A DNA stretch of 64,000 nucleotides, taken from an uncultured Bacteroidota bacterium (GTDB lineage: Bacteria > Bacteroidota > Bacteroidia > Flavobacteriales > Flavobacteriaceae). Location of the stretch: the NCBI GenBank assembly GCA_902598295.1, contig CACKBA010000002.1, positions 8,217-72,216 on the forward strand, written 5' to 3'. The stretch's first letter is position 1. Every line of letters starts with the position of its first letter. Under the pieces are notes generated by a model. The model was not told the origin of the DNA, made no database searches, and saw nothing but the letters and a program-made list of their open reading frames with translations. The position numbers and the translations under genes were made by a program. Below are positions 1 to 64,000 of this stretch, piece by piece.

Positions 1-1077
1 AACTGCTTCACCAGTTTTATTAACTCCATAACCTGAGTCACACCTTTCTTTGGCTGCTCTTGAAGCAACATCGCGAGGAACCAAATTACCAAAAGCAGGA
101 TACCTTCTTTCAAGGTAATAATCTCGATCTTGTTCGGCTATTTGTGTTGGTTTTAAAGTATTATTTCTAACTTTTTTGGCATCATCTAAATTTTTTGGCA
201 CCCAAATTCTTCCATCATTTCTTAATGACTCCGACATTAAAGTTAACTTAGACTGATAATCACCTGAGACAGGAATGCATGTTGGGTGTATTTGAGTGAA
301 AGAAGGGTTCGCGAAAAAAGCTCCTTTTCGGTGAACCTTCCAAGCAGCCGAAACATTACTGCCCATTGCATTTGTAGATAAATAAAATAAATTTCCATAA
401 CCACCCGATGCTAAAACAACAGCATGGGCAGAGTGACTTTCAATTTCACCCGTAATAAGATTTCTAGTTATAATCCCTCTAGCTTTTCCATCAACAATTA
501 CAATATCCATCATTTCGTGCCTGCTATACATTTTTATTTTTCCTCTAGCTATTTGCCTATTCATAGCAGAATAAGCACCCAAAAGCAACTGCTGTCCTGT
601 TTGACCCTTAGCATAAAAAGTTCTAGAAACTAAAACTCCTCCAAATGATCTATTGTCAAGTAGTCCTCCATATTCTCTAGCAAAAGGTACTCCTTGTGCT
701 ACACATTGATCAATAATGCTAGTAGAAACCTCTGCCAATCTATAAACATTAGCTTCTCTAGACCTGTAATCACCACCCTTTATTGTATCATAAAATAATC
801 TGTAGACAGAATCACCATCACCTTGATAGTTTTTTGCTGCGTTTATTCCGCCTTGGGCTGCTATTGAATGAGCTCTTCTTGATGAATCTTGAAAGCAAAA
901 AGCTTTGACATTATATCCTTGCTCTGCTAAAGTAGCAGACGCAGACCCACCAGCTAGACCAGTACCTACAACAATTACATCAATATTTCTTTTGTTTGCA
1001 GGACTAACTAAACGAACATTGTTCTTGTGTGTTGTCCATTTCAAGTCAAGTTTTCCTTCTGGTGTTTTAGAGTTCAA
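1..1077 (-). CDS. sdhA: succinate dehydrogenase/fumarate reductase flavoprotein subunit; C-terminal part lies beyond the window edge and the start is uncertain
   Basis: My minus-strand translation reads ..[109 protein letters not shown]... This contains the FAD-binding GxGxxG and the conserved SdhA/FrdA core. It lies downstream of sdhC. There is no in-frame ATG at the canonical start; the nearest candidate is TTG at 1077, and the frame stays open up to 1386. Confidence 0.85.
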
Positions 1078-1089
1078 AACAGAATTGGA

Positions 1090-1380
1090 AATTTTAATAT
1101 TTATAGCGTCGGCATGCAACTCTACAGATAAGTTTTTTAAAAGACGATTCTTTTCAAGATAATCAGGATCTGATGATTTTATGGGGTGTCTGTTAGGTGA
1201 TTTATGCCAATCCGAATCCCAATCAACAAGTTTACACTTTATTCCTGTACTTTTTTTAGTGACTTTGTATTTACCGTTGCCGATTGAATGATAATATCTC
1301 AAGCAAACTACCAATTCATCATTCCTAGAGTATTGATTTTTGGGTTTTCTATAATTAAGAGAATAAGTTACTTTCTTCAA
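1090..1380 (-). pseudogene. tyrosine-recombinase (integrase) arm-type N-terminal domain fragment, in frame with sdhA
   Basis: Hand translation from TTG at 1380 gives (M/L)[96 protein letters not shown]. The pattern (short basic strand, 'hhhhhR' strand, 'STG.k....W') is what I associate with Bacteroidota integrase N-termini. No catalytic domain follows. Call is by pattern recognition only. Confidence 0.45.
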
Positions 1381-1394
1381 ACGAAATTAAAATT

Positions 1395-1441
1395 ATTATA
1401 ACACACCTTTTACCTGTCAAAGATATATAAATTATAACACA
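1395..1441. repeat. two copies of an 11-bp direct repeat, attataacaca (1395-1405 and 1431-1441)
   Basis: Read directly in the spacer between the sdhC stop and the integrase-like fragment. On the minus strand each copy reads tgtgttataat, which contains TATAAT. Confidence 0.6.
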
Positions 1442-1462
1442 TTAAAAATTATTTTATATTTT

Positions 1463-2125
1463 TTAATGGGATAAAAAATGATAGATAGCAATAAAACAAA
1501 AACCAAGTGGAACTACGATACCAAATGAATAACTAATCTTTTTGATTAATGATGAATATTTGTTGCTTGTTCCTAAAGATTGGGTTGATGATGCCAATCC
1601 ATGGACTAAATGCAAAGCTAAAAATATAAATGAAACACAATAAAAACCTACTTTAATAGGGTCTTGAAATTTTTCTACTAATTCATGATGATATCTACTG
1701 GGATCATCAGGCTTAAATTGGATGTATTTGTATTCCATTTCTGGTATCCAAAAGTCATAAAAATGCAAGGCTAAAAAAGATAAGATAACTGTTCCAGATA
1801 AAATCATGTATCTTGAAACCAACAACGAATTTTTCGATCCTTTAAAAACAGCATAATTTACTGGTCTCGCTTTTCTGTTTTGATAATCTAAAATAAAACC
1901 CATAACAAAATGGAAAAGTACACCTGCAATCAATATTGGCTGAAGAACAAACTGAACTAATGGATTTGTACCCATAAAATGAGAAAGCCAATTAAATAAA
2001 CTCTCACTAAAAACAGATGTAATATTTATTAAAAAGTGTTGAGTTAAAAAAACAATTAAAAAAATACCAGATAATGCCATAGCGATTTTACGACCTATGG
2101 AAGAATTAAATAGTTTTTTTAACAT
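1463..2125 (-). CDS. sdhC: succinate dehydrogenase cytochrome b subunit (b558 family)
   Basis: 220-aa polytopic membrane protein. N-terminus ..SSIGRKIAMALSGIFLIVFLTQHF.. and conserved His residues are typical of the Bacteroidota SdhC. It is directly upstream of sdhA. Confidence 0.85.
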   Translation of the reverse strand: MLKKLFNSSIGRKIAMALSGIFLIVFLTQHFLINITSVFSESLFNWLSHFMGTNPLVQFVLQPILIAGVLFHFVMGFILDYQNRKARPVNYAVFKGSKNSLLVSRYMILSGTVILSFLALHFYDFWIPEMEYKYIQFKPDDPSRYHHELVEKFQDPIKVGFYCVSFIFLALHLVHGLASSTQSLGTSNKYSSLIKKISYSFGIVVPLGFCFIAIYHFLSH

Positions 2126-2171
2126 ACTGGTAAAATTACTTTACAGAAGCATTACAAGCAAATAATATGCC

Positions 2172-4997
2172 TTATTTAACTGAAAAACTCAACTCTTGAT
2201 TGTCAACTTTTAAAATATAGTTGCCCTTAATTAAGTATCTATTTCCATCATCGGATTTTTCTAAAACAAGTCCAATTTTTTTGAGGTAATTGCTACTGAA
2301 TTTTTTATCAATTACTATTGGGATTTTAACTTTATTAAATCCATGATCAACATTAAAATTACCTTTATATAAGGTCTTATAATTCTCATTTAAAACTTGA
2401 AATTCAAAATTTCCATTTTTAGAACTGAACAAATCAACAACTAACTTTTGACTTAAGTTTTGGTTTGAATAAATAATTTTTTTACCCCATGAATTAGAAA
2501 ACCTTATGTCTTCAGAATTTAATAAAGAAAGAATATTTTCATTGACTTTAGATTCCAAGTATTTAGAAAACAAATCCAATTCTATTTTATAAATTGACCT
2601 TCCATGAGTTCCAATTACTAACTCATTGGTTCCTTCGTGTATAACTAAATCATGAATTGCAACTCTTGGTAAATTATTTGAGAAAGGATGCCACTGAGAT
2701 CCCCTATCAAATGATATAAATAATCCATTATCAGTACCCAAATACAATATATTTTCGTTCTTTATATCTTCCCTCACCACATTAATGGGTGAAAACGGAA
2801 GGTTGGCAGAAATTTCATTCCATGAAATGCCATCATCTTCACTTATAAATAAATATGGTTTAAAATCATTATTTCTATAACCGTTCAATGATGCATAGAT
2901 TCTTTCATCTTTGTGTTTAGAAAAAATCACTCTGCTAACCCACAGGTTTGATGGTAAAGTGTTGGAAATATTTTTCCAAGATTCTCCAGAGTTTTGAGTC
3001 AAAACAATATTTCCATCATCTGATCCAACAACAATCTTCCCAAAACTAAAAACAGATTCATCTATACATGTTAGAGTTCCGTACGGTACATTTCCTTTTT
3101 TACCACCCTTTGTTAAGTCATTGGAAATATCTGTCCAGGTATCTCCTTGGCTAAAAGACCTATGTAACTTATTACTTCCAAAATAAATGATATCTTGATT
3201 GTGGGGTGAAATTAGTATGGGTGTTTGCCAATTAAATCTTAAAGGAGATTGACCAAGTTTGTGTCTTGGCTTTATACTTTTTCTAGTTCCTTGAGCGATA
3301 TTTAGTCTATAATAATTACCAAACTGCAGACCCGTGTATACAATGTTATTATCACGATTATCAATTTGAATTTGCATGCCATCGCCACCCATAATTTTTG
3401 TCCAATTATTATGACCAGACTCATACCAGTAGGGTGACTCTACTGAATTATTTTTTGCCATCCAAACTCCATTGTCTTGCAAACCACCATAAACATTGTA
3501 AGGATTCGAATTATCAACATTAATCGAATAAAATTGCCCTACTGAAGGTTGATTTAACTTTATCCAATTTGCACCTTCATCGTATGAAATATTAACACCT
3601 CCATCATTCCCCAAAACCAAATGATCTGTATTTTCCGGGTTAATCCAAAGATCATGGTGATCTACGTGAACATTACTTGCCCCAATTCTTTCAAAAGATT
3701 TACCTGAGTCATTTGACTTTAAAATGGGTACACCATATACATATATTTGATTTGAATTTATTGGTGATACATGAATTCTACCAAAATAATAACCATAACT
3801 GTTGTAAACACCATCTAAATATTCATCATTTTGTTTTTTCCAATTGATACCACCATCTACTGACTTATAAACTTCGGCTCCAATCACAGGAGTATCAAAT
3901 AGTTCAGCATTAGAATCTGTTAAAAATCTGTAAATATCCTCAGGTTTTAATTCATCGGATTGTATTCTAGCCTTTAGTTTATCAGAATTTAATCCTTTCT
4001 CAAATCCATTGTTTTTGATGAATAAATTCAATTTTTCGTTGTCCAAACTCATTAAATCTTGTTTAGACATATCTTTAAAATCTAATCTTTGAATTCCAGT
4101 TGGTTTTTCTTCCGCATTTCTCCTAAATTGATTGTCTAGAACAGCGTATAAAATATTAGAATCATAAATTGCCAGTCCAATTCTGCCAACACCAGTTCCA
4201 TTCGGAAATCCTGAATCTTTTGTTGTAATTTTTTCCCAACTCTTACCGCCATTAACTGTTTTGTAAATAGCAGAATTTTTACCACTACCAATAAAGTTCC
4301 ATGCAGTCCTACTTCTCTCCCAAAAAGAAGCATACTGAATGTCAAAATTATTTGGGTCGAAAACCAAATCAATAGCACCAGTATTATCATTGACATATAG
4401 TGATTTTGACCAAGTCTTTCCGCCATCATAAGAGTTAAATATGCCTCTCTGGGTATTTGCTGAATACAAGTGTCCAATAGCTGCAACAATAATATGTTGA
4501 TTATCATTTGGATTAATAATTATACGGCTAATATGATGTGTATCTCTCAAGCCAATATTTTCCCAACTTTCACCATTATCGAGAGACTTTAGAATACCAA
4601 TTCCTGGATATGACGATCTAGATGAATTACTTTCACCAGTTCCAACATAGATTGCCCTTGAACTCCAATCAACTACAAAGTCTCCAATATTTTGTGTCAT
4701 ACTATTGTCCATGACAGGCTTAAAGGTTGTACCATTATTAACAGTATGCCATAAACCACCCGATGCATAAGCAACAAAAAATTCGGTTGGATTGATTGGA
4801 TTTACCTCAATATCAGTTACCCTTCCACTCATGACGCTCGGCCCTATGTTTGTTACCTCTACATTTTTGACTATCGACATATTAATATTAGTTTCATAAG
4901 TATTTTCAGACTTTTCGATTAGTTCGAATGGAGTGTAATTAACCTGTGAGAAAGAAAAAAAAGAAAGAAATAATATTAAAAAGGTAAAATTTTTCAT
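2172..4997 (-). CDS. secreted BNR/Asp-box repeat, sortilin (VPS10)-like beta-propeller protein
   Basis: Has a signal peptide and many Asp-box motifs: SYDGGKTWSK, TVNGGKSWEK, SVDGGINWKK, SYDEGANWIK, SEDDGISWNE, SFDRGSQWHP. Confidence 0.8.
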   Translation of the reverse strand: MKNFTFLILFLSFFSFSQVNYTPFELIEKSENTYETNINMSIVKNVEVTNIGPSVMSGRVTDIEVNPINPTEFFVAYASGGLWHTVNNGTTFKPVMDNSMTQNIGDFVVDWSSRAIYVGTGESNSSRSSYPGIGILKSLDNGESWENIGLRDTHHISRIIINPNDNQHIIVAAIGHLYSANTQRGIFNSYDGGKTWSKSLYVNDNTGAIDLVFDPNNFDIQYASFWERSRTAWNFIGSGKNSAIYKTVNGGKSWEKITTKDSGFPNGTGVGRIGLAIYDSNILYAVLDNQFRRNAEEKPTGIQRLDFKDMSKQDLMSLDNEKLNLFIKNNGFEKGLNSDKLKARIQSDELKPEDIYRFLTDSNAELFDTPVIGAEVYKSVDGGINWKKQNDEYLDGVYNSYGYYFGRIHVSPINSNQIYVYGVPILKSNDSGKSFERIGASNVHVDHHDLWINPENTDHLVLGNDGGVNISYDEGANWIKLNQPSVGQFYSINVDNSNPYNVYGGLQDNGVWMAKNNSVESPYWYESGHNNWTKIMGGDGMQIQIDNRDNNIVYTGLQFGNYYRLNIAQGTRKSIKPRHKLGQSPLRFNWQTPILISPHNQDIIYFGSNKLHRSFSQGDTWTDISNDLTKGGKKGNVPYGTLTCIDESVFSFGKIVVGSDDGNIVLTQNSGESWKNISNTLPSNLWVSRVIFSKHKDERIYASLNGYRNNDFKPYLFISEDDGISWNEISANLPFSPINVVREDIKNENILYLGTDNGLFISFDRGSQWHPFSNNLPRVAIHDLVIHEGTNELVIGTHGRSIYKIELDLFSKYLESKVNENILSLLNSEDIRFSNSWGKKIIYSNQNLSQKLVVDLFSSKNGNFEFQVLNENYKTLYKGNFNVDHGFNKVKIPIVIDKKFSSNYLKKIGLVLEKSDDGNRYLIKGNYILKVDNQELSFSVK

Positions 4998-5034
4998 GAT
5001 TAAAATTTTTAAATTTGAATGATATCAAAATGCA

Positions 5035-6327
5035 ATGAAATACAAAAAGATTGATACAAAACTATTTATTAAAAATCGCAAAAATTTTGTAAATAAACTA
5101 GAAAGAAAGAGTATTGCATTTTTTAATTCTAATGACATATATCCAATAAGCGCTGATTCGACCCTTCCATTTGATCAACACAGGGATATATTTTATTTAA
5201 GTGGGATTGATCAAGAGGAAAGCTTGCTGGTCCTATTTCCAGACTCGGTAAATTTAAAATATAAAGAAATGTTGTTTCTAAGAGAAACGAATGAATACAT
5301 AACTCACTGGGAGGGTGAAAAACTAACAAAGGAACAAGCTAAGGATATTTCGGGAATTAGTAATATTTTCTGGTTGAGTGAATTTGATAATATTTTGAAA
5401 GAAATATTGTCACAAGCTGATTTTGTCTATGTAAATACCAACGAACATTACAGGCAAAATGTTCAAACTCAAACAAGAGAGGACAGATTTATCAACAGGT
5501 TGAAAAAAATAGGCGGGATTAAATTCAAAAAAAGTAATCCAATACTTCAAAGACAAAGATCTATTAAGGATGAAATCGAAATTGAGTTAATAAAAAATGC
5601 ATGCGAAATAACTAAAAAGGGCTTTGAAAGAGTGCTAAATTTTATTAAACCTGGAGTTTGGGAATACGAGATTGAAGCTGAGTTTTCTCATGAATTTTTA
5701 AGAAATAGATCTAGAAGATTTGCTTATACCCCAATTATTGCCTCTGGAAGAAATTCAAATTTTTTACATTATGTATACAACAACAAGCAATGTTTAGATG
5801 GTGAAATAGTATTGATGGATGTGGCAGCTGAATATGCGAACTATTCAAGTGACATGACAAGGACAGTGCCTATCAATGGTAGATTTAGTGAAAGACAAAA
5901 AACTATTTACAATGCTGTTCTAAATGTAAAAAATGCAGCAACAAAATTGCTTAGACCAGGTATATTATGGCATGATTACCACATAGAGGTTGGTAAAATT
6001 ATGACCTCTGAACTTCTAAAAATTAAATTGTTAGACAAATCTGATATTCAAAACGAAACAAATAAAACGCCAGCGTACAAAAAATATTTTAGCCATGGAA
6101 CTTCTCATCATTTAGGTCTTGATACTCATGACTACTGTGATTTGAAAATGCCAATGGAGAAAAATATGGTTTTGACTGTTGAACCTGGAATATATATTAA
6201 GGAAGAAGACTTTGGAATTAGATTGGAGGATGATGTTGTAATAAATGAAAATGGTGAACCAACCAACCTAATGGAAAATATTCCTATTGAAATTGAACAT
6301 ATTGAAGATTTGATGAATTCAAAATGA
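5035..6327 (+). CDS. pepP: Xaa-Pro aminopeptidase (M24B, aminopeptidase P family)
   Basis: M24 pita-bread motifs: DVAAEY..YSSDMTRT, HGTSHHLGLDTHD, VEPGIY, IRLEDDV. Confidence 0.85.
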   Translation: MKYKKIDTKLFIKNRKNFVNKLERKSIAFFNSNDIYPISADSTLPFDQHRDIFYLSGIDQEESLLVLFPDSVNLKYKEMLFLRETNEYITHWEGEKLTKEQAKDISGISNIFWLSEFDNILKEILSQADFVYVNTNEHYRQNVQTQTREDRFINRLKKIGGIKFKKSNPILQRQRSIKDEIEIELIKNACEITKKGFERVLNFIKPGVWEYEIEAEFSHEFLRNRSRRFAYTPIIASGRNSNFLHYVYNNKQCLDGEIVLMDVAAEYANYSSDMTRTVPINGRFSERQKTIYNAVLNVKNAATKLLRPGILWHDYHIEVGKIMTSELLKIKLLDKSDIQNETNKTPAYKKYFSHGTSHHLGLDTHDYCDLKMPMEKNMVLTVEPGIYIKEEDFGIRLEDDVVINENGEPTNLMENIPIEIEHIEDLMNSK

Positions 6328-7377
6328 TTTCCATCCCAAAGACTTAATTTCAGATTTCGATCCATTTCCTAAGTCTAAATAGGTTTTTTTATCATTTGTG
6401 ATATGTCCTATTACGTGCAAATCCTTTTGATCTTCGATAAGTTTTTCGTAATCTTTTGAAGAGATAGTAAACATGATTTCGTAATCTTCTCCACCTGACA
6501 TGATAACGGAAATGGGGTCTAAATTAAACTCTTCACATACTTTGAGAAGTATTTGGTCTTTATATATTTTTTCTGAATATAAAACACATCCCTTATCTGA
6601 ACTATTACATAAGTGAATTATCTCAGATGAAAGACCATCACTGATATCAATCATCGATGTGGGAATAATTGAATTATTATCTAAAAAGTCAATTAAATCA
6701 GTTCTTGCTTCAGGTTTTAATTGACGCTCTACCAATTCCTTATATGGTTCTAAATCAGGTTTGCTGTTCGGGTTAACTAAAAAAACCTGTTTTTCTCTTT
6801 CAAGAACTTGTAATCCAAGATAGGATAAACCTAACTTGCCAGAAACGATAATTAAGTCATTATTGTTAGCCCCAGACCTTTGACAAATTTTTTTCTTATC
6901 AACAACACCTACAGCAGTGACGGAAATTATTAAACCTTTTTGTGATGAAGTAGTGTCTCCACCAACTAAATCAACTTTATATCTTTTACAGGCGAGGTTA
7001 ATTCCTTCATAAAGCTCATTTAAAGATTCCAGTTTAAATCTGTTTGAAACTGCAATTGAAACGGTAATATGTTTACAAATTCCATTCATTGCACATATAT
7101 CTGAAATATTACTAACAACAGCTTTATATCCTAAGTGTTTTAGAGGAAAATAAGACAAATCAAAATGTACGCCCTCGACTAGCATATCAGTAGAAATCAA
7201 AGAATACATATTTGAATTTTTTATTACAGCGGAATCGTCTCCAATTCCAACTATGGTCGACTCATTATATATATTGACATTGTTTTTTATGTGTTCAATA
7301 AAACCAAATTCACCAACAGATGAGAGATCAGTTAATTTTAAATTATTTTTATTTGATTCTTTCTTACTATGGCCCAT
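6319..7377 (-). CDS. thiL: thiamine-monophosphate kinase
   Basis: AIR-synthase-like fold motifs IGDDSAVI, DMLVEGVHF, LVGGDTT and GGEDYE. Confidence 0.85.
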   Translation of the reverse strand: MGHSKKESNKNNLKLTDLSSVGEFGFIEHIKNNVNIYNESTIVGIGDDSAVIKNSNMYSLISTDMLVEGVHFDLSYFPLKHLGYKAVVSNISDICAMNGICKHITVSIAVSNRFKLESLNELYEGINLACKRYKVDLVGGDTTSSQKGLIISVTAVGVVDKKKICQRSGANNNDLIIVSGKLGLSYLGLQVLEREKQVFLVNPNSKPDLEPYKELVERQLKPEARTDLIDFLDNNSIIPTSMIDISDGLSSEIIHLCNSSDKGCVLYSEKIYKDQILLKVCEEFNLDPISVIMSGGEDYEIMFTISSKDYEKLIEDQKDLHVIGHITNDKKTYLDLGNGSKSEIKSLGWKSF

Positions 7378-7444
7378 ATTTTGAATGAAGATTACTTCAA
7401 ATTTAGATTAATAAATATTTTTTAAAGGATTATATTTGCAAAAT

Positions 7445-7774
7445 ATGATTAAAGTAGCTGAAACTGCAAGAGACGAAGTCAACAAACTAATGAAATTGGA
7501 TGGTTTTAATCCATCAAAAGATTTTATTCGTGTTGGTGTTAAAAGTGGGGGATGCTCTGGATTATCGTATGAGATGAAGTTTGATAGGCTTTCAGGTGAA
7601 AATGATAAAGTTTTTGAAAATAATGGTATAAAAATTGCCGTAGATAAAAAAAGTTTTTTGTATTTGATTGGAACAACACTTGAATACCATGGAGGATTAA
7701 ATGGAAAAGGGTTTGTTTTTAATAACCCAAATGCAAATAGAACATGTGGTTGCGGAGAAAGTTTTTCATTATAA
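7445..7774 (+). CDS. sufA: A-type iron-sulfur cluster carrier (IscA/SufA family)
   Basis: Motifs GGCSG..Y and C-terminal CGCGESF. First gene of the suf operon. I prefer the ATG at 7445 over the TTG at 7436 given in the ORF track. Confidence 0.85.
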   Translation: MIKVAETARDEVNKLMKLDGFNPSKDFIRVGVKSGGCSGLSYEMKFDRLSGENDKVFENNGIKIAVDKKSFLYLIGTTLEYHGGLNGKGFVFNNPNANRTCGCGESFSL

Positions 7775-7784
7775 GTAATTAAAA

Positions 7785-9227
7785 ATGGCTTACACAGAAG
7801 AAGAATTAAAAAAAGAGTTAGAGAGTCAAGAGTACCAATATGGTTTTACAACCGATATTGACTCTGAAACATTTCCAGTTGGATTAAACGAAGATATAGT
7901 CAAGGCTATTTCTAAAAAAAAGAATGAACCTGAATGGATGACTCAATGGAGACTGGAAGCGTATTCTGCTTGGAAGGAAATGGAAGAACCAAACTGGCAT
8001 AATGTAAAATATAAAAAACCTGATTTTCAAAGTATTTCTTACTTCTCAGCACCAAAAACAAATAAATATAAAAGCCTGGATGAAGTTGACCCGGAACTAA
8101 TCAAAACCTTTGAGAAACTTGGAATTTCAATTGAAGAACAAAAAAAATTAGCTGGAGTTGCTGTTGATATAGTTATGGATTCGGTTTCTGTCGCAACGAC
8201 ATTTAGAGAAACATTAGCGGAAAAGGGTATAATTTTTTGTTCAATTTCAGAAGCAATTAAAGATTACCCTGAATTAGTAAAAAAATATATTGGTAAAGTT
8301 ATACCTAGAAAGGATAATTATTATGCAGCACTAAATTCTGCAGTTTTTTCTGATGGATCATTTTGTTACATACCAAAGGGTGTTAAGTGTCCTATGGAAT
8401 TATCAACTTACTTTAGAATTAATCAAGCAGGTACGGGTCAGTTTGAAAGAACTTTAGTGATTGCAGATGAAGGAAGTTATGTTAGTTATTTAGAGGGCTG
8501 TACTGCTCCAAGTAGAGATGAAAATCAACTTCATGCAGCTGTTGTGGAACTAATTGCGATGGATAATGCTGAAATAAAATACTCAACTGTTCAAAATTGG
8601 TATCCTGGGAATAAACATGGGAAAGGGGGAGTGTACAATTTTGTGACCAAAAGAGGATTATGTAATACCAACTCAAAAATTTCATGGACTCAAGTAGAAA
8701 CTGGATCGGCTGTTACATGGAAATATCCATCTTGCATTTTAAAAGGTGACAATAGTATTGGAGAATTTTATTCAATCGCAGTAACCAATAACTATCAACA
8801 AGCAGACACAGGCACCAAGATGATTCACATCGGAAAAAACACAAAAAGTACCATTATTTCCAAAGGTATTTCTGCTGGAAAATCACAAAATAGTTATAGA
8901 GGACTTGTTCAAATCGGTAAAAGAGCATCCAATGCTAGGAACTTCTCTCAATGTGATTCTCTTTTAATGGGAAATAATTGTGGAGCACATACTTTCCCAT
9001 ACATTGAAGCAAAAAACAAATCAGCTCAAATTGAACACGAAGCAACAACAAGTAAAATCGGTGAGGATCAAATCTTTTATTGCAACCAAAGAGGAATTGA
9101 TACCGAAAAAGCTATTGCATTGATTGTTAATGGATTTAGTAAAGAAGTTTTAAACAAGCTGCCAATGGAGTTTGCTGTTGAAGCACAAAAATTACTTGAA
9201 ATATCTTTGGAAGGTTCTGTTGGTTAA
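7785..9227 (+). CDS. sufB: Fe-S cluster assembly protein SufB
   Basis: 480 aa with a typical SufB sequence (..YGFTTDI.., ..[16 protein letters not shown].., ..FYCNQRGI..). Confidence 0.95.
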
Positions 9228-9239
9228 AAAATCTTTTTT

Positions 9240-9974
9240 ATGTTAAAAATTGAAAATTTACATGTTAGTATCGATGATAAAGAAATTCTTAAGGGATTAT
9301 CATTAGATGTTAAGCCTGGTGAAATCCATGCTATAATGGGACCAAATGGTTCTGGGAAAAGCACTCTTTCATCTGTCATTGCAGGAAATGAAGACTATGA
9401 AGTCATCAAGGGAAATATTTTTTATAATGATGAAAATATTGAAGATCTATCCGCAGAAGAAAGAGCAAATAAGGGAATTTTTATGTCATTTCAGTATCCT
9501 GTTGAAATACCAGGAATTACTGTCACAAACTTTATCAAAACAGCCATTAATTCAAACCTAAAAGCAAGAGGGGAAAAAGAAATGCCTGCTGGAGATATGC
9601 TAAAAAAAATTAGAGAAAAATCAAAGTTATTGGAAATTGACTCAAAATTTTTGTCAAGGTCTTTGAACGAAGGGTTCTCTGGGGGAGAGAAGAAAAGAAA
9701 TGAAATTTTTCAAATGGCAATGTTAGAACCAAGTCTTGCAATACTTGATGAAACTGACTCTGGTCTTGATATTGATGCTTTAAAGATTGTTGCAAATGGT
9801 GTAAATAAACTCAAAAATGATAATAATGCAATTATAATAATTACACACTATCAAAGACTTTTAGACTATATTCTCCCAGACTTCGTACATGTTCTTCAAG
9901 ACGGAAAAATCACAAAATCTGGAGATAAATCTTTGGCTATCGAGTTAGAGGAAAAAGGGTATGATTGGATTTAA
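9240..9974 (+). CDS. sufC: Fe-S cluster assembly ATPase SufC
   Basis: Walker A GPNGSGKST, ABC signature FSGGEKKR, Walker B ILDETDSGLD. Confidence 0.95.
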   Translation: MLKIENLHVSIDDKEILKGLSLDVKPGEIHAIMGPNGSGKSTLSSVIAGNEDYEVIKGNIFYNDENIEDLSAEERANKGIFMSFQYPVEIPGITVTNFIKTAINSNLKARGEKEMPAGDMLKKIREKSKLLEIDSKFLSRSLNEGFSGGEKKRNEIFQMAMLEPSLAILDETDSGLDIDALKIVANGVNKLKNDNNAIIIITHYQRLLDYILPDFVHVLQDGKITKSGDKSLAIELEEKGYDWI

Positions 9975-9982
9975 TTTTTAAT

Positions 9983-11335
9983 ATGTCACTAAAAGAAAAA
10001 CTTGTTTCTTCATTTTTAGCATTTGAACTTGATACAGACATAATGTCAAAAGTTCATAAGATAAGGTCAGAATCAATTAAAGAATTTGAAAAAATTGGAT
10101 TTCCAAATACAAAAGATGAATATTGGAAATATACTCCAATCAAAAAAGTCTTAAACGAAAAATTAACTTTATTTAACAAGAAAAGACACCTCATTGAATT
10201 CAATAGGGTAAAAGACTTCTTTTTAAATGGAATTGAATCATATAAACTTGTTTTTATAGACGGAATGTTCGATCCTCTTTGGTCAGACACAACACACGAA
10301 GAAGCTGATGTATGTATTTTATCTTCTGTTCTAGAAAAAGAAAAATATAATGACGTTATTTTTAAATACTACAATAAATTAGTTAATAATAAAGAGTCAT
10401 TTAGTCTTTTAAATAGTTCATTTTCAAAAGAAGGTGCATATATTCATGTCCCAAAAAATGTAGTTCTTGACAAACCTGTTGAAATTGTTCACATAAATAC
10501 AGGTGGTGAATCATCATTAATGCTTCAGCCAAGAAGTTTAATAGTTCTTGAGAAGAATTCAAAAGCCCAAATAATAGAGAGTCACTATTCTCTCACAAGT
10601 AAATCAGAATCATCCCTAAATAAAGCAGATGACTTTATTGGTCCCTTAACAAATTCTTTAACTGAAATTCATATTAATGAAAATTCAAACTTAGATTATT
10701 ACAAAGTCCAAAATGATGTTGAAACTTCATCGATTATTGATAACACTTATATTGATCAAAAAAGTAATAGTGGGGTGAGTTGTCATACATTTTCTTTTGG
10801 GGGTAGTATTGTTCGTAATAATTTAAATTTCTATCAAGATGGTAATAATATCAATTCCATTCTGAAGGGTGTTACAATTCTTGGGGCTAATCAACATACA
10901 GATCACCATACATTAGTTCATCATGCAAACCCAAATTGTGAAAGCTATCAAGAATATAAAGGAATTTATGATGATAAATCAACAGGAGTATTTAATGGTC
11001 GAGTGGTAGTAGATAAAATTGCACAAAAAATTAATGCTTTTCAACAAAATAACAATCTTATTATTGGTGATAACGCTACAGTAAATACTAAACCTCAACT
11101 AGAAATATTTGCTGATGATGTGAAATGCTCACACGGTTGTACAATAGGACAACTAGATAAGGAGGCTCTATTTTATTTAAAAGCTAGGGGAATTAATGAA
11201 AATGATGCAAAAGGACTTCTCACATATGCATTTGCAAATAATGTTTTGGAAAATGTGAAGATGCAAGTTTTAAAATCGAAAATAAAAAAGATTATCGCTG
11301 ATAAGATTGGTGTTAATCTTGGTTTTGAGTTATGA
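9983..11335 (+). CDS. sufD: Fe-S cluster assembly protein SufD
   Basis: SufB/D beta-helix family (..PQLEIFADDVKCSHG.TIGQLD..EALFYLKARGI..). ATG at 9983 preferred over the TTG at 9965 that overlaps sufC. Confidence 0.9.
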   Translation: MSLKEKLVSSFLAFELDTDIMSKVHKIRSESIKEFEKIGFPNTKDEYWKYTPIKKVLNEKLTLFNKKRHLIEFNRVKDFFLNGIESYKLVFIDGMFDPLWSDTTHEEADVCILSSVLEKEKYNDVIFKYYNKLVNNKESFSLLNSSFSKEGAYIHVPKNVVLDKPVEIVHINTGGESSLMLQPRSLIVLEKNSKAQIIESHYSLTSKSESSLNKADDFIGPLTNSLTEIHINENSNLDYYKVQNDVETSSIIDNTYIDQKSNSGVSCHTFSFGGSIVRNNLNFYQDGNNINSILKGVTILGANQHTDHHTLVHHANPNCESYQEYKGIYDDKSTGVFNGRVVVDKIAQKINAFQQNNNLIIGDNATVNTKPQLEIFADDVKCSHGCTIGQLDKEALFYLKARGINENDAKGLLTYAFANNVLENVKMQVLKSKIKKIIADKIGVNLGFEL

Positions 11336-12555
11336 ATCTAAGTTTTGACGTTGAAAAAATTAGACAAGATTTTCCAATCTTGTTAAAGAAAATTAACAAT
11401 AAACCCTTGGTTTATTTTGATAATGCTGCTACATCTCAAACTCCAATTTGTGTGATTGATTGCATCAAGGATTATTATGAGCAATATAACTCCAATATTC
11501 ATAGAGGTGTACATTCATTAAGTGATGAGGCCACTAGTGCTTATGAAAATGCAAGGAATAAGGTAAAAAATCATTTCAATATAAAGCATAGCGAGGAAGT
11601 AATTTTTACATCAGGCACAACTCACTCAATAAATATAGTGTCAAATGGGTTTAGTAAAATATTAACAAAAGATGATGAGATTATTGTCTCAGGACTTGAA
11701 CATCATTCCAACATTGTCCCATGGCAAATGATGATTGAAGATAATGGAGCAAAATTAAAAGTTATTCCACTATTGGAAAACGGAGAATTAGATATGGATG
11801 AGTTTGCTAACATCCTTTCACCCAAAACAAAAATTGTTTTCTTAAACCACGTTTCTAATGCTTTGGGGCTAATTAATCCTATTGACAAAATAATAAATAT
11901 GTCTCATCAGAAAGGAGCATTTGTTTTAATTGATGGTGCCCAAAGTGCTGCTCATTTCAAAATAGATTTACAAAAACTAAATGTTGATTTTTTTACAGCT
12001 TCAGCTCACAAACTTTGTGGACCAACTGGTGTCGGTTTTCTGTATGGCAAAAAAGAGTTATTGCTTAGTATGGAGCCGCTAATGGGTGGAGGGGAAATGA
12101 TTTCAGATGTAACGTTTTCAAAAACCACTTATGCAAATCTACCTCACAAATTTGAAGCAGGAACACCAAATATTTCCGGTGTTATCGCTTTTGGTAGAGC
12201 GTTGGATTATTTGAATGAAATAGGATTAGAAAAAATAGAAAATTATGAAAATGATTTACTTGATTATGCAAATTCTAAACTTAAACAAATAGAAGGTTTG
12301 AAAATTTATGGTGATTCCAAAAATAAAACTTCTGTGATATCATTTAATATTGAAGGTATTCACTCGTATGACATTGGAGCTCTATTGGATAAGTTCGGTA
12401 TTGCTGTTAGAACAGGGCAGCATTGTGCTCAACCTATAATGGATCATTTTGATGTAGATGGCACAGTAAGGGTGTCTTTTTCGTTTATTAATACATTTCA
12501 AGAAATAGACGAACTCTTCGAGGCATTAAAGAAAGTAAAATCTATGTTAAGTTAA
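11332..12555 (+). CDS. sufS: cysteine desulfurase (group II, SufS)
   Basis: PLP enzyme motifs: ..NIHRGVH.LS.., SAHKLCGPTG (PLP lysine), RTGQHCAQP (active-site Cys loop). Confidence 0.9.
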   Translation: MNLSFDVEKIRQDFPILLKKINNKPLVYFDNAATSQTPICVIDCIKDYYEQYNSNIHRGVHSLSDEATSAYENARNKVKNHFNIKHSEEVIFTSGTTHSINIVSNGFSKILTKDDEIIVSGLEHHSNIVPWQMMIEDNGAKLKVIPLLENGELDMDEFANILSPKTKIVFLNHVSNALGLINPIDKIINMSHQKGAFVLIDGAQSAAHFKIDLQKLNVDFFTASAHKLCGPTGVGFLYGKKELLLSMEPLMGGGEMISDVTFSKTTYANLPHKFEAGTPNISGVIAFGRALDYLNEIGLEKIENYENDLLDYANSKLKQIEGLKIYGDSKNKTSVISFNIEGIHSYDIGALLDKFGIAVRTGQHCAQPIMDHFDVDGTVRVSFSFINTFQEIDELFEALKKVKSMLS

Positions 12556-12571
12556 TTTTTAACTTTATACT

Positions 12572-12988
12572 ATGACCATTGAAAATGCCCAGAAAGATAT
12601 AATTGATAATTTTTTATTTTTTGATGATTGGACACAAAAGTATGAGTACATCATTGAATTGTCTAAGGATTTAAAATTTATGAGTGAGAACCTAAAAAAT
12701 GAAGATAATTTAATAAAAGGGTGTCAGAGCAAAGTGTGGTTACATGCTGAAATGATTAATGGAAAAATCAACTTTTTGGCCGATAGCGAGGCAATAATAA
12801 CAAAAGGGATAATCTCAATTCTATTGAATGTTTTTAATAATAGAAAGCCTCAGGAAATACTTGATTCAGATATGAGTTTTATTGAAAAAATAGGATTGAA
12901 AGAACACCTATCACCAAATAGAGCAAATGGTTTGTCTTCAATGTATAAACAAATAAAATTTTATGCCCTTGCCTTTAGTAAATCCTGA
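12572..12988 (+). CDS. sufE: SufE-like sulfur acceptor
   Basis: 138 aa with ..IKGCQSKVW.. (conserved Cys). Directly follows sufS. Confidence 0.85.
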   Translation: MTIENAQKDIIDNFLFFDDWTQKYEYIIELSKDLKFMSENLKNEDNLIKGCQSKVWLHAEMINGKINFLADSEAIITKGIISILLNVFNNRKPQEILDSDMSFIEKIGLKEHLSPNRANGLSSMYKQIKFYALAFSKS

Positions 12989-12991
12989 ATT

Positions 12992-13315
12992 ATGACTGAA
13001 ATAATTGACCCAAAAAAACTAGGTGACCAGGTTGTAAAAGTTTTAAAAACTGTTTATGATCCTGAAATACCAGTTGATATATATGAACTTGGACTAATTT
13101 ATGATGTGTTTCTAAATGAGAGTAATGATGTTAAGGTTTTAATGACATTAACAACTCCCAATTGCCCGGTTGCAGACTCACTCCCCGAAGAAGTTAAAAA
13201 TAAGATTAAAGAAATTCCTCAAGTAAATGAAGTTGAGATTGAAATGACCTTTGATCCACCATGGTCTAAAGACCTAATGAGTGAGGAAGCAAAGCTAGAA
13301 CTTGGTTTTTTATAA
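12992..13315 (+). CDS. sufT: DUF59/MIP18-family Fe-S assembly protein (SufT-like)
   Basis: ..VYDPEIPVDIYELGLIY..LTTPNCPVA.. is the DUF59 signature. Confidence 0.8.
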   Translation: MTEIIDPKKLGDQVVKVLKTVYDPEIPVDIYELGLIYDVFLNESNDVKVLMTLTTPNCPVADSLPEEVKNKIKEIPQVNEVEIEMTFDPPWSKDLMSEEAKLELGFL

Positions 13316-13822
13316 ATGACATACGAAATAAAAAATAGAGTTTCTGAGAGTAAACTTATAACCATTGACTTCAATGATTTTATAGTCGATTTTTCATTTG
13401 AAAACTTCGATGTTAAACCATGGTTAAAGGATGGACTGGTTCTAATTGAGAAAGATTTTAGAGAAAAAGTAAAAGGATTTGACTGGACTAACCTCAAAGG
13501 CAAAAAAATTTCAATTATCTGTACAAATTCAGCCATTATTCCTGACTGGGCATTTATGCTAGTAAGTTCTGAATTGACCAAGGCGGGTGTGAATAACTTT
13601 ATTGGTGATGAACAATCACATAAAGAATATTTAATAAATGAACATATTTCAAATTTTGATTTAGATTCAGTTTCTAATAAACCCGTTATAATTAAAGGAT
13701 GTGCTGATGAGAAATTTAATAAATTTATTTATTCCCAATTAATTCAAAAAATTCAAGGGGTTGTTTCTAGTATAATGTATGGTGAAGCTTGCTCATCTGT
13801 TCCAATATTTAAAAAAAAATGA
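13316..13822 (+). CDS. DUF2480-like protein, apparently co-transcribed with suf
   Basis: Starts 1 nt after the sufT stop. I recall this family as commonly trailing Bacteroidota suf operons; no motif-level proof. Confidence 0.55.
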   Translation: MTYEIKNRVSESKLITIDFNDFIVDFSFENFDVKPWLKDGLVLIEKDFREKVKGFDWTNLKGKKISIICTNSAIIPDWAFMLVSSELTKAGVNNFIGDEQSHKEYLINEHISNFDLDSVSNKPVIIKGCADEKFNKFIYSQLIQKIQGVVSSIMYGEACSSVPIFKKK

Positions 13823-14712
13823 GGTTTATTAGTTTTTCGTTACTAATTGGCTTAACACTTAACTCCTATTCCCAAGAAAAAATAAATGACTCGATAAATA
13901 CGAATTGGGAAAAATCAGGAAAATTTACATTTCTAGGCAACCAATCCAGTTACAGTTATTGGACAGCAGGTGGACAGACTAGTGTTTCAGGAACTATAAA
14001 AATTAATTATGATTTAAATTATGAGAACAACGGCTGGAATTGGGATACAAAGATTATAACTGCATATGGACTAAACAGTAACGGGGGAAGCAAGTTTTTA
14101 AAAAAGACGGATGATAAATTAGAAATTAACTCATTAGTTGGTAAAAAATTTTCATCGTCTAACATTGGTGACTTAAGTTATTCCAGCTTCATAAATTTTA
14201 AAACACAATGGACAAAAGGATATAGGTTTAGGACGGTCTCAAGTGGAGAAGAGGAAAGAATTGAAAGGACTAGATTTTTATCACCGGGTTATTTCCAAAT
14301 TGGAGTTGGATTGTATTGGGAAAAAAATAAAAATTTTTGGGTTAACTTTGCGCCAATAACGGGCAGGTTAATTGTGGTAAATAAATTTTTTACCGAAAAA
14401 TTAAATGAAAATCAAGAATATTTTGGTGTAAAAAAGGGGTCAACTAGCAGGTTTGAACTTGGGTCGTCAATTCGGTCTTATTATAAGTTTGAATTTCTTG
14501 AAAATGTATTTATTACAAACCGGATAAGTTTGTATTCAGACTATCTTGAAAATCCAGAAAACATTGACCTAGACTACACAATTAACACCTCGCTCAAGGT
14601 AAATAAATATTTGACCACAGATTTAATACTACAATTTATTTATGATAATAATGCGGTGAAAAGACTTCAAGTCAGACAGGTAATGGGCATTGGTTTGAGC
14701 TTGAATTTTTAG
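13819..14712 (+). CDS. DUF3078-like outer-membrane beta-barrel protein
   Basis: Signal peptide, alternating beta-strand pattern and C-terminal ..GIGLSLNF (terminal Phe). Has an ATGA overlap with the preceding ORF. Confidence 0.55.
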   Translation: MRFISFSLLIGLTLNSYSQEKINDSINTNWEKSGKFTFLGNQSSYSYWTAGGQTSVSGTIKINYDLNYENNGWNWDTKIITAYGLNSNGGSKFLKKTDDKLEINSLVGKKFSSSNIGDLSYSSFINFKTQWTKGYRFRTVSSGEEERIERTRFLSPGYFQIGVGLYWEKNKNFWVNFAPITGRLIVVNKFFTEKLNENQEYFGVKKGSTSRFELGSSIRSYYKFEFLENVFITNRISLYSDYLENPENIDLDYTINTSLKVNKYLTTDLILQFIYDNNAVKRLQVRQVMGIGLSLNF

Positions 14713-15839
14713 CTCTTAATTTTTGGATATAGGTAATTGTTATATGGAAATCTTTTTTCATGAATTTTACTAATTTTTTCATATAAAGTATTTTTTAAAA
14801 AATCAAAATTTAATTTTTCTATAGCAGAAATATAAATCTTGGTTTTCCTATTTTTCAAGGACATATTTTTTAATTTATCCACTTTATTAAAAACAATAAT
14901 GGTTTCTTTATCTCCACAATTGATTTCATTTAAAATTATATTGACTGAATCGATATGTTGTTGATAATTCGGGTGTGACATATCAACAATGTGTAATAAT
15001 ATATCTGATTCTTCAATTTCAGATAATGTGCTTTTAAAAGACTCTATGAGTTGTGTAGGAAGTTTTCTTATAAAACCAACAGTGTCTGAAAGTAAAAAAG
15101 GTAAATTTTCAATAACAACCTTCCTCACTGTTGTATCTAATGTTGCAAAAAGCTTATCCTCAGCAAAAACCTTTGATTTAGAAATTTGATTCATTATTGT
15201 TGATTTACCAACATTAGTGTAACCTACTAATGCTACCCTAACTAGTTTTCCTCTGTTACCTCTTTGCACAGACATCTGCTTATCTATAGTCGATAGCTTT
15301 TTCTTTAATAATGATACCTTATCACGTACAATCCTTCTATCTGTTTCAATTTCTGTTTCACCAGGACCCCTCATTCCTATACCACCTTTTTGTCTTTCTA
15401 AGTGTGTCCACAACCCTTTTAATCGTGGCATTAGGTATTCGTATTGAGCCAATTGTACTTGAGTTTTGGCATAACTAGTTTTAGCTCTTTGGGCAAAAAT
15501 ATCAAGAATTAATCCTGTCCTATCTATTATTTTACAGCGAAGAATTTTCTCTAGATTTAATTGCTGACTAGGCGATAACTCATCGTCAAATATTGCCGAA
15601 CTAATATCATTGTTTTTTATAAAACGCTGAATTTCTTGAATTTTCCCAGATCCAATAAAAGTTTTTGGATTTGGTTTTTCTAATTTTTGAATGAATCTTC
15701 TTAAAACTTTTCCGCCAGCTGTTTCTGCAAGAAAGCACAACTCATTTAAAAATTCATTTACAATAGTTTCAGAGCCATTATTAATAATGGCACCAACAAC
15801 AATTGAATTTTCATAAAAAATTTTCTTATTCTCTATCAA
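14709..15839 (-). CDS. hflX: GTPase HflX
   Basis: G1 motif GYTNVGKST, G3 motif DTVGF, and an HflX N-terminal domain. Confidence 0.9.
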   Translation of the reverse strand: MIENKKIFYENSIVVGAIINNGSETIVNEFLNELCFLAETAGGKVLRRFIQKLEKPNPKTFIGSGKIQEIQRFIKNNDISSAIFDDELSPSQQLNLEKILRCKIIDRTGLILDIFAQRAKTSYAKTQVQLAQYEYLMPRLKGLWTHLERQKGGIGMRGPGETEIETDRRIVRDKVSLLKKKLSTIDKQMSVQRGNRGKLVRVALVGYTNVGKSTIMNQISKSKVFAEDKLFATLDTTVRKVVIENLPFLLSDTVGFIRKLPTQLIESFKSTLSEIEESDILLHIVDMSHPNYQQHIDSVNIILNEINCGDKETIIVFNKVDKLKNMSLKNRKTKIYISAIEKLNFDFLKNTLYEKISKIHEKRFPYNNYLYPKIKS

Positions 15840-16606
15840 ATTTCAGGGTTGAAATACTTTAAACTTAGTTCAGATTCAGTAAAGTCTAAATAAGAATAAT
15901 GATTAAACCAATCACCACAATTATAGTATTGTGAATTATTTCCAAGATTTATTTTTAAGGGTAGGTGACGATGACCAAATACAAAATAATTAAAATGATC
16001 CGTCTTTAATATTTTTTTACAATAATTAAAAAGCAATTCTTTTTCATTGCTTTCAAATTTTATTTCCTTTCCTGAAATTACACTGTTTTTTCTAGATAAG
16101 TATTCTCCAACTCTAATTGATATATCAGGATGAATACATGAAAAGAGAAATTTGAAAAACGAGTTTCTAAAAATTAATTTTAGGAATTTATATCCATAAT
16201 CTCCTGACCCCAAACCATCACCATGACCGATAAAAAATTTTTTAGAATTTATTTTAAATTTTTTGGGCTCAAAAAAAATGTCAATACCAAGCTCTTTTTT
16301 AAAATAATTTCTCATCCAAGCATCATGATTGCCAACAAAGAAATAAATTTTAATACCGGAGTCTGTTAACTCTGCCAACTTTCCAAACAGTCTAGTATAA
16401 CCCTTTGGAACTACTTTTTTAAACTCAAACCAAAAGTCAAATAAATCACCAAGCAAGAATATTACTTGAGCATCATTTTTTATAGAATCTAACCATTTGA
16501 TAAATATTTTTTCTCTTTTTTTCGATTTTACTTTTCCAGCTAATCCAAGGTGGTTGTCAGACGAAAAATAGATTTTTTTATTTTCTTGTAAATTAATTAT
16601 CTCCAT
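15836..16606 (-). CDS. lpxH: UDP-2,3-diacylglucosamine diphosphatase-like metallophosphoesterase
   Basis: Calcineurin-like motifs in LpxH order: SDNHLG, GDLFDFW, GNHDAW, GHGD, GHRH. Confidence 0.7.
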   Translation of the reverse strand: MEIINLQENKKIYFSSDNHLGLAGKVKSKKREKIFIKWLDSIKNDAQVIFLLGDLFDFWFEFKKVVPKGYTRLFGKLAELTDSGIKIYFFVGNHDAWMRNYFKKELGIDIFFEPKKFKINSKKFFIGHGDGLGSGDYGYKFLKLIFRNSFFKFLFSCIHPDISIRVGEYLSRKNSVISGKEIKFESNEKELLFNYCKKILKTDHFNYFVFGHRHLPLKINLGNNSQYYNCGDWFNHYSYLDFTESELSLKYFNPEI

Positions 16607-16633
16607 TTATAAAGTACAAAAATAAACAATCCG

Positions 16634-17140
16634 CTATAACAACTTTTCATAACAGTTAAATGGCATGTCACTTTGATCTCTAAAATAAATTTTACCTAAT
16701 TTTTTATATCCAAGATTTGAATACAAATAATTATTTTTTTTATTTAAACTAAATGTGTCAAGCCTTACAGAAAGGCAACCGTTTTCTTTTGCATAATTTT
16801 CAATATAAGCCATGAAATATTTTGCCAAACCTTGTCCTTGGTAATCTGGGTGGATTGCAAATCTGTGAAGATAAATATTTTTTTTTGATGAGGTTTCCCA
16901 AACAATTTGTTTGTAAAACTCATCCATATCAAAAGAAGCACAGATACAACCTATAATTTTATTTTCAAGTTTTAGTACAAATAGATTATTGTTATTTATA
17001 TCATCAACAAATGATTGTTTTGTTGGATATTTATCGTTCCACTGAAAAATACCATTATCAATCATATGTTTTGTACAAGCCTTAATAATTTTCATTATTA
17101 AGTCAATTTCATCAATTGAAGCAAGTTCAATGTCTTTCAT
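16634..17140 (-). CDS. GNAT family N-acetyltransferase
   Basis: Acetyl-CoA binding motif ..HPDYQGQGLAKYFM... Confidence 0.8.
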   Translation of the reverse strand: MKDIELASIDEIDLIMKIIKACTKHMIDNGIFQWNDKYPTKQSFVDDINNNNLFVLKLENKIIGCICASFDMDEFYKQIVWETSSKKNIYLHRFAIHPDYQGQGLAKYFMAYIENYAKENGCLSVRLDTFSLNKKNNYLYSNLGYKKLGKIYFRDQSDMPFNCYEKLL

Positions 17141-17153
17141 AATGTTAAGATAC

Positions 17154-18788
17154 TTATTTGATTGCGGAAATAATTGGATTGCCAGTTGATAGTGCGGAAA
17201 AACTAATTCCTAAAATTGTTGACAAGGTAGGGGCAATATCTCTTATGTAAATTCTCTGCGAAGAAAATCCAGTTTTAATGCCTTTACCATAGAAAATTAA
17301 AGGAACGTGGGTGTCGTAAGTCCTGCCTGTACCGTGATTGGAGGCACTAGAAGACTTTTTGTACCAAAGTGGCTTTAGGAAAAATGCTAAATCCCCCCTC
17401 AAATCAGGATGACTGTTATAATATATCATATTTATAGCATAATCCTCTGAGTATGAAACCGCCTCATCTAACTGAGTAAAATCATACACATCATAAACCC
17501 AAGGTTCTTTTTTTAGTTCATTTCTAATCAAATCTTTAATCTCTTTATATGAGTATACTGACTCAGCAATTCTTTCTTGATTTAAATACACATTGTAATT
17601 TGAAACATCTTTAATGTATTTTTTTAGTTCCTCATTGAAAATATTCGTAGAGTATAACTGATTAAATGGGACTTTATTTTCTGACAAATAAGATGGTACG
17701 TGAGTAATACCATGATCAGACGTTAAGTAGATAATATATTTTTTTTCACCAATTTTTTTATCTAAGTAGTCCAAGATTTCTTCAATATTTTTATCAAGTC
17801 TGATGTACATGTCCAATACTTCAACAGAATTAGTTCCAAACCTGTGTCCAACATGATCTGTAGATGAAAATCCAATATGAAGAAAATCTGTTATTTCATC
17901 TTTACCTAAATTTTCATGCTCAATGGCATCTAATGCAAAATCTTTTACGATATCATTGCCAAATGGTGAATACTTTATTACATCATAATCAATTTTACCG
18001 CTTTTAGTTTTTGATTTTCTTTCTAAATCATATGGAAATGTTGAGTTATTTTTACCCAAATATTTTATTTCATGTTGGTTTAAATCCGGACCGCTTTCAA
18101 CGTACAAATTAATATCATAATAGGTATCCCAGTTCGTGATATATTTTTTAATATTTTTTCTTTCATTAAATCGTTTAACCCATTCAGGAAGTTCGTTCAT
18201 ATAATATGAACTTGTAATAAACTTTCCTTCATTTTTTGCATTAAACCAGTAGGACATCTTTGAGGTATGTCCTCCAGATAATACAGCAGATCTATCTTTC
18301 AAAGCAACACTAAATGTTTTTGCTTTAAAGTTTGATGATATTCTATTCTCATCCGATATTGTGGTTGTTTGCAGGCTCCTAGGGGATTTTTTACCCTCAT
18401 CTGACAAAGTTCCAACTGACTTTTGTAAAAAATCATCAACACAATATATCTCCTTATTTAATGATGGATTAAACCATTCATTTCCAACAATTCCGTGATA
18501 ATTTGGAGTTGTTCCGGTAACTACGGTTGCATGTCCTGGTGCTGTAGATGTAACGGCATAACTATAATGTGCATTCTTAGCATTGAATCCTTGACTAACA
18601 AGTCTTTTAAACCCATTGTTCCCATATTTATTCCAAAATTTGGGAATATATTCATATTTCATCTGATCAACGACAATTCCAACTACTAATCTTGGATTTT
18701 CATTTACTTTTTTTTCTGACTGAGCTGAAATACAAAAAGATAAAAGGATAATAAATGTAAAATAAGTCTTCAAGTTTATTTTTTGCAT
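17154..18788 (-). CDS. alkaline phosphatase / nucleotide pyrophosphatase family protein (PafA-like)
   Basis: Signal peptide plus VVDQMKYEY, TSTAPGHATVVTG and TSDHG motifs of the type I phosphodiesterase/AP superfamily. Confidence 0.8.
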   Translation of the reverse strand: MQKINLKTYFTFIILLSFCISAQSEKKVNENPRLVVGIVVDQMKYEYIPKFWNKYGNNGFKRLVSQGFNAKNAHYSYAVTSTAPGHATVVTGTTPNYHGIVGNEWFNPSLNKEIYCVDDFLQKSVGTLSDEGKKSPRSLQTTTISDENRISSNFKAKTFSVALKDRSAVLSGGHTSKMSYWFNAKNEGKFITSSYYMNELPEWVKRFNERKNIKKYITNWDTYYDINLYVESGPDLNQHEIKYLGKNNSTFPYDLERKSKTKSGKIDYDVIKYSPFGNDIVKDFALDAIEHENLGKDEITDFLHIGFSSTDHVGHRFGTNSVEVLDMYIRLDKNIEEILDYLDKKIGEKKYIIYLTSDHGITHVPSYLSENKVPFNQLYSTNIFNEELKKYIKDVSNYNVYLNQERIAESVYSYKEIKDLIRNELKKEPWVYDVYDFTQLDEAVSYSEDYAINMIYYNSHPDLRGDLAFFLKPLWYKKSSSASNHGTGRTYDTHVPLIFYGKGIKTGFSSQRIYIRDIAPTLSTILGISFSALSTGNPIISAIK

Positions 18789-18844
18789 ATATAGGAAAAA
18801 TATGCAATAAATGATGGTTTTTTGCTTTATAAAAACATTAAGAT

Positions 18845-19603
18845 TTAGTCTCTAGAATTAATTTTCGCTAAAAGTCTAAGTATCTCTAAATACAACCACA
18901 CTAATGTTACCATCAATCCAAAGGCCGCATACCACTCCATGTACTTGGGGGCTCCATTCTCAGAAGCTTCCTCGATGAAATCAAAATCTAAAACCAAATT
19001 TAGACTTGCAATTAAAACAACAATTAAAGAAAATATGATACTGAACATTGATCCGTTGGCTGGATTCAAAAGAGATAAATCCACTCCAAAAAAACTTCCT
19101 ATGAAAGAGACTAAGTATATTAAAAATATTCCACCTGTTGCAGCAACAATACCAAGCTTAAAATTTTCGGAAGGTTTAATCAAACCAGATTTATAAGCCA
19201 TTAACAATGATAGCAATATTAATGCTGTAAGACTAACTGCATTTAATACAATACCCTCGAATTGCTGAGCATAAGCATATGAAACACCTCCTAGTGCTAG
19301 ACCCTCAAAAATCGCATATAATGGGGCAGTAATTGGTGCTGCTTTTTTATTAAAAATTGTAATTAATGCTGTTATAAAACCTGCAAAGAAACCACCTATC
19401 ATCAATGTAGTTGATGTGATTGTATATGAATAGTAACCTGCAATCATTAACAATAACAATGAAATAGCAGTTTTATCAACAGTTCCTTTTATAGTCATTG
19501 TCTGATTTTCAACAAAGGAATTTGAGTTCTTTGCTTTAAGGTTTTTAAATGTATTTTTGTTTAATGCAGGATTTCCTGATCTAAAAGATAAGTGTCTGGA
19601 CAT
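18845..19603 (-). CDS. Bax inhibitor-1/YccA family membrane protein
   Basis: About 7 TM segments after a soluble N-terminus. Overall resemblance to BI-1/YccA. Confidence 0.75.
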   Translation of the reverse strand: MSRHLSFRSGNPALNKNTFKNLKAKNSNSFVENQTMTIKGTVDKTAISLLLLMIAGYYSYTITSTTLMIGGFFAGFITALITIFNKKAAPITAPLYAIFEGLALGGVSYAYAQQFEGIVLNAVSLTALILLSLLMAYKSGLIKPSENFKLGIVAATGGIFLIYLVSFIGSFFGVDLSLLNPANGSMFSIIFSLIVVLIASLNLVLDFDFIEEASENGAPKYMEWYAAFGLMVTLVWLYLEILRLLAKINSRD

Positions 19604-19649
19604 TCTTTAAATTTTATTAGTTTTCTATTATGTTATAATTTTGTTAATA

Positions 19650-20444
19650 ATGAAAAACACTGTTTTTATTTTTTTTCTAATATCAATCAACAATTATGCC
19701 CAAAACTCAACTGAGATAAAAGAAACCTTTCCAGTATTTCCAGTATGCGAATTACTTCCAGAAAAATTTCATCAAGATTGCTTTAATGAAACAGTAGACG
19801 AACATATTCAAAACAACTTTGTTTATCCTAAACAAGCATGGGATAATGACCTTGAAGCAATGGTTAAAGTGAAGTTTGATATTGATATTAATGGAACTAT
19901 TAAAAATATAACCCCTAACTCAAGTGTAATTGGTGTAAGTTTTTTTGATCGTGAATCACTAAATCTTGCAAAAAAATTATTTAATGATTCTGCAAAAAAA
20001 GTTATTGAATCATTGCCCGATGCAATTCCAGCCAAAAAAGGAAATATTGCTATTAAAAAAACTTTTTTAGTTTCCATAAAATATCAAATTCCAAGAAAAT
20101 TAGGTTTTGATGATGTCGATAGTCCGCCAATATTTGAGTTATGCTCTGATGAAGAAAATAAAAAACTTTGCTTTATAAAATTCATAGAAGATCACATCTC
20201 AAAAAATTTCAAATACCCAAAACGCGCAATAAAAAAGGGTGAGGAAGGGAATGTATTTATACAGTTTGATATGACTTCGGACGGATTATATACAAACTTC
20301 ACCACCATTGGTGAGAATAGAATATTAGAAGACGAGGCTTACAGAATTATGATAAAGCTGCCCTCTTTTGAACCTGCAAAATACAGAGATAAATACGTAA
20401 CCACGACATATGGCACAACAATTTCATTTAAATTAAATCAATGA
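19650..20444 (+). CDS. secreted protein with two TonB C-terminal-like domains
   Basis: Signal peptide from the ATG at 19650. Two copies of the ..H(I).(K/N)NF.YP..A...(E/L)G.V.V.F.. pattern typical of TonB_C. Confidence 0.6.
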   Translation: MKNTVFIFFLISINNYAQNSTEIKETFPVFPVCELLPEKFHQDCFNETVDEHIQNNFVYPKQAWDNDLEAMVKVKFDIDINGTIKNITPNSSVIGVSFFDRESLNLAKKLFNDSAKKVIESLPDAIPAKKGNIAIKKTFLVSIKYQIPRKLGFDDVDSPPIFELCSDEENKKLCFIKFIEDHISKNFKYPKRAIKKGEEGNVFIQFDMTSDGLYTNFTTIGENRILEDEAYRIMIKLPSFEPAKYRDKYVTTTYGTTISFKLNQ

Positions 20445-20737
20445 AAGTTTTAAATAAAATTGAAGTTGACAACAAGTTTAAACTATTATCTAAAAACTGG
20501 AGGATAAAAGACCATTTACTTACTGCTGAGTTTAATTTTAAAACTTTCGATGATGCATTTGATTTTATGCAAATAATATCTAAAAAATGTAAAGATTTAA
20601 ATCATCATCCAAAATGGACAAATATTTATAATCGAGTTGATGTTGAATTATTTACTCATGACTTAGGGGGTCTATCAAGTGTTGATTTTGAGTTAGCAAC
20701 TTTCATGGATTTGAGTTTTTCACCTTATTCTCAATGA
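20441..20737 (+). CDS. phhB: 4a-hydroxytetrahydrobiopterin (pterin-4-alpha-carbinolamine) dehydratase
   Basis: ..LNHHPKWTNIYNRVDVELFTHD.. is the PCD signature. Confidence 0.85.
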   Translation: MKVLNKIEVDNKFKLLSKNWRIKDHLLTAEFNFKTFDDAFDFMQIISKKCKDLNHHPKWTNIYNRVDVELFTHDLGGLSSVDFELATFMDLSFSPYSQ

Positions 20738-20758
20738 ATTGTCTATTTTTGTTAATGA

Positions 20759-21859
20759 ATGGATAACCTAGAGTTTTTAAATGATGAGTTTTTTGGCAAT
20801 ACTCTGCAGAATTACATTATATCAATTTCAATTATTGTTTTTGGACTCATTCTGAAAGGACTCATAAGTTCTTACATAAGAAAATTTTTATTTAAGATAG
20901 TTGGTGATAGTAGAAATAAAGATGGTAAATCCGAGTTTGACAACCTTCTTAAAAAACCAATTACTTATTTTCTTTTTCTTGTTATCATTTATTTAGCATT
21001 TAACATGCTACAAATCCCCGACTCATTAAATCTGGTAGGTCCTAATGAATTTGGATTAAGAATGATTTTGCAAAAAGGTTATTCACTGCTAATTGTTTCA
21101 AGTTTAATCTATATAATATTACAATCAGTCGAATATGTAGGTTTACGATTAAGTCAAAAAGCTGATAAAACTAAAAGTAAGGTTGATAATCAGTTGGTTC
21201 CTTTTGCAATAGAAATAGGAAAGGTTTTAGTTGTAATTTTTGGTCTTTTAATTATTCTAGGTAATATTTTTGGAATTGATATAACTGCATTGGCAGCCGG
21301 TCTTGGAATTGGTGGTGTTGCTGTAGCATTAGCATCAAAAGAAAGCCTTGAAAATCTACTTGGTTCCTTCACAATATTTTTTGATAAACCCTTCACAGTT
21401 GGAGATATCATCACAATCGGTGGTATAACTGGAGTTGTGGAAAAGGTGGGGTTTAGAAGTACTAGAATTAGAACCTTTGATAAGAGTTTAGTAACTGTAC
21501 CAAACAAAAATTTAATTAATAGCGAATTAGATAATTTAAGTTTGAAACCCGTGAGGAAAGTAAAAACTAATATAGGTTTAACGTATGATACTAGTGTTGA
21601 TCAAATTAAAAATATTGTAGTCGATATTCAAAAGTTAGTAGATGACCACCCAAATACCAACCAAGATGGAGTTGTTAGATTTTTAGAATTTGGAGCAAGC
21701 TCTCTCGACGTAATGGTACTATATTTTGTAAATAGTCCAGATTGGAAATTATTGGTTGATACCAAGCAAGACATAAATTATAAAATTATTGAAATTGTTA
21801 AAAAACACAAAAGTGACTTTGCTTATCCGTCCACTTCTGTATACTTAGAAAAACAATAA
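20759..21859 (+). CDS. small-conductance mechanosensitive channel (MscS family)
   Basis: TM helices followed by ..FDKPFTVGDIITIGGITGVVEKVGFRSTRIRTFD... Confidence 0.85.
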   Translation: MDNLEFLNDEFFGNTLQNYIISISIIVFGLILKGLISSYIRKFLFKIVGDSRNKDGKSEFDNLLKKPITYFLFLVIIYLAFNMLQIPDSLNLVGPNEFGLRMILQKGYSLLIVSSLIYIILQSVEYVGLRLSQKADKTKSKVDNQLVPFAIEIGKVLVVIFGLLIILGNIFGIDITALAAGLGIGGVAVALASKESLENLLGSFTIFFDKPFTVGDIITIGGITGVVEKVGFRSTRIRTFDKSLVTVPNKNLINSELDNLSLKPVRKVKTNIGLTYDTSVDQIKNIVVDIQKLVDDHPNTNQDGVVRFLEFGASSLDVMVLYFVNSPDWKLLVDTKQDINYKIIEIVKKHKSDFAYPSTSVYLEKQ

Positions 21860-21861
21860 GA

Positions 21862-22185
21862 TTAAACCTTACTTATTTTAAATTTTTTATAATTATCATA
21901 CAAAAATACTGGCATGGCTAGTGAGAATCCAACCAGAAACATACAGGCAGTATATTTCAAAAGTTTTACAGGCTCATTTTTAAATGCATATATGATAAAA
22001 ATAAAAAAAGTCATTGCTGCGACACCCAAATCGGCTGATAGCATGGATGATGCAAAATTTACATTTGCATCAGCAAAAAATTCAGATAATGACCACTCCC
22101 AATTTTTAAATTCCAAAAATTTAAATAAAAAATAATATGGGGCTATGACCCCTAAAAAACACATTAGTAAAAAAATTTTCTTCAT
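21862..22185 (-). CDS. small membrane protein (DUF2834-like)
   Basis: 107 aa with 3-4 TM segments. Family assignment is from memory only. Confidence 0.45.
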   Translation of the reverse strand: MKKIFLLMCFLGVIAPYYFLFKFLEFKNWEWSLSEFFADANVNFASSMLSADLGVAAMTFFIFIIYAFKNEPVKLLKYTACMFLVGFSLAMPVFLYDNYKKFKISKV

Positions 22186-22198
22186 ATTATTAAATTAA

Positions 22199-22226
22199 AA
22201 AATCCTAGTAAATACCAGGATTTTTA
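22199..22226 (-). terminator. AT-rich hairpin downstream of ORF 22269-22766
   Basis: The 9-bp arms aaaaatcct (22199-22207) and aggattttt (22218-22226) flank a 10-nt loop. The stem is weak. Confidence 0.3.
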
Positions 22227-22268
22227 TAAATAGTTTTTGATTTATTTATTTGAATTAAAATTCAAAGT

Positions 22269-22766
22269 TTAATCAACAGGTCTCATCCATTGAACCACCC
22301 TGCTTATTTTATCATCTTGGTTAAAAAGAAGTCTTTCAAACAAAAGGACAGATTCTGTCTCCCCTGTTTTTAAATATCTATCTTCTCTAAAATGAGTTTC
22401 AATAATGGTTGTATTTGTTTCTTCCAATTTAATGGGCAATAAAAATGTATAATTTCTATTAATTGAATCCATGGGTGCTTGTCTAGCAACAATAAAGTCA
22501 GTGTTAGTCATATCTACATCAAAAACTCCTGCTACATCCGCTGGATGAAACTTAACAGTGTCCGTTGTCATTTCAACCATAGTTGATGGATTCATATTTT
22601 CATAAGCATCCATAAACTTTTTTGCCAAGGTAACATACTTATCATCAGCTAACTGGAATTTTTTACCTTTCCAGGCACCACGGTACCATTCTCCAGCCAT
22701 TTTTTCTGTATTTGTCTCACAACTTAAAAATGGTATAATTAAAAGTAGTATTAATAGTTTTTTCAT
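22269..22766 (-). CDS. lipoprotein, NTF2/SnoaL-like fold suspected
   Basis: Lipobox ..PFLSC plus size and secondary-structure pattern only. Confidence 0.45.
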   Translation of the reverse strand: MKKLLILLLIIPFLSCETNTEKMAGEWYRGAWKGKKFQLADDKYVTLAKKFMDAYENMNPSTMVEMTTDTVKFHPADVAGVFDVDMTNTDFIVARQAPMDSINRNYTFLLPIKLEETNTTIIETHFREDRYLKTGETESVLLFERLLFNQDDKISRVVQWMRPVD

Positions 22767-22895
22767 ATTATTAAAATTAATTTAAATCAAGTTAAATATT
22801 TTGAGTATAAATAAGTTCTTATTTTGATAATCATTAATAATATTTAACATATTAACAAAATGAAATATATTAAGATTTGATTTTTTTTAAAAAAT

Positions 22896-23363
22896 ATGCT
22901 AAAATTTGCTGAATTTTCAAAAGACAAAAAACATAGGTATTGTTTATCAAGAAAATGGTCTGAGAAGAAGCAAGTAGTTTATATCTTACTAAATCCATCA
23001 ACAGCAAATCACATAAATAATGACCCCACAATTAATAGATTAATTTCCATATCTAAAAACCTAGGATATGGAGGTTTTAAAGTGGTTAACTTGTATACGT
23101 TAATAACTCCGTTTAGGTATAAATTATATCAAAAAAAAAGAAAGTTTTCAGAAAAAAATAAAAAAATAATTTCAAATCTAATTGGCAAACATAATACTGT
23201 AATTTATGGTTGGGGAGCAACTGAAAATGAACCAATATGGTTAAAAAATCTGGTTGAAAATCCTCTTTGCTTCGAAGTCAATAAAAATGGTACCCCAAAA
23301 CATCCTCTCTACTTAAGTAAGGAGACAACCTTAAAAGAATTTCAGAGAAGGGAAAAAAATTGA
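22896..23363 (+). CDS. DUF1643 domain protein
   Basis: ..RYCLSRKW.. ..VYILLNPSTAN.. ..DPTINRLI.. ..GGFKVVNLY.. matches my recollection of DUF1643. Confidence 0.65.
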   Translation: MLKFAEFSKDKKHRYCLSRKWSEKKQVVYILLNPSTANHINNDPTINRLISISKNLGYGGFKVVNLYTLITPFRYKLYQKKRKFSEKNKKIISNLIGKHNTVIYGWGATENEPIWLKNLVENPLCFEVNKNGTPKHPLYLSKETTLKEFQRREKN

Positions 23364-23379
23364 ATTCACTAATTTTATA

Positions 23380-24525
23380 ATGCTTAGTTTTAATTCTATG
23401 AAAGTTCTAAAGTGCTTCGTGATTTCCATTTTAATTATTTCCTGTTCAAAAGACTCAGATAATGTTTCTGATTTGACTGACAATAATAATGGAAGTGGTA
23501 ATGGAAATATTACCAATAGTATAACATACCAACCAGAAAATTATTTAAAGGATATAGCAAATTTTCCTATTGGTAATGTTGTTTCTGTAAATAGGTTGAA
23601 TAATTCACAATTTACAGACATTTTAAAAAAAGATTTTAACAGTATAACTGCTGAGTGGCAAATGAAGATGAGAAGTATTTTTAATGGTCCTGATAACTAT
23701 AACTTTTCACATGGAAATACGATAGTTAACTTTGCGAAAAATAATAACATCAGAGTTTTTGGGCATGCCTTGATATGGCACGAGTCAATTCCTGATTGGC
23801 TTCAAAGTTTTCAGGGTTCGGACGAAGAGTTTGAAGAATTAATTGAAAATTATATTAAAGCAACTGTAACACATTTTGCTAAAGAAAAAACCACAATTAA
23901 TGGTCAGGAGGTTTCAGTTGTTGCTGGATGGGATGTTGTTAATGAGGCATTTACAACTGGAGCTGAAAATGCAATTTTTAGAAAAAAGTTAGGTAGCGAT
24001 TATGTTGAAAAGTGTTTTAGATGGGCTAGAGAGGCCGATCCAAATGTTAAGTTATTTTACAATGACTACAGTCTAGAAAGTAATTCCAATAAAACACAAA
24101 ATGTAATATCATTAGTTAATGATTTTAAATCCAGAAATATTCCTATCGATGGAATAGGTCTTCAGATGCATACCGATTATTTAAATCCCTCCATTAGTAT
24201 TATTGAAGCAAATGTACAGTCAATTATAAATCTTGGTTTGTTGGTACACTTCTCTGAACTAGATATTACAGTTAATAAGGATAGGGCAATCACAACTTTA
24301 ACATATGAGAGAGCAAGAACTCAAGAACTTCGTTTTAAAGATATTGTTACAATTTATTCAAACATTCCAAACAACCAGAAATTTGGAATCACAATGTGGG
24401 GTATTAAAGATGATGATAGCTGGTTATTAAATCATCACAATAACCAAAATGAATACCCATTATTAATGGATAAAAACTATAACTATAAGATTGCTCACAG
24501 AGGATTTGCAGAAGGATTAAAATAA
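23380..24525 (+). CDS. GH10 endo-1,4-beta-xylanase lipoprotein
   Basis: Lipobox ..IISC, WDVVNEA (acid/base Glu), HFSELDIT (nucleophile Glu), GHALIWH. Confidence 0.85.
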   Translation: MLSFNSMKVLKCFVISILIISCSKDSDNVSDLTDNNNGSGNGNITNSITYQPENYLKDIANFPIGNVVSVNRLNNSQFTDILKKDFNSITAEWQMKMRSIFNGPDNYNFSHGNTIVNFAKNNNIRVFGHALIWHESIPDWLQSFQGSDEEFEELIENYIKATVTHFAKEKTTINGQEVSVVAGWDVVNEAFTTGAENAIFRKKLGSDYVEKCFRWAREADPNVKLFYNDYSLESNSNKTQNVISLVNDFKSRNIPIDGIGLQMHTDYLNPSISIIEANVQSIINLGLLVHFSELDITVNKDRAITTLTYERARTQELRFKDIVTIYSNIPNNQKFGITMWGIKDDDSWLLNHHNNQNEYPLLMDKNYNYKIAHRGFAEGLK

Positions 24526-24527
24526 TA

Positions 24528-24911
24528 TTAGCCTTCTTCTGTTTTTTTATCAAGAGCAATTATGGTAGCACATGAAATTAGCATTATTGCGGAGGGTAAT
24601 GTTGGAACTATAGGGTCACTAATACTTACATGAAAATAGACAGCAGCTACCATGAATAGACCCATAATAAATGCAGCAGGGGTTACAAATCTTCTAACCT
24701 TTAAACCAATCAAGAGTATAATTGCACATGTAACTTTAAATATCCCAACTACAACCATTGTTGTTTGGTTAAGACCATAGGCCTGAAACTCCTCAATCAT
24801 ATTTAAAGCATCTCCTCCTCTATATAATGAAGGCATATTCAATCTCCAAGTCCATGCACTTAAAACAGCTAGAGAAACAACCAGGATTAATATTTTGAAA
24901 ATCGTTTTCAT
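24528..24911 (-). CDS. DoxX-like membrane protein
   Basis: 127 aa with 4 TM segments. Weak family call. Confidence 0.5.
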   Translation of the reverse strand: MKTIFKILILVVSLAVLSAWTWRLNMPSLYRGGDALNMIEEFQAYGLNQTTMVVVGIFKVTCAIILLIGLKVRRFVTPAAFIMGLFMVAAVYFHVSISDPIVPTLPSAIMLISCATIIALDKKTEEG

Positions 24912-24962
24912 AATTATCTATTCTAACCTATATTTAATTAAGTTAATTTAAAAAATTTATTT

Positions 24963-25454
24963 ATGAAAAAAATATTTTTATTGTTGATTTTAGTTCTAAT
25001 CTCCTGTGAAACTACAAATAAGCAAGAGCCTCAAACTCAACTAGATTTCCCATTTGAACCTAGTTATCAAAAAGATTGGAAAATGGGTAATCAGGAAAAC
25101 GTACTACTAATTCAGAATTTACACAAAACACTTCTTAATGGTGAATTTGACAGAGTAACAGAATTCATTTCTGATACAATTGTAATGTCGATGGGTGATG
25201 GTTCAAGGGTAAGTGGAATTGATAACTTTAAAGAACTTCTTGAGGGTTACAAAGATGCCAATTTAAGAGATTACAATTTGGGTGTAAATTTCCCTATTAT
25301 CTCTGAAGAGGGTCATGAATGGGTGATAAATTGGGATGCCGTTACTTACGATACAGCTGATGGGCCAGTAAGGATGAGGTATCAAGAAGCTTACAGAATT
25401 TCTGGAGGTAAAATTGTATTTGTTAATCAATTTACCAAACCAGTTTTAGATTAA
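24963..25454 (+). CDS. lipoprotein, NTF2/SnoaL-like
   Basis: Lipobox ..LISC plus size and pattern only. Confidence 0.45.
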   Translation: MKKIFLLLILVLISCETTNKQEPQTQLDFPFEPSYQKDWKMGNQENVLLIQNLHKTLLNGEFDRVTEFISDTIVMSMGDGSRVSGIDNFKELLEGYKDANLRDYNLGVNFPIISEEGHEWVINWDAVTYDTADGPVRMRYQEAYRISGGKIVFVNQFTKPVLD

Positions 25455-25472
25455 TGAATTAAAACATTTAGA

Positions 25473-25919
25473 ATGAACTTCAGAGCTTTTCTGAATCTCT
25501 TTTTTGTTTTATCATTAATCTCTATTTATTCTCAAAATGATGGAAGCAAATTCTACGGAGAAGAATTTAGTTTTGATCCCGAAAATGTTGACATTTCATT
25601 GAAGCCATCTTTAAGTAGAATCAAAGTTAAGGGGGAAATTATATCAACCTGTCCTATGAAAGGTTGCTGGATGAATATGCTGGTTGCAAATGATACTGTT
25701 CTTGTTAGGTTTAAGGATTACGGATTTTTTGTCCCTAAACAAGGTGTAGAGGGGAGTTCAGCAATTATTAATGGCTTTCTTTCGGTTGATACGTTAAGTG
25801 TTGCTCAATTACGACATTATGCCGAAGATGCGGGTAAAAAGAATGAGGAAATTATGAAAATCAAAAAGCCAAAAATCACATTATCATTTTTGGCTGATGG
25901 AGTAGCTATTCAAGAATAA
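25473..25919 (+). CDS. DUF4920-like secreted protein
   Basis: Signal peptide and ..CPMKGCWM.. motif as I recall for DUF4920. Confidence 0.5.
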   Translation: MNFRAFLNLFFVLSLISIYSQNDGSKFYGEEFSFDPENVDISLKPSLSRIKVKGEIISTCPMKGCWMNMLVANDTVLVRFKDYGFFVPKQGVEGSSAIINGFLSVDTLSVAQLRHYAEDAGKKNEEIMKIKKPKITLSFLADGVAIQE

Positions 25920-25921
25920 TT

Positions 25922-27892
25922 ATGAAAAATATTTTATACATATTCATATTATTTTTTTCAAACCTTATACTTACTCAAGATTATCATGTAGCAAAAAGTG
26001 GAGATGATTCTAATCCTGGTACTAAGGACAAGCCTTTTTTAACGATATCAAAAGCTGCAAAAATTGCATTACCAGGTTCCCTTATAACTGTACACGAAGG
26101 CATATACCGAGAAAGGATTGACCCATCATATGGAGGTGCAAGTAATACCAAAAGAATAGTATATCAAGCTGCAGAAGATGAAGAAGTTTGGATCAAAGGC
26201 TCTGAAATAATAAAGGGTTGGAAAAAATATGACGGAAATATTTGGATGGTTGAACTAGACAATCAAATATTTGGAGACTTTAACCCGTATCAAGAAATTG
26301 TAGAAGGTGATTGGTTAATAAATGACTATGGAAGAGATCATCACCTGGGTGAAGTATACTTGAACGGAAATGCATTATATGAAAATGATTCCGTTCATAA
26401 ACTTGTGGAAGAAAAACCAATGAAGAGGGCAACTGACCGAGAGGCTTCCAAATACCAATGGTATTGTAAAAGTGATGATAAAAAGACCATTATCTATGCA
26501 AACTTTAAGGGTCTAAATCCAAATGTTGAGACCGTTGAAATAAATGTTAGACCAGCAGTTTTTTTTCCAAAAAAAACTGGAATCAACTATATTACTGTTC
26601 GTGGATTTAAAATGGCTCATGCTGCCACTCAATGGTCACCCCCTACTGCAGAGCAAGTTGGATTGATAGGTCCCTATTGGAGTAAAGGTTGGATTATCGA
26701 AAACAACTTTATAACAGACTCTAAGTGTACTGGAATAAGTGTAGGAAAAGAGAGAGCCAGTGGACATAATGAGTGGACAAATTTAAAGGTTAAGCATGGT
26801 ACACAAAGGGAAAGAGATGTTGTTTTTAAGGCTCTGGAATTGGGTTGGTCTATGGAAACAATTGGATCACATATAATAAGAAATAATACGATTACGAACT
26901 GTGAACAAACTGGAATTAGTGGACATTTAGGGGGAATCGCTACTAAAATATACAACAACCATATTTACAATATTCATGTAAAGAAGCAATTTTTTGGATA
27001 TGAAACAGGCGGTATAAAACTGCATGCTCCAATTGATGCTCTTATCAAAAATAATTTAATACATGATAACTACAGAGGTATATGGCTTGATTGGCAATCT
27101 CAAGGAACTCGCGTTTCAGGAAATGTTTTTTATAACAATGAACAAGAAGACTTTTTCAATGAGGTCAACCATGGACCAATGATCGTAGACAATAATATCA
27201 TGTTATCGGAAACTTCAATATTAAATGCCTCTCAAGGCACTGCTCATGTGCATAACTTAATAACGGGGAAAATTATACTTAGACCTGTTCCAAATAGATT
27301 TACTCCCTACCACTTTGCTCATTCGACAAGTGTTAAGGGGCTAATGACTATACTAACAGGTGACGATAGATATTTTAATAACATTCTAACTTTCAATCAT
27401 AATCTAAAACCCTACAGAGGCCCGTCATATGATAAAGTTCATTCGGGTCTGGATGCATATAACGAACACCCTTTATCAACAGACTATTGGTATAAAGGAA
27501 ACAGACCTGATGATTATGCAAACCATAAACTTCCAGTTTATATTAGTTCAAATTTATATTATAATAAAGCTCTTCCTTTTAATAGAGAAGAGTTTAGTTT
27601 AGAAAGTAGAACCTATTCTCCTAAAATCTCTATTGATAGAGAGGGTGATGCATTGTTTATAAACCTTGAAATTGATAATAGTTTCAAAGAAATGAATACT
27701 GGACTTGTAACAACCAAAGTGATGGGTACTGCGTTCCAATCTGAAGAAGCATTTGAAAACAATGACTCTTCATCAGTATCAATAGATGTTGACATTAATG
27801 GTCAAAAGAGAAATTATAACCCAACTGTTGGGCCTTTTGAAAAATTAAAGAAGGGTAAAAATCGAATAAAAATTTTCACATTTAATCACTAA
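25922..27892 (+). CDS. right-handed parallel beta-helix repeat protein (putative polysaccharide-active enzyme)
   Basis: Signal peptide, DUF1565-like N-terminus YHVAKSGDDSNPGT.DKPFLTISKAA, and repeated ..N.I.N....GI.. beta-helix turns. Confidence 0.7.
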   Translation: MKNILYIFILFFSNLILTQDYHVAKSGDDSNPGTKDKPFLTISKAAKIALPGSLITVHEGIYRERIDPSYGGASNTKRIVYQAAEDEEVWIKGSEIIKGWKKYDGNIWMVELDNQIFGDFNPYQEIVEGDWLINDYGRDHHLGEVYLNGNALYENDSVHKLVEEKPMKRATDREASKYQWYCKSDDKKTIIYANFKGLNPNVETVEINVRPAVFFPKKTGINYITVRGFKMAHAATQWSPPTAEQVGLIGPYWSKGWIIENNFITDSKCTGISVGKERASGHNEWTNLKVKHGTQRERDVVFKALELGWSMETIGSHIIRNNTITNCEQTGISGHLGGIATKIYNNHIYNIHVKKQFFGYETGGIKLHAPIDALIKNNLIHDNYRGIWLDWQSQGTRVSGNVFYNNEQEDFFNEVNHGPMIVDNNIMLSETSILNASQGTAHVHNLITGKIILRPVPNRFTPYHFAHSTSVKGLMTILTGDDRYFNNILTFNHNLKPYRGPSYDKVHSGLDAYNEHPLSTDYWYKGNRPDDYANHKLPVYISSNLYYNKALPFNREEFSLESRTYSPKISIDREGDALFINLEIDNSFKEMNTGLVTTKVMGTAFQSEEAFENNDSSSVSIDVDINGQKRNYNPTVGPFEKLKKGKNRIKIFTFNH

Positions 27893-27895
27893 AAA

Positions 27896-29947
27896 ATGAA
27901 AAAACTAACCTTATTATTACTTATCCCAATACTTTCTTTTGGACAAATAATTAAGGAAGGTTCCCGACAAATTCATCTTGATTTTCACACATCAGGATTA
28001 ATTGAGAATATTGGTGAAAACTTTTCAAAAGAACAATTTAAAAAAGCTTTGAAAATTGGTAATGTAAATTCAATAAATATTTTTGGCAAAGGTCACCATG
28101 GTTACTCATACTACAATACCAAAATAGGAACCAGACATCCACATCTAAAGTTTGATTTACTTAAAGAACAAATTGAGGCTTGTCATGAAATGGGCGTGAC
28201 AGCACAAGTCTATTTTACTGTTGGATGGTCTCAAAAAGATGCAGATGATCATCCTGAATGGATATTAAAAGACAAGAACGGAACAACAAATAAATTAGAG
28301 ATTTTAAAAAAATTAGGGCCAAATGATAGGCTTCCCAATTTCACATGGCGACTATTAGCACCAAGCAATGGTTATGATGAATTTATATTGAAACAGGTTG
28401 AAGAAATATGTATGAATTATGATATTGATGGTTTTTGGTTTGACATATTGCAAGCATTTCCAAACTACAGCGAGGCAAATAAAAATTTAATGATTGAAGA
28501 TGGAATAGATATCAATGATGATAAGGAAGTTTTAAATTATTCTATCAATCAAATGAAATCATTTATGGAAAGATGTAATAAACTTATTCATAGTCATAAA
28601 CCCAATATTCCGATTTATTATAATGGAATTACAAAAATTACTGGGAGTCCTTATGCAATGAATAATTTGAAATACAATTTATTTGATTACAACACAAAAC
28701 AAGATTTAGAAGATCTCCCCACTACATGGGACGGTTATGATATTTTCCCTTTTAGGTCAAAATTCTTTGCTTCAGATGGTAAACAGATAGTTGCAATGAG
28801 TGGTAAATTTCATTCAGCTTGGGGAGAGTTTGGTGGGTTTAAACACAGAGATGCTCTATTGTATGAAGCTGCATCAATGGTTGCTTTTGGAGCTAATGTT
28901 AATATTGGTGATCAACTACATCCATCTGGTTTAATGGATATGGATACTTATAAAAATATTGGTTATGCTTTCGATTATGTTGAAAAGATTGAGGATTATG
29001 GTATTGGTGGAAAACACGTTTCTAGAATTGGTTACTACAGCCCTCTAAATGCAAGAAGTGGTGAAGGAACTGCAAGAATGCTGCTAGAAAATCAAGTAAA
29101 TTTTAATGTGATCAATAGAATGAATGATTGGTCACAACTAGAAACAATTATAATTCCGTCAGCCACTCAATTAAATCAAAAAATTGTTAATCGATTAAAT
29201 TCGTTTACTAAGCGAGGAGGAAAACTTTTAATTATGGGGAAATCAATTCTAAAATCTAATAAAGATTTATGGTTTGACATTGGCGCTGAGTATTTGGGCC
29301 AACCTAATTTTGACATAGATTACACAGTAATTAGTAAAAAACTTAAAAATGAAAATCTGGTTGAAAGCCCTTTCTTAAATTACAATGCAGCTCTTCGTTT
29401 CAAAGCCAATGATGCAGAAATTTTAGCATCCATTAAAGAACCTTATTTTAGTAGGACTCCATCAAGCTTTTCTTCTCATCAAAATACTCCAAACAAATTA
29501 GAAAATTCTGAGCATGCTGCTGTTTTTCAGAAAAACAATATTATATATGTAGCACATAATTTAGATATTATGTATTTCAGTTCTGGAGCCAGAATTCATA
29601 GAGATTTATTCAAAAGTGTACTGGACTTGATACATACAAATCCAATGGTCAGTACCAATTTGCAAAGTTCCGGAAGGATTAATTTATTACATCAACCTGA
29701 ACATAATAGATATGTAGCTCACTTATTATATGCCACCCCTATTCAAAGAGGAAGAGCACAAGTTATTGAAGACTTAGTGCCAATATATAATACAACTGTT
29801 CAATTAAATTTTGACGAGAAGATAAAAAATGTATATACAATTCCTGGCAACAAAAAACTAAAGGTTAAGAAAATTAATGGGAAAAATTTTGTGAATATCT
29901 CAGAGTTTAAAGCTCATATAGCAGTGGTTATAGAATACCAAAAATGA
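27896..29947 (+). CDS. putative glycoside hydrolase (GHL6-like TIM barrel plus beta-galactosidase-trimerisation-like domain)
   Basis: Signal peptide and ..RQIHLDFHTS.. N-terminus. Sits inside the CAZyme/sulfatase cluster. Family recalled, not verified. Confidence 0.5.
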   Translation: MKKLTLLLLIPILSFGQIIKEGSRQIHLDFHTSGLIENIGENFSKEQFKKALKIGNVNSINIFGKGHHGYSYYNTKIGTRHPHLKFDLLKEQIEACHEMGVTAQVYFTVGWSQKDADDHPEWILKDKNGTTNKLEILKKLGPNDRLPNFTWRLLAPSNGYDEFILKQVEEICMNYDIDGFWFDILQAFPNYSEANKNLMIEDGIDINDDKEVLNYSINQMKSFMERCNKLIHSHKPNIPIYYNGITKITGSPYAMNNLKYNLFDYNTKQDLEDLPTTWDGYDIFPFRSKFFASDGKQIVAMSGKFHSAWGEFGGFKHRDALLYEAASMVAFGANVNIGDQLHPSGLMDMDTYKNIGYAFDYVEKIEDYGIGGKHVSRIGYYSPLNARSGEGTARMLLENQVNFNVINRMNDWSQLETIIIPSATQLNQKIVNRLNSFTKRGGKLLIMGKSILKSNKDLWFDIGAEYLGQPNFDIDYTVISKKLKNENLVESPFLNYNAALRFKANDAEILASIKEPYFSRTPSSFSSHQNTPNKLENSEHAAVFQKNNIIYVAHNLDIMYFSSGARIHRDLFKSVLDLIHTNPMVSTNLQSSGRINLLHQPEHNRYVAHLLYATPIQRGRAQVIEDLVPIYNTTVQLNFDEKIKNVYTIPGNKKLKVKKINGKNFVNISEFKAHIAVVIEYQK

Positions 29948-31458
29948 AAGTAATATTAGGAATATTTAATCTTTTCATTTGCTTTTTAGTTTTCTGTCAA
30001 ACTGAAAAAAGACCTAATATTTTATTTATAATTTCTGATGATCAGGATGCTGAAACCCTTGGCTTTTATGGCGATGAATCATGTGATACACCAGTAATTG
30101 ACAAGATATCAGAAGATGGAATCTCTCTAACTTCAGCTTATCACATGGGTTCATATAGGGCAGCTGTTTGTACCCCATCAAGAATTATGCTTATGACTGG
30201 AAGAAATTTATGGGAAACTGAAGGCTATAATGTGAATTACCCACCCTTAAATTACATTCATGATGTTGAAAAAAATTATAAAAAAATCAATTCTAAAGAT
30301 CCTTCGTTTTATAGCATGCCTGCAATTTTTAGAAGATCTGGATATTACACATTTAGAACCTCTAAAAGAGGGAACAGTTACGAAGGAGCAAACTTATTAT
30401 TTGATGAGAGATACGACAAAACCAATCGGGAAAATAATGACTTTGATGGAAATAAATGGCATGCTGATAAGGTCATCGAATATTTTGAAAAACGAAAAAA
30501 AGAAGCAAACAAAAAACCATTCATGGTCTTTTTAGGATTTTCTCACCCGCATGATCCAAGAAGAGGGAAAAAAGAACTATTAGAAAAATACGGAGCGTCT
30601 AATCCTGACCCCCCAAAAAGTATTAATTCTAAATCTCCTGTGGTTCCAATTAATTATTTGCCATCACATCCCTTTCCTTACGGCGATCCAGATATCAGAG
30701 ACGAAAATTCCGTTGAGGGTGTATACTTGAGTAGATCTGAATTAACCATTCGTAATGAAAAAGGGAAAGACTTTGCTTGCATTGAGGATATGGATTTTCA
30801 AATTGGGAGAGTGCTGGAAGTTCTAAAAGAGACTGGGGAATATGAAAATACGTATATATTTTTTACATCTGATCATGGAATTGCAATCGGGAAACATGGT
30901 TTGATGGGCAAACAAAATCTTTATGAACACAGTTGGAAAATACCATTTATTGTTTCAGGTCCTGAAATCAAAAAAAACACAGAAGCAAAAGGGAATATTT
31001 ATTTGCTTGATGTTTTGCCTACTCTTTGTGAGATTGCTGGTATCACAATTCCAGAAACTATTGATGGTGTAAGTTTTAAAAAAGTTTTGGAAGGAAAAAA
31101 GAATAAAATTAGAAATGTATTATATGGTGCATATTCAGGTGGTTTCAAACCAGGCATGAGATCAATCAAAAAGGGTAAGTGGAAATTAATTAAATATGAT
31201 GTAATGGACGGAGCTTTTACAATGCCAAGAAAAGTACAAGTAAATCAGCTTTTTAATTTAAAACAAAATCCAAATGAACTTTTAATCGAACACCAAAATG
31301 AAAGTGTGATTTCAATAACCAAAAATATACCGAAAAAAAACCAAGTCAATCTAGCCGAAAATCCTAAATATAAATCCAGATTACAAAAAATGGAGAAATT
31401 GCTATTCTCAGAAATGAAAAAGGTTGGTGACCCATTCAAGTTTTGGAATCAAAAGTGA
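29944..31458 (+). CDS. S1 family sulfatase
   Basis: FIISDDQD, formylglycine signature CTPSRIMLMTGR, and TSDHG. Confidence 0.9.
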   Translation: MKVILGIFNLFICFLVFCQTEKRPNILFIISDDQDAETLGFYGDESCDTPVIDKISEDGISLTSAYHMGSYRAAVCTPSRIMLMTGRNLWETEGYNVNYPPLNYIHDVEKNYKKINSKDPSFYSMPAIFRRSGYYTFRTSKRGNSYEGANLLFDERYDKTNRENNDFDGNKWHADKVIEYFEKRKKEANKKPFMVFLGFSHPHDPRRGKKELLEKYGASNPDPPKSINSKSPVVPINYLPSHPFPYGDPDIRDENSVEGVYLSRSELTIRNEKGKDFACIEDMDFQIGRVLEVLKETGEYENTYIFFTSDHGIAIGKHGLMGKQNLYEHSWKIPFIVSGPEIKKNTEAKGNIYLLDVLPTLCEIAGITIPETIDGVSFKKVLEGKKNKIRNVLYGAYSGGFKPGMRSIKKGKWKLIKYDVMDGAFTMPRKVQVNQLFNLKQNPNELLIEHQNESVISITKNIPKKNQVNLAENPKYKSRLQKMEKLLFSEMKKVGDPFKFWNQK

Positions 31459-31483
31459 GTAATTTAAATCCCCTATTGATTGT

Positions 31484-33283
31484 ATGAAAAAACAAGCCCG
31501 GACTATTGTTAAAATCCTTTTATCGTTTTTCGCCTTTGCAGTATTAATTTCCTGTTCAAAATCTATAAATGAAAAACCAAATATTATAATTGTCATGACT
31601 GATGATCAAGGTTATGGAGATCTTGGTTTTAATGGTAATGAAATAATTAAAACCCCAAACCTTAATCAATTTGCATCAGAATCAATCAATTTTACCAACT
31701 ATCATGTAGGCACAACATGTTCTCCCACTAGAGCTGGATTTATTACTGGAAGAAATTGTTTAAGAAATGGTGTATGGCACACAAATGCAGGTTGCTCACT
31801 ACTTAATCAGGACGAAGTTACATTGGGTGATATTTTCTTAGATGCTGGTTATAAAACAGGATTGTTTGGAAAATGGCACTTGGGAGATAACTACTCTTTT
31901 TTACCAGAGCAAAGAGGTTTTAAAGAGACATTTTACCACAAAGGAGGGGGTGTTGGTCAAACACCAGATTATTGGAATAATGACTACCAGGATGATATTT
32001 ACTTTCGAAATGGTGAACCAGAGGAAAGTAATGGATATTGTACTGATGTATTTTTTGATGAAGCCATTTCATTTATAAATAAAAACAAAGAAAATCCCTT
32101 TTTATGTTTTTTAAGTCTAAATGCGCCACATAGCCCGTTTAATGTTCCAAAAGAATATTATGAGTTGTATGAAAATGAAATTGATTTGTTGGAAAGCCAA
32201 AAAAGATTTTATGGAATGATCACTAACATTGATGACAACTTTGGTAGACTGCATCAACACGTAGAAAGTTTAGGAATATTAGATAATACAATAATAATAT
32301 TTACAACTGATAATGGGACTTCAAATGGTTACAAGTATTCTAGAAAAGACAAAAAATGGTTAGGGTTCAATGCGGGAATGAGAGGTACCAAAACAAGTGA
32401 ATATGATGGAGGTCATCGTGTACCATTTATTATCAAATGGAAAAAAGGAGGTCTCTTTGGTGGTCATAACTACTCTGGATTGTCAGCTCATGTTGATATG
32501 CTGCCAACATTGCTAAGTTTTGCAAAAATTGCTTTCAATTCAACAAAAAAGATTGATGGAACTGACCTAAGCAAGCACGTAATTAACAAAAGTGAAGCAG
32601 ATAGAATGTTGGTTACTGATACTCAAAGAAATTTATGGCCAGAAAAAGGAAAGAAAAGCTGTGTCATGTATGGGAATTGGAGATTGGTTAATGGGAATGA
32701 ACTATATAACATAGAGACAGATCCTGGACAGAAAAATAATATTATAAACGAAAACAAAGATATTGCAAATGAAATGCAAAAATTTTATGATGATTGGTGG
32801 GAAGACGCCTCAAAGGAGTTTAAATATTCATATATCGATATATTTCCAAATATTACAAATACAATAACTGCTCACGATGTCCAAGTAAACTCAATTACAG
32901 CATGGGATCAATCTGTAATTAGAAGAGGTATTCCATATGAGTTAGGAAAATTCAACGTCCATTTCAAAAAATCAGGAGAATATAGGATAATATTAAGACG
33001 TTGGCCAAAAGAAAGTAATTTAAATTTAAGAGATAGTATCAATGACTATATTCCTGCAAAAAAATACTGGGACCAAAAATCAAAAGGCAAAAGTATGAAC
33101 ATTGCATCTGCATTTATTAAAATAGGAGATAAAGAATATAAAATCGAATTGTCCGATGACTTAAAGTCTGCTTCCATTAATATTGATATAAAATCAGGGA
33201 AAACATCTCTGGAACCTGGTTTTATTTTAGATAATGGTCAAACTTCCATTGCCTTTTACACAGACATAGATTTTTTATTTTAG
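31484..33283 (+). CDS. S1 family arylsulfatase
   Basis: IVMTDDQGYGD, signature CSPTRAGFITGR, GKWHLG, TTDNG. Confidence 0.9.
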   Translation: MKKQARTIVKILLSFFAFAVLISCSKSINEKPNIIIVMTDDQGYGDLGFNGNEIIKTPNLNQFASESINFTNYHVGTTCSPTRAGFITGRNCLRNGVWHTNAGCSLLNQDEVTLGDIFLDAGYKTGLFGKWHLGDNYSFLPEQRGFKETFYHKGGGVGQTPDYWNNDYQDDIYFRNGEPEESNGYCTDVFFDEAISFINKNKENPFLCFLSLNAPHSPFNVPKEYYELYENEIDLLESQKRFYGMITNIDDNFGRLHQHVESLGILDNTIIIFTTDNGTSNGYKYSRKDKKWLGFNAGMRGTKTSEYDGGHRVPFIIKWKKGGLFGGHNYSGLSAHVDMLPTLLSFAKIAFNSTKKIDGTDLSKHVINKSEADRMLVTDTQRNLWPEKGKKSCVMYGNWRLVNGNELYNIETDPGQKNNIINENKDIANEMQKFYDDWWEDASKEFKYSYIDIFPNITNTITAHDVQVNSITAWDQSVIRRGIPYELGKFNVHFKKSGEYRIILRRWPKESNLNLRDSINDYIPAKKYWDQKSKGKSMNIASAFIKIGDKEYKIELSDDLKSASINIDIKSGKTSLEPGFILDNGQTSIAFYTDIDFLF

Positions 33284-33492
33284 TAGTCCGCTTTTAATAA
33301 AAAATTATTATCTTGAAATTTCCACTTAATTTTTATGAGACTAAGTAAGAGAGATAAAGCATTAACAAAAATTGAGATTCCAGTGGTTCACTCAATTTAC
33401 TTCCGCGGTAAAAGGTACAAGTATAGTGATTATTTAAAAATTAAGGGGGAGGTAAACAAAAACGAACTTCTTCCCTTCTAGAATTAGAAGGT

Positions 33493-33675
33493 TTACTTAT
33501 TACTAATTATCAAAATTAGACCTGAGTTAATCAATACTAAAGAAACAGTACCAATAAAAAACCAGTCATTAGATTCGTATTTGTACATTACAGCTTCACC
33601 AAAAACGCATAAACCCGAACTGAATAACATAATTCCTAAAAATGCTAAAAGATTTTTTTTATGTTTTGGCTTCAT
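33493..33675 (-). CDS. small two-TM membrane protein (hypothetical)
   Basis: 60-aa ORF with two hydrophobic helices. Coding status unverified. Confidence 0.35.
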   Translation of the reverse strand: MKPKHKKNLLAFLGIMLFSSGLCVFGEAVMYKYESNDWFFIGTVSLVLINSGLILIISNK

Positions 33676-33714
33676 AAATAAGTATCCCTAAAAATGTAAA
33701 TTTACGTTAAATCT

Positions 33715-34365
33715 ATGAACAAGACGGTTACTTTATTTGGTGCTACAGGAATGATTGGTGGAGAGATTTTGAGGCTTTTGATTAATGATGATTATTATAA
33801 GGTTATAAATGTCATAGCAAGAGGAAAGATTGGCATTCAATCAAAAAAAATAAAAAACTACACAATCGATTTTACAAATGTTCAGGACTACAAAAAAATT
33901 ATAAAAAAGAATGATGTAGTGATTGCGTCAATAGGCACAACTCAATCAAAAGTGAACTTTGATAAGACTGAATATCGAAAAGTTGATTACGATATTCTTT
34001 TAAATATCGCTATGGCTTGTAAAACTAATTCAGCATCTTGTTTTTGTTTTGTTTCATCAGCTGGCGCAAATGAAAAGAGTAGAAACTTTTATTTAAAACT
34101 TAAAGGTGAAATTGAAAACTCAATTTTACAGCTCGGTTTAAAATCTTGCTTGATATTTAGGCCATCGCTTCTCTTGGGAAAAAGAAATGAGTTTAGATTC
34201 GGAGAAATGATAGCACAAAAATTTATGCCGTTAGTGTCTTTTTTAATGAGATCCGATTACAAACCTATTAAAGCAGTTGATGTCGCAAAGTCAATGTTAA
34301 TTGAATCAAAAAAAAGCATCAAAGGTCATAAAATATATCATTATTCTGAAATGATATCACAGTAG
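33715..34365 (+). CDS. NAD(P)-binding Rossmann-fold oxidoreductase (NmrA/HTATIP2-like)
   Basis: N-terminal VTLFGATGMIGGE (GxxGxxG). Confidence 0.75.
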   Translation: MNKTVTLFGATGMIGGEILRLLINDDYYKVINVIARGKIGIQSKKIKNYTIDFTNVQDYKKIIKKNDVVIASIGTTQSKVNFDKTEYRKVDYDILLNIAMACKTNSASCFCFVSSAGANEKSRNFYLKLKGEIENSILQLGLKSCLIFRPSLLLGKRNEFRFGEMIAQKFMPLVSFLMRSDYKPIKAVDVAKSMLIESKKSIKGHKIYHYSEMISQ

Positions 34366-34381
34366 ATTATCGGGTAAGTCT

Positions 34382-35206
34382 TTAGTTTTTCCCGCTAACA
34401 GTGTGATTGTTGTGACCGTAGTCCTCCGAAAGCCATTTTTTTATCCATTCTTTGGGATTGTATTCACTCTCTCTTAAGAAATGAAATTCTTGATATTTGC
34501 AATCATCCATATATATACTCTCATTTTCAGACAAACGGTTGAATTCATCGAGTTCCTCATTACTCATAAAAGATTTTTTGTCGTATTCTCCCCCTTTCAA
34601 AGTTGGCGGTTCTTCATCAGCATATAAAGCTTCAAAAGATACATACCCGACCTCTTCTCCTTCTTCGTTCTCACCTGACCATGAATCCTTAACTATCATT
34701 ATATATGGATCGTTTTCACAGATTTTCATAGAATTGATATGATCAATGATTTCAAATGAACCCATCATTAATGTGACATCTATATTGCCTGATTCATCAT
34801 CTTTGTAAAACTCAAAAACATCATCATCATAACTTCCTGAAGAAGCTATCTCTTTCTTAATATCCGCAATATCATTCTCATTATAGAGTCCTAATAAATC
34901 GGCATAAGTAATTTGCTCTAATCCTAACTCTGTGATATTAAATCTCTCTTCACTATTTTCTGATGAGTCCAAAAACCGGTTGATGAATTCTACTTCACTA
35001 ATGATTTCAATATTTAATTCCTCCGCTTTTTCTTTTTTGGAGGGTCCCATTTTATCTCCTGCTAACACAAATGATGTATTTTTGGAAATTGAAGATGATG
35101 CTTTTCCCCCTGCTTCATCAATTATGTCCTTTAATTCTTTTCTTGAAAATTTTTCAAAAACACCTGAAATGACAACTGCTTTATCTTTTAGACTCTCTTT
35201 ACTCAT
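34382..35206 (-). CDS. stand-alone BRCT-domain protein with an acidic C-terminal region of unknown fold
   Basis: N-terminus ..LKDKAVVISGVFEKFSRKELKDIIDEAGGKASSSISKNTSFVLAGDKMGPSKKEKAEELNIEIISEVEF.. closely follows the LigA-type BRCT pattern. The remaining ~190 aa are unrecognised. Confidence 0.8.
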   Translation of the reverse strand: MSKESLKDKAVVISGVFEKFSRKELKDIIDEAGGKASSSISKNTSFVLAGDKMGPSKKEKAEELNIEIISEVEFINRFLDSSENSEERFNITELGLEQITYADLLGLYNENDIADIKKEIASSGSYDDDVFEFYKDDESGNIDVTLMMGSFEIIDHINSMKICENDPYIMIVKDSWSGENEEGEEVGYVSFEALYADEEPPTLKGGEYDKKSFMSNEELDEFNRLSENESIYMDDCKYQEFHFLRESEYNPKEWIKKWLSEDYGHNNHTVSGKN

Positions 35207-35243
35207 GGATTTGGTTTTAATTTCTTATACAATTTACTAAAAA

Positions 35244-35251
35244 TAATTTTG
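35244..35251 (+). promoter_or_regulatory. Bacteroidota -7 box-like motif (TAnnTTTG) upstream of the AAA+ operon
   Basis: taattttg lies 68 nt upstream of the ATG at 35319. No convincing -33 TTG at proper spacing. Confidence 0.2.
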
Positions 35252-35318
35252 GATAATTAGTAGCAAATACTTGATGGTTTACCTCAATTTTCTTAATTTT
35301 TAAAAATATAATAATTAA

Positions 35319-36449
35319 ATGTCAATAGAATTTATAGAGTTTGGTAAAAAAGGAAACAGCGAAGAAATTAAAGAAATTTTATCTCACATATTTCAAAGAA
35401 ATAATGACTTAAGCAAAGAGAATAAAAGAGGAACCGCTGTTTGTATATGGGGTACACATGGATTAGGTAAGACCCAAATAGTAAGAGACTATGCAAGAGA
35501 AAAAAAATGGAAGTTTTCTTATATAGCCCCTGCACAATTTGAAGAGATGGGCGATTTGCATGGTATGCCTAATGTTGTTGACCCTGATGAAACAATTTCA
35601 GGTGATGAATATACTGTTTACAGTCCACCTGACTGGGTTCCAAGAGAAGATGGTCCAGGAATATTGTTGTTAGACGACATAAACAGAGCCGATGATAGAA
35701 TATTGAGAGGTTGTATGCAATTGTTGCAAAACTTTGAATTAACATCCTGGAAATTACCCCCAAAATGGCAGATTGTTGCTACTGCAAATCCTGAGGGCGG
35801 AGACTATTCAGTTACTCCAATGGATGGAGCAATGCTTACAAGAATGTTACACGCAACATTAAAGTTTGATGCCAAAATATGGGCTCAATGGGCCTATTCC
35901 GCCAATGTTGATGAAAGAGGAATTTCCTTTGTATTAACTTATCCCGAACTTGTAAACTCAGAAAGAACAACCCCTAGAAGTTTAACTCAGTTTTTTGAAC
36001 AAATTGCATCAATTGATGACCTAAAGGGAAACCTACAACTGGTTGAAGCTCTAGCTTTAAGTTCATTGGATGAGGTAACAGTTTCTTCATTCATCGCCTT
36101 TATTAACGATGAATTGACGCAACTTATAGATCCCGAAGAAATTCTAGATACTGAAGATTTTAAAAAAGTAGCAAAGAAAATTAAAGATATTTCTGTTGAT
36201 GACTCTGGGGCGAAGAGAGTAGATCGTTTGTCAACGATGTGTGCAAGATTGTACTTGAAGCTAATTTCTGACAATTACACTCAAGAGAAAAATCATGGAA
36301 AAAATTTAGTTGAATTCTTGCTTCTAGACACAATCCCAAATGACCTGCTCATGAGTTTATACATGGATTTACAAAAGCATGGTGGGGATGAAATTAAAGA
36401 AATGACAAGGGACAAAAAATTAGCAAGTAAACTATTATCAACCCTTTAA
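35319..36449 (+). CDS. MoxR/NorQ-like AAA+ ATPase (AAA_5 type)
   Basis: Walker A GTHGLGKT (aa 45-52), Walker B ILLLDDINRAD (aa 115-125), ..LLQNFEL.., sensor-1-like IVATANP. The C-terminal ~180 aa are helical and unassigned. Confidence 0.85.
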   Translation: MSIEFIEFGKKGNSEEIKEILSHIFQRNNDLSKENKRGTAVCIWGTHGLGKTQIVRDYAREKKWKFSYIAPAQFEEMGDLHGMPNVVDPDETISGDEYTVYSPPDWVPREDGPGILLLDDINRADDRILRGCMQLLQNFELTSWKLPPKWQIVATANPEGGDYSVTPMDGAMLTRMLHATLKFDAKIWAQWAYSANVDERGISFVLTYPELVNSERTTPRSLTQFFEQIASIDDLKGNLQLVEALALSSLDEVTVSSFIAFINDELTQLIDPEEILDTEDFKKVAKKIKDISVDDSGAKRVDRLSTMCARLYLKLISDNYTQEKNHGKNLVEFLLLDTIPNDLLMSLYMDLQKHGGDEIKEMTRDKKLASKLLSTL

Positions 36450-36459
36450 ATCAACAATT

Positions 36460-39099
36460 ATGCTTTCAAAAGACGAAAAACAAAACATTGCCAAAATAAA
36501 GAAACTGATTCGGACTCGTGATTTCGAAAAAATTGAAATGGGGATAGAATTGGTTAGGTCAATTAACAACCCCAAGATTTTTGATGAATTATTGGGCAAT
36601 GTTGAAATAGAAAGAGGAGTCAAATTTAAACATGATTGGAAAGGGGCTGGACCAGATGAACATTATTTTCAAACTGCAATTCTTGGTTTGTTAAACTTTT
36701 CTCCTAAAGGCTCAAAAGGATATGAAATAAGAGACTCCGTACAAAATCTAATTATAGAGGGTGAAATTAAAAGCGGGTATTCTTATGTTCGATCAAAAGT
36801 CTTCCTCAAATATTTATCAAATTTCTCCAATCTTAAAGTATTACGAGTTGAAAATTATAAAGAAATCGTTGGGTTTGAGGAAATTTATAATTTACCGATT
36901 GAAGATCTTGAACTGGATCGAGGTTATACTCTGCCAAATCATGAAAAGAAATGGGCTTTTAAAAAACTTAAAAGAATAATTTTTACCCTTCCCAATAGCA
37001 ACTCAGCTAGATATACTGACGATCCTGAAGAAAAAACTGAACCGAAAAAAATGCAGGGACTGGACTTTTTATCCAATTTAACAAGCCTAGAAACAGTAAA
37101 AATAAGTAGGGGGTTTGGTTTTTCAGGTGGATCTGATTTCTCCATTAAAGGGTTGAGTTTTTTGAAGAATTTAAAATTTCTCTATATGTGGGATTTAGGC
37201 ATTGATAATGTCAATGATTTAATCACTCTGGAAAATTTAAATTATGTGAAATTGCAGGAAAACAACCTTACTGATATTTCAGGACTCACTTCATCTACTA
37301 ATTTAGAGTTTATTGAGTTAAGAAGCTCAGATAATTTGTCCGATATTACTCCCTTAGGTAAATTAACAAATATCAAATTAATTGATGTTTCTTTTACTTC
37401 TGTAAAATCATTAGAAGGTTTAGAAAACTGCGCCAATCTTCACGGAATAAATTTGGAGCGTACTCTAGTTAAAAATCTTGATGGTTTAATTAATGCAAAA
37501 AATATTTATGGCGTAAACGCTGGTCATTGCAAAGACTTGGAGAATATAGAAGGAATAAAAAATTCATTGAAATTAAAAGAGATTATACTAAACGATTGTC
37601 CATCACTTCTGAATCTAAAAGGAATCGAAAACTGTAAGGATTTAAGAGCAATTACAGTTTCTAACAGTGGGATTTCGAATCTAGATTCTTTGATTAATTG
37701 TAAGAAAATATTTAGGAACAATAAGACAAAATGGGATGAAGAAACACCAGAGTGGGATGGCAATACTGCATCACAAAATGATCCTTTTCGCATGGTTGTG
37801 TCTCCAGAATTTCGTAAAGCTGTAGAAAAGGTTGGTTATGGAAATCTTTATGGAGCAAAGTATTTTAGTGAGGTTAGTAGGGATTATTATCCCAACAGAA
37901 GTTGGAGCGACCCAACTTTAAATGAATTTAAAATTAATGACTGTCCAAATCTAGAATCTGTTAAAGGCTTAAAAAATTCGGGGATTCAATTGCTTGTAAT
38001 CAATGGTTGTCCAAGCATTAAAAAAATTGACTATCTCGCTGAATTTCCGCTTTTGCAATGCTGTGATTTTACTGATTGTGCTAATCTTGAAAGTGTGGAG
38101 AGTTTATCTTCTCTCAGTTTGATTGATGTATTAATCTTAAAGAAATGTTATAAAGTCAAACCTAAACCAAGATTCTTATTAATGGACTCATTTGAAAAAA
38201 CTAATGAGTACTTATCAAAATTTAAAAAGAATATTTCAGAAGTCAAATTAGATTCTGAAGATAAAATTACATCTGAAAAACTAGAAAAGCTATTGCTTTC
38301 AGATGATTACAGTGATATTGAATTGGGTTTAGAATTGGCAAATTCTATTTCTGATAAAGATATCTTTGACTATTTGCTAGAAGGTGTTAAATTTTTAAAC
38401 AATAAAATTGTTACAAACAGCAAGTTTTTAGGAAATGACAAAACAAAAGAGTTTAGAGATTTTGCTCTCGAAGGTTTAATTTCGATCGCACCAGATTCAT
38501 GTAAGATTGCAAAGGAAATCAAAGCGAGCTTCAAAGAAAAAACACTGACTGGGTCTAATATAACTTCTCTCTTATGCGTATCAGGATTTAGTAATCTAGA
38601 AAAACTTAAGGTTACAAAGACTAATATTTCTACTGTCTCTGATTTATCTAGATTGAAAAATTTAAAAACCTTACTATTCAATGAGAATTCCGAGTTGAAA
38701 AACCTATCTGGAATTGAAGGTCTGGATAATCTGGAACTTCTTGGCATGAGAAATTGTAAAAGTCTTACAGACTTGAGTCATGTTTCAGGTTTTAAAAAGC
38801 TCTCAGGTGTTCAAGTTAATAATTGTGGTGTAAACTCAACAAATGGTTTAAAGGATCTTCCGTCATTGAAGAATGTTAACCTGAATGATAATCCTCAACT
38901 AGAAAACATAGATGAGATAGGTCAAATTGGTTCATTAGAAATTGTGACAATTAGTGGATGTCCAAACATTAAAAGTTTAGATTCATTAACAAAACTTGCC
39001 AATCTATCGTTTTTAAGGGTTGATAAACATAATCTTCAAAATACAGAAGGTATTTCTTCATTAATAAAACCTATAATGGAGGGACTAAGAAAAGAATAA
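36460..39099 (+). CDS. cytoplasmic leucine-rich-repeat protein built as two [helical module + LRR array] units
   Basis: No signal peptide. Long arrays of ~22-aa L..L..L.L..C..L..L.GL repeats. The helical module occurs at the N-terminus and again around nt 38250. Confidence 0.8.
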   Translation: MLSKDEKQNIAKIKKLIRTRDFEKIEMGIELVRSINNPKIFDELLGNVEIERGVKFKHDWKGAGPDEHYFQTAILGLLNFSPKGSKGYEIRDSVQNLIIEGEIKSGYSYVRSKVFLKYLSNFSNLKVLRVENYKEIVGFEEIYNLPIEDLELDRGYTLPNHEKKWAFKKLKRIIFTLPNSNSARYTDDPEEKTEPKKMQGLDFLSNLTSLETVKISRGFGFSGGSDFSIKGLSFLKNLKFLYMWDLGIDNVNDLITLENLNYVKLQENNLTDISGLTSSTNLEFIELRSSDNLSDITPLGKLTNIKLIDVSFTSVKSLEGLENCANLHGINLERTLVKNLDGLINAKNIYGVNAGHCKDLENIEGIKNSLKLKEIILNDCPSLLNLKGIENCKDLRAITVSNSGISNLDSLINCKKIFRNNKTKWDEETPEWDGNTASQNDPFRMVVSPEFRKAVEKVGYGNLYGAKYFSEVSRDYYPNRSWSDPTLNEFKINDCPNLESVKGLKNSGIQLLVINGCPSIKKIDYLAEFPLLQCCDFTDCANLESVESLSSLSLIDVLILKKCYKVKPKPRFLLMDSFEKTNEYLSKFKKNISEVKLDSEDKITSEKLEKLLLSDDYSDIELGLELANSISDKDIFDYLLEGVKFLNNKIVTNSKFLGNDKTKEFRDFALEGLISIAPDSCKIAKEIKASFKEKTLTGSNITSLLCVSGFSNLEKLKVTKTNISTVSDLSRLKNLKTLLFNENSELKNLSGIEGLDNLELLGMRNCKSLTDLSHVSGFKKLSGVQVNNCGVNSTNGLKDLPSLKNVNLNDNPQLENIDEIGQIGSLEIVTISGCPNIKSLDSLTKLANLSFLRVDKHNLQNTEGISSLIKPIMEGLRKE

Positions 39100-39105
39100 C
39101 TTATT

Positions 39106-40284
39106 TTGAGTAAGGACATTAACGAGGAAATATCAAGGTGTATAATCAAGATGCTTTTAAAAGAACCTTTTTATGCACATTTTTTAAGTGGTATAATTAG
39201 AGAAGTTACTGACAAAGTACCAACAGCAGCTGTCGGATTTAAAACAGGGAAAATTGCCTTATATGTAAATGAAAATTTCTTTCTAAAAGAATTGAAATCA
39301 GTGAATGAAAGAGTTGCTGTAATTAAACATGAAACACTTCATATAATATTCAAACACTTATTCAGAATGAAAACAAAAAGCTATGACAACCAGCTTTTTA
39401 ATGTTGCTGCTGATATTGTTGTTAACCAATTGATTGACCCTTGGAAACTACCGGACTCAGCAGTTACTTTAGATTCATTTCCTGAATTAAAACTTCCAAA
39501 GGATAAATCTGTGGAATGGTATTATGAAAATTTAAAACAAAATGCATCAAAAGATTCAGATTACAGAAAAAGATTAGACGAAATCTTTGAGAAAGGTACA
39601 CACAGTGATCATAGAATGTGGGGGGAAAATGAAAACTTTAGTATGGAAGTAGTGGAAACAGAGGTTGACAGAATGATTATTCAAGCAAGGGATAGAACAC
39701 CTATTAAAGACCATGGTACAATTCCACTAGGAATTAAATCCTTGATAAAAAATATTATTGAAAAACGAAATCCAAAAATAAATTGGAAAAGAGCCTTAAA
39801 ACTTTTTTCATCAACCAGCAGAAGAACAAGAGTTTATCATACGATGAAAAGATTTAGTAAAAGATTTGGAACCCGACCGGGTATCAAAATCAAAAGATTT
39901 CAAAAACTAGCTGTTGCAATTGACACTTCTGGTTCAATTAACATAGATGATTTTAATACTTTTTTTGGCGAAATACACAGCATGTGGAAATTTGGAGCAG
40001 AAGTAGATGTCCTTGAGTGTGATGCTGAGATTCAAAAGAAATATTCGTATAATGGGCGTATACCTGAATTCATTCATGGTGGTGGGGGAACTTCTTTTGA
40101 CCCAGTATTTGAACATATTAAAAAAAATAGATTTGAAAGATATGATGGTTGCATATATTTGACAGATGGATATGCACCTGAACCAAGAACAAAGCCACCT
40201 TGTAAAGTTTTTTGGTGTATAACAAAAGATGGTAAAATAGGCCCTCATCTTAAATTTGGAAGGGTTGTTAAAATGACTAATTAA
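39106..40284 (+). CDS. DUF2201-type protein: HExxH metallopeptidase-like N-domain plus VWA domain
   Basis: HETLH at aa 75-79 within ..AVIKHETLHIIFKHL... MIDAS-like ..LAVAIDTSGSI... Start is TTG 39106 or ATG 39151. Confidence 0.8.
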   Translation: MSKDINEEISRCIIKMLLKEPFYAHFLSGIIREVTDKVPTAAVGFKTGKIALYVNENFFLKELKSVNERVAVIKHETLHIIFKHLFRMKTKSYDNQLFNVAADIVVNQLIDPWKLPDSAVTLDSFPELKLPKDKSVEWYYENLKQNASKDSDYRKRLDEIFEKGTHSDHRMWGENENFSMEVVETEVDRMIIQARDRTPIKDHGTIPLGIKSLIKNIIEKRNPKINWKRALKLFSSTSRRTRVYHTMKRFSKRFGTRPGIKIKRFQKLAVAIDTSGSINIDDFNTFFGEIHSMWKFGAEVDVLECDAEIQKKYSYNGRIPEFIHGGGGTSFDPVFEHIKKNRFERYDGCIYLTDGYAPEPRTKPPCKVFWCITKDGKIGPHLKFGRVVKMTN

Positions 40285-40295
40285 AAATTTATTAT

Positions 40296-43200
40296 ATGAT
40301 TTATTTAGATGACAATGGTGTTACAGTGAAAGCTGTAAGTGGTGCCAAAGGAGCAAAAGCAGGTGAGGTTTATGAATTAAATGGAGAAAAATATTACGTA
40401 GCTGTAGATGCCTATGAATTACGAGCAATAATCAACAAAAGGAGTACTTCAAAAGGTAAAGATTTTCCACTAAACAGGATTGTTACTTCTAAACTCACCA
40501 CCATGAATAGTTTGTTTTCATACCAAAAAGACTTTAATGAAGATATTTCTAATTGGGACACAGGAAGAGTTAAGTCCATGTCCGAAATGTTTAAGTGTTG
40601 TGAAAAGTTCAACCAACCAATTGGGAATTGGGATGTTAGTAAAGTGACAGCTACAATGGAAATGTTTTATGGAGCCAAAGCATTCAATCAACCGATTGGG
40701 GACTGGAATACTGCAGTTTTAGATAATTTTTCAAATATGTTTGAAGGAGCTGAATCATTTAATCAACCAATTGAGAACTGGAATATGTCAAGGTGTGGTA
40801 ATATGCTGGGAATGTTCAAAGGGGCCTCATCTTTCAATCAATCTCTAAAAAACTGGAAAATTGGAAGTGGTCAACCTGGAAATGATTGGTTTTACAGCCC
40901 AAGAATGTTTTCTCTATTTGAAAATGCAAAAGCCTTTAACGGTGATTTGAGCGGATGGAGGCTTCGCGGTTCACTGACAGGACTTTTTAAAGGGGCCTCA
41001 TCTTTCAACCAACCCTTAGACAGCTGGGATGTTGAAAATGTTGATTCTATGAAATCCCTCTTTGAAGGAGCAGAATCATTCAATCAGGACATTTCTAATT
41101 GGAATACATCAAATGTAACATCCTTTGAAAACACATTTTATGGAGCTTCTTCTTTCAATCAAAATATTGGCAAATGGAATACATCAAAGGCCACTAATTT
41201 TTTAAACATGTTTAGAGAAGCATCAGCATTTAATCAAGATATTTCTGGGTGGGATGTTTCTAACGTAAAGAAAGTGAATGGATTATTTAGAGGAGCAAAA
41301 GCATTCAATCAAGATATAAGTTCATGGAAATTGAACGAAAGTATAAAGTTCTCTAAAACAATTTTTCAAGATGCTAGTTCTTTTGACATAGAGAACCACT
41401 CTCCGTTTAATGAAATAAAATCTACGACAAAAAGAGTGAGTGTTGCAACACAAGCCGCAAGTTCACTTGGAATTGAGTTAACAGCAGATGATAAAAAAAC
41501 TATTTCCAAGATTAAAAAATTATTAATATCAAGGGATTTAGAACAAATTGATTTGGGTGTGGAATTATTACTATCACTTGCTAAAACAGAGGTTTATGAA
41601 ACTCTTTTATTTGGATGCAAAATAATGGACGATGGAAAATTAGAAAGACCTAAAATGTTTACTGGCTCTGGTCCAGCTCAACCATTTTTAGACTATGCTT
41701 TATTAAACCTCATCGCAGATGCACCAAAGGGGGCCAAAGTGGACGAATCAATTGACAAGGAAAATATAACTTCTCTTGATTTTGACATGTTTGATTTTAA
41801 CTCTTTTGAGTATAGCACAACGATTCAAAATTTCGTTTCAGTTAGTAAATTTTATAATCTAAAATCTCTTTCAATTGATTTTAAAAAATTCAATATCAAA
41901 ACTGCTTGCTATGAAGATAGAGACTCTGAAAAAGAAAGTGGGATCGACCTTTCAAATGTGTTTTCTGGAAATAAGATTACTCATTTAAAAGTAAGAGAAG
42001 TCAAAGGCAGTCTTAATTGGTTAGAAAATTTCACGCAACTTCAAAAACTAGAATTCAGGAGTGCTCGATATTACAATCTTGATGATACTGATTGCTTTAA
42101 CAATTTAAAAAATTTGGAAGAATTAATATTCCTTGCTGAGCGATATCCAGATTTGGATTTTCTTTCAGAATGTAGTAAAATAAAAAAGCTTAAACTTAGT
42201 TGCATCAAACCGGGTTATGGAGAGGACGAATCTGGAAAATTAAAAAATATTGATTTTTTGGCAAATTTGGGTGAATTGGAGGATTTGAGAATTGACTCTA
42301 TAATTCCTGAAATGAATATTGACGGAATACATTCCTGTAAAAATTTAAAATATTTATCAATACCTATAGCTGGTGATGAAGATCTTTCTGGGTTGAAGAG
42401 TTGCAGTTCTCTTGAAACCTTGATTCTTAAATCAGGCTGGGATTCTCTGACGGGACGTGGATGGGGTCATAATTTTGATATATCAGGTAGAATTAATGAT
42501 TTACAAGGATTGAAAGATTTAAAAGATTTAAAAGATTTAAAAATTGAGAAATTTAATTTTTTCGGTTTGGGGAATGGGAACTTAATGAGTGATTTGAAAG
42601 CAAAAGAAAGTCAATCAAATGCAAGAGTTTCGGGATCAGACATCCGAATGATTGATTCTGTTATTAGATACAAAGCACTTCCTTTTACAGGCACACTTTT
42701 CTATAATTACAGACATCCATACAATCTCCGGACTCTTAATCGCAGATCTTCCGCTGATGATAATCATATTTTTAGTGAGTGTGAGATTGTTGAGGGTTTA
42801 AAAGATGGTTTATACAAAGAGTTCTATACAACAGGCAAACCAAAGTTTGAAGCTTTATATGAAAAAAATAAACTCAGTAAAATAACGGCATTCTACGACG
42901 CCAAGGGAGAAAATATTTTAAATAGTAATGGCGCTACGTTAAGTTACGACCTAGAGAGTGCTGACGTACATAGAATTGGTGGAGATTCAGGTGGTTTTTT
43001 AAAAAACAGCAAACCATTTAATGGATTTTGTTACTTAGAAATAGACACTCAATCATCATACCTTTCCAAAGACATTATATATGGGGAATCTCTATTTGAT
43101 ATTTTAAGAGATACGATTCAACAAGAATCTTTTGATCATCAAAATCCTGAATTAAGCAAGTTTGGTTTACTTCTACACAATAGGGATGCTAAGATTTCAG

Positions 43201-44657
43201 TTGTTTTAAAAATCAAGGATGGACTCATTTCAAATGATATTTTTCTTGCTGGCTCAAAAGAATTCTCTAAAATTACTGTTGAAGATGATTATGATTTTGA
43301 AAGAATGAATCATGAAGACAAATCAGCATTTGAAAAAATTGATGACAACAAAAAGCACAGGCTCCAAATTTATTTTCATAAACTCTCAAGTCTTGTTTTC
43401 AAGGCTGAATCATTACCCGAAACAGATGATGATGATATTGCGGTTTTATTAACTAAAGGAGTAAAACAAGGGAGGTTTAGCAATTCCACTTCACAGATGC
43501 ATGAGATTCCCATGTTTTACTATTTAAAATCCATCATTAATGGCGAAAAGATGTCAAAAAGACAACAAAATTTAAATAGACCTAAACTCTCAACAGAGGA
43601 TAAAAAAGCATTTTCAGAAATTAAAAAGCAGTTGACAAGCAGAGACTACAGCAAAATTGACGAGGCAATATCAAAGTTAAATGCCCTAAATCTCGATGAA
43701 TTATTTGAAACATTACTTGAGGGTTGTGAAATACCCGAATTTAATCCAAATGAAATTTATCCCAAGATTATCAGAAATAAATTCTTCACTGGATCTGGAC
43801 CAGCTCAACCAAGCTTAGATTATGCTCTTTTCTGTTTAATAGCAAATGCACCAACTGATGCAAATATTCACGATTCGCTTCGGTCTGAAAATATCACAGA
43901 TTTAAATGTAAAAACCTTTGGTCTTGCTCCAATTCCACCTGAGATTAAGGATGGTTTTATTCCGCTAGATAATTTAAAGCACTTGAATAATTTAATTATT
44001 GACCTTGAAATTTTTCAAGAACTAAATAAGGGTAGAGATAAGTGGTTTATAAACTCGAATATTAAGAAACTGGAGCTAACGGCAAAAGGAAGTCTAAAAT
44101 TTTTTAATAATCTAAAATCTTTAGAATATTTAGATATAGAGTTTGGATATTATGGTGATTCTATAAAAGACTATGAGGCTTTAGAAAGCTTAGAAAATCT
44201 GAAGGAGTTGAAGTTAACTATTGGGAATTATGATAAGATATCATTAGGATTTATTAAAAAGAACAAAAAACTTAAGAAACTCTATATTGATTTGAAAAAT
44301 AGTTGGGGAGATAGTCATCCAGTTGATGATTTGAGTGCAATTGAACATTTGAATGAGTTGGAAGAATTGCATGTTAAGGAAATATCAACAACAGATTTAA
44401 AGGCACTATCAAAATGTAAGGGTTTAAAAAAATTAACCCTTGAGTTCTATGAGTATGGGCGAGAAGATTTTTCATTTGATTACACCTTGTTGAACAATTG
44501 TCAATCTTTGGAATCTTTTTCAATCAATGGGTTGAATGACTATAAAATGAATGCTAGAATTCTTGATTTCAATTCATTAAGTGGTTTAAAAAACCTAAAG
44601 CATCTTTTAGTTGATAAAGTTTCCATTGTAAATACAAAATCAATTTTTTTAGATTAA
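40296..44657 (+). CDS. 1453-aa multidomain protein: BspA/DUF285-type repeats, two [helical module + LRR array] units, MORN/YwqK-like repeats
   Basis: No signal peptide. About 12 repeats of ..F.GA.SFNQ(P/D)I..W(D/N).S.V... lie between about 40480 and 41400. MORN-like ..EGLKDGLYKEFYTTGKPKFEALYEKNKLSKITAFYDAKGENI.. lies near 42780-42920. Confidence 0.8.
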   Translation: MIYLDDNGVTVKAVSGAKGAKAGEVYELNGEKYYVAVDAYELRAIINKRSTSKGKDFPLNRIVTSKLTTMNSLFSYQKDFNEDISNWDTGRVKSMSEMFKCCEKFNQPIGNWDVSKVTATMEMFYGAKAFNQPIGDWNTAVLDNFSNMFEGAESFNQPIENWNMSRCGNMLGMFKGASSFNQSLKNWKIGSGQPGNDWFYSPRMFSLFENAKAFNGDLSGWRLRGSLTGLFKGASSFNQPLDSWDVENVDSMKSLFEGAESFNQDISNWNTSNVTSFENTFYGASSFNQNIGKWNTSKATNFLNMFREASAFNQDISGWDVSNVKKVNGLFRGAKAFNQDISSWKLNESIKFSKTIFQDASSFDIENHSPFNEIKSTTKRVSVATQAASSLGIELTADDKKTISKIKKLLISRDLEQIDLGVELLLSLAKTEVYETLLFGCKIMDDGKLERPKMFTGSGPAQPFLDYALLNLIADAPKGAKVDESIDKENITSLDFDMFDFNSFEYSTTIQNFVSVSKFYNLKSLSIDFKKFNIKTACYEDRDSEKESGIDLSNVFSGNKITHLKVREVKGSLNWLENFTQLQKLEFRSARYYNLDDTDCFNNLKNLEELIFLAERYPDLDFLSECSKIKKLKLSCIKPGYGEDESGKLKNIDFLANLGELEDLRIDSIIPEMNIDGIHSCKNLKYLSIPIAGDEDLSGLKSCSSLETLILKSGWDSLTGRGWGHNFDISGRINDLQGLKDLKDLKDLKIEKFNFFGLGNGNLMSDLKAKESQSNARVSGSDIRMIDSVIRYKALPFTGTLFYNYRHPYNLRTLNRRSSADDNHIFSECEIVEGLKDGLYKEFYTTGKPKFEALYEKNKLSKITAFYDAKGENILNSNGATLSYDLESADVHRIGGDSGGFLKNSKPFNGFCYLEIDTQSSYLSKDIIYGESLFDILRDTIQQESFDHQNPELSKFGLLLHNRDAKISVVLKIKDGLISNDIFLAGSKEFSKITVEDDYDFERMNHEDKSAFEKIDDNKKHRLQIYFHKLSSLVFKAESLPETDDDDIAVLLTKGVKQGRFSNSTSQMHEIPMFYYLKSIINGEKMSKRQQNLNRPKLSTEDKKAFSEIKKQLTSRDYSKIDEAISKLNALNLDELFETLLEGCEIPEFNPNEIYPKIIRNKFFTGSGPAQPSLDYALFCLIANAPTDANIHDSLRSENITDLNVKTFGLAPIPPEIKDGFIPLDNLKHLNNLIIDLEIFQELNKGRDKWFINSNIKKLELTAKGSLKFFNNLKSLEYLDIEFGYYGDSIKDYEALESLENLKELKLTIGNYDKISLGFIKKNKKLKKLYIDLKNSWGDSHPVDDLSAIEHLNELEELHVKEISTTDLKALSKCKGLKKLTLEFYEYGREDFSFDYTLLNNCQSLESFSINGLNDYKMNARILDFNSLSGLKNLKHLLVDKVSIVNTKSIFLD
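42513..42539 (+). repeat. in-frame 9-bp tandem repeat (aaagattta x3), encoding part of LKDLKDLKDLK
   Basis: Read directly; three perfect copies. Confidence 0.9.
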
Positions 44658-44676
44658 GTTTAATATATTTACTTGA

Positions 44677-45270
44677 ATGGGCAGGAAAATTAAATTTAAC
44701 ATAGAAGGTCAAGTTCTTGAGTCAGGAATAACAAAAGTTGATAGAAAAAAACTATACGGTTCATCCAAAAAAATAGTAAAAGACAACAATGGAAATGAAT
44801 GTGTGATATCTGACCTTTATCTCGGTTCAAAAATATTACCAAGAGGTTCAATCTCCCAAGTTTTGATGAACAGCAAGGGGCATCATGTAAGCAGATCTGA
44901 GTTGGTTGGATTTAATCAGAATAATGAAAAGGTTGAAAAAGTTGAGTCCATTTTTAATTTGGAAAATAAATGCTTAAAAGTTGATATAGATGAGTTTTTA
45001 TCAGTCAATGTAAAGTCTATCTATCAATTAGATATTGATGACGAACAAATTGATAACTGGAAAAAGTATTTTACAAATGATGAGGTTTACTTTTTAGTCT
45101 TTAACTATAGGGCTGATTACGAGGGTGATGATGCATATATTATTTCTAATGGTGAACACTTTTTTATAACTGTGGGGAAAAAAAATGAATATACTTACTT
45201 AGAACAGGAAAACATCAATCTTGAAGAGGAGGAAGAAATTGATGATGAATTAGACTTTTCAATGCTTTAA
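44677..45270 (+). CDS. hypothetical protein with a strongly acidic C-terminal tail
   Basis: 197-aa ORF in the operon, ending ..NLEEEEEIDDELDFSML. No family recognised. Confidence 0.55.
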   Translation: MGRKIKFNIEGQVLESGITKVDRKKLYGSSKKIVKDNNGNECVISDLYLGSKILPRGSISQVLMNSKGHHVSRSELVGFNQNNEKVEKVESIFNLENKCLKVDIDEFLSVNVKSIYQLDIDDEQIDNWKKYFTNDEVYFLVFNYRADYEGDDAYIISNGEHFFITVGKKNEYTYLEQENINLEEEEEIDDELDFSML

Positions 45271-45272
45271 TT

Positions 45273-45980
45273 ATGCTTCGATACATTAGAATACAAGACA
45301 ACAATAAAAGAGACGCAGATATAAACTTTAAATCTGTGAGGACAGGTAATTTAATTTATTTAGCTCTTGAAAGTGGAGAGAAACCAATAAGTAAAAAAGT
45401 ACTTAAATCTACTGTCGAAAATAGCATTCCGCATTTAGTGAATAAATCCGAACCAACGGATGATGACTATGCAAAGTTTTCTGAAAAATTATTAAATGAT
45501 GACTCTGAAATGGATTTTGAACTATTTGGGAAATTTATAGGAAAAACGGATAAGATTTATACTGATAAGGAGTTAAACCCTGTTTACAATGTAACCATAA
45601 GTGAACAAATTTTAAATCCTCAAGGTGAGTTGGTGGAAGAAAAACAACAAAAACATATTAGCTCAAATATAACTGGTGAAGATATTGTTAAATGGACTGG
45701 TAAATATCTACCAAAGAAAAAATTATATAATAAAATTGTGTTGAGTTCAAAATACGAATTGAAACATGTCAACGGATTAACTTTTGACTTTTTGTTTACA
45801 ATTGCAAAAGATTTACATGACAAAGATTCTTTTATGATGCTTGGTGGAGGAAAAGGAAATGAACCTTTGGTTATGAATGAAAACGGGAAACCTTACAGGG
45901 CTTTTTTAGAGGGCAAAGTTAAAGGAAACTCTTATTGCTTAATTATGCACCTTTCAAATCAAGAATATAAAAACGTATGA
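45273..45980 (+). CDS. hypothetical protein
   Basis: 235-aa ORF starting 2 nt after the previous stop. Its stop overlaps the ligase start (ATGA). No family recognised. Confidence 0.55.
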   Translation: MLRYIRIQDNNKRDADINFKSVRTGNLIYLALESGEKPISKKVLKSTVENSIPHLVNKSEPTDDDYAKFSEKLLNDDSEMDFELFGKFIGKTDKIYTDKELNPVYNVTISEQILNPQGELVEEKQQKHISSNITGEDIVKWTGKYLPKKKLYNKIVLSSKYELKHVNGLTFDFLFTIAKDLHDKDSFMMLGGGKGNEPLVMNENGKPYRAFLEGKVKGNSYCLIMHLSNQEYKNV

Positions 45981-47326
45981 TTAACAATCAATTATCTGAA
46001 AAATTATTAAACTACAAGAACTCTGTAGCAAGTAAGTATATACCTGTACGAAGTGATCAAATATTATCCCGAGTTTTTGATTTGGATAAATATTACGTTT
46101 CCACAAAAATGGATGGACACCTCTGTTTTATCATAAAAGAAAAAAATGATATTAGTATTTTAAATCACAACAGCAATCCTTTTGAGAGGGAAGAACTGAT
46201 TAGTGAAATAGAAAAAATATTGAAAGATGATGATGGGGTTTTTGTTGGTGAAATATATTTTCATAAAGAAAATGAAAGAACTCGCTCATACAATTTAAAA
46301 AGAGAAATAAGTGAAAAAAACAGCGACATAAGAATTGCTCTTTTTGATGTTTTGAATCACAAAGGCAAGGAGTTTGTGGAGAATGATTGGAACACGAAAA
46401 AAGACTTACTTAAGTCACTTTTCCCAAGTAAAGGCAAGGTTTATTTTTTAGATGAAATTGAATTAACAAGCAGGAAAGATATTGAAGATGAGTTCAAAAC
46501 CAGAGTTGGAGATACCAAAGAGGAAGGACTAATTGTTAGGGGTCAAAATGGACCTGTCTTTAAAGTAAAAGAATATTTAAGTTTTGATATGGCTGTGCTG
46601 GGATATGTTAATGGATACCAAAACAATCCCTCTTTGATGAAGGAAATTTTACTTGGTGTTATGGTTGATAAGGACACCTACCTTGTTGTTGCAGTTGTTG
46701 CTAATGGATTTTCAGTGTCTGATAGAGAAAAACTTGCTATAGATTTTGAAAAACTCAAGGTGAATTCAGATGTGTTGCAAATGTCTAGTTCAAAGTTGCC
46801 CTTCACAATGATAGAACCAAAGATTATAGCTGAGGTTGAATCAACTGATATCATAAACTCTACATCAACAGGAGTTATTAAGAAACATATTTTGAAATTT
46901 GATAAAACTTATCAAGTTCAAAATTTTTCACCATCTGTAAGCCTTACTACACCAGTTTTTGTCAGATTTAGAGATGATAAAAAAATAAGTCAAAGTGATA
47001 TTGGTGTAAATCAAATAGAGAGAGTCATAGCTTTTGCTGAGGAAAAAGAAAATGAAAGTGATAAAAAGCCATCAAAGATTCTAAACAAAGAAGTTTATGT
47101 TAAGGAAACCAAAGGGTTAAAAATGGTGAAGAAATTCTTTATTTGGGAAACAAATTCAAATAGCACAGACTACCCAAAGTATGTTTATTATGGAATTGAT
47201 TATTCTCCATCAAGGGCTAGCAAACTAAATCGAGAAATTAAGGTTTCGGATGACAAGAAACAGATAGAAAAAATATTTCAAGATGAAATCGAGTCCAATG
47301 TAAAAAAAGGTTGGAATAAATTTTAA
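45977..47326 (+). CDS. ATP-dependent DNA ligase (NTase + OB core) with a WGR-like C-terminal extension
   Basis: Motif I VSTKMDGH (K44, codon 46106-46108), III FVGEIYF, IIIa ALFDVL, IV EGLIVRG, V VFKVKE, VI PVFVRFRDDKK. The tail ends ..VKKGWNKF. Confidence 0.85.
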   Translation: MINNQLSEKLLNYKNSVASKYIPVRSDQILSRVFDLDKYYVSTKMDGHLCFIIKEKNDISILNHNSNPFEREELISEIEKILKDDDGVFVGEIYFHKENERTRSYNLKREISEKNSDIRIALFDVLNHKGKEFVENDWNTKKDLLKSLFPSKGKVYFLDEIELTSRKDIEDEFKTRVGDTKEEGLIVRGQNGPVFKVKEYLSFDMAVLGYVNGYQNNPSLMKEILLGVMVDKDTYLVVAVVANGFSVSDREKLAIDFEKLKVNSDVLQMSSSKLPFTMIEPKIIAEVESTDIINSTSTGVIKKHILKFDKTYQVQNFSPSVSLTTPVFVRFRDDKKISQSDIGVNQIERVIAFAEEKENESDKKPSKILNKEVYVKETKGLKMVKKFFIWETNSNSTDYPKYVYYGIDYSPSRASKLNREIKVSDDKKQIEKIFQDEIESNVKKGWNKF

Positions 47327-47365
47327 AGATAGTCCCTTTACAGACGGCTATGGGGTAGTTCTTAA

Positions 47366-47467
47366 ATGCGAAAAGACAAAAAATCACTTGCTGAAACACA
47401 TCCAGAAATTGCTCAACAATGGCATTCAACAAAAAATGGGGATTTAACCCCTAATGATGTTTCGTAA
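47366..47467 (+). pseudogene. truncated zinc-ribbon (DUF4379-like) gene fragment
   Basis: The 33-aa ORF MRKDKKSLAETHPEIAQQWHSTKNGDLTPNDVS reproduces the ..LA..HPEL..EWH..KNG.L.P.DV.. repeat opening of that family. It stops before any Cys-rich part, 9 nt from the tRNA 3' end. Confidence 0.5.
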
Positions 47468-47476
47468 AATAAGAAG

Positions 47477-47550
47477 TGGAGAAGATGGGACTCGAACCCA
47501 CGACCTCTTGACTGCCAGTCAAGCGCTCTAGCCAGCTGAGCTACATCCCC
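47477..47550 (-). tRNA. tRNA-Ala (anticodon GGC)
   Basis: Hand-folded cloverleaf: GGGGATG TA GCTC AGCTGGCTA GAGC G CTTGA CTGGCAG TCAAG AGGTC GTGGG TTCGAGT CCCAT CTTCTCC A. It has U33, A37 and the G3:U70 Ala identity pair. There is one U6-U67 mismatch in the acceptor stem. CCA is not encoded. Confidence 0.9.
47511..47550. repeat. 40-bp direct repeat, copy 1 (tRNA-Ala positions 1-40, inside the intact gene)
   Basis: actgccagtcaagcgctctagccagctgagctacatcccc is identical to 49041-49080. Confidence 0.95.
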
Positions 47551-49040
47551 TAACAGATATAAATCCTTTTTTTGAGCCAAGCACTTTTATTACAATTTCC
47601 ATCATTTCGTCCACTGCACATTTTTACACCATTTTGTTGCATTTTTGGCCTTTTAAAAGTGTTCTTATCATTGCCCAAATCTACAAGTTTCTTTTGTGTT
47701 TTTGTGTAGTATTTTTTTAAATTAGTGATTATGAAGAAACTAACCTGAAAGATTTAGGCGGGGCTGAAGGTGCTGCATTTTAAAATGAAAAAATTCCTAA
47801 AAAATATTACTGGTTTAGAATATGCTGTTTGTATAATTGTACTTTCATTTTTAGTCAATGTTTTAGGTAATAAAAAAAACATCTATGGTGAAATAATAGT
47901 TGTCGAATATCCCACATTGACAGTCATAGGGGCTCTAAGTCTTGCTGTTTTATCATTATATATTACTTATTTCAGATGGTCTCGTTTAAAATTGGGTAAT
48001 GTTTTTTTTGTGTTTTTTTGCATTGCAAATTTAGTTGTAGGGTTTTACGCAGAGGTTTACGGAGATACGAGTTTTGATGATGCAATGAATTATTGGATGG
48101 AAAACCCTGGATCCAGTTATATACCTGTCGCTTTAGCACCTCTAACTCCTTTGGTGAATTTATTTAGTATTATTATGTATTTAATCTTGATTTTTAAAAA
48201 TGTCAAAGAAAATACAAGAGGAAATAAACAAGGGAAAAATAACTTTGACTCAAGTGTCTCTAGCCCTAATATGCCAGATACTGTTTCACCTAAATATGAT
48301 GAAAAATGGCTAAATGAGGAAAAAATAAGGCTTGATAAAGAGCTTAATGAGCCTATATTCAAAGACCTTAAAGCGGTTTTCGCTGACACGGAATTACCCA
48401 ATTCATTAAAAAATGATCTAAAGAATAATACAATTAATAAAAATCTCAAAAATGCACTTTTAAATACTAAAGCTGAAGATTTTCGAGAACTTGAAAAACT
48501 GATATGTAAGTTTTATCCAGATGAAGCAATGATATGGAATGATGAAGTTGAAGATTTTGTAAGTTACAAAGATATAAAGGGCTCCACATTATTTGTTGAC
48601 AATGATATGAATGTTGATGATTCTTTGGGTGCATTAGCTTTCTTGGGTAAAGTAAAGGGTGTAGAAAAAGAAAAGGTGGTATTTGAAATAAATACATTCA
48701 AAATTTTAGATGAAAAAAATCCACCCTTTACAGACATAAATGGTAAATGGTACAATAAATTTGGAAATACAATAATGAGATGTGTCTCTGAAAAGAAATT
48801 TGAAAAGGAACTCAATAGCTTACTTGAATTAAATAATATTCCAAAAAATTCAGCGAAGATTATTATTACAGAAGAAATGGCTGAAATCATTAATAAAAGT
48901 GGAGGAATTCCTGAAAATATGGAACCAATTAAATATTATGAGGGGGAAGGTTTTAATATTGAGTTACCACCAATTGAAAAGGGTAAACCAAAAATTATTG
49001 TTCTAAAAAAGTCAGTTTAGTGAAGATTATTAATTTTCTA
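47551..49040. mobile_element. putative remnant of a tRNA-targeted insertion (one ORF, no integrase)
   Basis: The segment is bracketed by the two 40-bp tRNA 5'-half repeats. The repeat ends at the anticodon loop. Confidence 0.35.
47785..49020 (+). CDS. hypothetical membrane protein (about 4 N-terminal TM helices plus a soluble Lys/Asn/Glu-rich C-domain)
   Basis: Long ORF. ATG at 47785 (MKKFLKN..) preferred over the GTG at 47770. No family recognised. Confidence 0.55.
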   Translation: MKKFLKNITGLEYAVCIIVLSFLVNVLGNKKNIYGEIIVVEYPTLTVIGALSLAVLSLYITYFRWSRLKLGNVFFVFFCIANLVVGFYAEVYGDTSFDDAMNYWMENPGSSYIPVALAPLTPLVNLFSIIMYLILIFKNVKENTRGNKQGKNNFDSSVSSPNMPDTVSPKYDEKWLNEEKIRLDKELNEPIFKDLKAVFADTELPNSLKNDLKNNTINKNLKNALLNTKAEDFRELEKLICKFYPDEAMIWNDEVEDFVSYKDIKGSTLFVDNDMNVDDSLGALAFLGKVKGVEKEKVVFEINTFKILDEKNPPFTDINGKWYNKFGNTIMRCVSEKKFEKELNSLLELNNIPKNSAKIIITEEMAEIINKSGGIPENMEPIKYYEGEGFNIELPPIEKGKPKIIVLKKSV

Positions 49041-49080
49041 ACTGCCAGTCAAGCGCTCTAGCCAGCTGAGCTACATCCCC
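49041..49080. repeat. 40-bp direct repeat, copy 2 (orphan tRNA-Ala 5' half)
   Basis: Identical to 47511-47550. No tRNA 3' half follows it. Confidence 0.95.
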
Positions 49081-49090
49081 ATTGTACAAA

Positions 49091-49774
49091 TCAATTAAAG
49101 AAAGTAATTATTTTTTTTAAGTCTTCCTCCTTTTTCAAATTGATTTTATTCTCTTTTCGAAACTTGGTGTAAGTTTTTTCATCAAACAATTTTAATGCAA
49201 TCATTTTTTTATGATTCTTGGGAACTTTATAATATTTTTTATTGAGATAAATAATATAATCTGACTTATCAATCCATTCGGGATCAGCAGTTTTGCCATA
49301 ACCAGAATTAGCAGTACTAGAAGATGCCTCGATTGGTTTTTTCAAATCTTTATTCATAAACTCATAAAGACTAATGTTTTCAAGTGTTAAACATTCACGG
49401 AGAATTATATAATTATTTTTCTCAATCCAATCCAATTCATGAAAGCTATATGTTTTGTTGCCAATAACTAAGTCAAAAGTATTGTCAATACCAATTTCAA
49501 ATATTTTTCCATCATTATTTTTGGTTTGAATTTTATGAGCATATAAATCCATTCTAAAATCTCCGATAATACTTTTACCTGAATCAAACACAATTTGTCC
49601 AGTAACAAAATTTTCATAAGCAAAAGGGGTTCCTTTTATATTGGTATCATAAAAAGATAACTTTTGAATTAATTGAAAATTTCCTGAGTTGTGGAAAGAA
49701 ATTAAATCTTGAGAAAAACCGCTAATTAGAAAAAAATAAAAAATTAAAATAATTTGACTATTAAAATAATTCAT
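49091..49774 (-). CDS. hypothetical secreted protein
   Basis: 227-aa ORF with a signal peptide. No family recognised. Confidence 0.55.
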   Translation of the reverse strand: MNYFNSQIILIFYFFLISGFSQDLISFHNSGNFQLIQKLSFYDTNIKGTPFAYENFVTGQIVFDSGKSIIGDFRMDLYAHKIQTKNNDGKIFEIGIDNTFDLVIGNKTYSFHELDWIEKNNYIILRECLTLENISLYEFMNKDLKKPIEASSSTANSGYGKTADPEWIDKSDYIIYLNKKYYKVPKNHKKMIALKLFDEKTYTKFRKENKINLKKEEDLKKIITFFN

Positions 49775-49790
49775 GACCTAATAAATATAT

Positions 49791-50750
49791 TTATTTTTTC
49801 CATGACAAAAGCCACTCTATTTTTTCTTTATCGCTGTAAATTCTGTGCCATCCCGTGTGGTCCCAATTTTTAATATCAAAAACTATATTTCTGTTTGTCT
49901 CTGAGAGTTTTTCAAACATTTTTTTTGCTAATGAAAATGATGATGTCCCATCATTTGTACTATGGTGAATAAATGTAGGAATGTGATTAACCTTTTCAGC
50001 TAATTGTAAATAAGAGTATGGTCTATGATGCGGGCTTAGTGGCATAATAGCAGCAAATGTATCTGTAAGTTTTGATGCCACTATGAAAGTTCCTCTACCA
50101 CCCATACTCAACCCAGTTAAGTAGATTCTATTTGAATCAATTTTTATATTTCTTTTTATATCTTCAATTAAATCTTGAATTTTTTTGGGACTCCAGTCAA
50201 TACCTATTTTCGTTGGTGCAGCGATAATGTATTCATCATTCTCCGACATGTAAAAATTATTCATGCTCCATTTTCTTCCACTCAAAGAACGTGTAGATTC
50301 TTGAACGCTTCCATGTAAATAAACTACTAATGGGTATTTTTTATTTTTGTTAAAGTTCTGTGGGACTCTTAAACTAAAGGAATAACCGCACTTCCATCTC
50401 AATTCATCATTAACACAGTCTTTAAAATTATCTTTTGGTGATTTGTGATCTTCATCCCAGTTAGTTGTTAGTGCCCATGGGTCAGAGTTATCATTTGTCC
50501 ACCAATCGGTGTTGTATATATTAGAGATTTTCCAAAGGGGCCAATAAATATCTTCCCCCTCATAAATTATATTTGTAAGGCTATTAATACGAATAACTTC
50601 TCCATTGATTAATTCTGGCCATTTAATATTTGATTGGGTTACTTTAAAGTTTGGGTTGGCAACAATGTCACATGGTGCACATTCATCTTGTGTATAAATA
50701 TGGCTACATATAAATAAAAAAAGGAGTGTATATATGCTAGAAAATTTCAT
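49791..50750 (-). CDS. secreted alpha/beta hydrolase (esterase/peptidase S9-like)
   Basis: Signal peptide, nucleophile elbow GLSMGG, ..VVYLHG.., and a C-terminal His region. Confidence 0.75.
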   Translation of the reverse strand: MKFSSIYTLLFLFICSHIYTQDECAPCDIVANPNFKVTQSNIKWPELINGEVIRINSLTNIIYEGEDIYWPLWKISNIYNTDWWTNDNSDPWALTTNWDEDHKSPKDNFKDCVNDELRWKCGYSFSLRVPQNFNKNKKYPLVVYLHGSVQESTRSLSGRKWSMNNFYMSENDEYIIAAPTKIGIDWSPKKIQDLIEDIKRNIKIDSNRIYLTGLSMGGRGTFIVASKLTDTFAAIMPLSPHHRPYSYLQLAEKVNHIPTFIHHSTNDGTSSFSLAKKMFEKLSETNRNIVFDIKNWDHTGWHRIYSDKEKIEWLLSWKK

Positions 50751-50759
50751 TTTGGATCT

Positions 50760-51539
50760 TTAAAGAGAATTTTTTCTCGCTTCTTCAATCAAGAATTTCG
50801 TTTCTTTTTCAAGATTTGGTATTTGAAGATGAAAGAAAGTATGATAGTTGGGGTGTAAGATTAATAAGTTCATGGAACTAATTGTTTTACCATAATTAGT
50901 TTCGAGAATGTATTTATAAAGATTTAGTTGTAGTGAGTATTTGTTATATCCGTTATCTGCAATGTGAGAAAGTTCGTCAAAACCATAATCAAAATCACTC
51001 TCTATTAAATAACCAGCATCATTAACAATCTTTGTACTTCTTTTCCAGTCAAACAAAAAAAGATCTCCATTATTTTTTTCGTAAACCATATCAATAGACC
51101 CTGCTATAGAAAGTTCCGAATCAAATATTCTCCATTCAGTTTTGTACGGATTTAATGTTGGGTATTTTTTTATAAACTGCTTGAAATAATGAAACTCAGG
51201 CAAATCATGTTCATTATTAATGTCGTTATAGTAATCCTCAATTTTCTCATGCAATAAAGTTCCTTTATCTGCGGCTTCTTTTCTATTAAGTTCCCATTCT
51301 GATAATATTTCTTTTTTAACATTTTTAATATTATCATCAGTTAAGTTCCCACCTTCAATTTGGATCCTTTCTATGGCTTTTTTATTTGACCAATATTCAG
51401 AATCAAATTTTGGAAAAAATTTTTCAATTAAACCCGTGACTGAGATTTTAATTTTCTTTCCATCTACTGAATACTCATGTTTACTTGAATCGAAGTTTAT
51501 ACGTGAGTCATTTGGATGTATATTTTTTAAATTGAGCAA
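50760..51539 (-). CDS. PD-(D/E)XK superfamily nuclease
   Basis: ..H.Y...G....SVTGLI.., GTLLHEKIE, and IAGSIDMVY..LFLFDWKRS (the D..(D/E)xK core), followed by ..YSLQLNLYKYIL... Confidence 0.65.
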   Translation of the reverse strand: MLNLKNIHPNDSRINFDSSKHEYSVDGKKIKISVTGLIEKFFPKFDSEYWSNKKAIERIQIEGGNLTDDNIKNVKKEILSEWELNRKEAADKGTLLHEKIEDYYNDINNEHDLPEFHYFKQFIKKYPTLNPYKTEWRIFDSELSIAGSIDMVYEKNNGDLFLFDWKRSTKIVNDAGYLIESDFDYGFDELSHIADNGYNKYSLQLNLYKYILETNYGKTISSMNLLILHPNYHTFFHLQIPNLEKETKFLIEEARKNSL

Positions 51540-51575
51540 AAGAAATATTTATTCATAAATTTACTCAAAGATTCG

Positions 51576-51818
51576 ATGAAAAAAATTTTACTACCATTTT
51601 TATTTATTTTATTTATTTCTTGCAATGATATAGATGAATGTGGAGATATAACTCAAAAATACGTTCAGGATGGTAAATATTATTTTGTGATAATAGTTGA
51701 AAAAAGTAGTGGAGGTGGTAGTGAAAATCCGGGTGGTGGAATTGGTTATGCTGATGCAGAGGTTAACCTAGAAACCTATAACTCATTTAATGTTGGCGAC
51801 GAATTTTGTAGAAATTAA
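51576..51818 (+). CDS. small lipoprotein (hypothetical)
   Basis: Lipobox ..FISC and a Gly-rich centre. Confidence 0.4.
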   Translation: MKKILLPFLFILFISCNDIDECGDITQKYVQDGKYYFVIIVEKSSGGGSENPGGGIGYADAEVNLETYNSFNVGDEFCRN

Positions 51819-51824
51819 ATTATT

Positions 51825-52472
51825 ATGAAAAAACTAATATTGTTTTTTTTTCTGTGCTATTTCAATATGTATGGCCAGAATACTATTGAAGAAGTCCGAG
51901 TAGTTAAAGATGATAAGCAAATAGATGACCTATTTATCGAAATTGGCTCCAATGAATTAAAGTTGGACATCTTAGATATATTGAGTCAACCTGCATTGCA
52001 AATTACATATGAAAAAATTAACGATCCATACTCATCCTTTGGTGCTGATATTTTTTTAAATTTTAACGATACCAATACATCTAGAAGCTGGTCAGATAAA
52101 TTGGCCTTAACGCCATTTTACAGGTTTTACTTTTTTGATAAAAGAGATTATGGAGGGAGTGGTTTTTTTGCTGAAGTATTTTCAAAGTTTAGTTTTGGTG
52201 AAAGTGAGGTTCAGTATTACTATGGCCTTAACAACCCCAATATTGAACCATACATTGAAGTTGAAGAGGAAGATTTCTTTGATTTAGCTTTGGGAGCAGC
52301 CATAGGTCAAAAGTGGGTCAATAAGAAAGGTTGGACTTTTGAACTTTCTTTGGGCTTTGGACGATATCTGTTTGTAAAAGATCCTGAACAATTATTAGGT
52401 GGACCTCAAATTGATTCTTTTAGACCCACCGGAACTGGAAGAGGTGGGTTTTCAATTGGTAAAAGGTTTTAG
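51825..52472 (+). CDS. putative outer-membrane beta-barrel protein
   Basis: Signal peptide, alternating strands, and C-terminal ..GFSIGKRF (terminal Phe). Confidence 0.5.
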   Translation: MKKLILFFFLCYFNMYGQNTIEEVRVVKDDKQIDDLFIEIGSNELKLDILDILSQPALQITYEKINDPYSSFGADIFLNFNDTNTSRSWSDKLALTPFYRFYFFDKRDYGGSGFFAEVFSKFSFGESEVQYYYGLNNPNIEPYIEVEEEDFFDLALGAAIGQKWVNKKGWTFELSLGFGRYLFVKDPEQLLGGPQIDSFRPTGTGRGGFSIGKRF

Positions 52473-52807
52473 TAAAGTAAATGTTTCTTTGACTTGTCCT
52501 GCCAACCAGCTTGAGATTTGTAGTCAACAAAGAAAATTGTTATATCACTATTAGATTTATAATCAGTAAAGTAAATTTTTTTATCGGCTTGAGATTTATA
52601 ATCTACAAAATACCAAAGACCTTCATTTCTTTTAGCTTGTGATTTGTAGTCCACTTTGTAAACACATAAGTCCGCTTGTGATTTATATTCCACAACATGA
52701 ATTTTTAAATCTGCTTGTGATTTATACTCAACGGAAAAAATTTTTTGTGAATGAATCAAATGAAAGAAAAAGAAAAAAAAGATGCATGTAAGTTTTCTCA
52801 TAATCAC
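52469..52807 (-). CDS. secreted repeat protein with six (V/E/T)(D/E)YKS(Q/N)(A/S)(D/K/G) units
   Basis: The repeats VEYKSQAD, VEYKSQAD, VDYKSQAK, VDYKSQAD, TDYKSNSD and VDYKSQAG are spaced 13-20 aa apart. Confidence 0.6.
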   Translation of the reverse strand: MIMRKLTCIFFFFFFHLIHSQKIFSVEYKSQADLKIHVVEYKSQADLCVYKVDYKSQAKRNEGLWYFVDYKSQADKKIYFTDYKSNSDITIFFVDYKSQAGWQDKSKKHLLY

Positions 52808-52829
52808 TAAATTAGAAAAAAATTAAACC

Positions 52830-53024
52830 ATGAATCATACATATGAATGTTCAAAATGTGGAATGTCTGTAAACGCAACATGTGGTAAATGCGATATTCC
52901 TTTAGTTAATGGATATCTAACAATTGATGATGGAACGGAGGTGCAAATTTCAAGTTGTCCAGAGTGTGAGGGTAAAATAAAATCCCCACTATGTTGTGGT
53001 GAGGACATGACCTGTATGGTCTAA
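52830..53024 (+). CDS. small cysteine-rich (zinc-ribbon-like) protein
   Basis: 64 aa containing CSKC..CGKC..CPEC..CC..C. Confidence 0.5.
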   Translation: MNHTYECSKCGMSVNATCGKCDIPLVNGYLTIDDGTEVQISSCPECEGKIKSPLCCGEDMTCMV

Positions 53025-53941
53025 AGTTTTAAATCAAGCCCCTCTTCCGCTACATTATAACCTTTATCTATGACATATTTATATTGCTCACTTTCTTTAT
53101 TGAGTAATGGGTTTGTATGATTAAGATGAATAAAAAATATTTTATTTCTTTCTTTAAGTCTGATTGAATCAAAAAGTTGCATGCTTTCAACAACGAACGG
53201 ATGCGGGATTTCAGAAAGGTCTCTGTAATTGACTTCACTGGAATCATAAAATGTTGCATCAATCAAAGCATAGTCAACTTGCTTAATTTCATTTACAATA
53301 GACTTTTCCCACAAATACCATTTATCAATATCAGGAATAAAAAGAACTGTCTTATTGGGACCATATATTTTATACCCAACAGTCTCAGAAAATTCAGCCC
53401 TGTGAGGAACCTCAATAGGTTGAATAGAAACTTTAGAATCAATTGCAATATTTGAGTTTTTATTTAATTGTGTTATAGAAATATTTTTCAAAGAGACCAA
53501 TTGACTCCATGGTCCATTTTCCTCAAGAAATTTTTTCATTCTTGGCATTGCATAAACATTAATTGACTTAGAATTTAAGGCTTCTCTTCCAAAATACATC
53601 AAGCCAGTATAGTGTCCAATGTGAGCATGTGTTAAAAAAATACCCTTTAAATCTTTTTTAATTCTAGGACCCATGAAATTAAGTTGTTCATTAATGTCAG
53701 GTGATGCATCAAAAAGATATGACTCATTATTTTCATTATTAATTAACATAACTGATGTCACATATCTTTTTTTTTCATGTTCATTACAACATACCTTATT
53801 AGATCCTAAATGAGGCAGTCCCCCATCTTGAACGACTCCCAGGATTTTTAAACTATAAGTTGATTTACTTTGGCTGATTGCAATTAAAGGGAAAAGAAAA
53901 ACAAATAATATAAAGTAGATTCGATTATTCAACTCAATCAA
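53021..53941 (-). CDS. MBL-fold metallo-hydrolase (PqqB-like)
   Basis: Signal peptide and THAHIGHYTG (HxHxxH variant). Confidence 0.75.
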   Translation of the reverse strand: MIELNNRIYFILFVFLFPLIAISQSKSTYSLKILGVVQDGGLPHLGSNKVCCNEHEKKRYVTSVMLINNENNESYLFDASPDINEQLNFMGPRIKKDLKGIFLTHAHIGHYTGLMYFGREALNSKSINVYAMPRMKKFLEENGPWSQLVSLKNISITQLNKNSNIAIDSKVSIQPIEVPHRAEFSETVGYKIYGPNKTVLFIPDIDKWYLWEKSIVNEIKQVDYALIDATFYDSSEVNYRDLSEIPHPFVVESMQLFDSIRLKERNKIFFIHLNHTNPLLNKESEQYKYVIDKGYNVAEEGLDLKL

Positions 53942-54443
53942 AAATTGCTTTTAACTCCGAAGCTTCCTGGGCTTTCATCTTGCCAGCCAAAACAAGGCTT
54001 AACTGTCTTCTTCTCAATGCAGAATCAAATCTTTTTTTCTCTAAATCAGTTTCTGGTTTTAGTTCTGGCACTCTTACAGGTCTTCCTCTTTTATTAACAG
54101 CAACAAAAGTGTAGATAGCTTCGTTAACTTTTAACTTTTTTCGGTTTTTTTTATTTTGAATCCATACATCAATAAAAACTTCCATTGAAGTAGAAAAAGA
54201 TCTAGATACCTTAGCCTCAATTGTTAAAATACTACCCAGAGGAACAGGTTCTCCAAAAGAGACATTATTGATAGATGCTGTGACCACAATATTTTCCGAA
54301 TGCTTAACAGCAGAAATGCTAGCAGCTCTATCCATTCTAGCTAATAATTCTCCTCCAAATAGATGATTTAAAGCGTTTGTATCACTTGGTAAAACTAAGT
54401 CTGTCATTACAGTTTTGGATTGACTAGGAGTCTTAAAGCTCAT
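53934..54443 (-). CDS. acyl-CoA thioesterase (hotdog fold, YciA-like)
   Basis: ..LVLPSDTNALNHLFGGELLARMD.. motif. Confidence 0.8.
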   Translation of the reverse strand: MSFKTPSQSKTVMTDLVLPSDTNALNHLFGGELLARMDRAASISAVKHSENIVVTASINNVSFGEPVPLGSILTIEAKVSRSFSTSMEVFIDVWIQNKKNRKKLKVNEAIYTFVAVNKRGRPVRVPELKPETDLEKKRFDSALRRRQLSLVLAGKMKAQEASELKAIFD

Positions 54444-54453
54444 TTCTCTTGGA

Positions 54454-55386
54454 TTAGTGATTTGTTTTAGTCAAAATCCAAGCATACCTGTTTTCATTGT
54501 CCCTAATTGATCTTAAGGCAACAACAGCATTTTCTTTAGTGGTAAATGTTCCAAAAGTAACCCTAATCAAACCATCCATATTTTTTGGAAATTTTGTTGA
54601 TTTATATCCTTTTTTTACTAAACGAGAAACAAGCCTATCTGCATTTACAGATGAACTAAATGCACCTGCAATAATGTGGAAGCTTTGAATGGGTTTAGAC
54701 TCAATTGTAACTGTTACAGCTGGTAACTCTCCCAAATTAAAGATAGCTTTTTCAAGTCTATCAATTGAATTTGCCCTCTCAACCTTATTTTTTTCAAATT
54801 CATTTTTAAAAACTGTTTCTTGGTAATTCAAATTAATAAAGTATGTGCTAACCAAAATGACAATAAAAATTGCTGCGCTTTTAAGAGGAGCTGGTAGGTT
54901 TTCTGTTTTTTTCTTTCCATTAAGGGATTTATATTTTTCTAAAGTTTTTTGGTTATATGTTAATACCCTGTTTTCCAAAGGCTGAACGTTAATTGGTCTT
55001 AATCCATAAGTTTGCTTTGAAAAATTGGAGTTTTTATCAGCAGTGAAAACAATATTCTCAGAATCATTTACAATGAATTCTCCAATACCTTGAATATATA
55101 GAACCTCGTGATTCAATGTTGATTTCCATTTCAAAACTTTAGACTTAATCTTTTTGAGAGCATCGTCATAGGAAATATTTTTCTTAATTGATATATAATT
55201 AGCAAGTAATCCATCATTAGATTTTATTAGTGGGTTAAACGAAACGTATCTCCCAGGTGGATAAAACTTATTTTCTGAATCTACATACTTCGCGGTTGAA
55301 TCATTAACTATGAAACTCCCAAAGTTTGGAATTGTAACACAATCATGCTTGTAAAGTAAATTAGCTATTGCTTTTGAAAATTGCAC
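54454..55386 (-). CDS. SPOR domain protein with HU/CCDC81-like N-terminal repeats
   Basis: C-terminal ..FHIIAGAFSS..NADRLV..L..KGY.. is SPOR-like, and there is a central TM segment. Confidence 0.7.
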   Translation of the reverse strand: MQFSKAIANLLYKHDCVTIPNFGSFIVNDSTAKYVDSENKFYPPGRYVSFNPLIKSNDGLLANYISIKKNISYDDALKKIKSKVLKWKSTLNHEVLYIQGIGEFIVNDSENIVFTADKNSNFSKQTYGLRPINVQPLENRVLTYNQKTLEKYKSLNGKKKTENLPAPLKSAAIFIVILVSTYFINLNYQETVFKNEFEKNKVERANSIDRLEKAIFNLGELPAVTVTIESKPIQSFHIIAGAFSSSVNADRLVSRLVKKGYKSTKFPKNMDGLIRVTFGTFTTKENAVVALRSIRDNENRYAWILTKTNH

Positions 55387-55422
55387 ATCTAAATTTAAAG
55401 TTTTTTTTGAACAAATAAGTAC

Positions 55423-56388
55423 TTAAATTCCAAGTTTTGATTTAACTCTTTTAATAACTTCATCTGCAACTTTTTTTGCTTTGATTGAACCTTCTTTTAG
55501 TATTTCGTCAATTTCATTTTTGTTTTCCATCAAGTAATTATAAGTTTCTCTTTGTTTGGAATAGGTTTCTAAAATTAATTCAAATAATTCGTTTTTAGCT
55601 TCCCCGTACCCAAAGCCTCCATTTTCATAGTTTTCTTTCATTTGTTTTACTTCTTTTTCCTTTGCAATTAAACTATATAAAGCAAAGACATTGCACTTAT
55701 TTGGGTTTTTAGGGGATTCAATTGGCAAACTATCAGTTTTAATTGACATTATTTGTTTTTTTAACTGATTATCTGGAAGAAAAATGTTTATGATATTATT
55801 TTTTGATTTGCTCATTTTTTGACCATCAGTACCAATAATTAATTTGGTGCTATCGTCAACTATTGCCTGGGGCATAATCAATGTTTCACCATGTAGATTA
55901 TTAAATTTAGATGCTACATCTCGAGTTATTTCTAAGTGCTGTATTTGGTCTTTTCCTACAGGAACATAATCTGCATCGTAAAGTAAAATATCTGCGGCCA
56001 TCAGCATTGGGTAAGTAAATAAAGCTGCATTAACATTTTTTAAATCATTTGATTTGTCCTTGAAGGAATGAGCAAGTGTTAGTCTCTGATAGGGAAAATA
56101 AGATGATAAAATCCATGCTAATTCTGTTGTTATTGGTATATCCGATTGTTTATAAAAAATTGTTTTTTTTGGGTCTAATCCAAATGATAACCAAGTGGCT
56201 GCAGTTGAATAAGTGTTTTGCTTCAATTCCGTTCCATCCTTTATTTGTGTAAGAGAATGAAGGTCAGCTATAAATAAAAATGAATCATTGTGCTTTTTTG
56301 ATAATTCAATCGCTGGAATAATCGCTCCTAAAATATTTCCAAGATGAGGTGTGCCTGTGCTTTGAATACCTGTTAAGACTCTTGCCAT
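55423..56388 (-). CDS. trpS: tryptophan--tRNA ligase
   Basis: HIGH-type TPHLGN and KMSKS motifs. Confidence 0.95.
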   Translation of the reverse strand: MARVLTGIQSTGTPHLGNILGAIIPAIELSKKHNDSFLFIADLHSLTQIKDGTELKQNTYSTAATWLSFGLDPKKTIFYKQSDIPITTELAWILSSYFPYQRLTLAHSFKDKSNDLKNVNAALFTYPMLMAADILLYDADYVPVGKDQIQHLEITRDVASKFNNLHGETLIMPQAIVDDSTKLIIGTDGQKMSKSKNNIINIFLPDNQLKKQIMSIKTDSLPIESPKNPNKCNVFALYSLIAKEKEVKQMKENYENGGFGYGEAKNELFELILETYSKQRETYNYLMENKNEIDEILKEGSIKAKKVADEVIKRVKSKLGI

Positions 56389-56445
56389 TCATGACAAAAG
56401 TAATAGTTTTTAAGAACATTAATTACAAATACCTACATTTGAAAG

Positions 56446-57204
56446 GTGCTAAAAATTATTAAGATCATATTACTAGGTATTTGGAATGTTTGGTTTTATG
56501 TTCTTGCATTTATTGGAATTGCTACCACATTTCCTCTATTAGTAATATTTTCCTCAAGCGAAAAGTTTTATCCGCAATTTTATTGGGTAGCAAGAAATAT
56601 TTGGTCCAATATTATACTTTTTGGTATGGGTTTTTGGCCAGTAGTTGAAAATAAAAAAAAGCTCGAAAAAGGGAAAAGTTATATGGTAGTTGCTAATCAC
56701 AAAAGTATGATTGATATTATGCTTATGGTTTACTGTTGCAAACACCCAATTGTATTTGTTGGAAAGAAAGAGTTAGACAAAATTCCAATTTTTGGTTATT
56801 TCTACAGTAAAGTATGTATTCTAGTAGATCGTGATAACCCAGAAAGCAGAAAGAATGTATACAGCAAATCAATAAAAAGACTGGAAAGAGGAGTCTCTAT
56901 TTGTATTTTTCCTGAGGGGGGAGTTCCTGAACCAGGGGTTGTTCTTAGGGAGTTTAAAAATGGGGCTTTCAATTTAGCTATACAATTTCAAATTCCTATT
57001 GTGCCGCTATCTTTCTATGATTGTGAAAGAAGGTTCCCTTATTTTTTTGCATATAACTATTTTGTTGGTGGACCAGGCAAACTGAGAGCTCGGTTTCATG
57101 AATTTATAGAGACTAGCGGGCTTAATCAAGATGATAGAGATAATCTTAAAAAACGAGTTTATAACACTTTAAAAGAGGACTTAGCTAAGAGTTATCGGAG
57201 CTGA
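56446..57204 (+). CDS. plsC: 1-acyl-sn-glycerol-3-phosphate acyltransferase
   Basis: NHKSMID (HX4D) and FPEGG motifs. GTG start. Confidence 0.85.
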
Positions 57205-58192
57205 GAATTTCTGAGATTTTTTTCTCTAATTCATCGCACAATTCAGGGTTATCCTTTAACAATGTTTTTACCGCATCTCTTCCTTGACCCAATTTTGTAT
57301 CACCATAACTGAACCAAGAACCACTCTTATCAATTATTCCTGACTGAGATCCTATATCAATAATCTCTCCCATTTTAGAAATTCCTTCTCCGTACATAAT
57401 ATCAAACTCACATACCCTAAAGGGTGGTGCAACTTTATTCTTGACAACTTTTACTCTTGTTTTATTTCCCAGTGGATTTCCTGATGAGTCCTTTAGTTGT
57501 GTTGACCTTCTAATGTCAAGACGAACCGATGCGTAAAACTTTAAGGCATTACCACCTGTGGTTGTTTCTGGATTACCAAACATTATTCCTATTTTTTCTC
57601 TTAACTGGTTTATAAAAAATACCGTACAATTTGTTTTACTTATCGTTGATGTTAGTTTTCTTAGAGCTTGAGACATAAGTCTTGCGTGTAATCCCATTTT
57701 TGAATCACCCATTTCACCTTCGATTTCACTTTTAGGAGTTAAGGCTGCTACAGAGTCAATTACAATTATATCCACTGCACCAGATCTGATTAAATTATCT
57801 GTAATTTCTAGTGCTTGCTCTCCATGGTCAGGCTGAGATATTATTAAATCATTGATATTAACACCAAGGTTTTGTGCATAGAATCTGTCAAATGCATGCT
57901 CAGCATCAATAAAAGCGGCTATTCCACCAGCTTTTTGACACTCTGCAATTGCATGTAAAGTAAGAGTGGTTTTACCCGAAGATTCAGGACCATAAATCTC
58001 AATTACTCTGCCTTTTGGATAACCACCAACGCCTAAGGCATAATCTAAGCCCAAAGAACCAGTTGATATGACTTCAATCTCTGATTCAGAGACATCTCCC
58101 ATTTTCATAACAGTACCTTTACCGTAAGTTTTATCTAATCTGTCTAATGTTAATTGTAATGCTTTTAATTTTGAATCTTTATCTGATGCCAT
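57185..58192 (-). CDS. recA: recombinase RecA
   Basis: GPESSGKTT Walker A and full-length RecA similarity. Confidence 0.97.
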
Positions 58193-58253
58193 AAGAGGAA
58201 TATTAGTTATTAAAAGTACAATTTTATTTATTAAAAAACACCATTTAAAAACT

Positions 58254-58261
58254 TACATTTG
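58254..58261 (+). promoter_or_regulatory. Bacteroidota -7 box-like motif (TAnnTTTG) upstream of trhO
   Basis: tacatttg ends 20 nt upstream of the ATG at 58282. No clear -33 element. Confidence 0.25.
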
Positions 58262-58281
58262 TAAATATAATTTGTTTAAAA

Positions 58282-59304
58282 ATGCAACTATATAACAAGC
58301 TTAGCAACGAGGAAAGAGCCATCCTCATAAAAAAAGCAAACGAAAAAAGATTGACTTTATCTTTTTATAAATATCATCATATTGGAAATGTAGAAATTTT
58401 TAGGAATCATCTGTTTGTAAATTTCGATAGTCTTCAAGTTTTAGGAAGAATTTATGTTGCTAAAGAGGGTATTAATTCTCAACTTTCTATACCAGCTAAA
58501 AAAATAGAAAATCTAAAAGAATTTTTAGATTCTATTACCTTTTTAAAAAATATACGCCTAAACGTTGGAATCGAGCACAATGATGAATCATTTCTCAAGT
58601 TAAAAATAAAAGTCAAAGATAAGATTGTAGCTGACGGATTGGGGCCCAATGATTATGATATAGAAAATTCTGGAACTCATCTAAATGCTAAAGAATTTAA
58701 TGATCTGCTTGGAAAGCCAGAGACGATTACAATTGACATGAGAAACCACTATGAAAGCGAGATTGGTCATTTCAAAGGGGCTGTCTGTCCAGATGTTGAT
58801 ACTTTTAGGGACTCTCTTCCCTTGATAAACAAGAAGTTTAATTTTGCCAAAACCAAAAATAACATATTAATGTATTGTACTGGAGGAATAAGGTGTGAAA
58901 AAGCAAGTTCCTATTTAAAACAAAATGGATATAAAAATGTGTTTCAATTAAAGGGTGGTATCATTGAATATGCGAGACAGGTTAAAAAAAATGGGCTTGA
59001 AAATAAATTTCTTGGTAAAAATTTTGTTTTTGATAACAGATTAAGCGAAAGAATTGGTAATGAAATTATCGCTAAATGTCATGTTTGTGGCAATACTTGC
59101 GATAATCATGTCAACTGTAAAAACCAGGCCTGTCATGTGTTGTTTATACAATGTGAGAAATGTTTTAAAAAGTTAAATGGTTGCTGCAGCAATTCTTGTA
59201 AAGATATTCATGCATTACCAGTTGAGGTCCAAAAAAAAAGAAGAAAAGGCTACAAAAACAAAAGGAGATTTTTTAAGAAAGGTCGTTTAAGTGAAAAAGT
59301 TTAG
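58282..59304 (+). CDS. trhO: rhodanese-domain tRNA uridine(34) hydroxylase (UPF0176/YceA family)
   Basis: Rhodanese active-site loop CTGGIRCEKAS and a Cys-rich C-terminus. Confidence 0.85.
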   Translation: MQLYNKLSNEERAILIKKANEKRLTLSFYKYHHIGNVEIFRNHLFVNFDSLQVLGRIYVAKEGINSQLSIPAKKIENLKEFLDSITFLKNIRLNVGIEHNDESFLKLKIKVKDKIVADGLGPNDYDIENSGTHLNAKEFNDLLGKPETITIDMRNHYESEIGHFKGAVCPDVDTFRDSLPLINKKFNFAKTKNNILMYCTGGIRCEKASSYLKQNGYKNVFQLKGGIIEYARQVKKNGLENKFLGKNFVFDNRLSERIGNEIIAKCHVCGNTCDNHVNCKNQACHVLFIQCEKCFKKLNGCCSNSCKDIHALPVEVQKKRRKGYKNKRRFFKKGRLSEKV

Positions 59305-59770
59305 TTTTATTTTAATTTCTATTTACTTCATAATCTTGGGTTGTAATAAGAACCACTCAATACATTCATCACATATTGAAACAAATGGGTTTTGGTTAAA
59401 AAATAATGCGATAAAAGCAAATGTAGAAATTCGTGAAAGTCCTATTGATGTTTATTTGGTTTTAAAATTAAATGAGGATTATCCATTTTCCAACATACAC
59501 CTTCTGTCAAAACTTGAGAATAATGATGTGAAAATTAGTGATACCATTTCTTACAATTTTGATGATTCAAAAAACAGAACTATTTTATCTAAACAAATAA
59601 GAATCAAAACATTCAAAATTCCAATTTTCATCAACATGGATATTAAAGGGGAAACATTAGTTGAAGTTGCACATGCTGTAAGATTTATAGACAGTATTAA
59701 GCCGGTTAATAAATTAGAGGGTATCTTAGATGTTGGAATATTGATAAATAAATCAAATGAAAAAATATAG
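59291..59770 (+). CDS. gldH: gliding motility lipoprotein GldH-like
   Basis: Lipobox ..ILGC, about 160 aa, ..YPFSNIHLL.. motif. My recollection is that gldH precedes a PBP gene in flavobacteria. Confidence 0.6.
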   Translation: MKKFSFILISIYFIILGCNKNHSIHSSHIETNGFWLKNNAIKANVEIRESPIDVYLVLKLNEDYPFSNIHLLSKLENNDVKISDTISYNFDDSKNRTILSKQIRIKTFKIPIFINMDIKGETLVEVAHAVRFIDSIKPVNKLEGILDVGILINKSNEKI

Positions 59771-62048
59771 ACTTCAGGTTTTCATTTTTTGGTTTTTATT
59801 CACTTTTGGTGTAATCTCCTTTTATGGTGTTTTCTATTTAGCTTCTGTAGGATATTTTGGCGATATGCCTGATTTTCGTCAACTTGAAAATCCCAAAACA
59901 AACTTTGCTTCCGAAATTATTTCTTCTGATAATAAAATTTTGGGTAAATATTATTTTAATGATAATAGGACACCTATTGAATATGACGAAATAAATCCAG
60001 AAACCATCAATGCTTTAATAGCGATTGAGGATGAAAGATTTTATAGTCACCCTGGTATTGATTTGAAAGCTACATTAAGAGCTATTATTTTTTTGAATCA
60101 AAGAGGAGGGGCTAGTACAATCACACAACAACTTGCCAGACAACTTTTTGTTGGTGTAAGGTCACGAAATATTTTTCAGGCTGTAACCCAAAAAATTAAA
60201 GAATGGGTGATTGCCGTTCGCTTAGAAAAACAATATACAAAAGAAGAAATATTAACAATGTATTTGAATATTTACGATTTTGGATACTATGGGGATGGTA
60301 TCAAGTCTGCGTCAAATATTTATTTTTCAAAAGAACCAATCGATTTAAAAATTGAAGAATCTGCAATGTTGATTGGTATGTTGCAAAACTCCTCACTTTA
60401 TGACCCGATTAGAAGACCTGAGATAACCAAAAATAGAAGAGATTTGGTACTTATGCAGATGACAAAAAATAATTATATAACAGAAAAAGAAGAGGATTCA
60501 CTAAAATCGTTACCGCTTACTTTAGACTACACACCTCAATCTCATAGGCAAGGTCTTGCAACATATTTTAGATCATATCTAAGAGGTTTTATGAAAGATT
60601 GGACTTCGAAGAATTTTAAAAATGATAGTACCAAATACAATCTTTATGTAGATGGTCTAAAGATTTATACAACTATAAATTCTAAGATGCAGAAATATGC
60701 AGAAGAGTCTGTAAAGGAGCATATGAAAAACTTGCAAAAAGAATTTTTTATTCAAACGGACACATTGTCAACTGCCCCGTTCTTAGACTTGGAGGAGGAC
60801 GAAGAAGAGACAATCATGAAAAGAGCTATGAGAAGGTCTGAAAGATGGAGAAAGTCCAAACTTTCGGGTATGACCAATCAGGAAATTGAAGAATCATTTA
60901 ACATGCCTGTTGATATGACTGTTTTTTCTTGGGACGGTGATATAGATACAATAATGTCTCCGGTAGATTCCATTCGTTATTATAAACATTTTCTTAGAAG
61001 TGGAATGATGTCAATGAACCCAAAGAATGGTCATGTAATGGCTTGGGTTGGAGGAATTAACTACAGGCATTTTCAGTATGACCACGTGATGCTAAGCAAA
61101 AGACAAATTGGATCTACATTTAAACCTTTTTTGTATGCAACTGCTATCGACCAATTAAAACTTTCTCCATGTGATATGCTCCCAGACTTGATTCATTGTA
61201 TTGAACCTTATAAATACGGAAACCCTGAACCATGGTGCCCAACTAACTCAAGCGATAAATATGGTGGAATGCGAACATTAAGTAATGCTTTGGCAAACTC
61301 GAAGAATACAATAAGTGCTCAATTAATTGATAAGGTTGGTCCAAGACCTGTTGCTAACCTTGCTCGTAATTTGGGTGTTAGCTCCAATATTCCAAATGTA
61401 CCTGCAATTGCTTTAGGGACTCCTGACTTAAGTGTTTATGAAATGGTTGGTGCTTATGGCGCTTTTGCGAACAAAGGAATTTATGTAGAACCTGTTATGG
61501 TAACAAGAATTGAAGATAAAAATGGAGCAATAGTTTATCAATCTAAACCAAATACAAAGGATGTGATAAGTGAAGAGTCTTCCTATGTGACCCTGAAGTT
61601 GCTTGAGGGGGTAACAAAGTTTGGATCTGGAGCTAGACTACGCCATAACATCGCTGAAGATGAAAGAAACTATGTTTATAATAATGTTGTTACTGGTTAT
61701 CCATATAAATTTGAAAATGACATCGCAGGTAAGACAGGAACTACTCAAAATCAAAGTGATGGTTGGTTTATTGGGATGGTACCCAACTTAGTAACTGGAG
61801 TTTGGGTTGGTGGTGAAGATAGATCCATACACTTTAAAGAAATCGCATATGGTCAAGGTGCTACCATGTCTCTTCCAATATGGGCTCTTTATATGAATAA
61901 ATGCTATGCGGACGAAGAACTTAATGTTTCCAAAGATTCTTTTCCAGAACCTGAAGTTTTAAACATAGAACTGGACTGCTCCAAAGTAATAACTCCAGAA
62001 ATAGAAAATGAGGAAAATGATGTTAAAGATCTTCTAGGAATTGGTTAG
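59757..62048 (+). CDS. mrcA: class A penicillin-binding protein (transglycosylase/transpeptidase, PBP1A)
   Basis: GT51 motifs EDERFYSHPGID and GASTITQQ. Transpeptidase motifs STFKPF and KTGTT. Confidence 0.9.
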   Translation: MKKYRLQVFIFWFLFTFGVISFYGVFYLASVGYFGDMPDFRQLENPKTNFASEIISSDNKILGKYYFNDNRTPIEYDEINPETINALIAIEDERFYSHPGIDLKATLRAIIFLNQRGGASTITQQLARQLFVGVRSRNIFQAVTQKIKEWVIAVRLEKQYTKEEILTMYLNIYDFGYYGDGIKSASNIYFSKEPIDLKIEESAMLIGMLQNSSLYDPIRRPEITKNRRDLVLMQMTKNNYITEKEEDSLKSLPLTLDYTPQSHRQGLATYFRSYLRGFMKDWTSKNFKNDSTKYNLYVDGLKIYTTINSKMQKYAEESVKEHMKNLQKEFFIQTDTLSTAPFLDLEEDEEETIMKRAMRRSERWRKSKLSGMTNQEIEESFNMPVDMTVFSWDGDIDTIMSPVDSIRYYKHFLRSGMMSMNPKNGHVMAWVGGINYRHFQYDHVMLSKRQIGSTFKPFLYATAIDQLKLSPCDMLPDLIHCIEPYKYGNPEPWCPTNSSDKYGGMRTLSNALANSKNTISAQLIDKVGPRPVANLARNLGVSSNIPNVPAIALGTPDLSVYEMVGAYGAFANKGIYVEPVMVTRIEDKNGAIVYQSKPNTKDVISEESSYVTLKLLEGVTKFGSGARLRHNIAEDERNYVYNNVVTGYPYKFENDIAGKTGTTQNQSDGWFIGMVPNLVTGVWVGGEDRSIHFKEIAYGQGATMSLPIWALYMNKCYADEELNVSKDSFPEPEVLNIELDCSKVITPEIENEENDVKDLLGIG

Positions 62049-62090
62049 ATATTTTTCGAACTTAACAACTTTAATTTTAAAAACTTTATT

Positions 62091-62600
62091 ATGAGAAAAA
62101 TTATTTATTTGATGGCGTTACCTTTTCTTTTTTCCGCTTGTCAAACAACACCTTGTGAATGTAAAGATAGTTCAAACGGATTTGTTTTAGAGGGACAATC
62201 TGTAACTATGGGCTCTGAAGAAACTGTTGAGTTATTTAAAAAAATTGATGCAGCTTGGTTAGCAAGAGATTATGAAACAATGAAATCTCACATTTCTGAT
62301 GAAGGAAATTACAGGTTCTATGATGGCACCGTTGTAACTAATGCTGAAGATTTTGTGGCTAAGGTAGAAGAATTTTACCAAGACGATTTAGCTAATGGAA
62401 TTGAATGGGATTGGAATACTGATTACGCTTTTGCTGTTCAACCCACAAAAACTGAAAATGAACATTGGAATGAAAAAGGGGATTGGATTAATGCACAATT
62501 TACAGGATCTGATGGCAAAATTATTATTGAATGGTATCAATTTGACGGGGATCAATTAATAAGTTGGACTCAAACAGCATCTGCACCTGTAATCGAATAA
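62091..62600 (+). CDS. lipoprotein, NTF2/SnoaL-like
   Basis: Lipobox ..FSAC plus size and pattern only. Confidence 0.45.
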   Translation: MRKIIYLMALPFLFSACQTTPCECKDSSNGFVLEGQSVTMGSEETVELFKKIDAAWLARDYETMKSHISDEGNYRFYDGTVVTNAEDFVAKVEEFYQDDLANGIEWDWNTDYAFAVQPTKTENEHWNEKGDWINAQFTGSDGKIIIEWYQFDGDQLISWTQTASAPVIE

Positions 62601-62602
62601 AC

Positions 62603-63064
62603 TTACATACTGAAAGGAAGTGAGGAGTGGTGAAGTACTATTTTAATTTCACCCTCCTTATTCTTTTTATAAACAAAACTAAACTCAACCTTAGTCTTTT
62701 TCCCAATAGGATCTGTAAAGAAGTAATTTCCCATTGCTGTTGCAATGTTTTCATAGATATTAATAGACTCATTTTTAAAGTCAACCATAACCCATGGATT
62801 CAATGCAAAACCCTTGTCTTCTGCATAATCTTTATCTGATCCAATAAAATAAGAAAGTGCAGATTTATTATTATTTCTAAATTGTTTTTCAGAAGCCTTT
62901 GTGGGTTTAAACTGAACATCCCCAAAATCGAAATCATAATGCTTATTTATAAAGTTAACAGTAAAAATTCTGCATTCTTTTGGGCTATCTTTTAATTTTC
63001 CAATTGTAATAATACCTTTACCCCACGAATTTTGTACTTCTTCAATTTCTGTTTTGTTTATCAT
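62603..63064 (-). CDS. hypothetical protein (NTF2-like fold suspected)
   Basis: Clean 153-aa ORF. No diagnostic motif recognised. Confidence 0.4.
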   Translation of the reverse strand: MINKTEIEEVQNSWGKGIITIGKLKDSPKECRIFTVNFINKHYDFDFGDVQFKPTKASEKQFRNNNKSALSYFIGSDKDYAEDKGFALNPWVMVDFKNESINIYENIATAMGNYFFTDPIGKKTKVEFSFVYKKNKEGEIKIVLHHSSLPFSM

Positions 63065-63096
63065 GTTCGTAAAATTAATTATAATTTAGATATTCC

Positions 63097-63735
63097 ATGA
63101 TTCAAAAGTTTAAAATCCAAGCTAGCAAAAGTGCTCGTTATTTTCAAATTGGTAAGATAAACAGTAAAACAAAAAATATTTGGATTGTTTTACATGGTTA
63201 TGGAATGTTGCCAGAATATTTTATTAAAAAATTTCAATGTATTTACAATAAAGAAACTGTCATTATAGCACCTGAGGCTCTTAACAAGTTTTATTTAAAA
63301 GATGATTATTCAAGGGTTGGATCAAGTTGGATGACCAAACTAGAAAGATATGAAGATATTCAAGACAACATTAATTTTCTCAATTCAATTTACGAATCAA
63401 CTAAATTAAATGGGCATGATATTAATTTGAATATACTCGGATTTTCACAAGGAGGACCTACTGCAACAAGATGGATTATCAATAATAAATTTAAATTGAA
63501 TTCATTGATTTTGTGGGGATGTGATGTACCCAACGATTGTCTCACAGGTAATTTCAAATCTAGGTGGGATGATTTCAGATTAATTTTTGTCATTGGAAAT
63601 ACAGATGAATATATAGGTGAGGAAAAAATCAAAAAAGAAAGAGAAAAACTCAACGGATATGGATTGGATTATGAGTTTTATTCATTTGATGGAGGACATA
63701 CTATTGACGAACCCTTACTTAAAAAACTAATTTAG
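63097..63735 (+). CDS. alpha/beta hydrolase (phospholipase/carboxylesterase family)
   Basis: ..VLHGYG.., nucleophile elbow GFSQGG, and C-terminal ..GGH... Confidence 0.7.
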   Translation: MIQKFKIQASKSARYFQIGKINSKTKNIWIVLHGYGMLPEYFIKKFQCIYNKETVIIAPEALNKFYLKDDYSRVGSSWMTKLERYEDIQDNINFLNSIYESTKLNGHDINLNILGFSQGGPTATRWIINNKFKLNSLILWGCDVPNDCLTGNFKSRWDDFRLIFVIGNTDEYIGEEKIKKEREKLNGYGLDYEFYSFDGGHTIDEPLLKKLI

Positions 63736-64000
63736 ATGTCTACAAAAGATTGCTTCGAAATCATAAACAAAAGTTTAGAAGATTTGTTTAAGAAACTTTC
63801 AAAATACTCTCACAAAGAATTAAATATAAAGGTTTATAAAAATAAATGGTCAATTGCTGAACACTTATATCACGTCTGGCTTACTGAGGTTATAACAGTC
63901 AAGTATATAAAAAAGAAAACTAACTATCCTGAGTATTTGATTAATGTGAGTTTTGTATCAAAACTTAGAATGAAATTATTAGAACTTATATTTTTTTTGG
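63736..64000 (+). CDS. DinB-family-like protein, truncated by the window edge
   Basis: ATG at 63736. The ..KWSIAEHLYHV.. helix resembles the DinB/YfiT metal-binding His motif. Confidence 0.45.
   Translation, partial: MSTKDCFEIINKSLEDLFKKLSKYSHKELNIKVYKNKWSIAEHLYHVWLTEVITVKYIKKKTNYPEYLINVSFVSKLRMKLLELIFFL

Follow-up and report, generated by a model that had tools for sequence, protein, structure and literature searches.

Why should a MoxR/NorQ-like ATPase, a vWA-metallopeptidase, two very large LRR proteins and an ATP-dependent DNA ligase share one 13-kb block of genes in a marine flavobacterium, and is this block a single system? The original prediction, made from the 64,000-nucleotide stretch of DNA analysed here (the window), took its seven co-directional genes for one system, in which LRR sensors and an ATPase switch would control a nucleic-acid-acting output in conflict or DNA transactions. 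We found no description of this gene combination in bacteria in the literature. Our main finding is that the block is a composite of two separable modules, module A (34382-44657) and module B (44677-47326). The three genes of module B, hereafter the trio, we read as a cryptic two-subunit Ku-like/ligase end-joining module, and we give a probability of about 0.5 to the two modules acting on the same substrate, broken DNA ends, by Ku-like end joining with an accessory layer.

The eight ORFs, the divergent spacer and the adjoining tRNA-Ala all lie exactly where they had been placed (Table 1), and every motif quoted for them is present in the translations. The co-directional genes are separated by 10, 6, 11, 19 and 2 nt, in that order, the last two sharing a 4-nt ATGA overlap. 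A candidate promoter element in the divergent spacer, TAATTTTG at 35244-35251, matches the Bacteroidota -7 consensus TAnnTTTG; a scan for sigma-70 sites gave 56 sites against 59.6 expected. All the expected Pfam families were matched (BRCT, AAA_5, LRR, DUF2201_N, DUF2201/VWA, DUF285 and DNA_ligase_A_M/C) except a WGR domain, of which none was found in the block. The same eight genes were found again on other contigs, at 51-93% protein identity, and their association is therefore not due to chance. The view of the block as accessory DNA at a tRNA has weak support: the 3' end of the tRNA and a gene remnant do adjoin it and its flanks vary between close relatives, but neither an integrase nor an att repeat was found for it.

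Table 1. Features of the gene block and its immediate surroundings, with positions in the window
Feature	Position	Strand	Size	Basis or remark
BRCT protein gene	34382-35206	-	274 aa	Pfam
Divergent AT-rich spacer	35207-35318	.	112 nt	Read from sequence
AAA_5 (MoxR/NorQ-like) AAA+ ATPase gene	35319-36449	+	376 aa	Pfam
LRR protein gene	36460-39099	+	879 aa	Pfam
DUF2201_N metallopeptidase-DUF2201 vWA gene	39106-40284	+	392 aa	Pfam
DUF285/LRR giant gene	40296-44657	+	1453 aa	Pfam
Ku-like (predicted fold) gene	44677-45270	+	197 aa	AlphaFold/Foldseek
Probable second Ku-like subunit gene	45273-45980	+	235 aa	AlphaFold/Foldseek
ATP-dependent DNA ligase gene	45977-47326	+	449 aa	Pfam
Gene remnant	47366-47467		33 aa	
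tRNA-Ala(GGC)	47476-47550	-		3' end towards ligase gene

The idea of one seven-gene system did not survive comparison between lineages, as the trio occurs without module A, and the AAA_5/LRR/vWA set without the trio (L004, L005 and L007). The genes for the 197-aa protein, the 235-aa protein and the ligase accompany each other in practically all related loci of sufficient length, over 90 of which were examined, with the 235-aa gene always between the two others or adjoining them, and the trio is also kept in distant lineages of 48% and 72% GC. In most lineages it stands alone or with NT5C/DUF2779 genes; NT5C and/or DUF2779 lie beside it in 11 of the 34 lineage clusters, and in L099 it is accompanied by an EEP phosphoesterase and by a fusion of an AEP primase-polymerase with a HAD (NT5C-like) domain. 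We take these neighbours for end-processing enzymes. The two small proteins, previously taken for ORFans, belong to families of 1239 (197-aa) and 2706 (235-aa) database proteins, the latter forming 493 clusters at 50% identity. A search of viral contigs and plasmids found no copy of the 235-aa gene.

Sequence and profile searches for Ku gave no signal with either small protein, and no relationship between the two was detectable. The AlphaFold model of the 197-aa protein (pLDDT 69.7, pTM 0.60) was compared with the PDB using Foldseek, and all of the top 50 matches were Ku proteins, among them those of Mycobacterium tuberculosis and B. subtilis and human Ku70/80 (E 1.4e-3 to 2.5e-2, probability mostly 0.95-1.0, TM 0.27-0.45). 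As a control, the same model searched against a viral structure library gave scattered, heterogeneous matches with E of 0.12 or worse. For the 235-aa protein the model is poor (pLDDT 46.4), and Ku accounts for 48 of its top 50 matches (best 1jeq_B, 8.7e-3). A Ku-like fold is thus predicted for the 197-aa protein, and the 235-aa protein is probably a second Ku-like, DNA-binding subunit; against the Ku reading we counted the moderate to low confidence of the models, Foldseek E values of about 1e-3 to 1e-2 and the above TM range. Both proteins are approximately the size of a bacterial Ku core. At the end of the 197-aa protein, an acidic linker leads to an invariant D-F-[SAG]-M-[FL] tip, a tail conserved across 30 sequences (the end is DFEML in L097/L099), while some members of the 235-aa family carry a Lys/Ala/Pro-rich, histone-H1-like C-terminal tail or a SAM domain. 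In bacterial Ku, the extended C-terminus is Lys-rich. PMC4889933 deals with the extended C-terminus of bacterial Ku, which the tails of the 235-aa family resemble. Since the two families are widespread and their predicted folds Ku-like, the 3' end of the block looks like an NHEJ-like module rather than an unexplained output.

The ligase matches DNA_ligase_A_M (1.7e-12) and DNA_ligase_A_C (1e-8), and its catalytic motifs, as read in the translation, are intact (KMDG, EGLIVRG, FKVKE and VRFRDDKK), with K44, D46, G47, E92, E183, G184, R188, K196, K198, R332, D334 and K335 invariant in seven homologues. Nucleotidyltransferase and OB domains (aa ~37-335) are followed by a conserved C-terminal domain of ~85 aa, kept even in the 48% and 72% GC lineages, whose family was not recognised and which a search did not identify as WGR. 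An N-terminal DNA-binding domain is absent, as are POL and PE domains. In NCBIfam the protein comes nearest to TIGR02779, the model for the ligase domain of NHEJ LigD, at 1.5e-17, below the cut-off.

Module B thus recalls bacterial NHEJ (Ku homodimer plus LigD) in several respects: a gene for a candidate end-binding protein adjoins that for an ATP-dependent ligase, and among family models this ligase comes closest to LigD ligase domains; both small proteins have predicted folds that match Ku, the 235-aa one more weakly than the 197-aa one; some 235-aa homologues have basic, Lys-rich tails; and polymerase, phosphoesterase and nuclease accessories lie beside the trio in other lineages. It differs, however, in lacking Ku family membership at the sequence level, in having two unrelated-looking subunits instead of one that homodimerises, in the acidic, hydrophobically tipped tail of one of them, and in a ligase without fused POL or PE domains and with a novel C-terminal domain of ~85 aa. 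The hosts differ too: classical NHEJ correlates with large genomes (PMC7719229), whereas those of the trio include AT-rich marine bacteria (~30% GC), with three trio-bearing contigs of 1.8-2.0 Mb. We propose that module B would work as an end-joining kit of the bacterial NHEJ type. The 197-aa and 235-aa proteins, to judge by their predicted folds, may form a two-subunit Ku-like complex that binds the ends; by analogy with the Ku C-terminus, which recruits LigD, the acidic D-F-x-M-F/L tail of the 197-aa protein could recruit a partner, most simply the ligase via its conserved C-terminal domain, and the ligase would then seal the break.

What, then, does module A add? Its ATPase matches AAA_5 at 3.8e-6 (27.4 bits for a cut-off of 22), AAA_3 being below its own cut-off, and has the Walker A motif GTHGLGKT and an IVATANP motif. 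In its Walker B motif, ILLLDDINRADD (in ILLLDDINRAD), an Asp stands at the usual position of the catalytic Glu, so that strong ATPase activity is not assured; this DD is kept in all seven aligned homologues. The vWA protein (DUF2201_N 2.4e-17, DUF2201/VWA 1.1e-17) is a fusion of a zinc-metallopeptidase (HETLH) to a vWA domain with a complete MIDAS (DTSGS...GGGGT...LTDG); it has 2664 database relatives, and its motifs are conserved in homologues at 57-61% identity. Taking the AAA_5 and vWA homologues together, which are 57-71% identical, the Walker motifs, HExxH and the MIDAS are all preserved. Sequence searches found no PDB relative of either protein.

The same two-protein architecture is known from phages, in MoxR-vWA pairs with an N-terminal metallopeptidase that our ATPase and vWA protein match over their full length (phrog_1297, 8e-43, and phrog_1314, 2e-67, respectively). 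Relatives of the vWA protein were found in 250 phage records (N4-like phages, jumbo phages, PBS1 and a cyanophage among them), but all are less than 30% identical to it, no viral contig has the 235-aa gene, and the cellular version in the block has LRR, BRCT and ligase neighbours. The phage pairs were proposed to be virion-assembly chaperones (Iyer et al. 2021, PMC7824862).

The 879-aa protein (LRR_4, LRR_EndoS) consists of two units, each made of a helical 'H-module' of ~100 aa (aa 1-98 and 596-700; HMM matches at 1e-42) followed by LRRs. In the 1453-aa giant (DUF285 at 2e-126, LRR, weak MORN_2), an N-terminal domain is followed by five DUF285/PARCEL stretches, an H-module (395-494), LRRs, a MORN-like region, a second H-module (1097-1204) and further LRRs; its gene contains 75-nt repeats at 40590-41262. 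Neither protein has an N-terminal hydrophobic, signal-like stretch. The BRCT protein has an N-terminal LigA-type BRCT domain (Pfam 1.7e-12; LigA models of NCBIfam match it through their C-terminal BRCT) and then an acidic region of ~190 aa for which no family match was found. Its gene is conserved beside the block in L001-3 and L006. BRCT genes also adjoin the trio or the vWA gene in L023/24, L025/26 and L056, flanking the trio in L023/24 and L056, and a BRCT domain is fused inside the DUF285/LRR giant in two lineages, L009 and L026; L029 has just an 81-aa BRCT-like fragment.

These components, that is, the AAA_5 ATPase, the vWA-metallopeptidase, the LRR giants and the BRCT protein, are a facultative partner set of the trio. 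AAA_5/vWA genes lie within 10 kb of it in 7 of 34 lineage clusters; for single copies in a genome of ~2 Mb, chance alone would bring them this close in ~1% of cases. It is conceivable that this adjacency has no functional meaning, a trio for DNA repair and an unrelated MoxR-vWA chaperone set, which would serve a client of its own, having been co-inherited side by side in one flavobacterial lineage. Indeed, module A is not in view for 27 of the 34 trio clusters (many contigs being short), no trio lies within 8-10 kb of the vWA gene in L004, L005 and L007, and the vWA protein of L028 is 91% identical to that of the window for only 62-70% in the trio, so that the two have different histories. Moreover, all joint cases come from marine Flavobacteriales, and they are therefore not phylogenetically independent. 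We consider this explanation quite improbable, given not only the chance estimate but also the at least five gene orders and orientations in which the modules meet (window type, L009, L010, L025/26, L048 and L059/77), across clades of the 235-aa protein 45-50% identical to each other, the mere 110 nt between the ligase and a following, co-directional AAA_5 gene in L026, and the tight or overlapping spacing of the seven window genes. In addition, H-module LRR proteins adjoin the trio even where AAA_5/vWA are not in view (L064, L072, L078 and L080).

Sequence variation within module A raises a second alternative. In the 879-aa protein, H-modules are 82-93% conserved versus 46-77% for the first LRR stretch. 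No gene of the block evolves faster than that of the giant (51% identity with L001, where the AAA_5 and vWA genes reach 91-92%). The giant's LRR/MORN stretches (aa 501-1100) are hypervariable, at 27-57% in three more distant orthologues versus 83-93% for H-modules and AAA_5/vWA genes. Such variation is expected of sensors rather than scaffolds, and it counts against a scaffold role. Module A might then be a self-contained, immune-type conflict system, in which hypervariable LRR surfaces would recognise invader proteins, with AAA_5/vWA imposing a threshold and the fused metallopeptidase acting as effector; the trio would merely share a variable chromosomal region or repair collateral DNA damage. 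The varying flanks agree with this, as does the setting of module A in L005 and L007, where, without the trio, it lies beside AAA_16 STAND giants (1565-1598 aa) and another H-module LRR protein, a neighbourhood that looks more like an immune one.

The theme is also that of the MoxR-vWA ternary systems of Kaur et al. 2020 (PMC7159879), in which an AAA_5/MoxR-like ATPase gene adjoins a MIDAS-competent vWA gene, with a third, repeat-rich component and, rarely, metallopeptidase effectors; in the block the peptidase is fused to the vWA protein. However, the block falls outside the four types described there: none of the four defining third components (VMAP, iSTAND, FtsH or beta-propeller) is present, an H-module/LRR protein taking their place, the peptidase is N-terminal and conserved and not a variable C-terminal effector, and the Walker B of the ATPase is DD. 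That study describes no association with DNA ligase, WGR or SWIM, and LRR appears in its reference list only. No PADLOC model matches any component or neighbouring STAND protein, in line with the earlier statement that no named defence system fits. The sensor-switch-output logic also lacks a toxic effector and any viral or plasmid copy of the 235-aa gene. The fusion of BRCT, a DNA-repair-type domain, into LRR giants, the H-module LRR proteins that flank the trio on their own, and a linkage that survives at least five rearrangements point away from it too. We thus judge a conflict system rather unlikely, and keep it in consideration because of the hypervariable LRRs and the neighbouring STAND NTPases.

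A DNA-transaction role, the other half of the original proposal, fits the evidence, and the most likely role of module A is that of an accessory layer for remodelling and scaffolding on the NHEJ-like system, facultative and present in part of the marine Flavobacteriales. At the break, a scaffold or adaptor function could fall to the BRCT protein and to the H-module/LRR giants. The ATPase would partner the vWA protein, whose MIDAS may grip an acidic element of a client that the fused HExxH peptidase can cut. We speculate that the pair remodels the end-joining complex, unloads it or opens it by proteolysis; one such target might be a ring that stays trapped on the DNA once the break is ligated. 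There is a eukaryotic precedent, in that Ku rings which are sterically trapped are extracted by p97, an AAA+ ATPase. Trapped Ku80 and p97 come up together in the literature, for instance in the review PMC5577460.

The list of domain types recalls eukaryotic NHEJ more broadly (Ku70/80 with vWA, Lig4 with BRCT, DNA-PKcs as giant repeat scaffold, and p97, which unloads Ku), with a Ku-like pair, vWA, BRCT, an ATP-dependent ligase, very large repeat proteins, AAA+ and HAD-type phosphatase/nuclease accessories. Eukaryotic Ku itself carries vWA domains (PMC11936186), whereas in the block vWA, BRCT and AAA+ are separate proteins of other families (a DUF2201 vWA-metallopeptidase; AAA_5, not p97) and the giants are built from LRR/DUF285 repeats instead of being HEAT-repeat kinases. 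The resemblance may be analogous or just apparent, and we see no evidence of common descent.

The pairing of a peptidase with an AAA+ ATPase suggests one further possibility, the repair of DNA-protein crosslinks or blocked ends, since Wss1/SPRTN with p97 degrade protein adducts on DNA. Here the HExxH peptidase and the ATPase would degrade the adduct, nucleases and phosphatases clean the end, Ku-like proteins hold the ends and the ligase seal them. This seems very unlikely: Pfam reported no SprT or WLM similarity, no DNA-binding domain was detectable in the peptidase-vWA protein, and the same pair is common in phages, with the proposed virion-assembly role mentioned above. In its favour, a zincin-type peptidase and an AAA+ ATPase do adjoin ligase, BRCT and end-binding candidates in the block, and HAD, EEP and DUF2779 genes accompany the trio elsewhere.

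The eight open reading frames of the block lie exactly where the original prediction had placed them, and its domain assignments are borne out by Pfam and NCBIfam as listed in the table below; all the motifs that it quoted were located in the translations. Gaps of 10, 6, 11, 19 and 2 nt lie between the seven co-directional genes, of which the final two overlap by 4 nt (ATGA). The BRCT gene diverges from them across an AT-rich spacer of 112 nt, which carries TAATTTTG, a sequence that we take to fit the Bacteroidota -7 promoter consensus. A scan for promoters and terminators gave counts equal to the shuffled expectation, with a sigma-70 model that is unsuited to Bacteroidota.

Positions of the features discussed, in the window and in related loci (L numbers) fetched from other contigs
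Sequence	Position	Strand	Feature
Window	23380-24525		Xylanase/esterase-like gene
Window	29944-33283		Tandem pair of sulfatase genes (504 and 599 aa), upstream of the block
Window	34382-35206	-	LigA-type BRCT gene
Window	35244-35251		TAATTTTG, in the 112-nt spacer
Window	35319-36449	+	AAA_5 ATPase; Walker B ILLLDDINRADD at aa ~115-126
Window	36460-39099	+	879-aa LRR protein; H-modules at aa 1-98 and 596-700
Window	39106-40284	+	DUF2201_N peptidase with DUF2201 vWA
Window	40296-44657	+	1453-aa giant, DUF285 in five stretches plus LRR; H-modules at aa 395-494 and 1097-1204
Window	44677-45270	+	197-aa protein
Window	45273-45980	+	235-aa protein
Window	45977-47326	+	ATP-dependent DNA ligase (DNA_ligase_A_M, DNA_ligase_A_C)
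Window	47366-47467		33-aa ORF, MRKDKKSLAETHPEIAQQWHSTKNGDLTPNDVS
Window	47476-47550	-	tRNA-Ala(GGC)
L005	7691-12388		AAA_16 STAND NTPase
L006	8234-12935		Giant gene as two ORFs
L007	495-5291		AAA_16 STAND NTPase
L009	aa 1139-1209		BRCT inside the giant
L013	1982-2704		DUF2971 protein (240 aa)
L018	1265-3854		Gene of the 879-aa LRR protein as two ORFs
L026	aa 1096-1163		BRCT inside the giant
L097	7465-8922		Ligase homologue, 72% GC contig
L099	2914-4203		AEP primase-polymerase with C-terminal HAD-like region

Related loci show that the block is a composite of two parts, a trio formed by the 197-aa gene, the 235-aa gene and the ligase, and the five genes from BRCT to the 1453-aa giant, hereafter module A. 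Loci whose vWA protein is 89-91% identical to that of the window are of two types: L001-3 and L006 contain the entire block from BRCT to ligase, whereas L004, L005 and L007 contain the AAA_5, LRR and vWA genes only, followed by unrelated genes. The block had been proposed to act as one system; it does recur whole, but its AAA_5/LRR/vWA part also exists without the trio. The trio is essentially invariant across the 80 loci fetched, and conserved gene order was seen on short contigs for three further distant homologues; of the first 600 pattern matches obtained from marine metagenome contigs with a profile of the 235-aa protein, 529 were coding relatives.

The order of the two parts varies. It is AAA_5, vWA, giant, 197-aa gene, 235-aa gene and ligase in L009 (Cryomorphaceae), ligase, 197-aa gene, 235-aa gene, AAA_5, LRR and vWA in L010, and the trio directly followed by AAA_5, vWA, a 199-aa gene and BRCT in L025/26, while AAA_5 and LRR lie 5 kb downstream of the trio in L048, and 5 kb upstream on the opposite strand in L059 and L077. 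Grouping of 91 loci by their 235-aa proteins, at 90% identity, gave 34 clusters. Within the sequence in view, the trio was accompanied by AAA_5 and/or vWA in 7 clusters, by an LRR protein bearing the H-module described below in 10, by BRCT in 5, and by NT5C and/or DUF2779 genes in 11; none of these was present in the remaining 12, mostly short contigs. Where more than 5 kb was available in both directions (eight clusters), AAA_5 was found in three, LRR in four, BRCT in three and NT5C or DUF2779 in four. Absence of neighbors is weak evidence, because metagenome contigs are short. The vWA protein of L028 shares 91% identity with that of the window, its trio proteins just 62-70%, so that the histories of the two modules must be partly separate. 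All cases in which module A and the trio occur together come from one order of marine bacteria; that their adjacency is inherited and non-functional seems to us quite unlikely.

The two small proteins of the trio had been taken for ORFans. They belong in fact to families of 1239 (197-aa protein) and 2706 database proteins (235-aa protein). By exhaustive search, the second family was resolved into 493 clusters at 50% identity. Neither protein matches Pfam, NCBIfam, PHROGs or PADLOC. The AlphaFold model of the 197-aa protein (pLDDT 69.7, pTM 0.60) was compared to the PDB with Foldseek, and its best 50 matches, which represent only about four independent proteins, were all Ku (M. tuberculosis, B. 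subtilis, human Ku70 and Ku80), with E values of 1.4e-3 to 2.5e-2, probabilities mostly of 0.95-1.0 and TM scores of 0.27-0.45. As a control, the same model searched against a viral structure library gave scattered unrelated matches (E at least 0.12), which illustrates how a non-specific result appears. The model of the 235-aa protein is poor (pLDDT 46.4, from a 43-sequence alignment), and 48 of its best 50 PDB matches were again Ku.

No homology to Ku at the sequence level was found with single sequences, with profiles of 5-47 sequences or by profile-profile comparison: Pfam Ku gave no match with E up to 10, profile searches of both proteins against PDB sequences found nothing, and hhalign against B. 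subtilis and M. tuberculosis Ku gave probabilities of at most 1%. The two proteins were also rejected as paralogues of each other (hhalign probability 0.3%). As sequence methods give no support, the Ku assignment rests on predicted fold and context, and the fold part depends on two AlphaFold models, one of moderate and one of low confidence. The tails of the proteins belong to the context. The extended C-terminus of bacterial Ku is Lys-rich. Some 235-aa homologues have Lys/Ala/Pro-rich, histone-H1-like tails, comparable to the C-terminal extension of bacterial Ku (PMC4889933). At its end, the 197-aa protein has an acidic linker and then an invariant D-F-[SAG]-M-[FL] tip (DFEML in homologues from lineages of 48% and 72% GC), a tail that looks like a recruitment peptide.

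The third member of the trio is a ligase in which KxDG and motifs III-VI are invariant, the motif residues being kept in the seven ligases aligned, and its closest family models are the ligase domains of LigD (NCBIfam). It adjoins the putative Ku-like genes in essentially every sufficiently long locus. By Pfam, the AEP polymerase and phosphoesterase are absent from the window ligase and from the block. In the distant locus L099, the trio sits between separate genes for an AEP-HAD protein and an EEP phosphoesterase. The former, directly upstream of the trio, matches Pfam AEP-TOTE (6.9e-7), and its C-terminal half contains a HAD motif of NT5C type (VCVDLDGVLAQ); this fusion links the stand-alone flavobacterial NT5C genes to end processing. 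Genes for NT5C and a DUF2779 protein precede the trio in many Flavobacteriales. A constant binding and sealing core with interchangeable polymerase, phosphatase, phosphoesterase and DUF2779 genes follows the logic of non-homologous end joining (NHEJ). Ligase motifs, tails and neighboring genes together provide a strong context for the Ku assignment, and from predicted fold and context we estimate at roughly 70 to 75% the probability that the trio is a Ku-like/ligase end-joining module.

Other features of the ligases and of their surroundings deserve mention. A WGR domain had been suggested for the C-terminal ~85 aa of the ligase; Pfam found none in seven homologues (E up to 10) or in two distant ligases (E up to 1), and this candidate was discarded after a profile search against the PDB gave no match and hhalign against the PARP1 WGR a probability of 0.9%. 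The ligase homologue of L097 has SPLVAG in place of STKMDG and hence lacks the KxDG lysine; its motifs IV and V are degenerate and it has no Pfam ligase domain, the conserved C-terminal domain being retained, so that it may be a catalytically dead ligase serving as a scaffold. In L013, a DUF2971 protein gene separates the 197-aa-like gene from the 235-aa-like gene, and the trio adjoins SMC and topoisomerase I genes.

Within module A, the AAA_5 ATPase and the DUF2201 peptidase-vWA protein are a pair: the vWA gene comes immediately after the AAA_5 gene in L008, L009 and L025/26, and elsewhere the LRR gene alone intervenes. The ATPase scores 27.4 against the AAA_5 cut-off of 22, and 17.1 against that of 27 for AAA_3, the MoxR family proper, which is below threshold (Pfam). 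Its Walker A is intact. AAA+ proteins normally have a catalytic Glu in Walker B at the position where the window protein, like all seven homologues aligned (62-93% identical), has Asp (DD); the ATPase may be slow to hydrolyze ATP, or may serve as a nucleotide-gated switch. The DUF2201 vWA match is 1.1e-17 (Pfam), with DTS[GA]S, GGGGT and LTDG conserved, and the Walker, HExxH and MIDAS motifs persist in homologues at 57-71% identity. No solved structure related to either protein was found by sequence. Both match phage families over their full length (phrog_1297 and phrog_1314, respectively), and distant relatives (<30% identity) occur in 250 phage records; for the jumbo-phage version, Iyer et al. 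proposed a role as virion-assembly chaperone (PMC7824862). The phage relatives in phrog_1314 are widely annotated as 'HNH endonuclease', which seems to be an error passed on between records, as the match spans the DUF2201_N peptidase and the vWA.

The two LRR proteins of module A share a helical module of ~100 aa, which we call the H-module, present in two copies per protein, each followed by LRRs. It has no Pfam match and was previously unnamed; its consensus is KKLLxSxDxxxIxxGxELLxSL...LLxGxxI...G.GP...LDYALxxLIAxAP. H-modules are the best-conserved segments of the giants (82-93% in close relatives), whereas LRR and MORN stretches are hypervariable, with 27-57% identity over aa 501-1100 of the 1453-aa giant in three more distant orthologues. 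The giant as a whole shares 51% identity with its counterpart in L001, where AAA_5 and vWA reach 91-92%. In L018 and L006, among close relatives, an LRR protein gene is split in two ORFs; such splits may reflect frameshifts, errors of assembly, or repeat genes that are still decaying and being remodelled.

In the fetched loci, the H-module marks LRR proteins that adjoin the trio, AAA_5/vWA or a STAND NTPase. It adjoins the trio with no AAA_5/vWA in view in L064, L072, L078 and L080. In L005 and L007, STAND NTPases of 1565-1598 aa stand beside AAA_5/LRR/vWA sets that lack the trio, and in L005 the STAND gene is followed by another H-module LRR protein. These STAND neighbors, and the hypervariability of the LRRs, are what would be expected if module A were an independent immune-type sensor system. 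Against this, the BRCT domain, encoded by a separate gene in the window, is fused into the giants of L009 and L026 and is thereby tied to the LRR giants, the linkage to the trio survives rearrangement, and no defence model was matched, so that we regard an immune sensor as unlikely. As the original prediction had it, the block falls outside the named defence systems: PADLOC-DB 2.0 gave no system match, its sole hit being the BRCT domain against PDC-S48 (5.4e-6 over 68 residues), with none for the other seven proteins or for the neighboring STAND, DUF2779, AEP and PDDEXK proteins of related loci. A known defence system was rejected on this ground.

We give about even odds to the reading in which the trio carries out end joining and has module A as a facultative accessory layer. 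BRCT and the LRR giants would then be scaffolds or adaptors, and the AAA_5/vWA-peptidase pair would remodel the end-joining complex, by assembling, unloading or cleaving it. MoxR-vWA pairs such as CbbQ-CbbO and Rea1 grip acidic residues of their clients through the MIDAS site, and in eukaryotes p97 extracts trapped Ku; from these two precedents comes a more speculative version, in which the pair would remove a ring left trapped on DNA after ligation. At its fullest, marine Flavobacteriales would possess a eukaryote-like NHEJ, with a heterodimeric Ku ring cryptic at the sequence level, a dedicated ligase, recruitment through short tails and BRCT/LRR scaffolds, and an AAA+/vWA-metallopeptidase that unloads or cuts the ring, a proposal that we consider doubtful. 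Repair of DNA-protein crosslinks or blocked ends by the block appears very unlikely.

Among known systems, those nearest to the block are bacterial Ku-LigD NHEJ, eukaryotic NHEJ, the MoxR-vWA pairs with the ternary systems of Kaur et al., and the phage MoxR-vWA-peptidase pair. As in bacterial NHEJ, an ATP-dependent ligase with intact motifs is encoded beside putative Ku-like genes, but the proteins of the block are not recognizable as Ku by sequence, and LigD-type AEP and phosphoesterase are missing from both ligase and block. The likeness to eukaryotic NHEJ is limited to a similar list of domain types. As in MoxR-vWA pairs, the AAA_5 gene has a neighboring vWA with a MIDAS. In the ternary systems, the third component is VMAP, iSTAND, FtsH or a beta-propeller, and variable effector domains lie at the vWA C-terminus (PMC7159879); unlike these four types, the block has an LRR protein with H-modules as third component, and its vWA carries an unvarying peptidase at the N-terminus, with no effector at the C-terminus. 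We found no description of the trio, or of its linkage to AAA_5/vWA, in the open-access literature.

In the Ku surveys consulted (PMC11936186, PMC7719229), Ku of Bacteroidota is recorded solely in genomes of Chitinophagia type, and NHEJ is linked to large genomes. If the small proteins are Ku-like, surveys based on Ku sequence models overlooked a whole branch of bacterial end joining, its size suggested by the 493 clusters of the 235-aa family alone, in abundant AT-rich marine bacteria with contigs of ~2 Mb, and some genomes scored as "LigD-only" may be complete. The recurrent linkage to AAA+/vWA-peptidase, BRCT and LRR giants offers a testable handle on the removal of Ku rings from repaired bacterial DNA, and on the role of the very common DUF2201 vWA-peptidase/AAA_5 pair of cells and many phages. 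Were the ring-unloading reading true, it would be the first bacterial answer to Ku removal, and possibly a prokaryotic precedent for the vWA-Ku association.

The block had also been viewed as accessory DNA because it ends at a tRNA, next to a truncated gene. Its flanks are variable, but a mobile-element origin was rejected: the flanking ORFs that were scanned included no integrase, the stretch 33000-48500 showed no att-like repeat, and IMG/VR viral contigs and PLSDB plasmids yielded no copy of the 235-aa gene. The block adjoins a variable region, and nothing marks it as a mobile island. A tRNA, the only RNA gene found, does lie beside the block with its 3' end facing the ligase, and between them is the truncated gene that had been announced, a remnant resembling the N-terminal part of a longer gene. 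The loci closest to the window, L018 and L019 (trio proteins 91-96% identical), are homologous to it only as far as the ligase stop codon: nucleotide similarity stops at 47326-47330, and the downstream sequence differs in each of the three relatives, indicating a sharp recombination boundary. The window flanks, with two sulfatase genes and a gene for an NAD-binding protein upstream, and tRNA-Ala and unknown genes downstream, have no counterpart in any of 96 related loci compared. The sulfatase and xylanase/esterase-like genes are ordinary polysaccharide-utilisation content for a marine flavobacterium.

What the first reader, a model, noticed from the sequence alone, without database searches (positions are those of the whole stretch)
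36460..44657. Four copies of a ~100-aa helical module, each followed by an LRR array, spread over the two giant ORFs that flank the VWA gene
Seen: the same module recurs at about 36460-36760 (EKQNIAKIKKLIRTRDFEKIEMGIELVRSINNPKIFDELLGNVEI), 38250-38560 (SEKLEKLLLSDDYSDIELGLELANSISDKDIFDYLLEGVKF), 41470-41790 (DKKTISKIKKLLISRDLEQIDLGVELLLSLAKTEVYETLLFGCKI...FTGSGPAQPFLDYALLNLIADAPKGAKV) and 43585-43900 (DKKAFSEIKKQLTSRDYSKIDEAISKLNALNLDELFETLLEGCEI...FTGSGPAQPSLDYALFCLIANAPTDANI). Each copy is followed by LRRs of the L..L..L.L..C..L type. The copies are diverged at DNA level, so this is old duplication rather than an assembly artefact. Inference: both proteins are built from one duplicated sensor cassette. 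Neither has a signal peptide, so they look like intracellular LRR receptors (conceptually like NLR/STAND sensors), with the NTPase encoded separately.
Basis: seen in the sequence. Interest (0 to 1): 0.62.

Follow-up and report, generated by a model that had tools for sequence, protein, structure and literature searches.

The report
New helical cap on LRR sensor cassettes
Two large cytoplasmic leucine-rich-repeat proteins of a marine flavobacterium each carry two copies of an undescribed ~100-residue helical domain, and across several phyla this domain is found almost only next to one ATPase/peptidase gene pair, marking a rare, mobile, probably defence-like gene system of unknown function.

Summary
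Four diverged copies of a ~100-aa module sit at the stated coordinates, each in front of an LRR array (pairwise BLASTP E 3e-8 to 7e-30, no DNA-level repeat).

The module has no Pfam or NCBIfam model. It folds confidently (pLDDT 94) into three helices, a beta-hairpin and two helices that cap the LRR solenoid, with no significant PDB fold match.

A profile finds 415 cluster representatives among 1.84 billion proteins. Of 58 long members, 52 carry two or more modules, and none has a signal-peptide-like N-terminus.

- 15 of 17 informative genome loci (Bacteroidota, Pelagibacteraceae, Burkholderiales) and 3 metagenome contigs have a MoxR AAA+ gene and/or a metallopeptidase-vWA (DUF2201) gene beside the module gene.
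- Within the genus, the module and the vWA gene occur in the same 3 of 29 genomes.

A ligase or PARP gene and a BRCT domain recur in these loci.

Modules are more conserved (55-87% identity) than their LRR arrays (37-79%). The 13-kb island fills a variable slot next to tRNA-Ala.

Best reading: the module is the constant cap or coupling element of variable LRR arms in an undescribed LRR-type variant of MoxR-vWA multi-component systems. The sensing or defence role is inferred, not shown.

The parts
34382..35206 (-). Divergently transcribed BRCT-domain protein (274 aa)
   Evidence: Pfam BRCT E 1.7e-12. The orthologue is present in G014 (73% identity). In other loci BRCT is fused inside the module-LRR protein, just before the second module (L017-L019). 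BRCT is found in 3 of 48 family members.
35319..36449 (+). MoxR-type AAA+ ATPase (P0001, 376 aa)
   Evidence: Pfam AAA_5 above its cut-off. Walker A GTHGLGKT and Walker B ILLLDD are conserved in all 12 homologues checked. It is 50-93% identical in module-linked loci of other phyla.
36460..39099 (+). P0002, 879-aa two-cassette LRR protein with no signal peptide
   Evidence: Translation. LRR Pfam hits. AF2 pLDDT 86.2, showing two helical caps each leading into an LRR solenoid. Foldseek returns generic LRR proteins.
36460..36750 (+). Module A (P0002 aa 1-97)
   Evidence: BLASTP against the other copies, E 3e-8 to 5e-18. The model shows H4-17, H22-35, H38-45, a hairpin at 49-57, H66-79 and H86-93. 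It is 86% identical to G014, versus 58% for its LRR array.
36751..38229 (+). LRR array A (aa 98-590), with a disordered insert at aa 420-484
   Evidence: Regularly spaced strands in the AF2 model; pLDDT is below 50 at 420-463. Pfam LRR_4 and LRR_14.
38245..38544 (+). Module B (P0002 aa 596-695)
   Evidence: The model shows H599-612, H617-630, H633-639, a hairpin at 644-651, H663-676 and H682-690.
38545..39096 (+). LRR array B (aa 696-879)
   Evidence: Pfam LRR_EndoS 732-832. Strands in the model.
39106..40284 (+). Metallopeptidase-vWA protein (P0003, DUF2201_N + DUF2201), TTG start
   Evidence: Pfam E 2.4e-17 and 1.1e-17. HETLH and the MIDAS motif DTSGS are conserved in all 15 module-linked homologues. 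phrog_1314 E 2.9e-67.
40296..44657 (+). P0004, 1453-aa protein: DUF285/PARCEL repeats, module C, LRR, MORN-like middle region, module D, LRR
   Evidence: Pfam DUF285 E 2e-126, LRR_14, LRR_EndoS, weak MORN_2. No hydrophobic N-terminus.
40296..41450 (+). DUF285/PARCEL repeat domain (aa 1-385)
   Evidence: Pfam and NCBIfam. 75-nt DNA repeat units. Only 36% identical to G014, where it lies in another reading frame.
41472..41780 (+). Module C (P0004 aa 393-495), carrying the family's most conserved motif, FTGSGPAQPFLDYAL
   Evidence: AF2 of this module alone gives pLDDT 93.9. No PDB fold match below E 0.76. It is 87% identical to G014, versus 54% for its LRR array.
41781..42695 (+). LRR array C (aa 496-800)
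   Evidence: Aligns to P0002 cassette A, E 2e-22. Pfam reports two LRR_14 stretches in P0004, best at aa 1265-1385, i.e. array D; array C itself rests on the cassette alignment.
42696..43583 (+). Variable middle region (aa 801-1096) with one weak MORN_2 match
   Evidence: Pfam MORN_2 E 0.003-0.008, below its cut-off. The same position holds BRCT in L017-L019.
43584..43904 (+). Module D (P0004 aa 1097-1203)
   Evidence: 48% identical to module C, E 7e-30..
43905..44654 (+). LRR array D (aa 1204-1453)
   Evidence: Pfam LRR_14 1265-1385 and LRR_EndoS 1341-1434.
44677..45270 (+). P0005, 197 aa, unknown, acidic C-terminal tail
   Evidence: No Pfam, PHROG, PADLOC or PDB match. Co-conserved with P0006 and the ligase in Flavobacteriales and Burkholderiales loci at 24-80% identity.
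45273..45980 (+). P0006, 235 aa, unknown
   Evidence: No family match. Conserved in the same trio at 30-87% identity.
45977..47326 (+). ATP-dependent DNA ligase (P0007, 449 aa) with a conserved ~85-aa C-terminal tail
   Evidence: Pfam DNA_ligase_A_M and DNA_ligase_A_C. Present in 9 module loci. The tail is conserved across phyla, but neither Pfam nor a PDB profile search shows it to be a WGR domain.
47476..47550 (-). tRNA-Ala(GGC), bordering the island
   Evidence: ARAGORN. In relative G026 the same flanks and the same tRNA enclose about 2 kb with three small ORFs instead of the 13-kb system.

Best explanation
Shown:
- The ~100-aa module is an undescribed, autonomously folding helical domain: a HEAT-like three-helix unit, a beta-hairpin, then two helices beginning with the conserved G-x-G-P-A-Q-P-[FY]-L-[DN]-Y-A-L motif.
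- It forms the N-terminal cap of an LRR solenoid.
- The ancestral protein of the family has two module+LRR cassettes in tandem. Variable domains (DUF285, MORN-like, BRCT) sit in front of or between them.
- Family members are cytoplasmic by sequence criteria.
- The gene sits in a tight, mobile gene cluster with a MoxR AAA+ ATPase and a vWA protein that has an N-terminal HExxH metallopeptidase. A BRCT domain and a DNA-end or NAD enzyme usually accompany it: an ATP-dependent ligase with two small partner proteins, or an NAD-ligase-like protein, or a WGR-PARP.

Inferred:
- This is an LRR-type variant of the MoxR-vWA multi-component (ternary-like) conflict systems.
- The fast-evolving LRR arrays are the recognition arms.
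- The slowly evolving module is the constant element. It caps each arm and most likely couples it to the conserved MoxR/vWA-peptidase machinery, through vWA-MIDAS docking and possibly proteolytic processing.
- The BRCT and ligase/PARP part is the output or repair side.
For: Module reality and family:
- Pairwise E 3e-8 to 7e-30.
- 415 representatives at E<=1e-3 and 192 at E<=1e-10 in a 1.84-billion-protein library.
- 52 of 58 long members have two or more modules.

New domain:
- No Pfam or NCBIfam hit.
- A PDB sequence-profile search returns only designed helical repeats and a weak ARM hit.
- The AF2 model has pLDDT 93.9, with no Foldseek PDB hit better than E 0.76.
- In the whole-protein model the module's last helix leads straight into the first LRR strand.

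Linkage to MoxR and vWA:
- 15 of 17 informative genome loci have MoxR and/or the metallopeptidase-vWA gene within 10 kb. The other two are second copies 15-26 kb from the main locus on the same contig.
- 3 of 3 informative metagenome contigs show the same linkage.
- In the genus, the module and the vWA gene are in the same 3 of 29 genomes.
- Walker, HExxH and MIDAS motifs are intact in every linked homologue checked.

Constant versus variable parts:
- Identity between the window and G014: MoxR 93%, vWA 91%, P0002 72%, P0004 55%.
- Modules are 55-87% identical, their LRR arrays 37-79%.
- Orthologue column entropy is 0.3-0.7 bits in modules and 0.8-1.4 bits in LRRs, highest at the concave-face x positions.

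Conflict-island context:
- The island fills a variable slot next to tRNA-Ala that holds other cargo in relative G026.
- Its distribution is patchy.
- NACHT/NPHP3-TPR STAND genes flank the Chitinophagaceae loci.
- The partner enzyme varies: ATP-dependent ligase, NAD-ligase-like protein or WGR-PARP.

Expression: short metatranscriptome contigs at >=95% identity lie on the MoxR, P0002, vWA, P0004, P0006 and ligase genes in four marine runs.
Against: - No experiment or interface prediction links the module to MoxR or vWA. Linkage alone could reflect co-transfer of one island.
- PADLOC has no model for any of the seven proteins.
- A DNA ligase is not a typical abortive-infection effector.
- Higher variability at concave LRR positions is common to LRR proteins in general, so it is weak evidence for diversifying recognition.
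- A related MoxR/vWA pair in genome G106 sits beside a WGR-TPR-LRR-BRCT-LRR protein that has only the first two helices of the module. The full module is therefore not required by every LRR-type system.
- The metallopeptidase-vWA family also occurs without the module, in 250 phage records and in 6 of 400 Bacteroidota genomes.
- The RNA evidence consists of low-depth contigs and may include DNA carry-over.
Confidence: 0.55

Rival explanations
1. Client model. The two-cassette LRR proteins are substrates, not sensors. The MoxR-vWA chaperone and its fused metallopeptidase fold, assemble or proteolytically mature them, and the module is the handle or processing site. The system would build a cytoplasmic scaffold with no immune role.
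For: - MoxR-vWA pairs are established chaperone/co-chaperone systems.
- The same metallopeptidase-vWA pair in jumbo phages has been proposed to act in virion assembly with peptidolytic processing (PMC7824862).
- HExxH is intact in all linked homologues.
- One conserved module precedes each LRR array.
Against: - This model does not explain the fast divergence of the LRR genes next to a nearly invariant core.
- It does not explain the island's patchy, mobile distribution.
- It does not explain the recurrent BRCT, ligase or PARP partners.
Confidence: 0.22
2. Passive cap. The module is only the structural N-terminal cap of this LRR subfamily. Its association with MoxR/vWA arises solely because the island is inherited and transferred as a block.
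For: - In the AF2 model the module packs directly onto the first LRR strands.
- Many LRR families have lineage-specific helical caps (established knowledge; internalin cap).
- G106 uses a different helical region in an otherwise related system.
Against: - The G-x-G-P-A-Q-P-[FY]-L-[DN]-Y-A-L motif is conserved across phyla far more strongly than a cap needs.
- Linkage persists across Bacteroidota, Alphaproteobacteria and Betaproteobacteria despite gene-order rearrangements and strand inversions.
- Modules are more conserved than the arrays they cap.
Confidence: 0.15
3. Surface adhesins. P0002 and P0004 are exported internalin- or BspA-like surface or secreted proteins, and the neighbouring genes are unrelated.
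For: - The best LRR matches include internalins (NCBIfam; Foldseek InlA).
- DUF285/PARCEL repeats are annotated mostly in surface lipoproteins.
Against: - There is no signal peptide or hydrophobic N-terminus in either protein or in any of the 57 long family members that either start with the module (28) or have an N-terminal extension over 40 aa (29).
- There is no T9SS C-terminal domain, LPXTG or lipobox in the Pfam and NCBIfam scans.
- The genes are 10-11 nt from cytoplasmic AAA+ and vWA genes in one operon.
- The neighbourhood is conserved.
Confidence: 0.04

Closest known systems
MoxR-vWA ternary conflict systems (Kaur, Burroughs, Iyer, Aravind 2020, PMC7159879; extended 2021, PMC8195603)
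   Same: - An adjacent MoxR AAA+ gene and vWA gene form a conserved core.
- A large third component is built of repeats and is predicted to recognise ligands.
- A peptidase domain is attached to the vWA protein.
- The system is a patchy, island-like accessory element.
   Different: - The third component here is a two-cassette module-LRR protein, not VMAP, iSTAND, iSTAND2 or TERNS3.
- The peptidase is an N-terminal HExxH zincin on the vWA protein, rather than a C-terminal effector joined by a vWA-L linker.
- The partners are BRCT plus ligase or PARP, not the effector sets described there. Neither paper mentions BRCT, and the 2020 paper does not mention DNA ligase.
- The hosts are streamlined unicellular plankton, not multicellular bacteria.
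Phage MoxR / metallopeptidase-vWA chaperone pair (Iyer et al. 2021, PMC7824862; phrog_1297 and phrog_1314)
   Same: The same two-gene core: AAA_5 ATPase plus DUF2201_N/DUF2201.
   Different: - Phage homologues are only about 27-29% identical.
- They lie among virion and replication genes without module-LRR proteins.
- Only 1 of 2.9 million viral contigs holds the module, and that contig resembles a Pelagibacter island.
NLR/STAND-type intracellular LRR receptors (including bacterial Avs/NACHT)
   Same: Cytoplasmic LRR arrays that evolve faster than the NTPase they work with. In some genomes the system sits in an island with STAND genes.
   Different: There is no NACHT or NB-ARC domain in P0002 or P0004. 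The NTPase is a separate MoxR AAA+ gene. The LRR arrays come in pairs, each with its own helical cap.
Internalin-type LRR proteins with an N-terminal helical cap
   Same: A helical cap followed by 22-residue LRRs. InlA is among the best structural matches to the whole model.
   Different: There is no signal peptide, no Ig-like inter-repeat domain and no wall anchor.
WGR/BRCT-LRR proteins next to MoxR-vWA
   Same: A MoxR plus DUF2201-vWA core with LRR-BRCT-LRR proteins.
   Different: Those proteins lack the full module; only a helix 1-2 motif of the LLxSxDxxNVxxALEL type is present.

Membership tests
Leucine-rich repeat proteins | Tandem LxxLxLxxN/CxL repeats forming a solenoid | tested here: met
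   Pfam LRR_4, LRR_14, LRR_EndoS and LRR_R13L1-DRL21. The AF2 solenoid has regularly spaced strands. Foldseek matches LRR structures at E 1e-12.
[quoted passage not shown] 2020/2021) | Adjacent MoxR AAA+ and vWA genes | tested here: met
   P0001 is AAA_5 with Walker A and B. P0003 is a DUF2201 vWA with MIDAS motif DTSGS. Both lie in the same operon.
[quoted passage not shown] 2020/2021) | Third component of type VMAP, iSTAND, iSTAND2 or TERNS3 | tested here: not met
   P0002 and P0004 match only LRR, DUF285 and MORN models. There is no STAND or VMAP-type match.
[quoted passage not shown] 2020/2021) | Effector domains C-terminal to the vWA domain, via the vWA-L linker | tested here: not met
   P0003 ends with the vWA domain (DUF2201 aa 268-390 of 392). 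Its only extra domain is the N-terminal metallopeptidase.
[quoted passage not shown] 2020/2021) | Enrichment in multicellular prokaryotes | tested here: not met
   The hosts found are marine Flavobacteriales with 1-1.6 Mb genomes, Pelagibacteraceae, Polynucleobacter and other planktonic lineages.
NLR/STAND receptors | NACHT/NB-ARC-type STAND NTPase fused to the repeat array | tested here: not met
   No STAND domain in P0002 or P0004.
Internalins / secreted LRR adhesins | Signal peptide and surface-anchoring or secretion domain | tested here: not met
   The maximum 12-residue hydropathy in the first 45 aa is 0.6-0.7. 28 of 58 long family members begin with the module itself. No anchor or T9SS domain.
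DUF285 / PARCEL repeat proteins | Tandem ~25-aa DUF285 repeats | tested here: met
   P0004 aa ~60-365, Pfam E 2e-126, TIGR02167. 75-nt DNA periodicity.
DUF285 / PARCEL repeat proteins | Surface lipoprotein context (lipobox or signal peptide) | tested here: not met
   No signal-like N-terminus.
Phage MoxR / metallopeptidase-vWA assembly chaperones | The pair is encoded in a phage genome among virion genes | tested here: not met
   The window's neighbours are glycoside hydrolases, sulfatases and a tRNA. The module occurs in only 1 of 2.9 million viral contigs.
HEAT/ARM helical repeats (fold of the module's first half) | Paired antiparallel helices stacking into a superhelix, matching known HEAT/ARM structures | tested here: inconclusive
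   The best Foldseek matches are HEAT/TPR-like fragments (CAND1 TMq 0.52, Fis1, Pcf11 CID), all at E>=0.76. The PDB profile search gives only a weak plakophilin ARM hit, E 0.14.

The most novel reading that the evidence does not exclude
The module-LRR proteins, the MoxR/metallopeptidase-vWA pair, BRCT, and a ligase or WGR-PARP together form a previously unrecognised prokaryotic system. In it, paired cytoplasmic LRR arms sense an invader or damage signal and, through an AAA+/vWA-peptidase switch docked on the conserved module, control a BRCT-ligase/PARP DNA-end or NAD-dependent response. This would be a bacterial combination of LRR innate-immune sensing with the BRCT/WGR/PARP/ligase toolkit otherwise typical of eukaryotic DNA-damage signalling.
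Probability: 0.2. Interest if true: 0.85.

Novelty: new variant of a known kind. Interest (0 to 1): 0.6.

Why it matters
- It defines a compact, confidently folding domain family with no Pfam or NCBIfam model and no PDB fold match. This family acts as a specific marker for one gene system.
- It shows that the MoxR/metallopeptidase-vWA pair, so far discussed for phage assembly and for ternary conflict systems of multicellular bacteria, has an LRR-based version in the most streamlined and abundant aquatic bacteria: marine Flavobacteriales, Pelagibacteraceae and Polynucleobacter. There, a 13-kb island is about 1% of the genome.
- The recurring BRCT, ligase and PARP partners make a link between LRR sensing and DNA-end or NAD biochemistry directly testable.
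- The split between constant module and variable LRR gives a clear handle for experiments, such as swapping or mutating the module.

Tried and rejected
- Pfam at E<=10 on the isolated modules gave only chance hits.
- PADLOC had no hit for any of the seven operon proteins.
- A PDB sequence-profile search with the module gave only designed repeat proteins.
- Foldseek on the whole model returned only generic LRR proteins.
- The search for related loci with the broad alignment A3 failed for lack of a conserved stretch. The narrower A4 worked.
- The ligase's conserved C-terminal tail was tested as a WGR domain by Pfam and by a PDB profile search. Neither supported it.
- tblastn with a WGR-PARP protein and a WGR domain found none in the other loci.
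- I asked whether an intact HExxH correlates with presence of the module. It does not: only G106 lacks the motif, and the five other module-free homologues keep it.
- Short "stand-alone" module proteins in the library turned out to be frameshifted or truncated genes.
- P0005 and P0006 have no PDB sequence relatives.
- A phage origin for the module was rejected: 1 of 2.9 million viral contigs.
Full report
**Observation**

The region holds a tight plus-strand operon:
- P0001, 35319-36449
- P0002, 36460-39099
- P0003, 39106-40284
- P0004, 40296-44657
- P0005, P0006 and P0007, up to 47326

A BRCT gene at 34382-35206 is transcribed divergently from it.

Pfam assigns P0001 to AAA_5 (MoxR-like) and P0003 to DUF2201_N (metallopeptidase) plus DUF2201 (vWA-like). 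P0002 matches LRR families. P0004 matches DUF285/PARCEL repeats plus LRRs and one weak MORN_2 unit. P0007 is an ATP-dependent DNA ligase. P0005 and P0006 match nothing.

The four modules are real. The six pairwise BLASTP comparisons give 26-48% identity and E 3e-8 to 7e-30, and whole cassettes align between the two proteins. A profile of the four copies finds only these four places in the 1.24-Mb genome. No DNA repeat connects them.

**What the module is**

It has no Pfam or NCBIfam model, even at E<=10.

AlphaFold2 on whole P0002, with 33 homologues in the alignment, gives pLDDT 86.2. Each module shows three helices, a short beta-hairpin and two further helices, and the last helix runs straight into the first LRR strand.

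Module C alone, with a 38-sequence alignment, gives pLDDT 93.9 and pTM 0.84. Foldseek against the PDB then finds nothing better than E 0.76; the nearest shapes are HEAT/TPR-like fragments. The whole model matches only generic LRR structures such as InlA, plant LRR kinases, Roco LRR, SHOC2 and TLRs.

The most conserved feature across the family is F-x-G-[ST]-G-P-A-Q-P-[FY]-L-[DN]-Y-A-L, at the loop and first turn of helix 4. The N-terminal K-I-K-K-L-L-x-S-R-D-x-x-x-I-D-x-G-x-E-L-L motif is also conserved.

**Family and architecture**

The four-copy profile, run against 1.84 billion cluster representatives, finds 415 proteins at E<=1e-3 and 192 at E<=1e-10.

Of 58 long members that start with Met, 52 have two or more modules. 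28 begin directly with the module. None of the 29 with N-terminal extensions has a signal-peptide-like hydrophobic stretch.

Pfam on 48 members shows LRR families in most, DUF285 in 18, MORN_2 in 4 and BRCT in 3.

A tree of 39 modules groups first modules with first and second with second across taxa. Examples are the window's P0004 with its Cryomorphaceae-labelled homologue (G009), and all the Burkholderiales proteins. The two-cassette layout is therefore old, with a few more recent internal duplications.

Short library entries that looked like stand-alone modules are frameshifted or truncated genes.

A scan of one genome per species returned 19 loci. They come from Flavobacteriales, Cryomorphaceae, Chitinophagaceae, Pelagibacteraceae, Polynucleobacter, Comamonadaceae and other Burkholderiales, and Myxococcota.
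- Of 17 loci with usable flanks, 15 carry a MoxR homologue (50-93% identical) and/or a metallopeptidase-vWA homologue (39-91%) next to the module gene.
- The other two are second copies 15-26 kb from the main locus on the same Polynucleobacter contigs.
- Three further metagenome contigs show the same pair.

Within the genus, the module and the vWA gene occur in the same 3 of 29 genomes. None of 400 sampled Bacteroidota genomes has the module.

The metallopeptidase-vWA family is broader than the module. It occurs in 6 of those 400 genomes at 27-36% identity and in 250 phage records at about 27-29%. One of those six genomes, G106, places the pair beside a WGR-TPR-LRR-BRCT-LRR protein that keeps only the first two helices of the module.

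Walker A and B, HExxH and MIDAS motifs are intact in every linked homologue checked. So the module is not a generic LRR cap scattered over unrelated contexts.

**Other conserved partners**

The P0005-P0006-ligase trio accompanies the system in Flavobacteriales and, at 24-41% identity and on the opposite strand, in Burkholderiales.

Elsewhere the neighbouring enzyme differs. It is an NAD-ligase-like protein in one contig and a WGR-PARP in another.

BRCT is a separate gene in the window. In L017-L019 it is fused just before the second module.

The Chitinophagaceae loci are flanked by NACHT/NPHP3-TPR STAND genes.

**Constant and variable parts**

Identity between the window and genus-mate G014:

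| Protein | Identity |
|---|---|
| MoxR | 93% |
| vWA | 91% |
| P0006 | 87% |
| P0005 | 80% |
| Ligase | 74% |
| BRCT | 73% |
| P0002 | 72% |
| P0004 | 55% |
| P0004 DUF285 part | 36% (in another reading frame in G014) |

Inside the proteins, modules are always more conserved than the arrays they cap: 87 vs 54, 65 vs 55, 86 vs 58 and 86 vs 79% against G014, and 59 vs 37 and 55 vs 38% against G009.

Across 49 orthologues, column entropy is 0.3-0.7 bits in modules and 0.8-1.4 bits in LRRs. It peaks at the solvent-exposed x positions of the LxxLxLxx strand.

**Island status and expression**

In relative G026 the same flanks (82-89% identical where aligned) and the same tRNA-Ala(GGC) enclose about 2 kb with three small ORFs, where the window has the 13-kb system.

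Near-identical DNA is present in at least 20 marine metagenome runs.

Short contigs from four marine metatranscriptomes lie at >=95% identity on the MoxR, P0002 (including module B), vWA, P0004, P0006 and ligase genes. This is weak evidence of expression, because DNA carry-over cannot be excluded.

**Interpretation**

Shown: a new helical cap domain; a conserved two-cassette cytoplasmic LRR architecture; and a mobile gene system built around MoxR plus metallopeptidase-vWA, with BRCT and a ligase or PARP.

Inferred (confidence about 0.55): the system is an LRR-type variant of the MoxR-vWA multi-component conflict systems described by Kaur et al. (PMC7159879, PMC8195603). The LRR arrays would be variable recognition arms, and the module the constant cap and coupling element for the vWA-peptidase/MoxR core.

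Membership in the published ternary systems fails on three points: the third component, the position of the effector, and host lifestyle. It is therefore a variant of that kind, not a member.

Rivals:
- Chaperone-client model (0.22), following the phage assembly proposal in PMC7824862.
- Purely structural cap with linkage by co-transfer (0.15).
- Exported adhesins (0.04, contradicted).

No publication found with the search tools describes this module, or MoxR/DUF2201 with LRR, BRCT and ligase. I treated that as a lead only. The G106 locus independently shows that such relatives exist.

Noticed in passing
L050:252-1745 (minus strand), next to module protein P0133: A 497-aa bacterial WGR + PARP_reg + PARP catalytic protein is transcribed divergently from a two-module LRR gene. 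It sits where other loci have the ligase trio. The contig is only 4.8 kb, so MoxR/vWA could not be checked.
   Followed up: partly
L051:3-1910 (minus strand): An NAD-dependent-ligase-like protein (adenylation, OB and HhH domains) lies divergent to a module-LRR gene that has MoxR and DUF2201 downstream. This is a second ligase class in the same position.
   Followed up: partly
L046:2320-5787 (genome G106, Flavobacteriaceae): A 1156-aa WGR-TPR-LRR-BRCT-LRR protein and a 531-aa LRR protein lie directly upstream of a MoxR (53% identity) and a DUF2201 vWA (34%) that lacks the HExxH motif. This is a related system without the full module.
   Followed up: partly
L014:7062-11763 (genome G014): In the orthologue of P0004, the DUF285 domain (36% identical) is in a different reading frame from the cassette part (55% identical). 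This is either a split gene or a frameshift in that single-cell assembly.
   Followed up: partly
window 47476-47550 and 34365-49091; L053: tRNA-Ala(GGC) borders the island. Relative G026 has three small ORFs (209, 189 and 212 aa) in the same slot. In the window, sequence homologous to G026's tRNA-proximal flank resumes only at 49041, after a 1.5-kb single-gene cassette.
   Followed up: partly
window 46980-47323 (P0007 aa ~335-449): The ligase has a C-terminal ~85-aa tail conserved from Flavobacteriales to Burkholderiales (VWTKETKG...VWKTNK...W.DYSPGRA.PLDREVK...NIKKGW). It has no Pfam or PDB sequence match, and a WGR assignment was not supported.
   Followed up: partly
L025:13317-16379, L034:1618-5274 and L034:13574-18184: SAM/NPHP3_N/NACHT-TPR STAND NTPase genes flank the module system in two Chitinophagaceae genomes, which suggests a defence-island setting.
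   Followed up: no
L019:13174-14485: A truncated ligase (293 aa) and a 117-aa fragment of a second metallopeptidase-vWA gene precede a second module-LRR gene. The locus looks rearranged or partly duplicated.
   Followed up: no
window 37720-37911 (P0002 aa 420-484): A low-confidence, Trp/Tyr-rich insert (pLDDT below 50) interrupts LRR array A. It is retained in orthologues.
   Followed up: no
L052 (IMGVR_UViG_3300035206_000817): This is the only viral-collection contig with the module. It has the same gene order as the Pelagibacteraceae locus L023 (module protein, MoxR, vWA, 874-aa minus-strand gene). It is probably a bacterial island filed as viral.
   Followed up: partly
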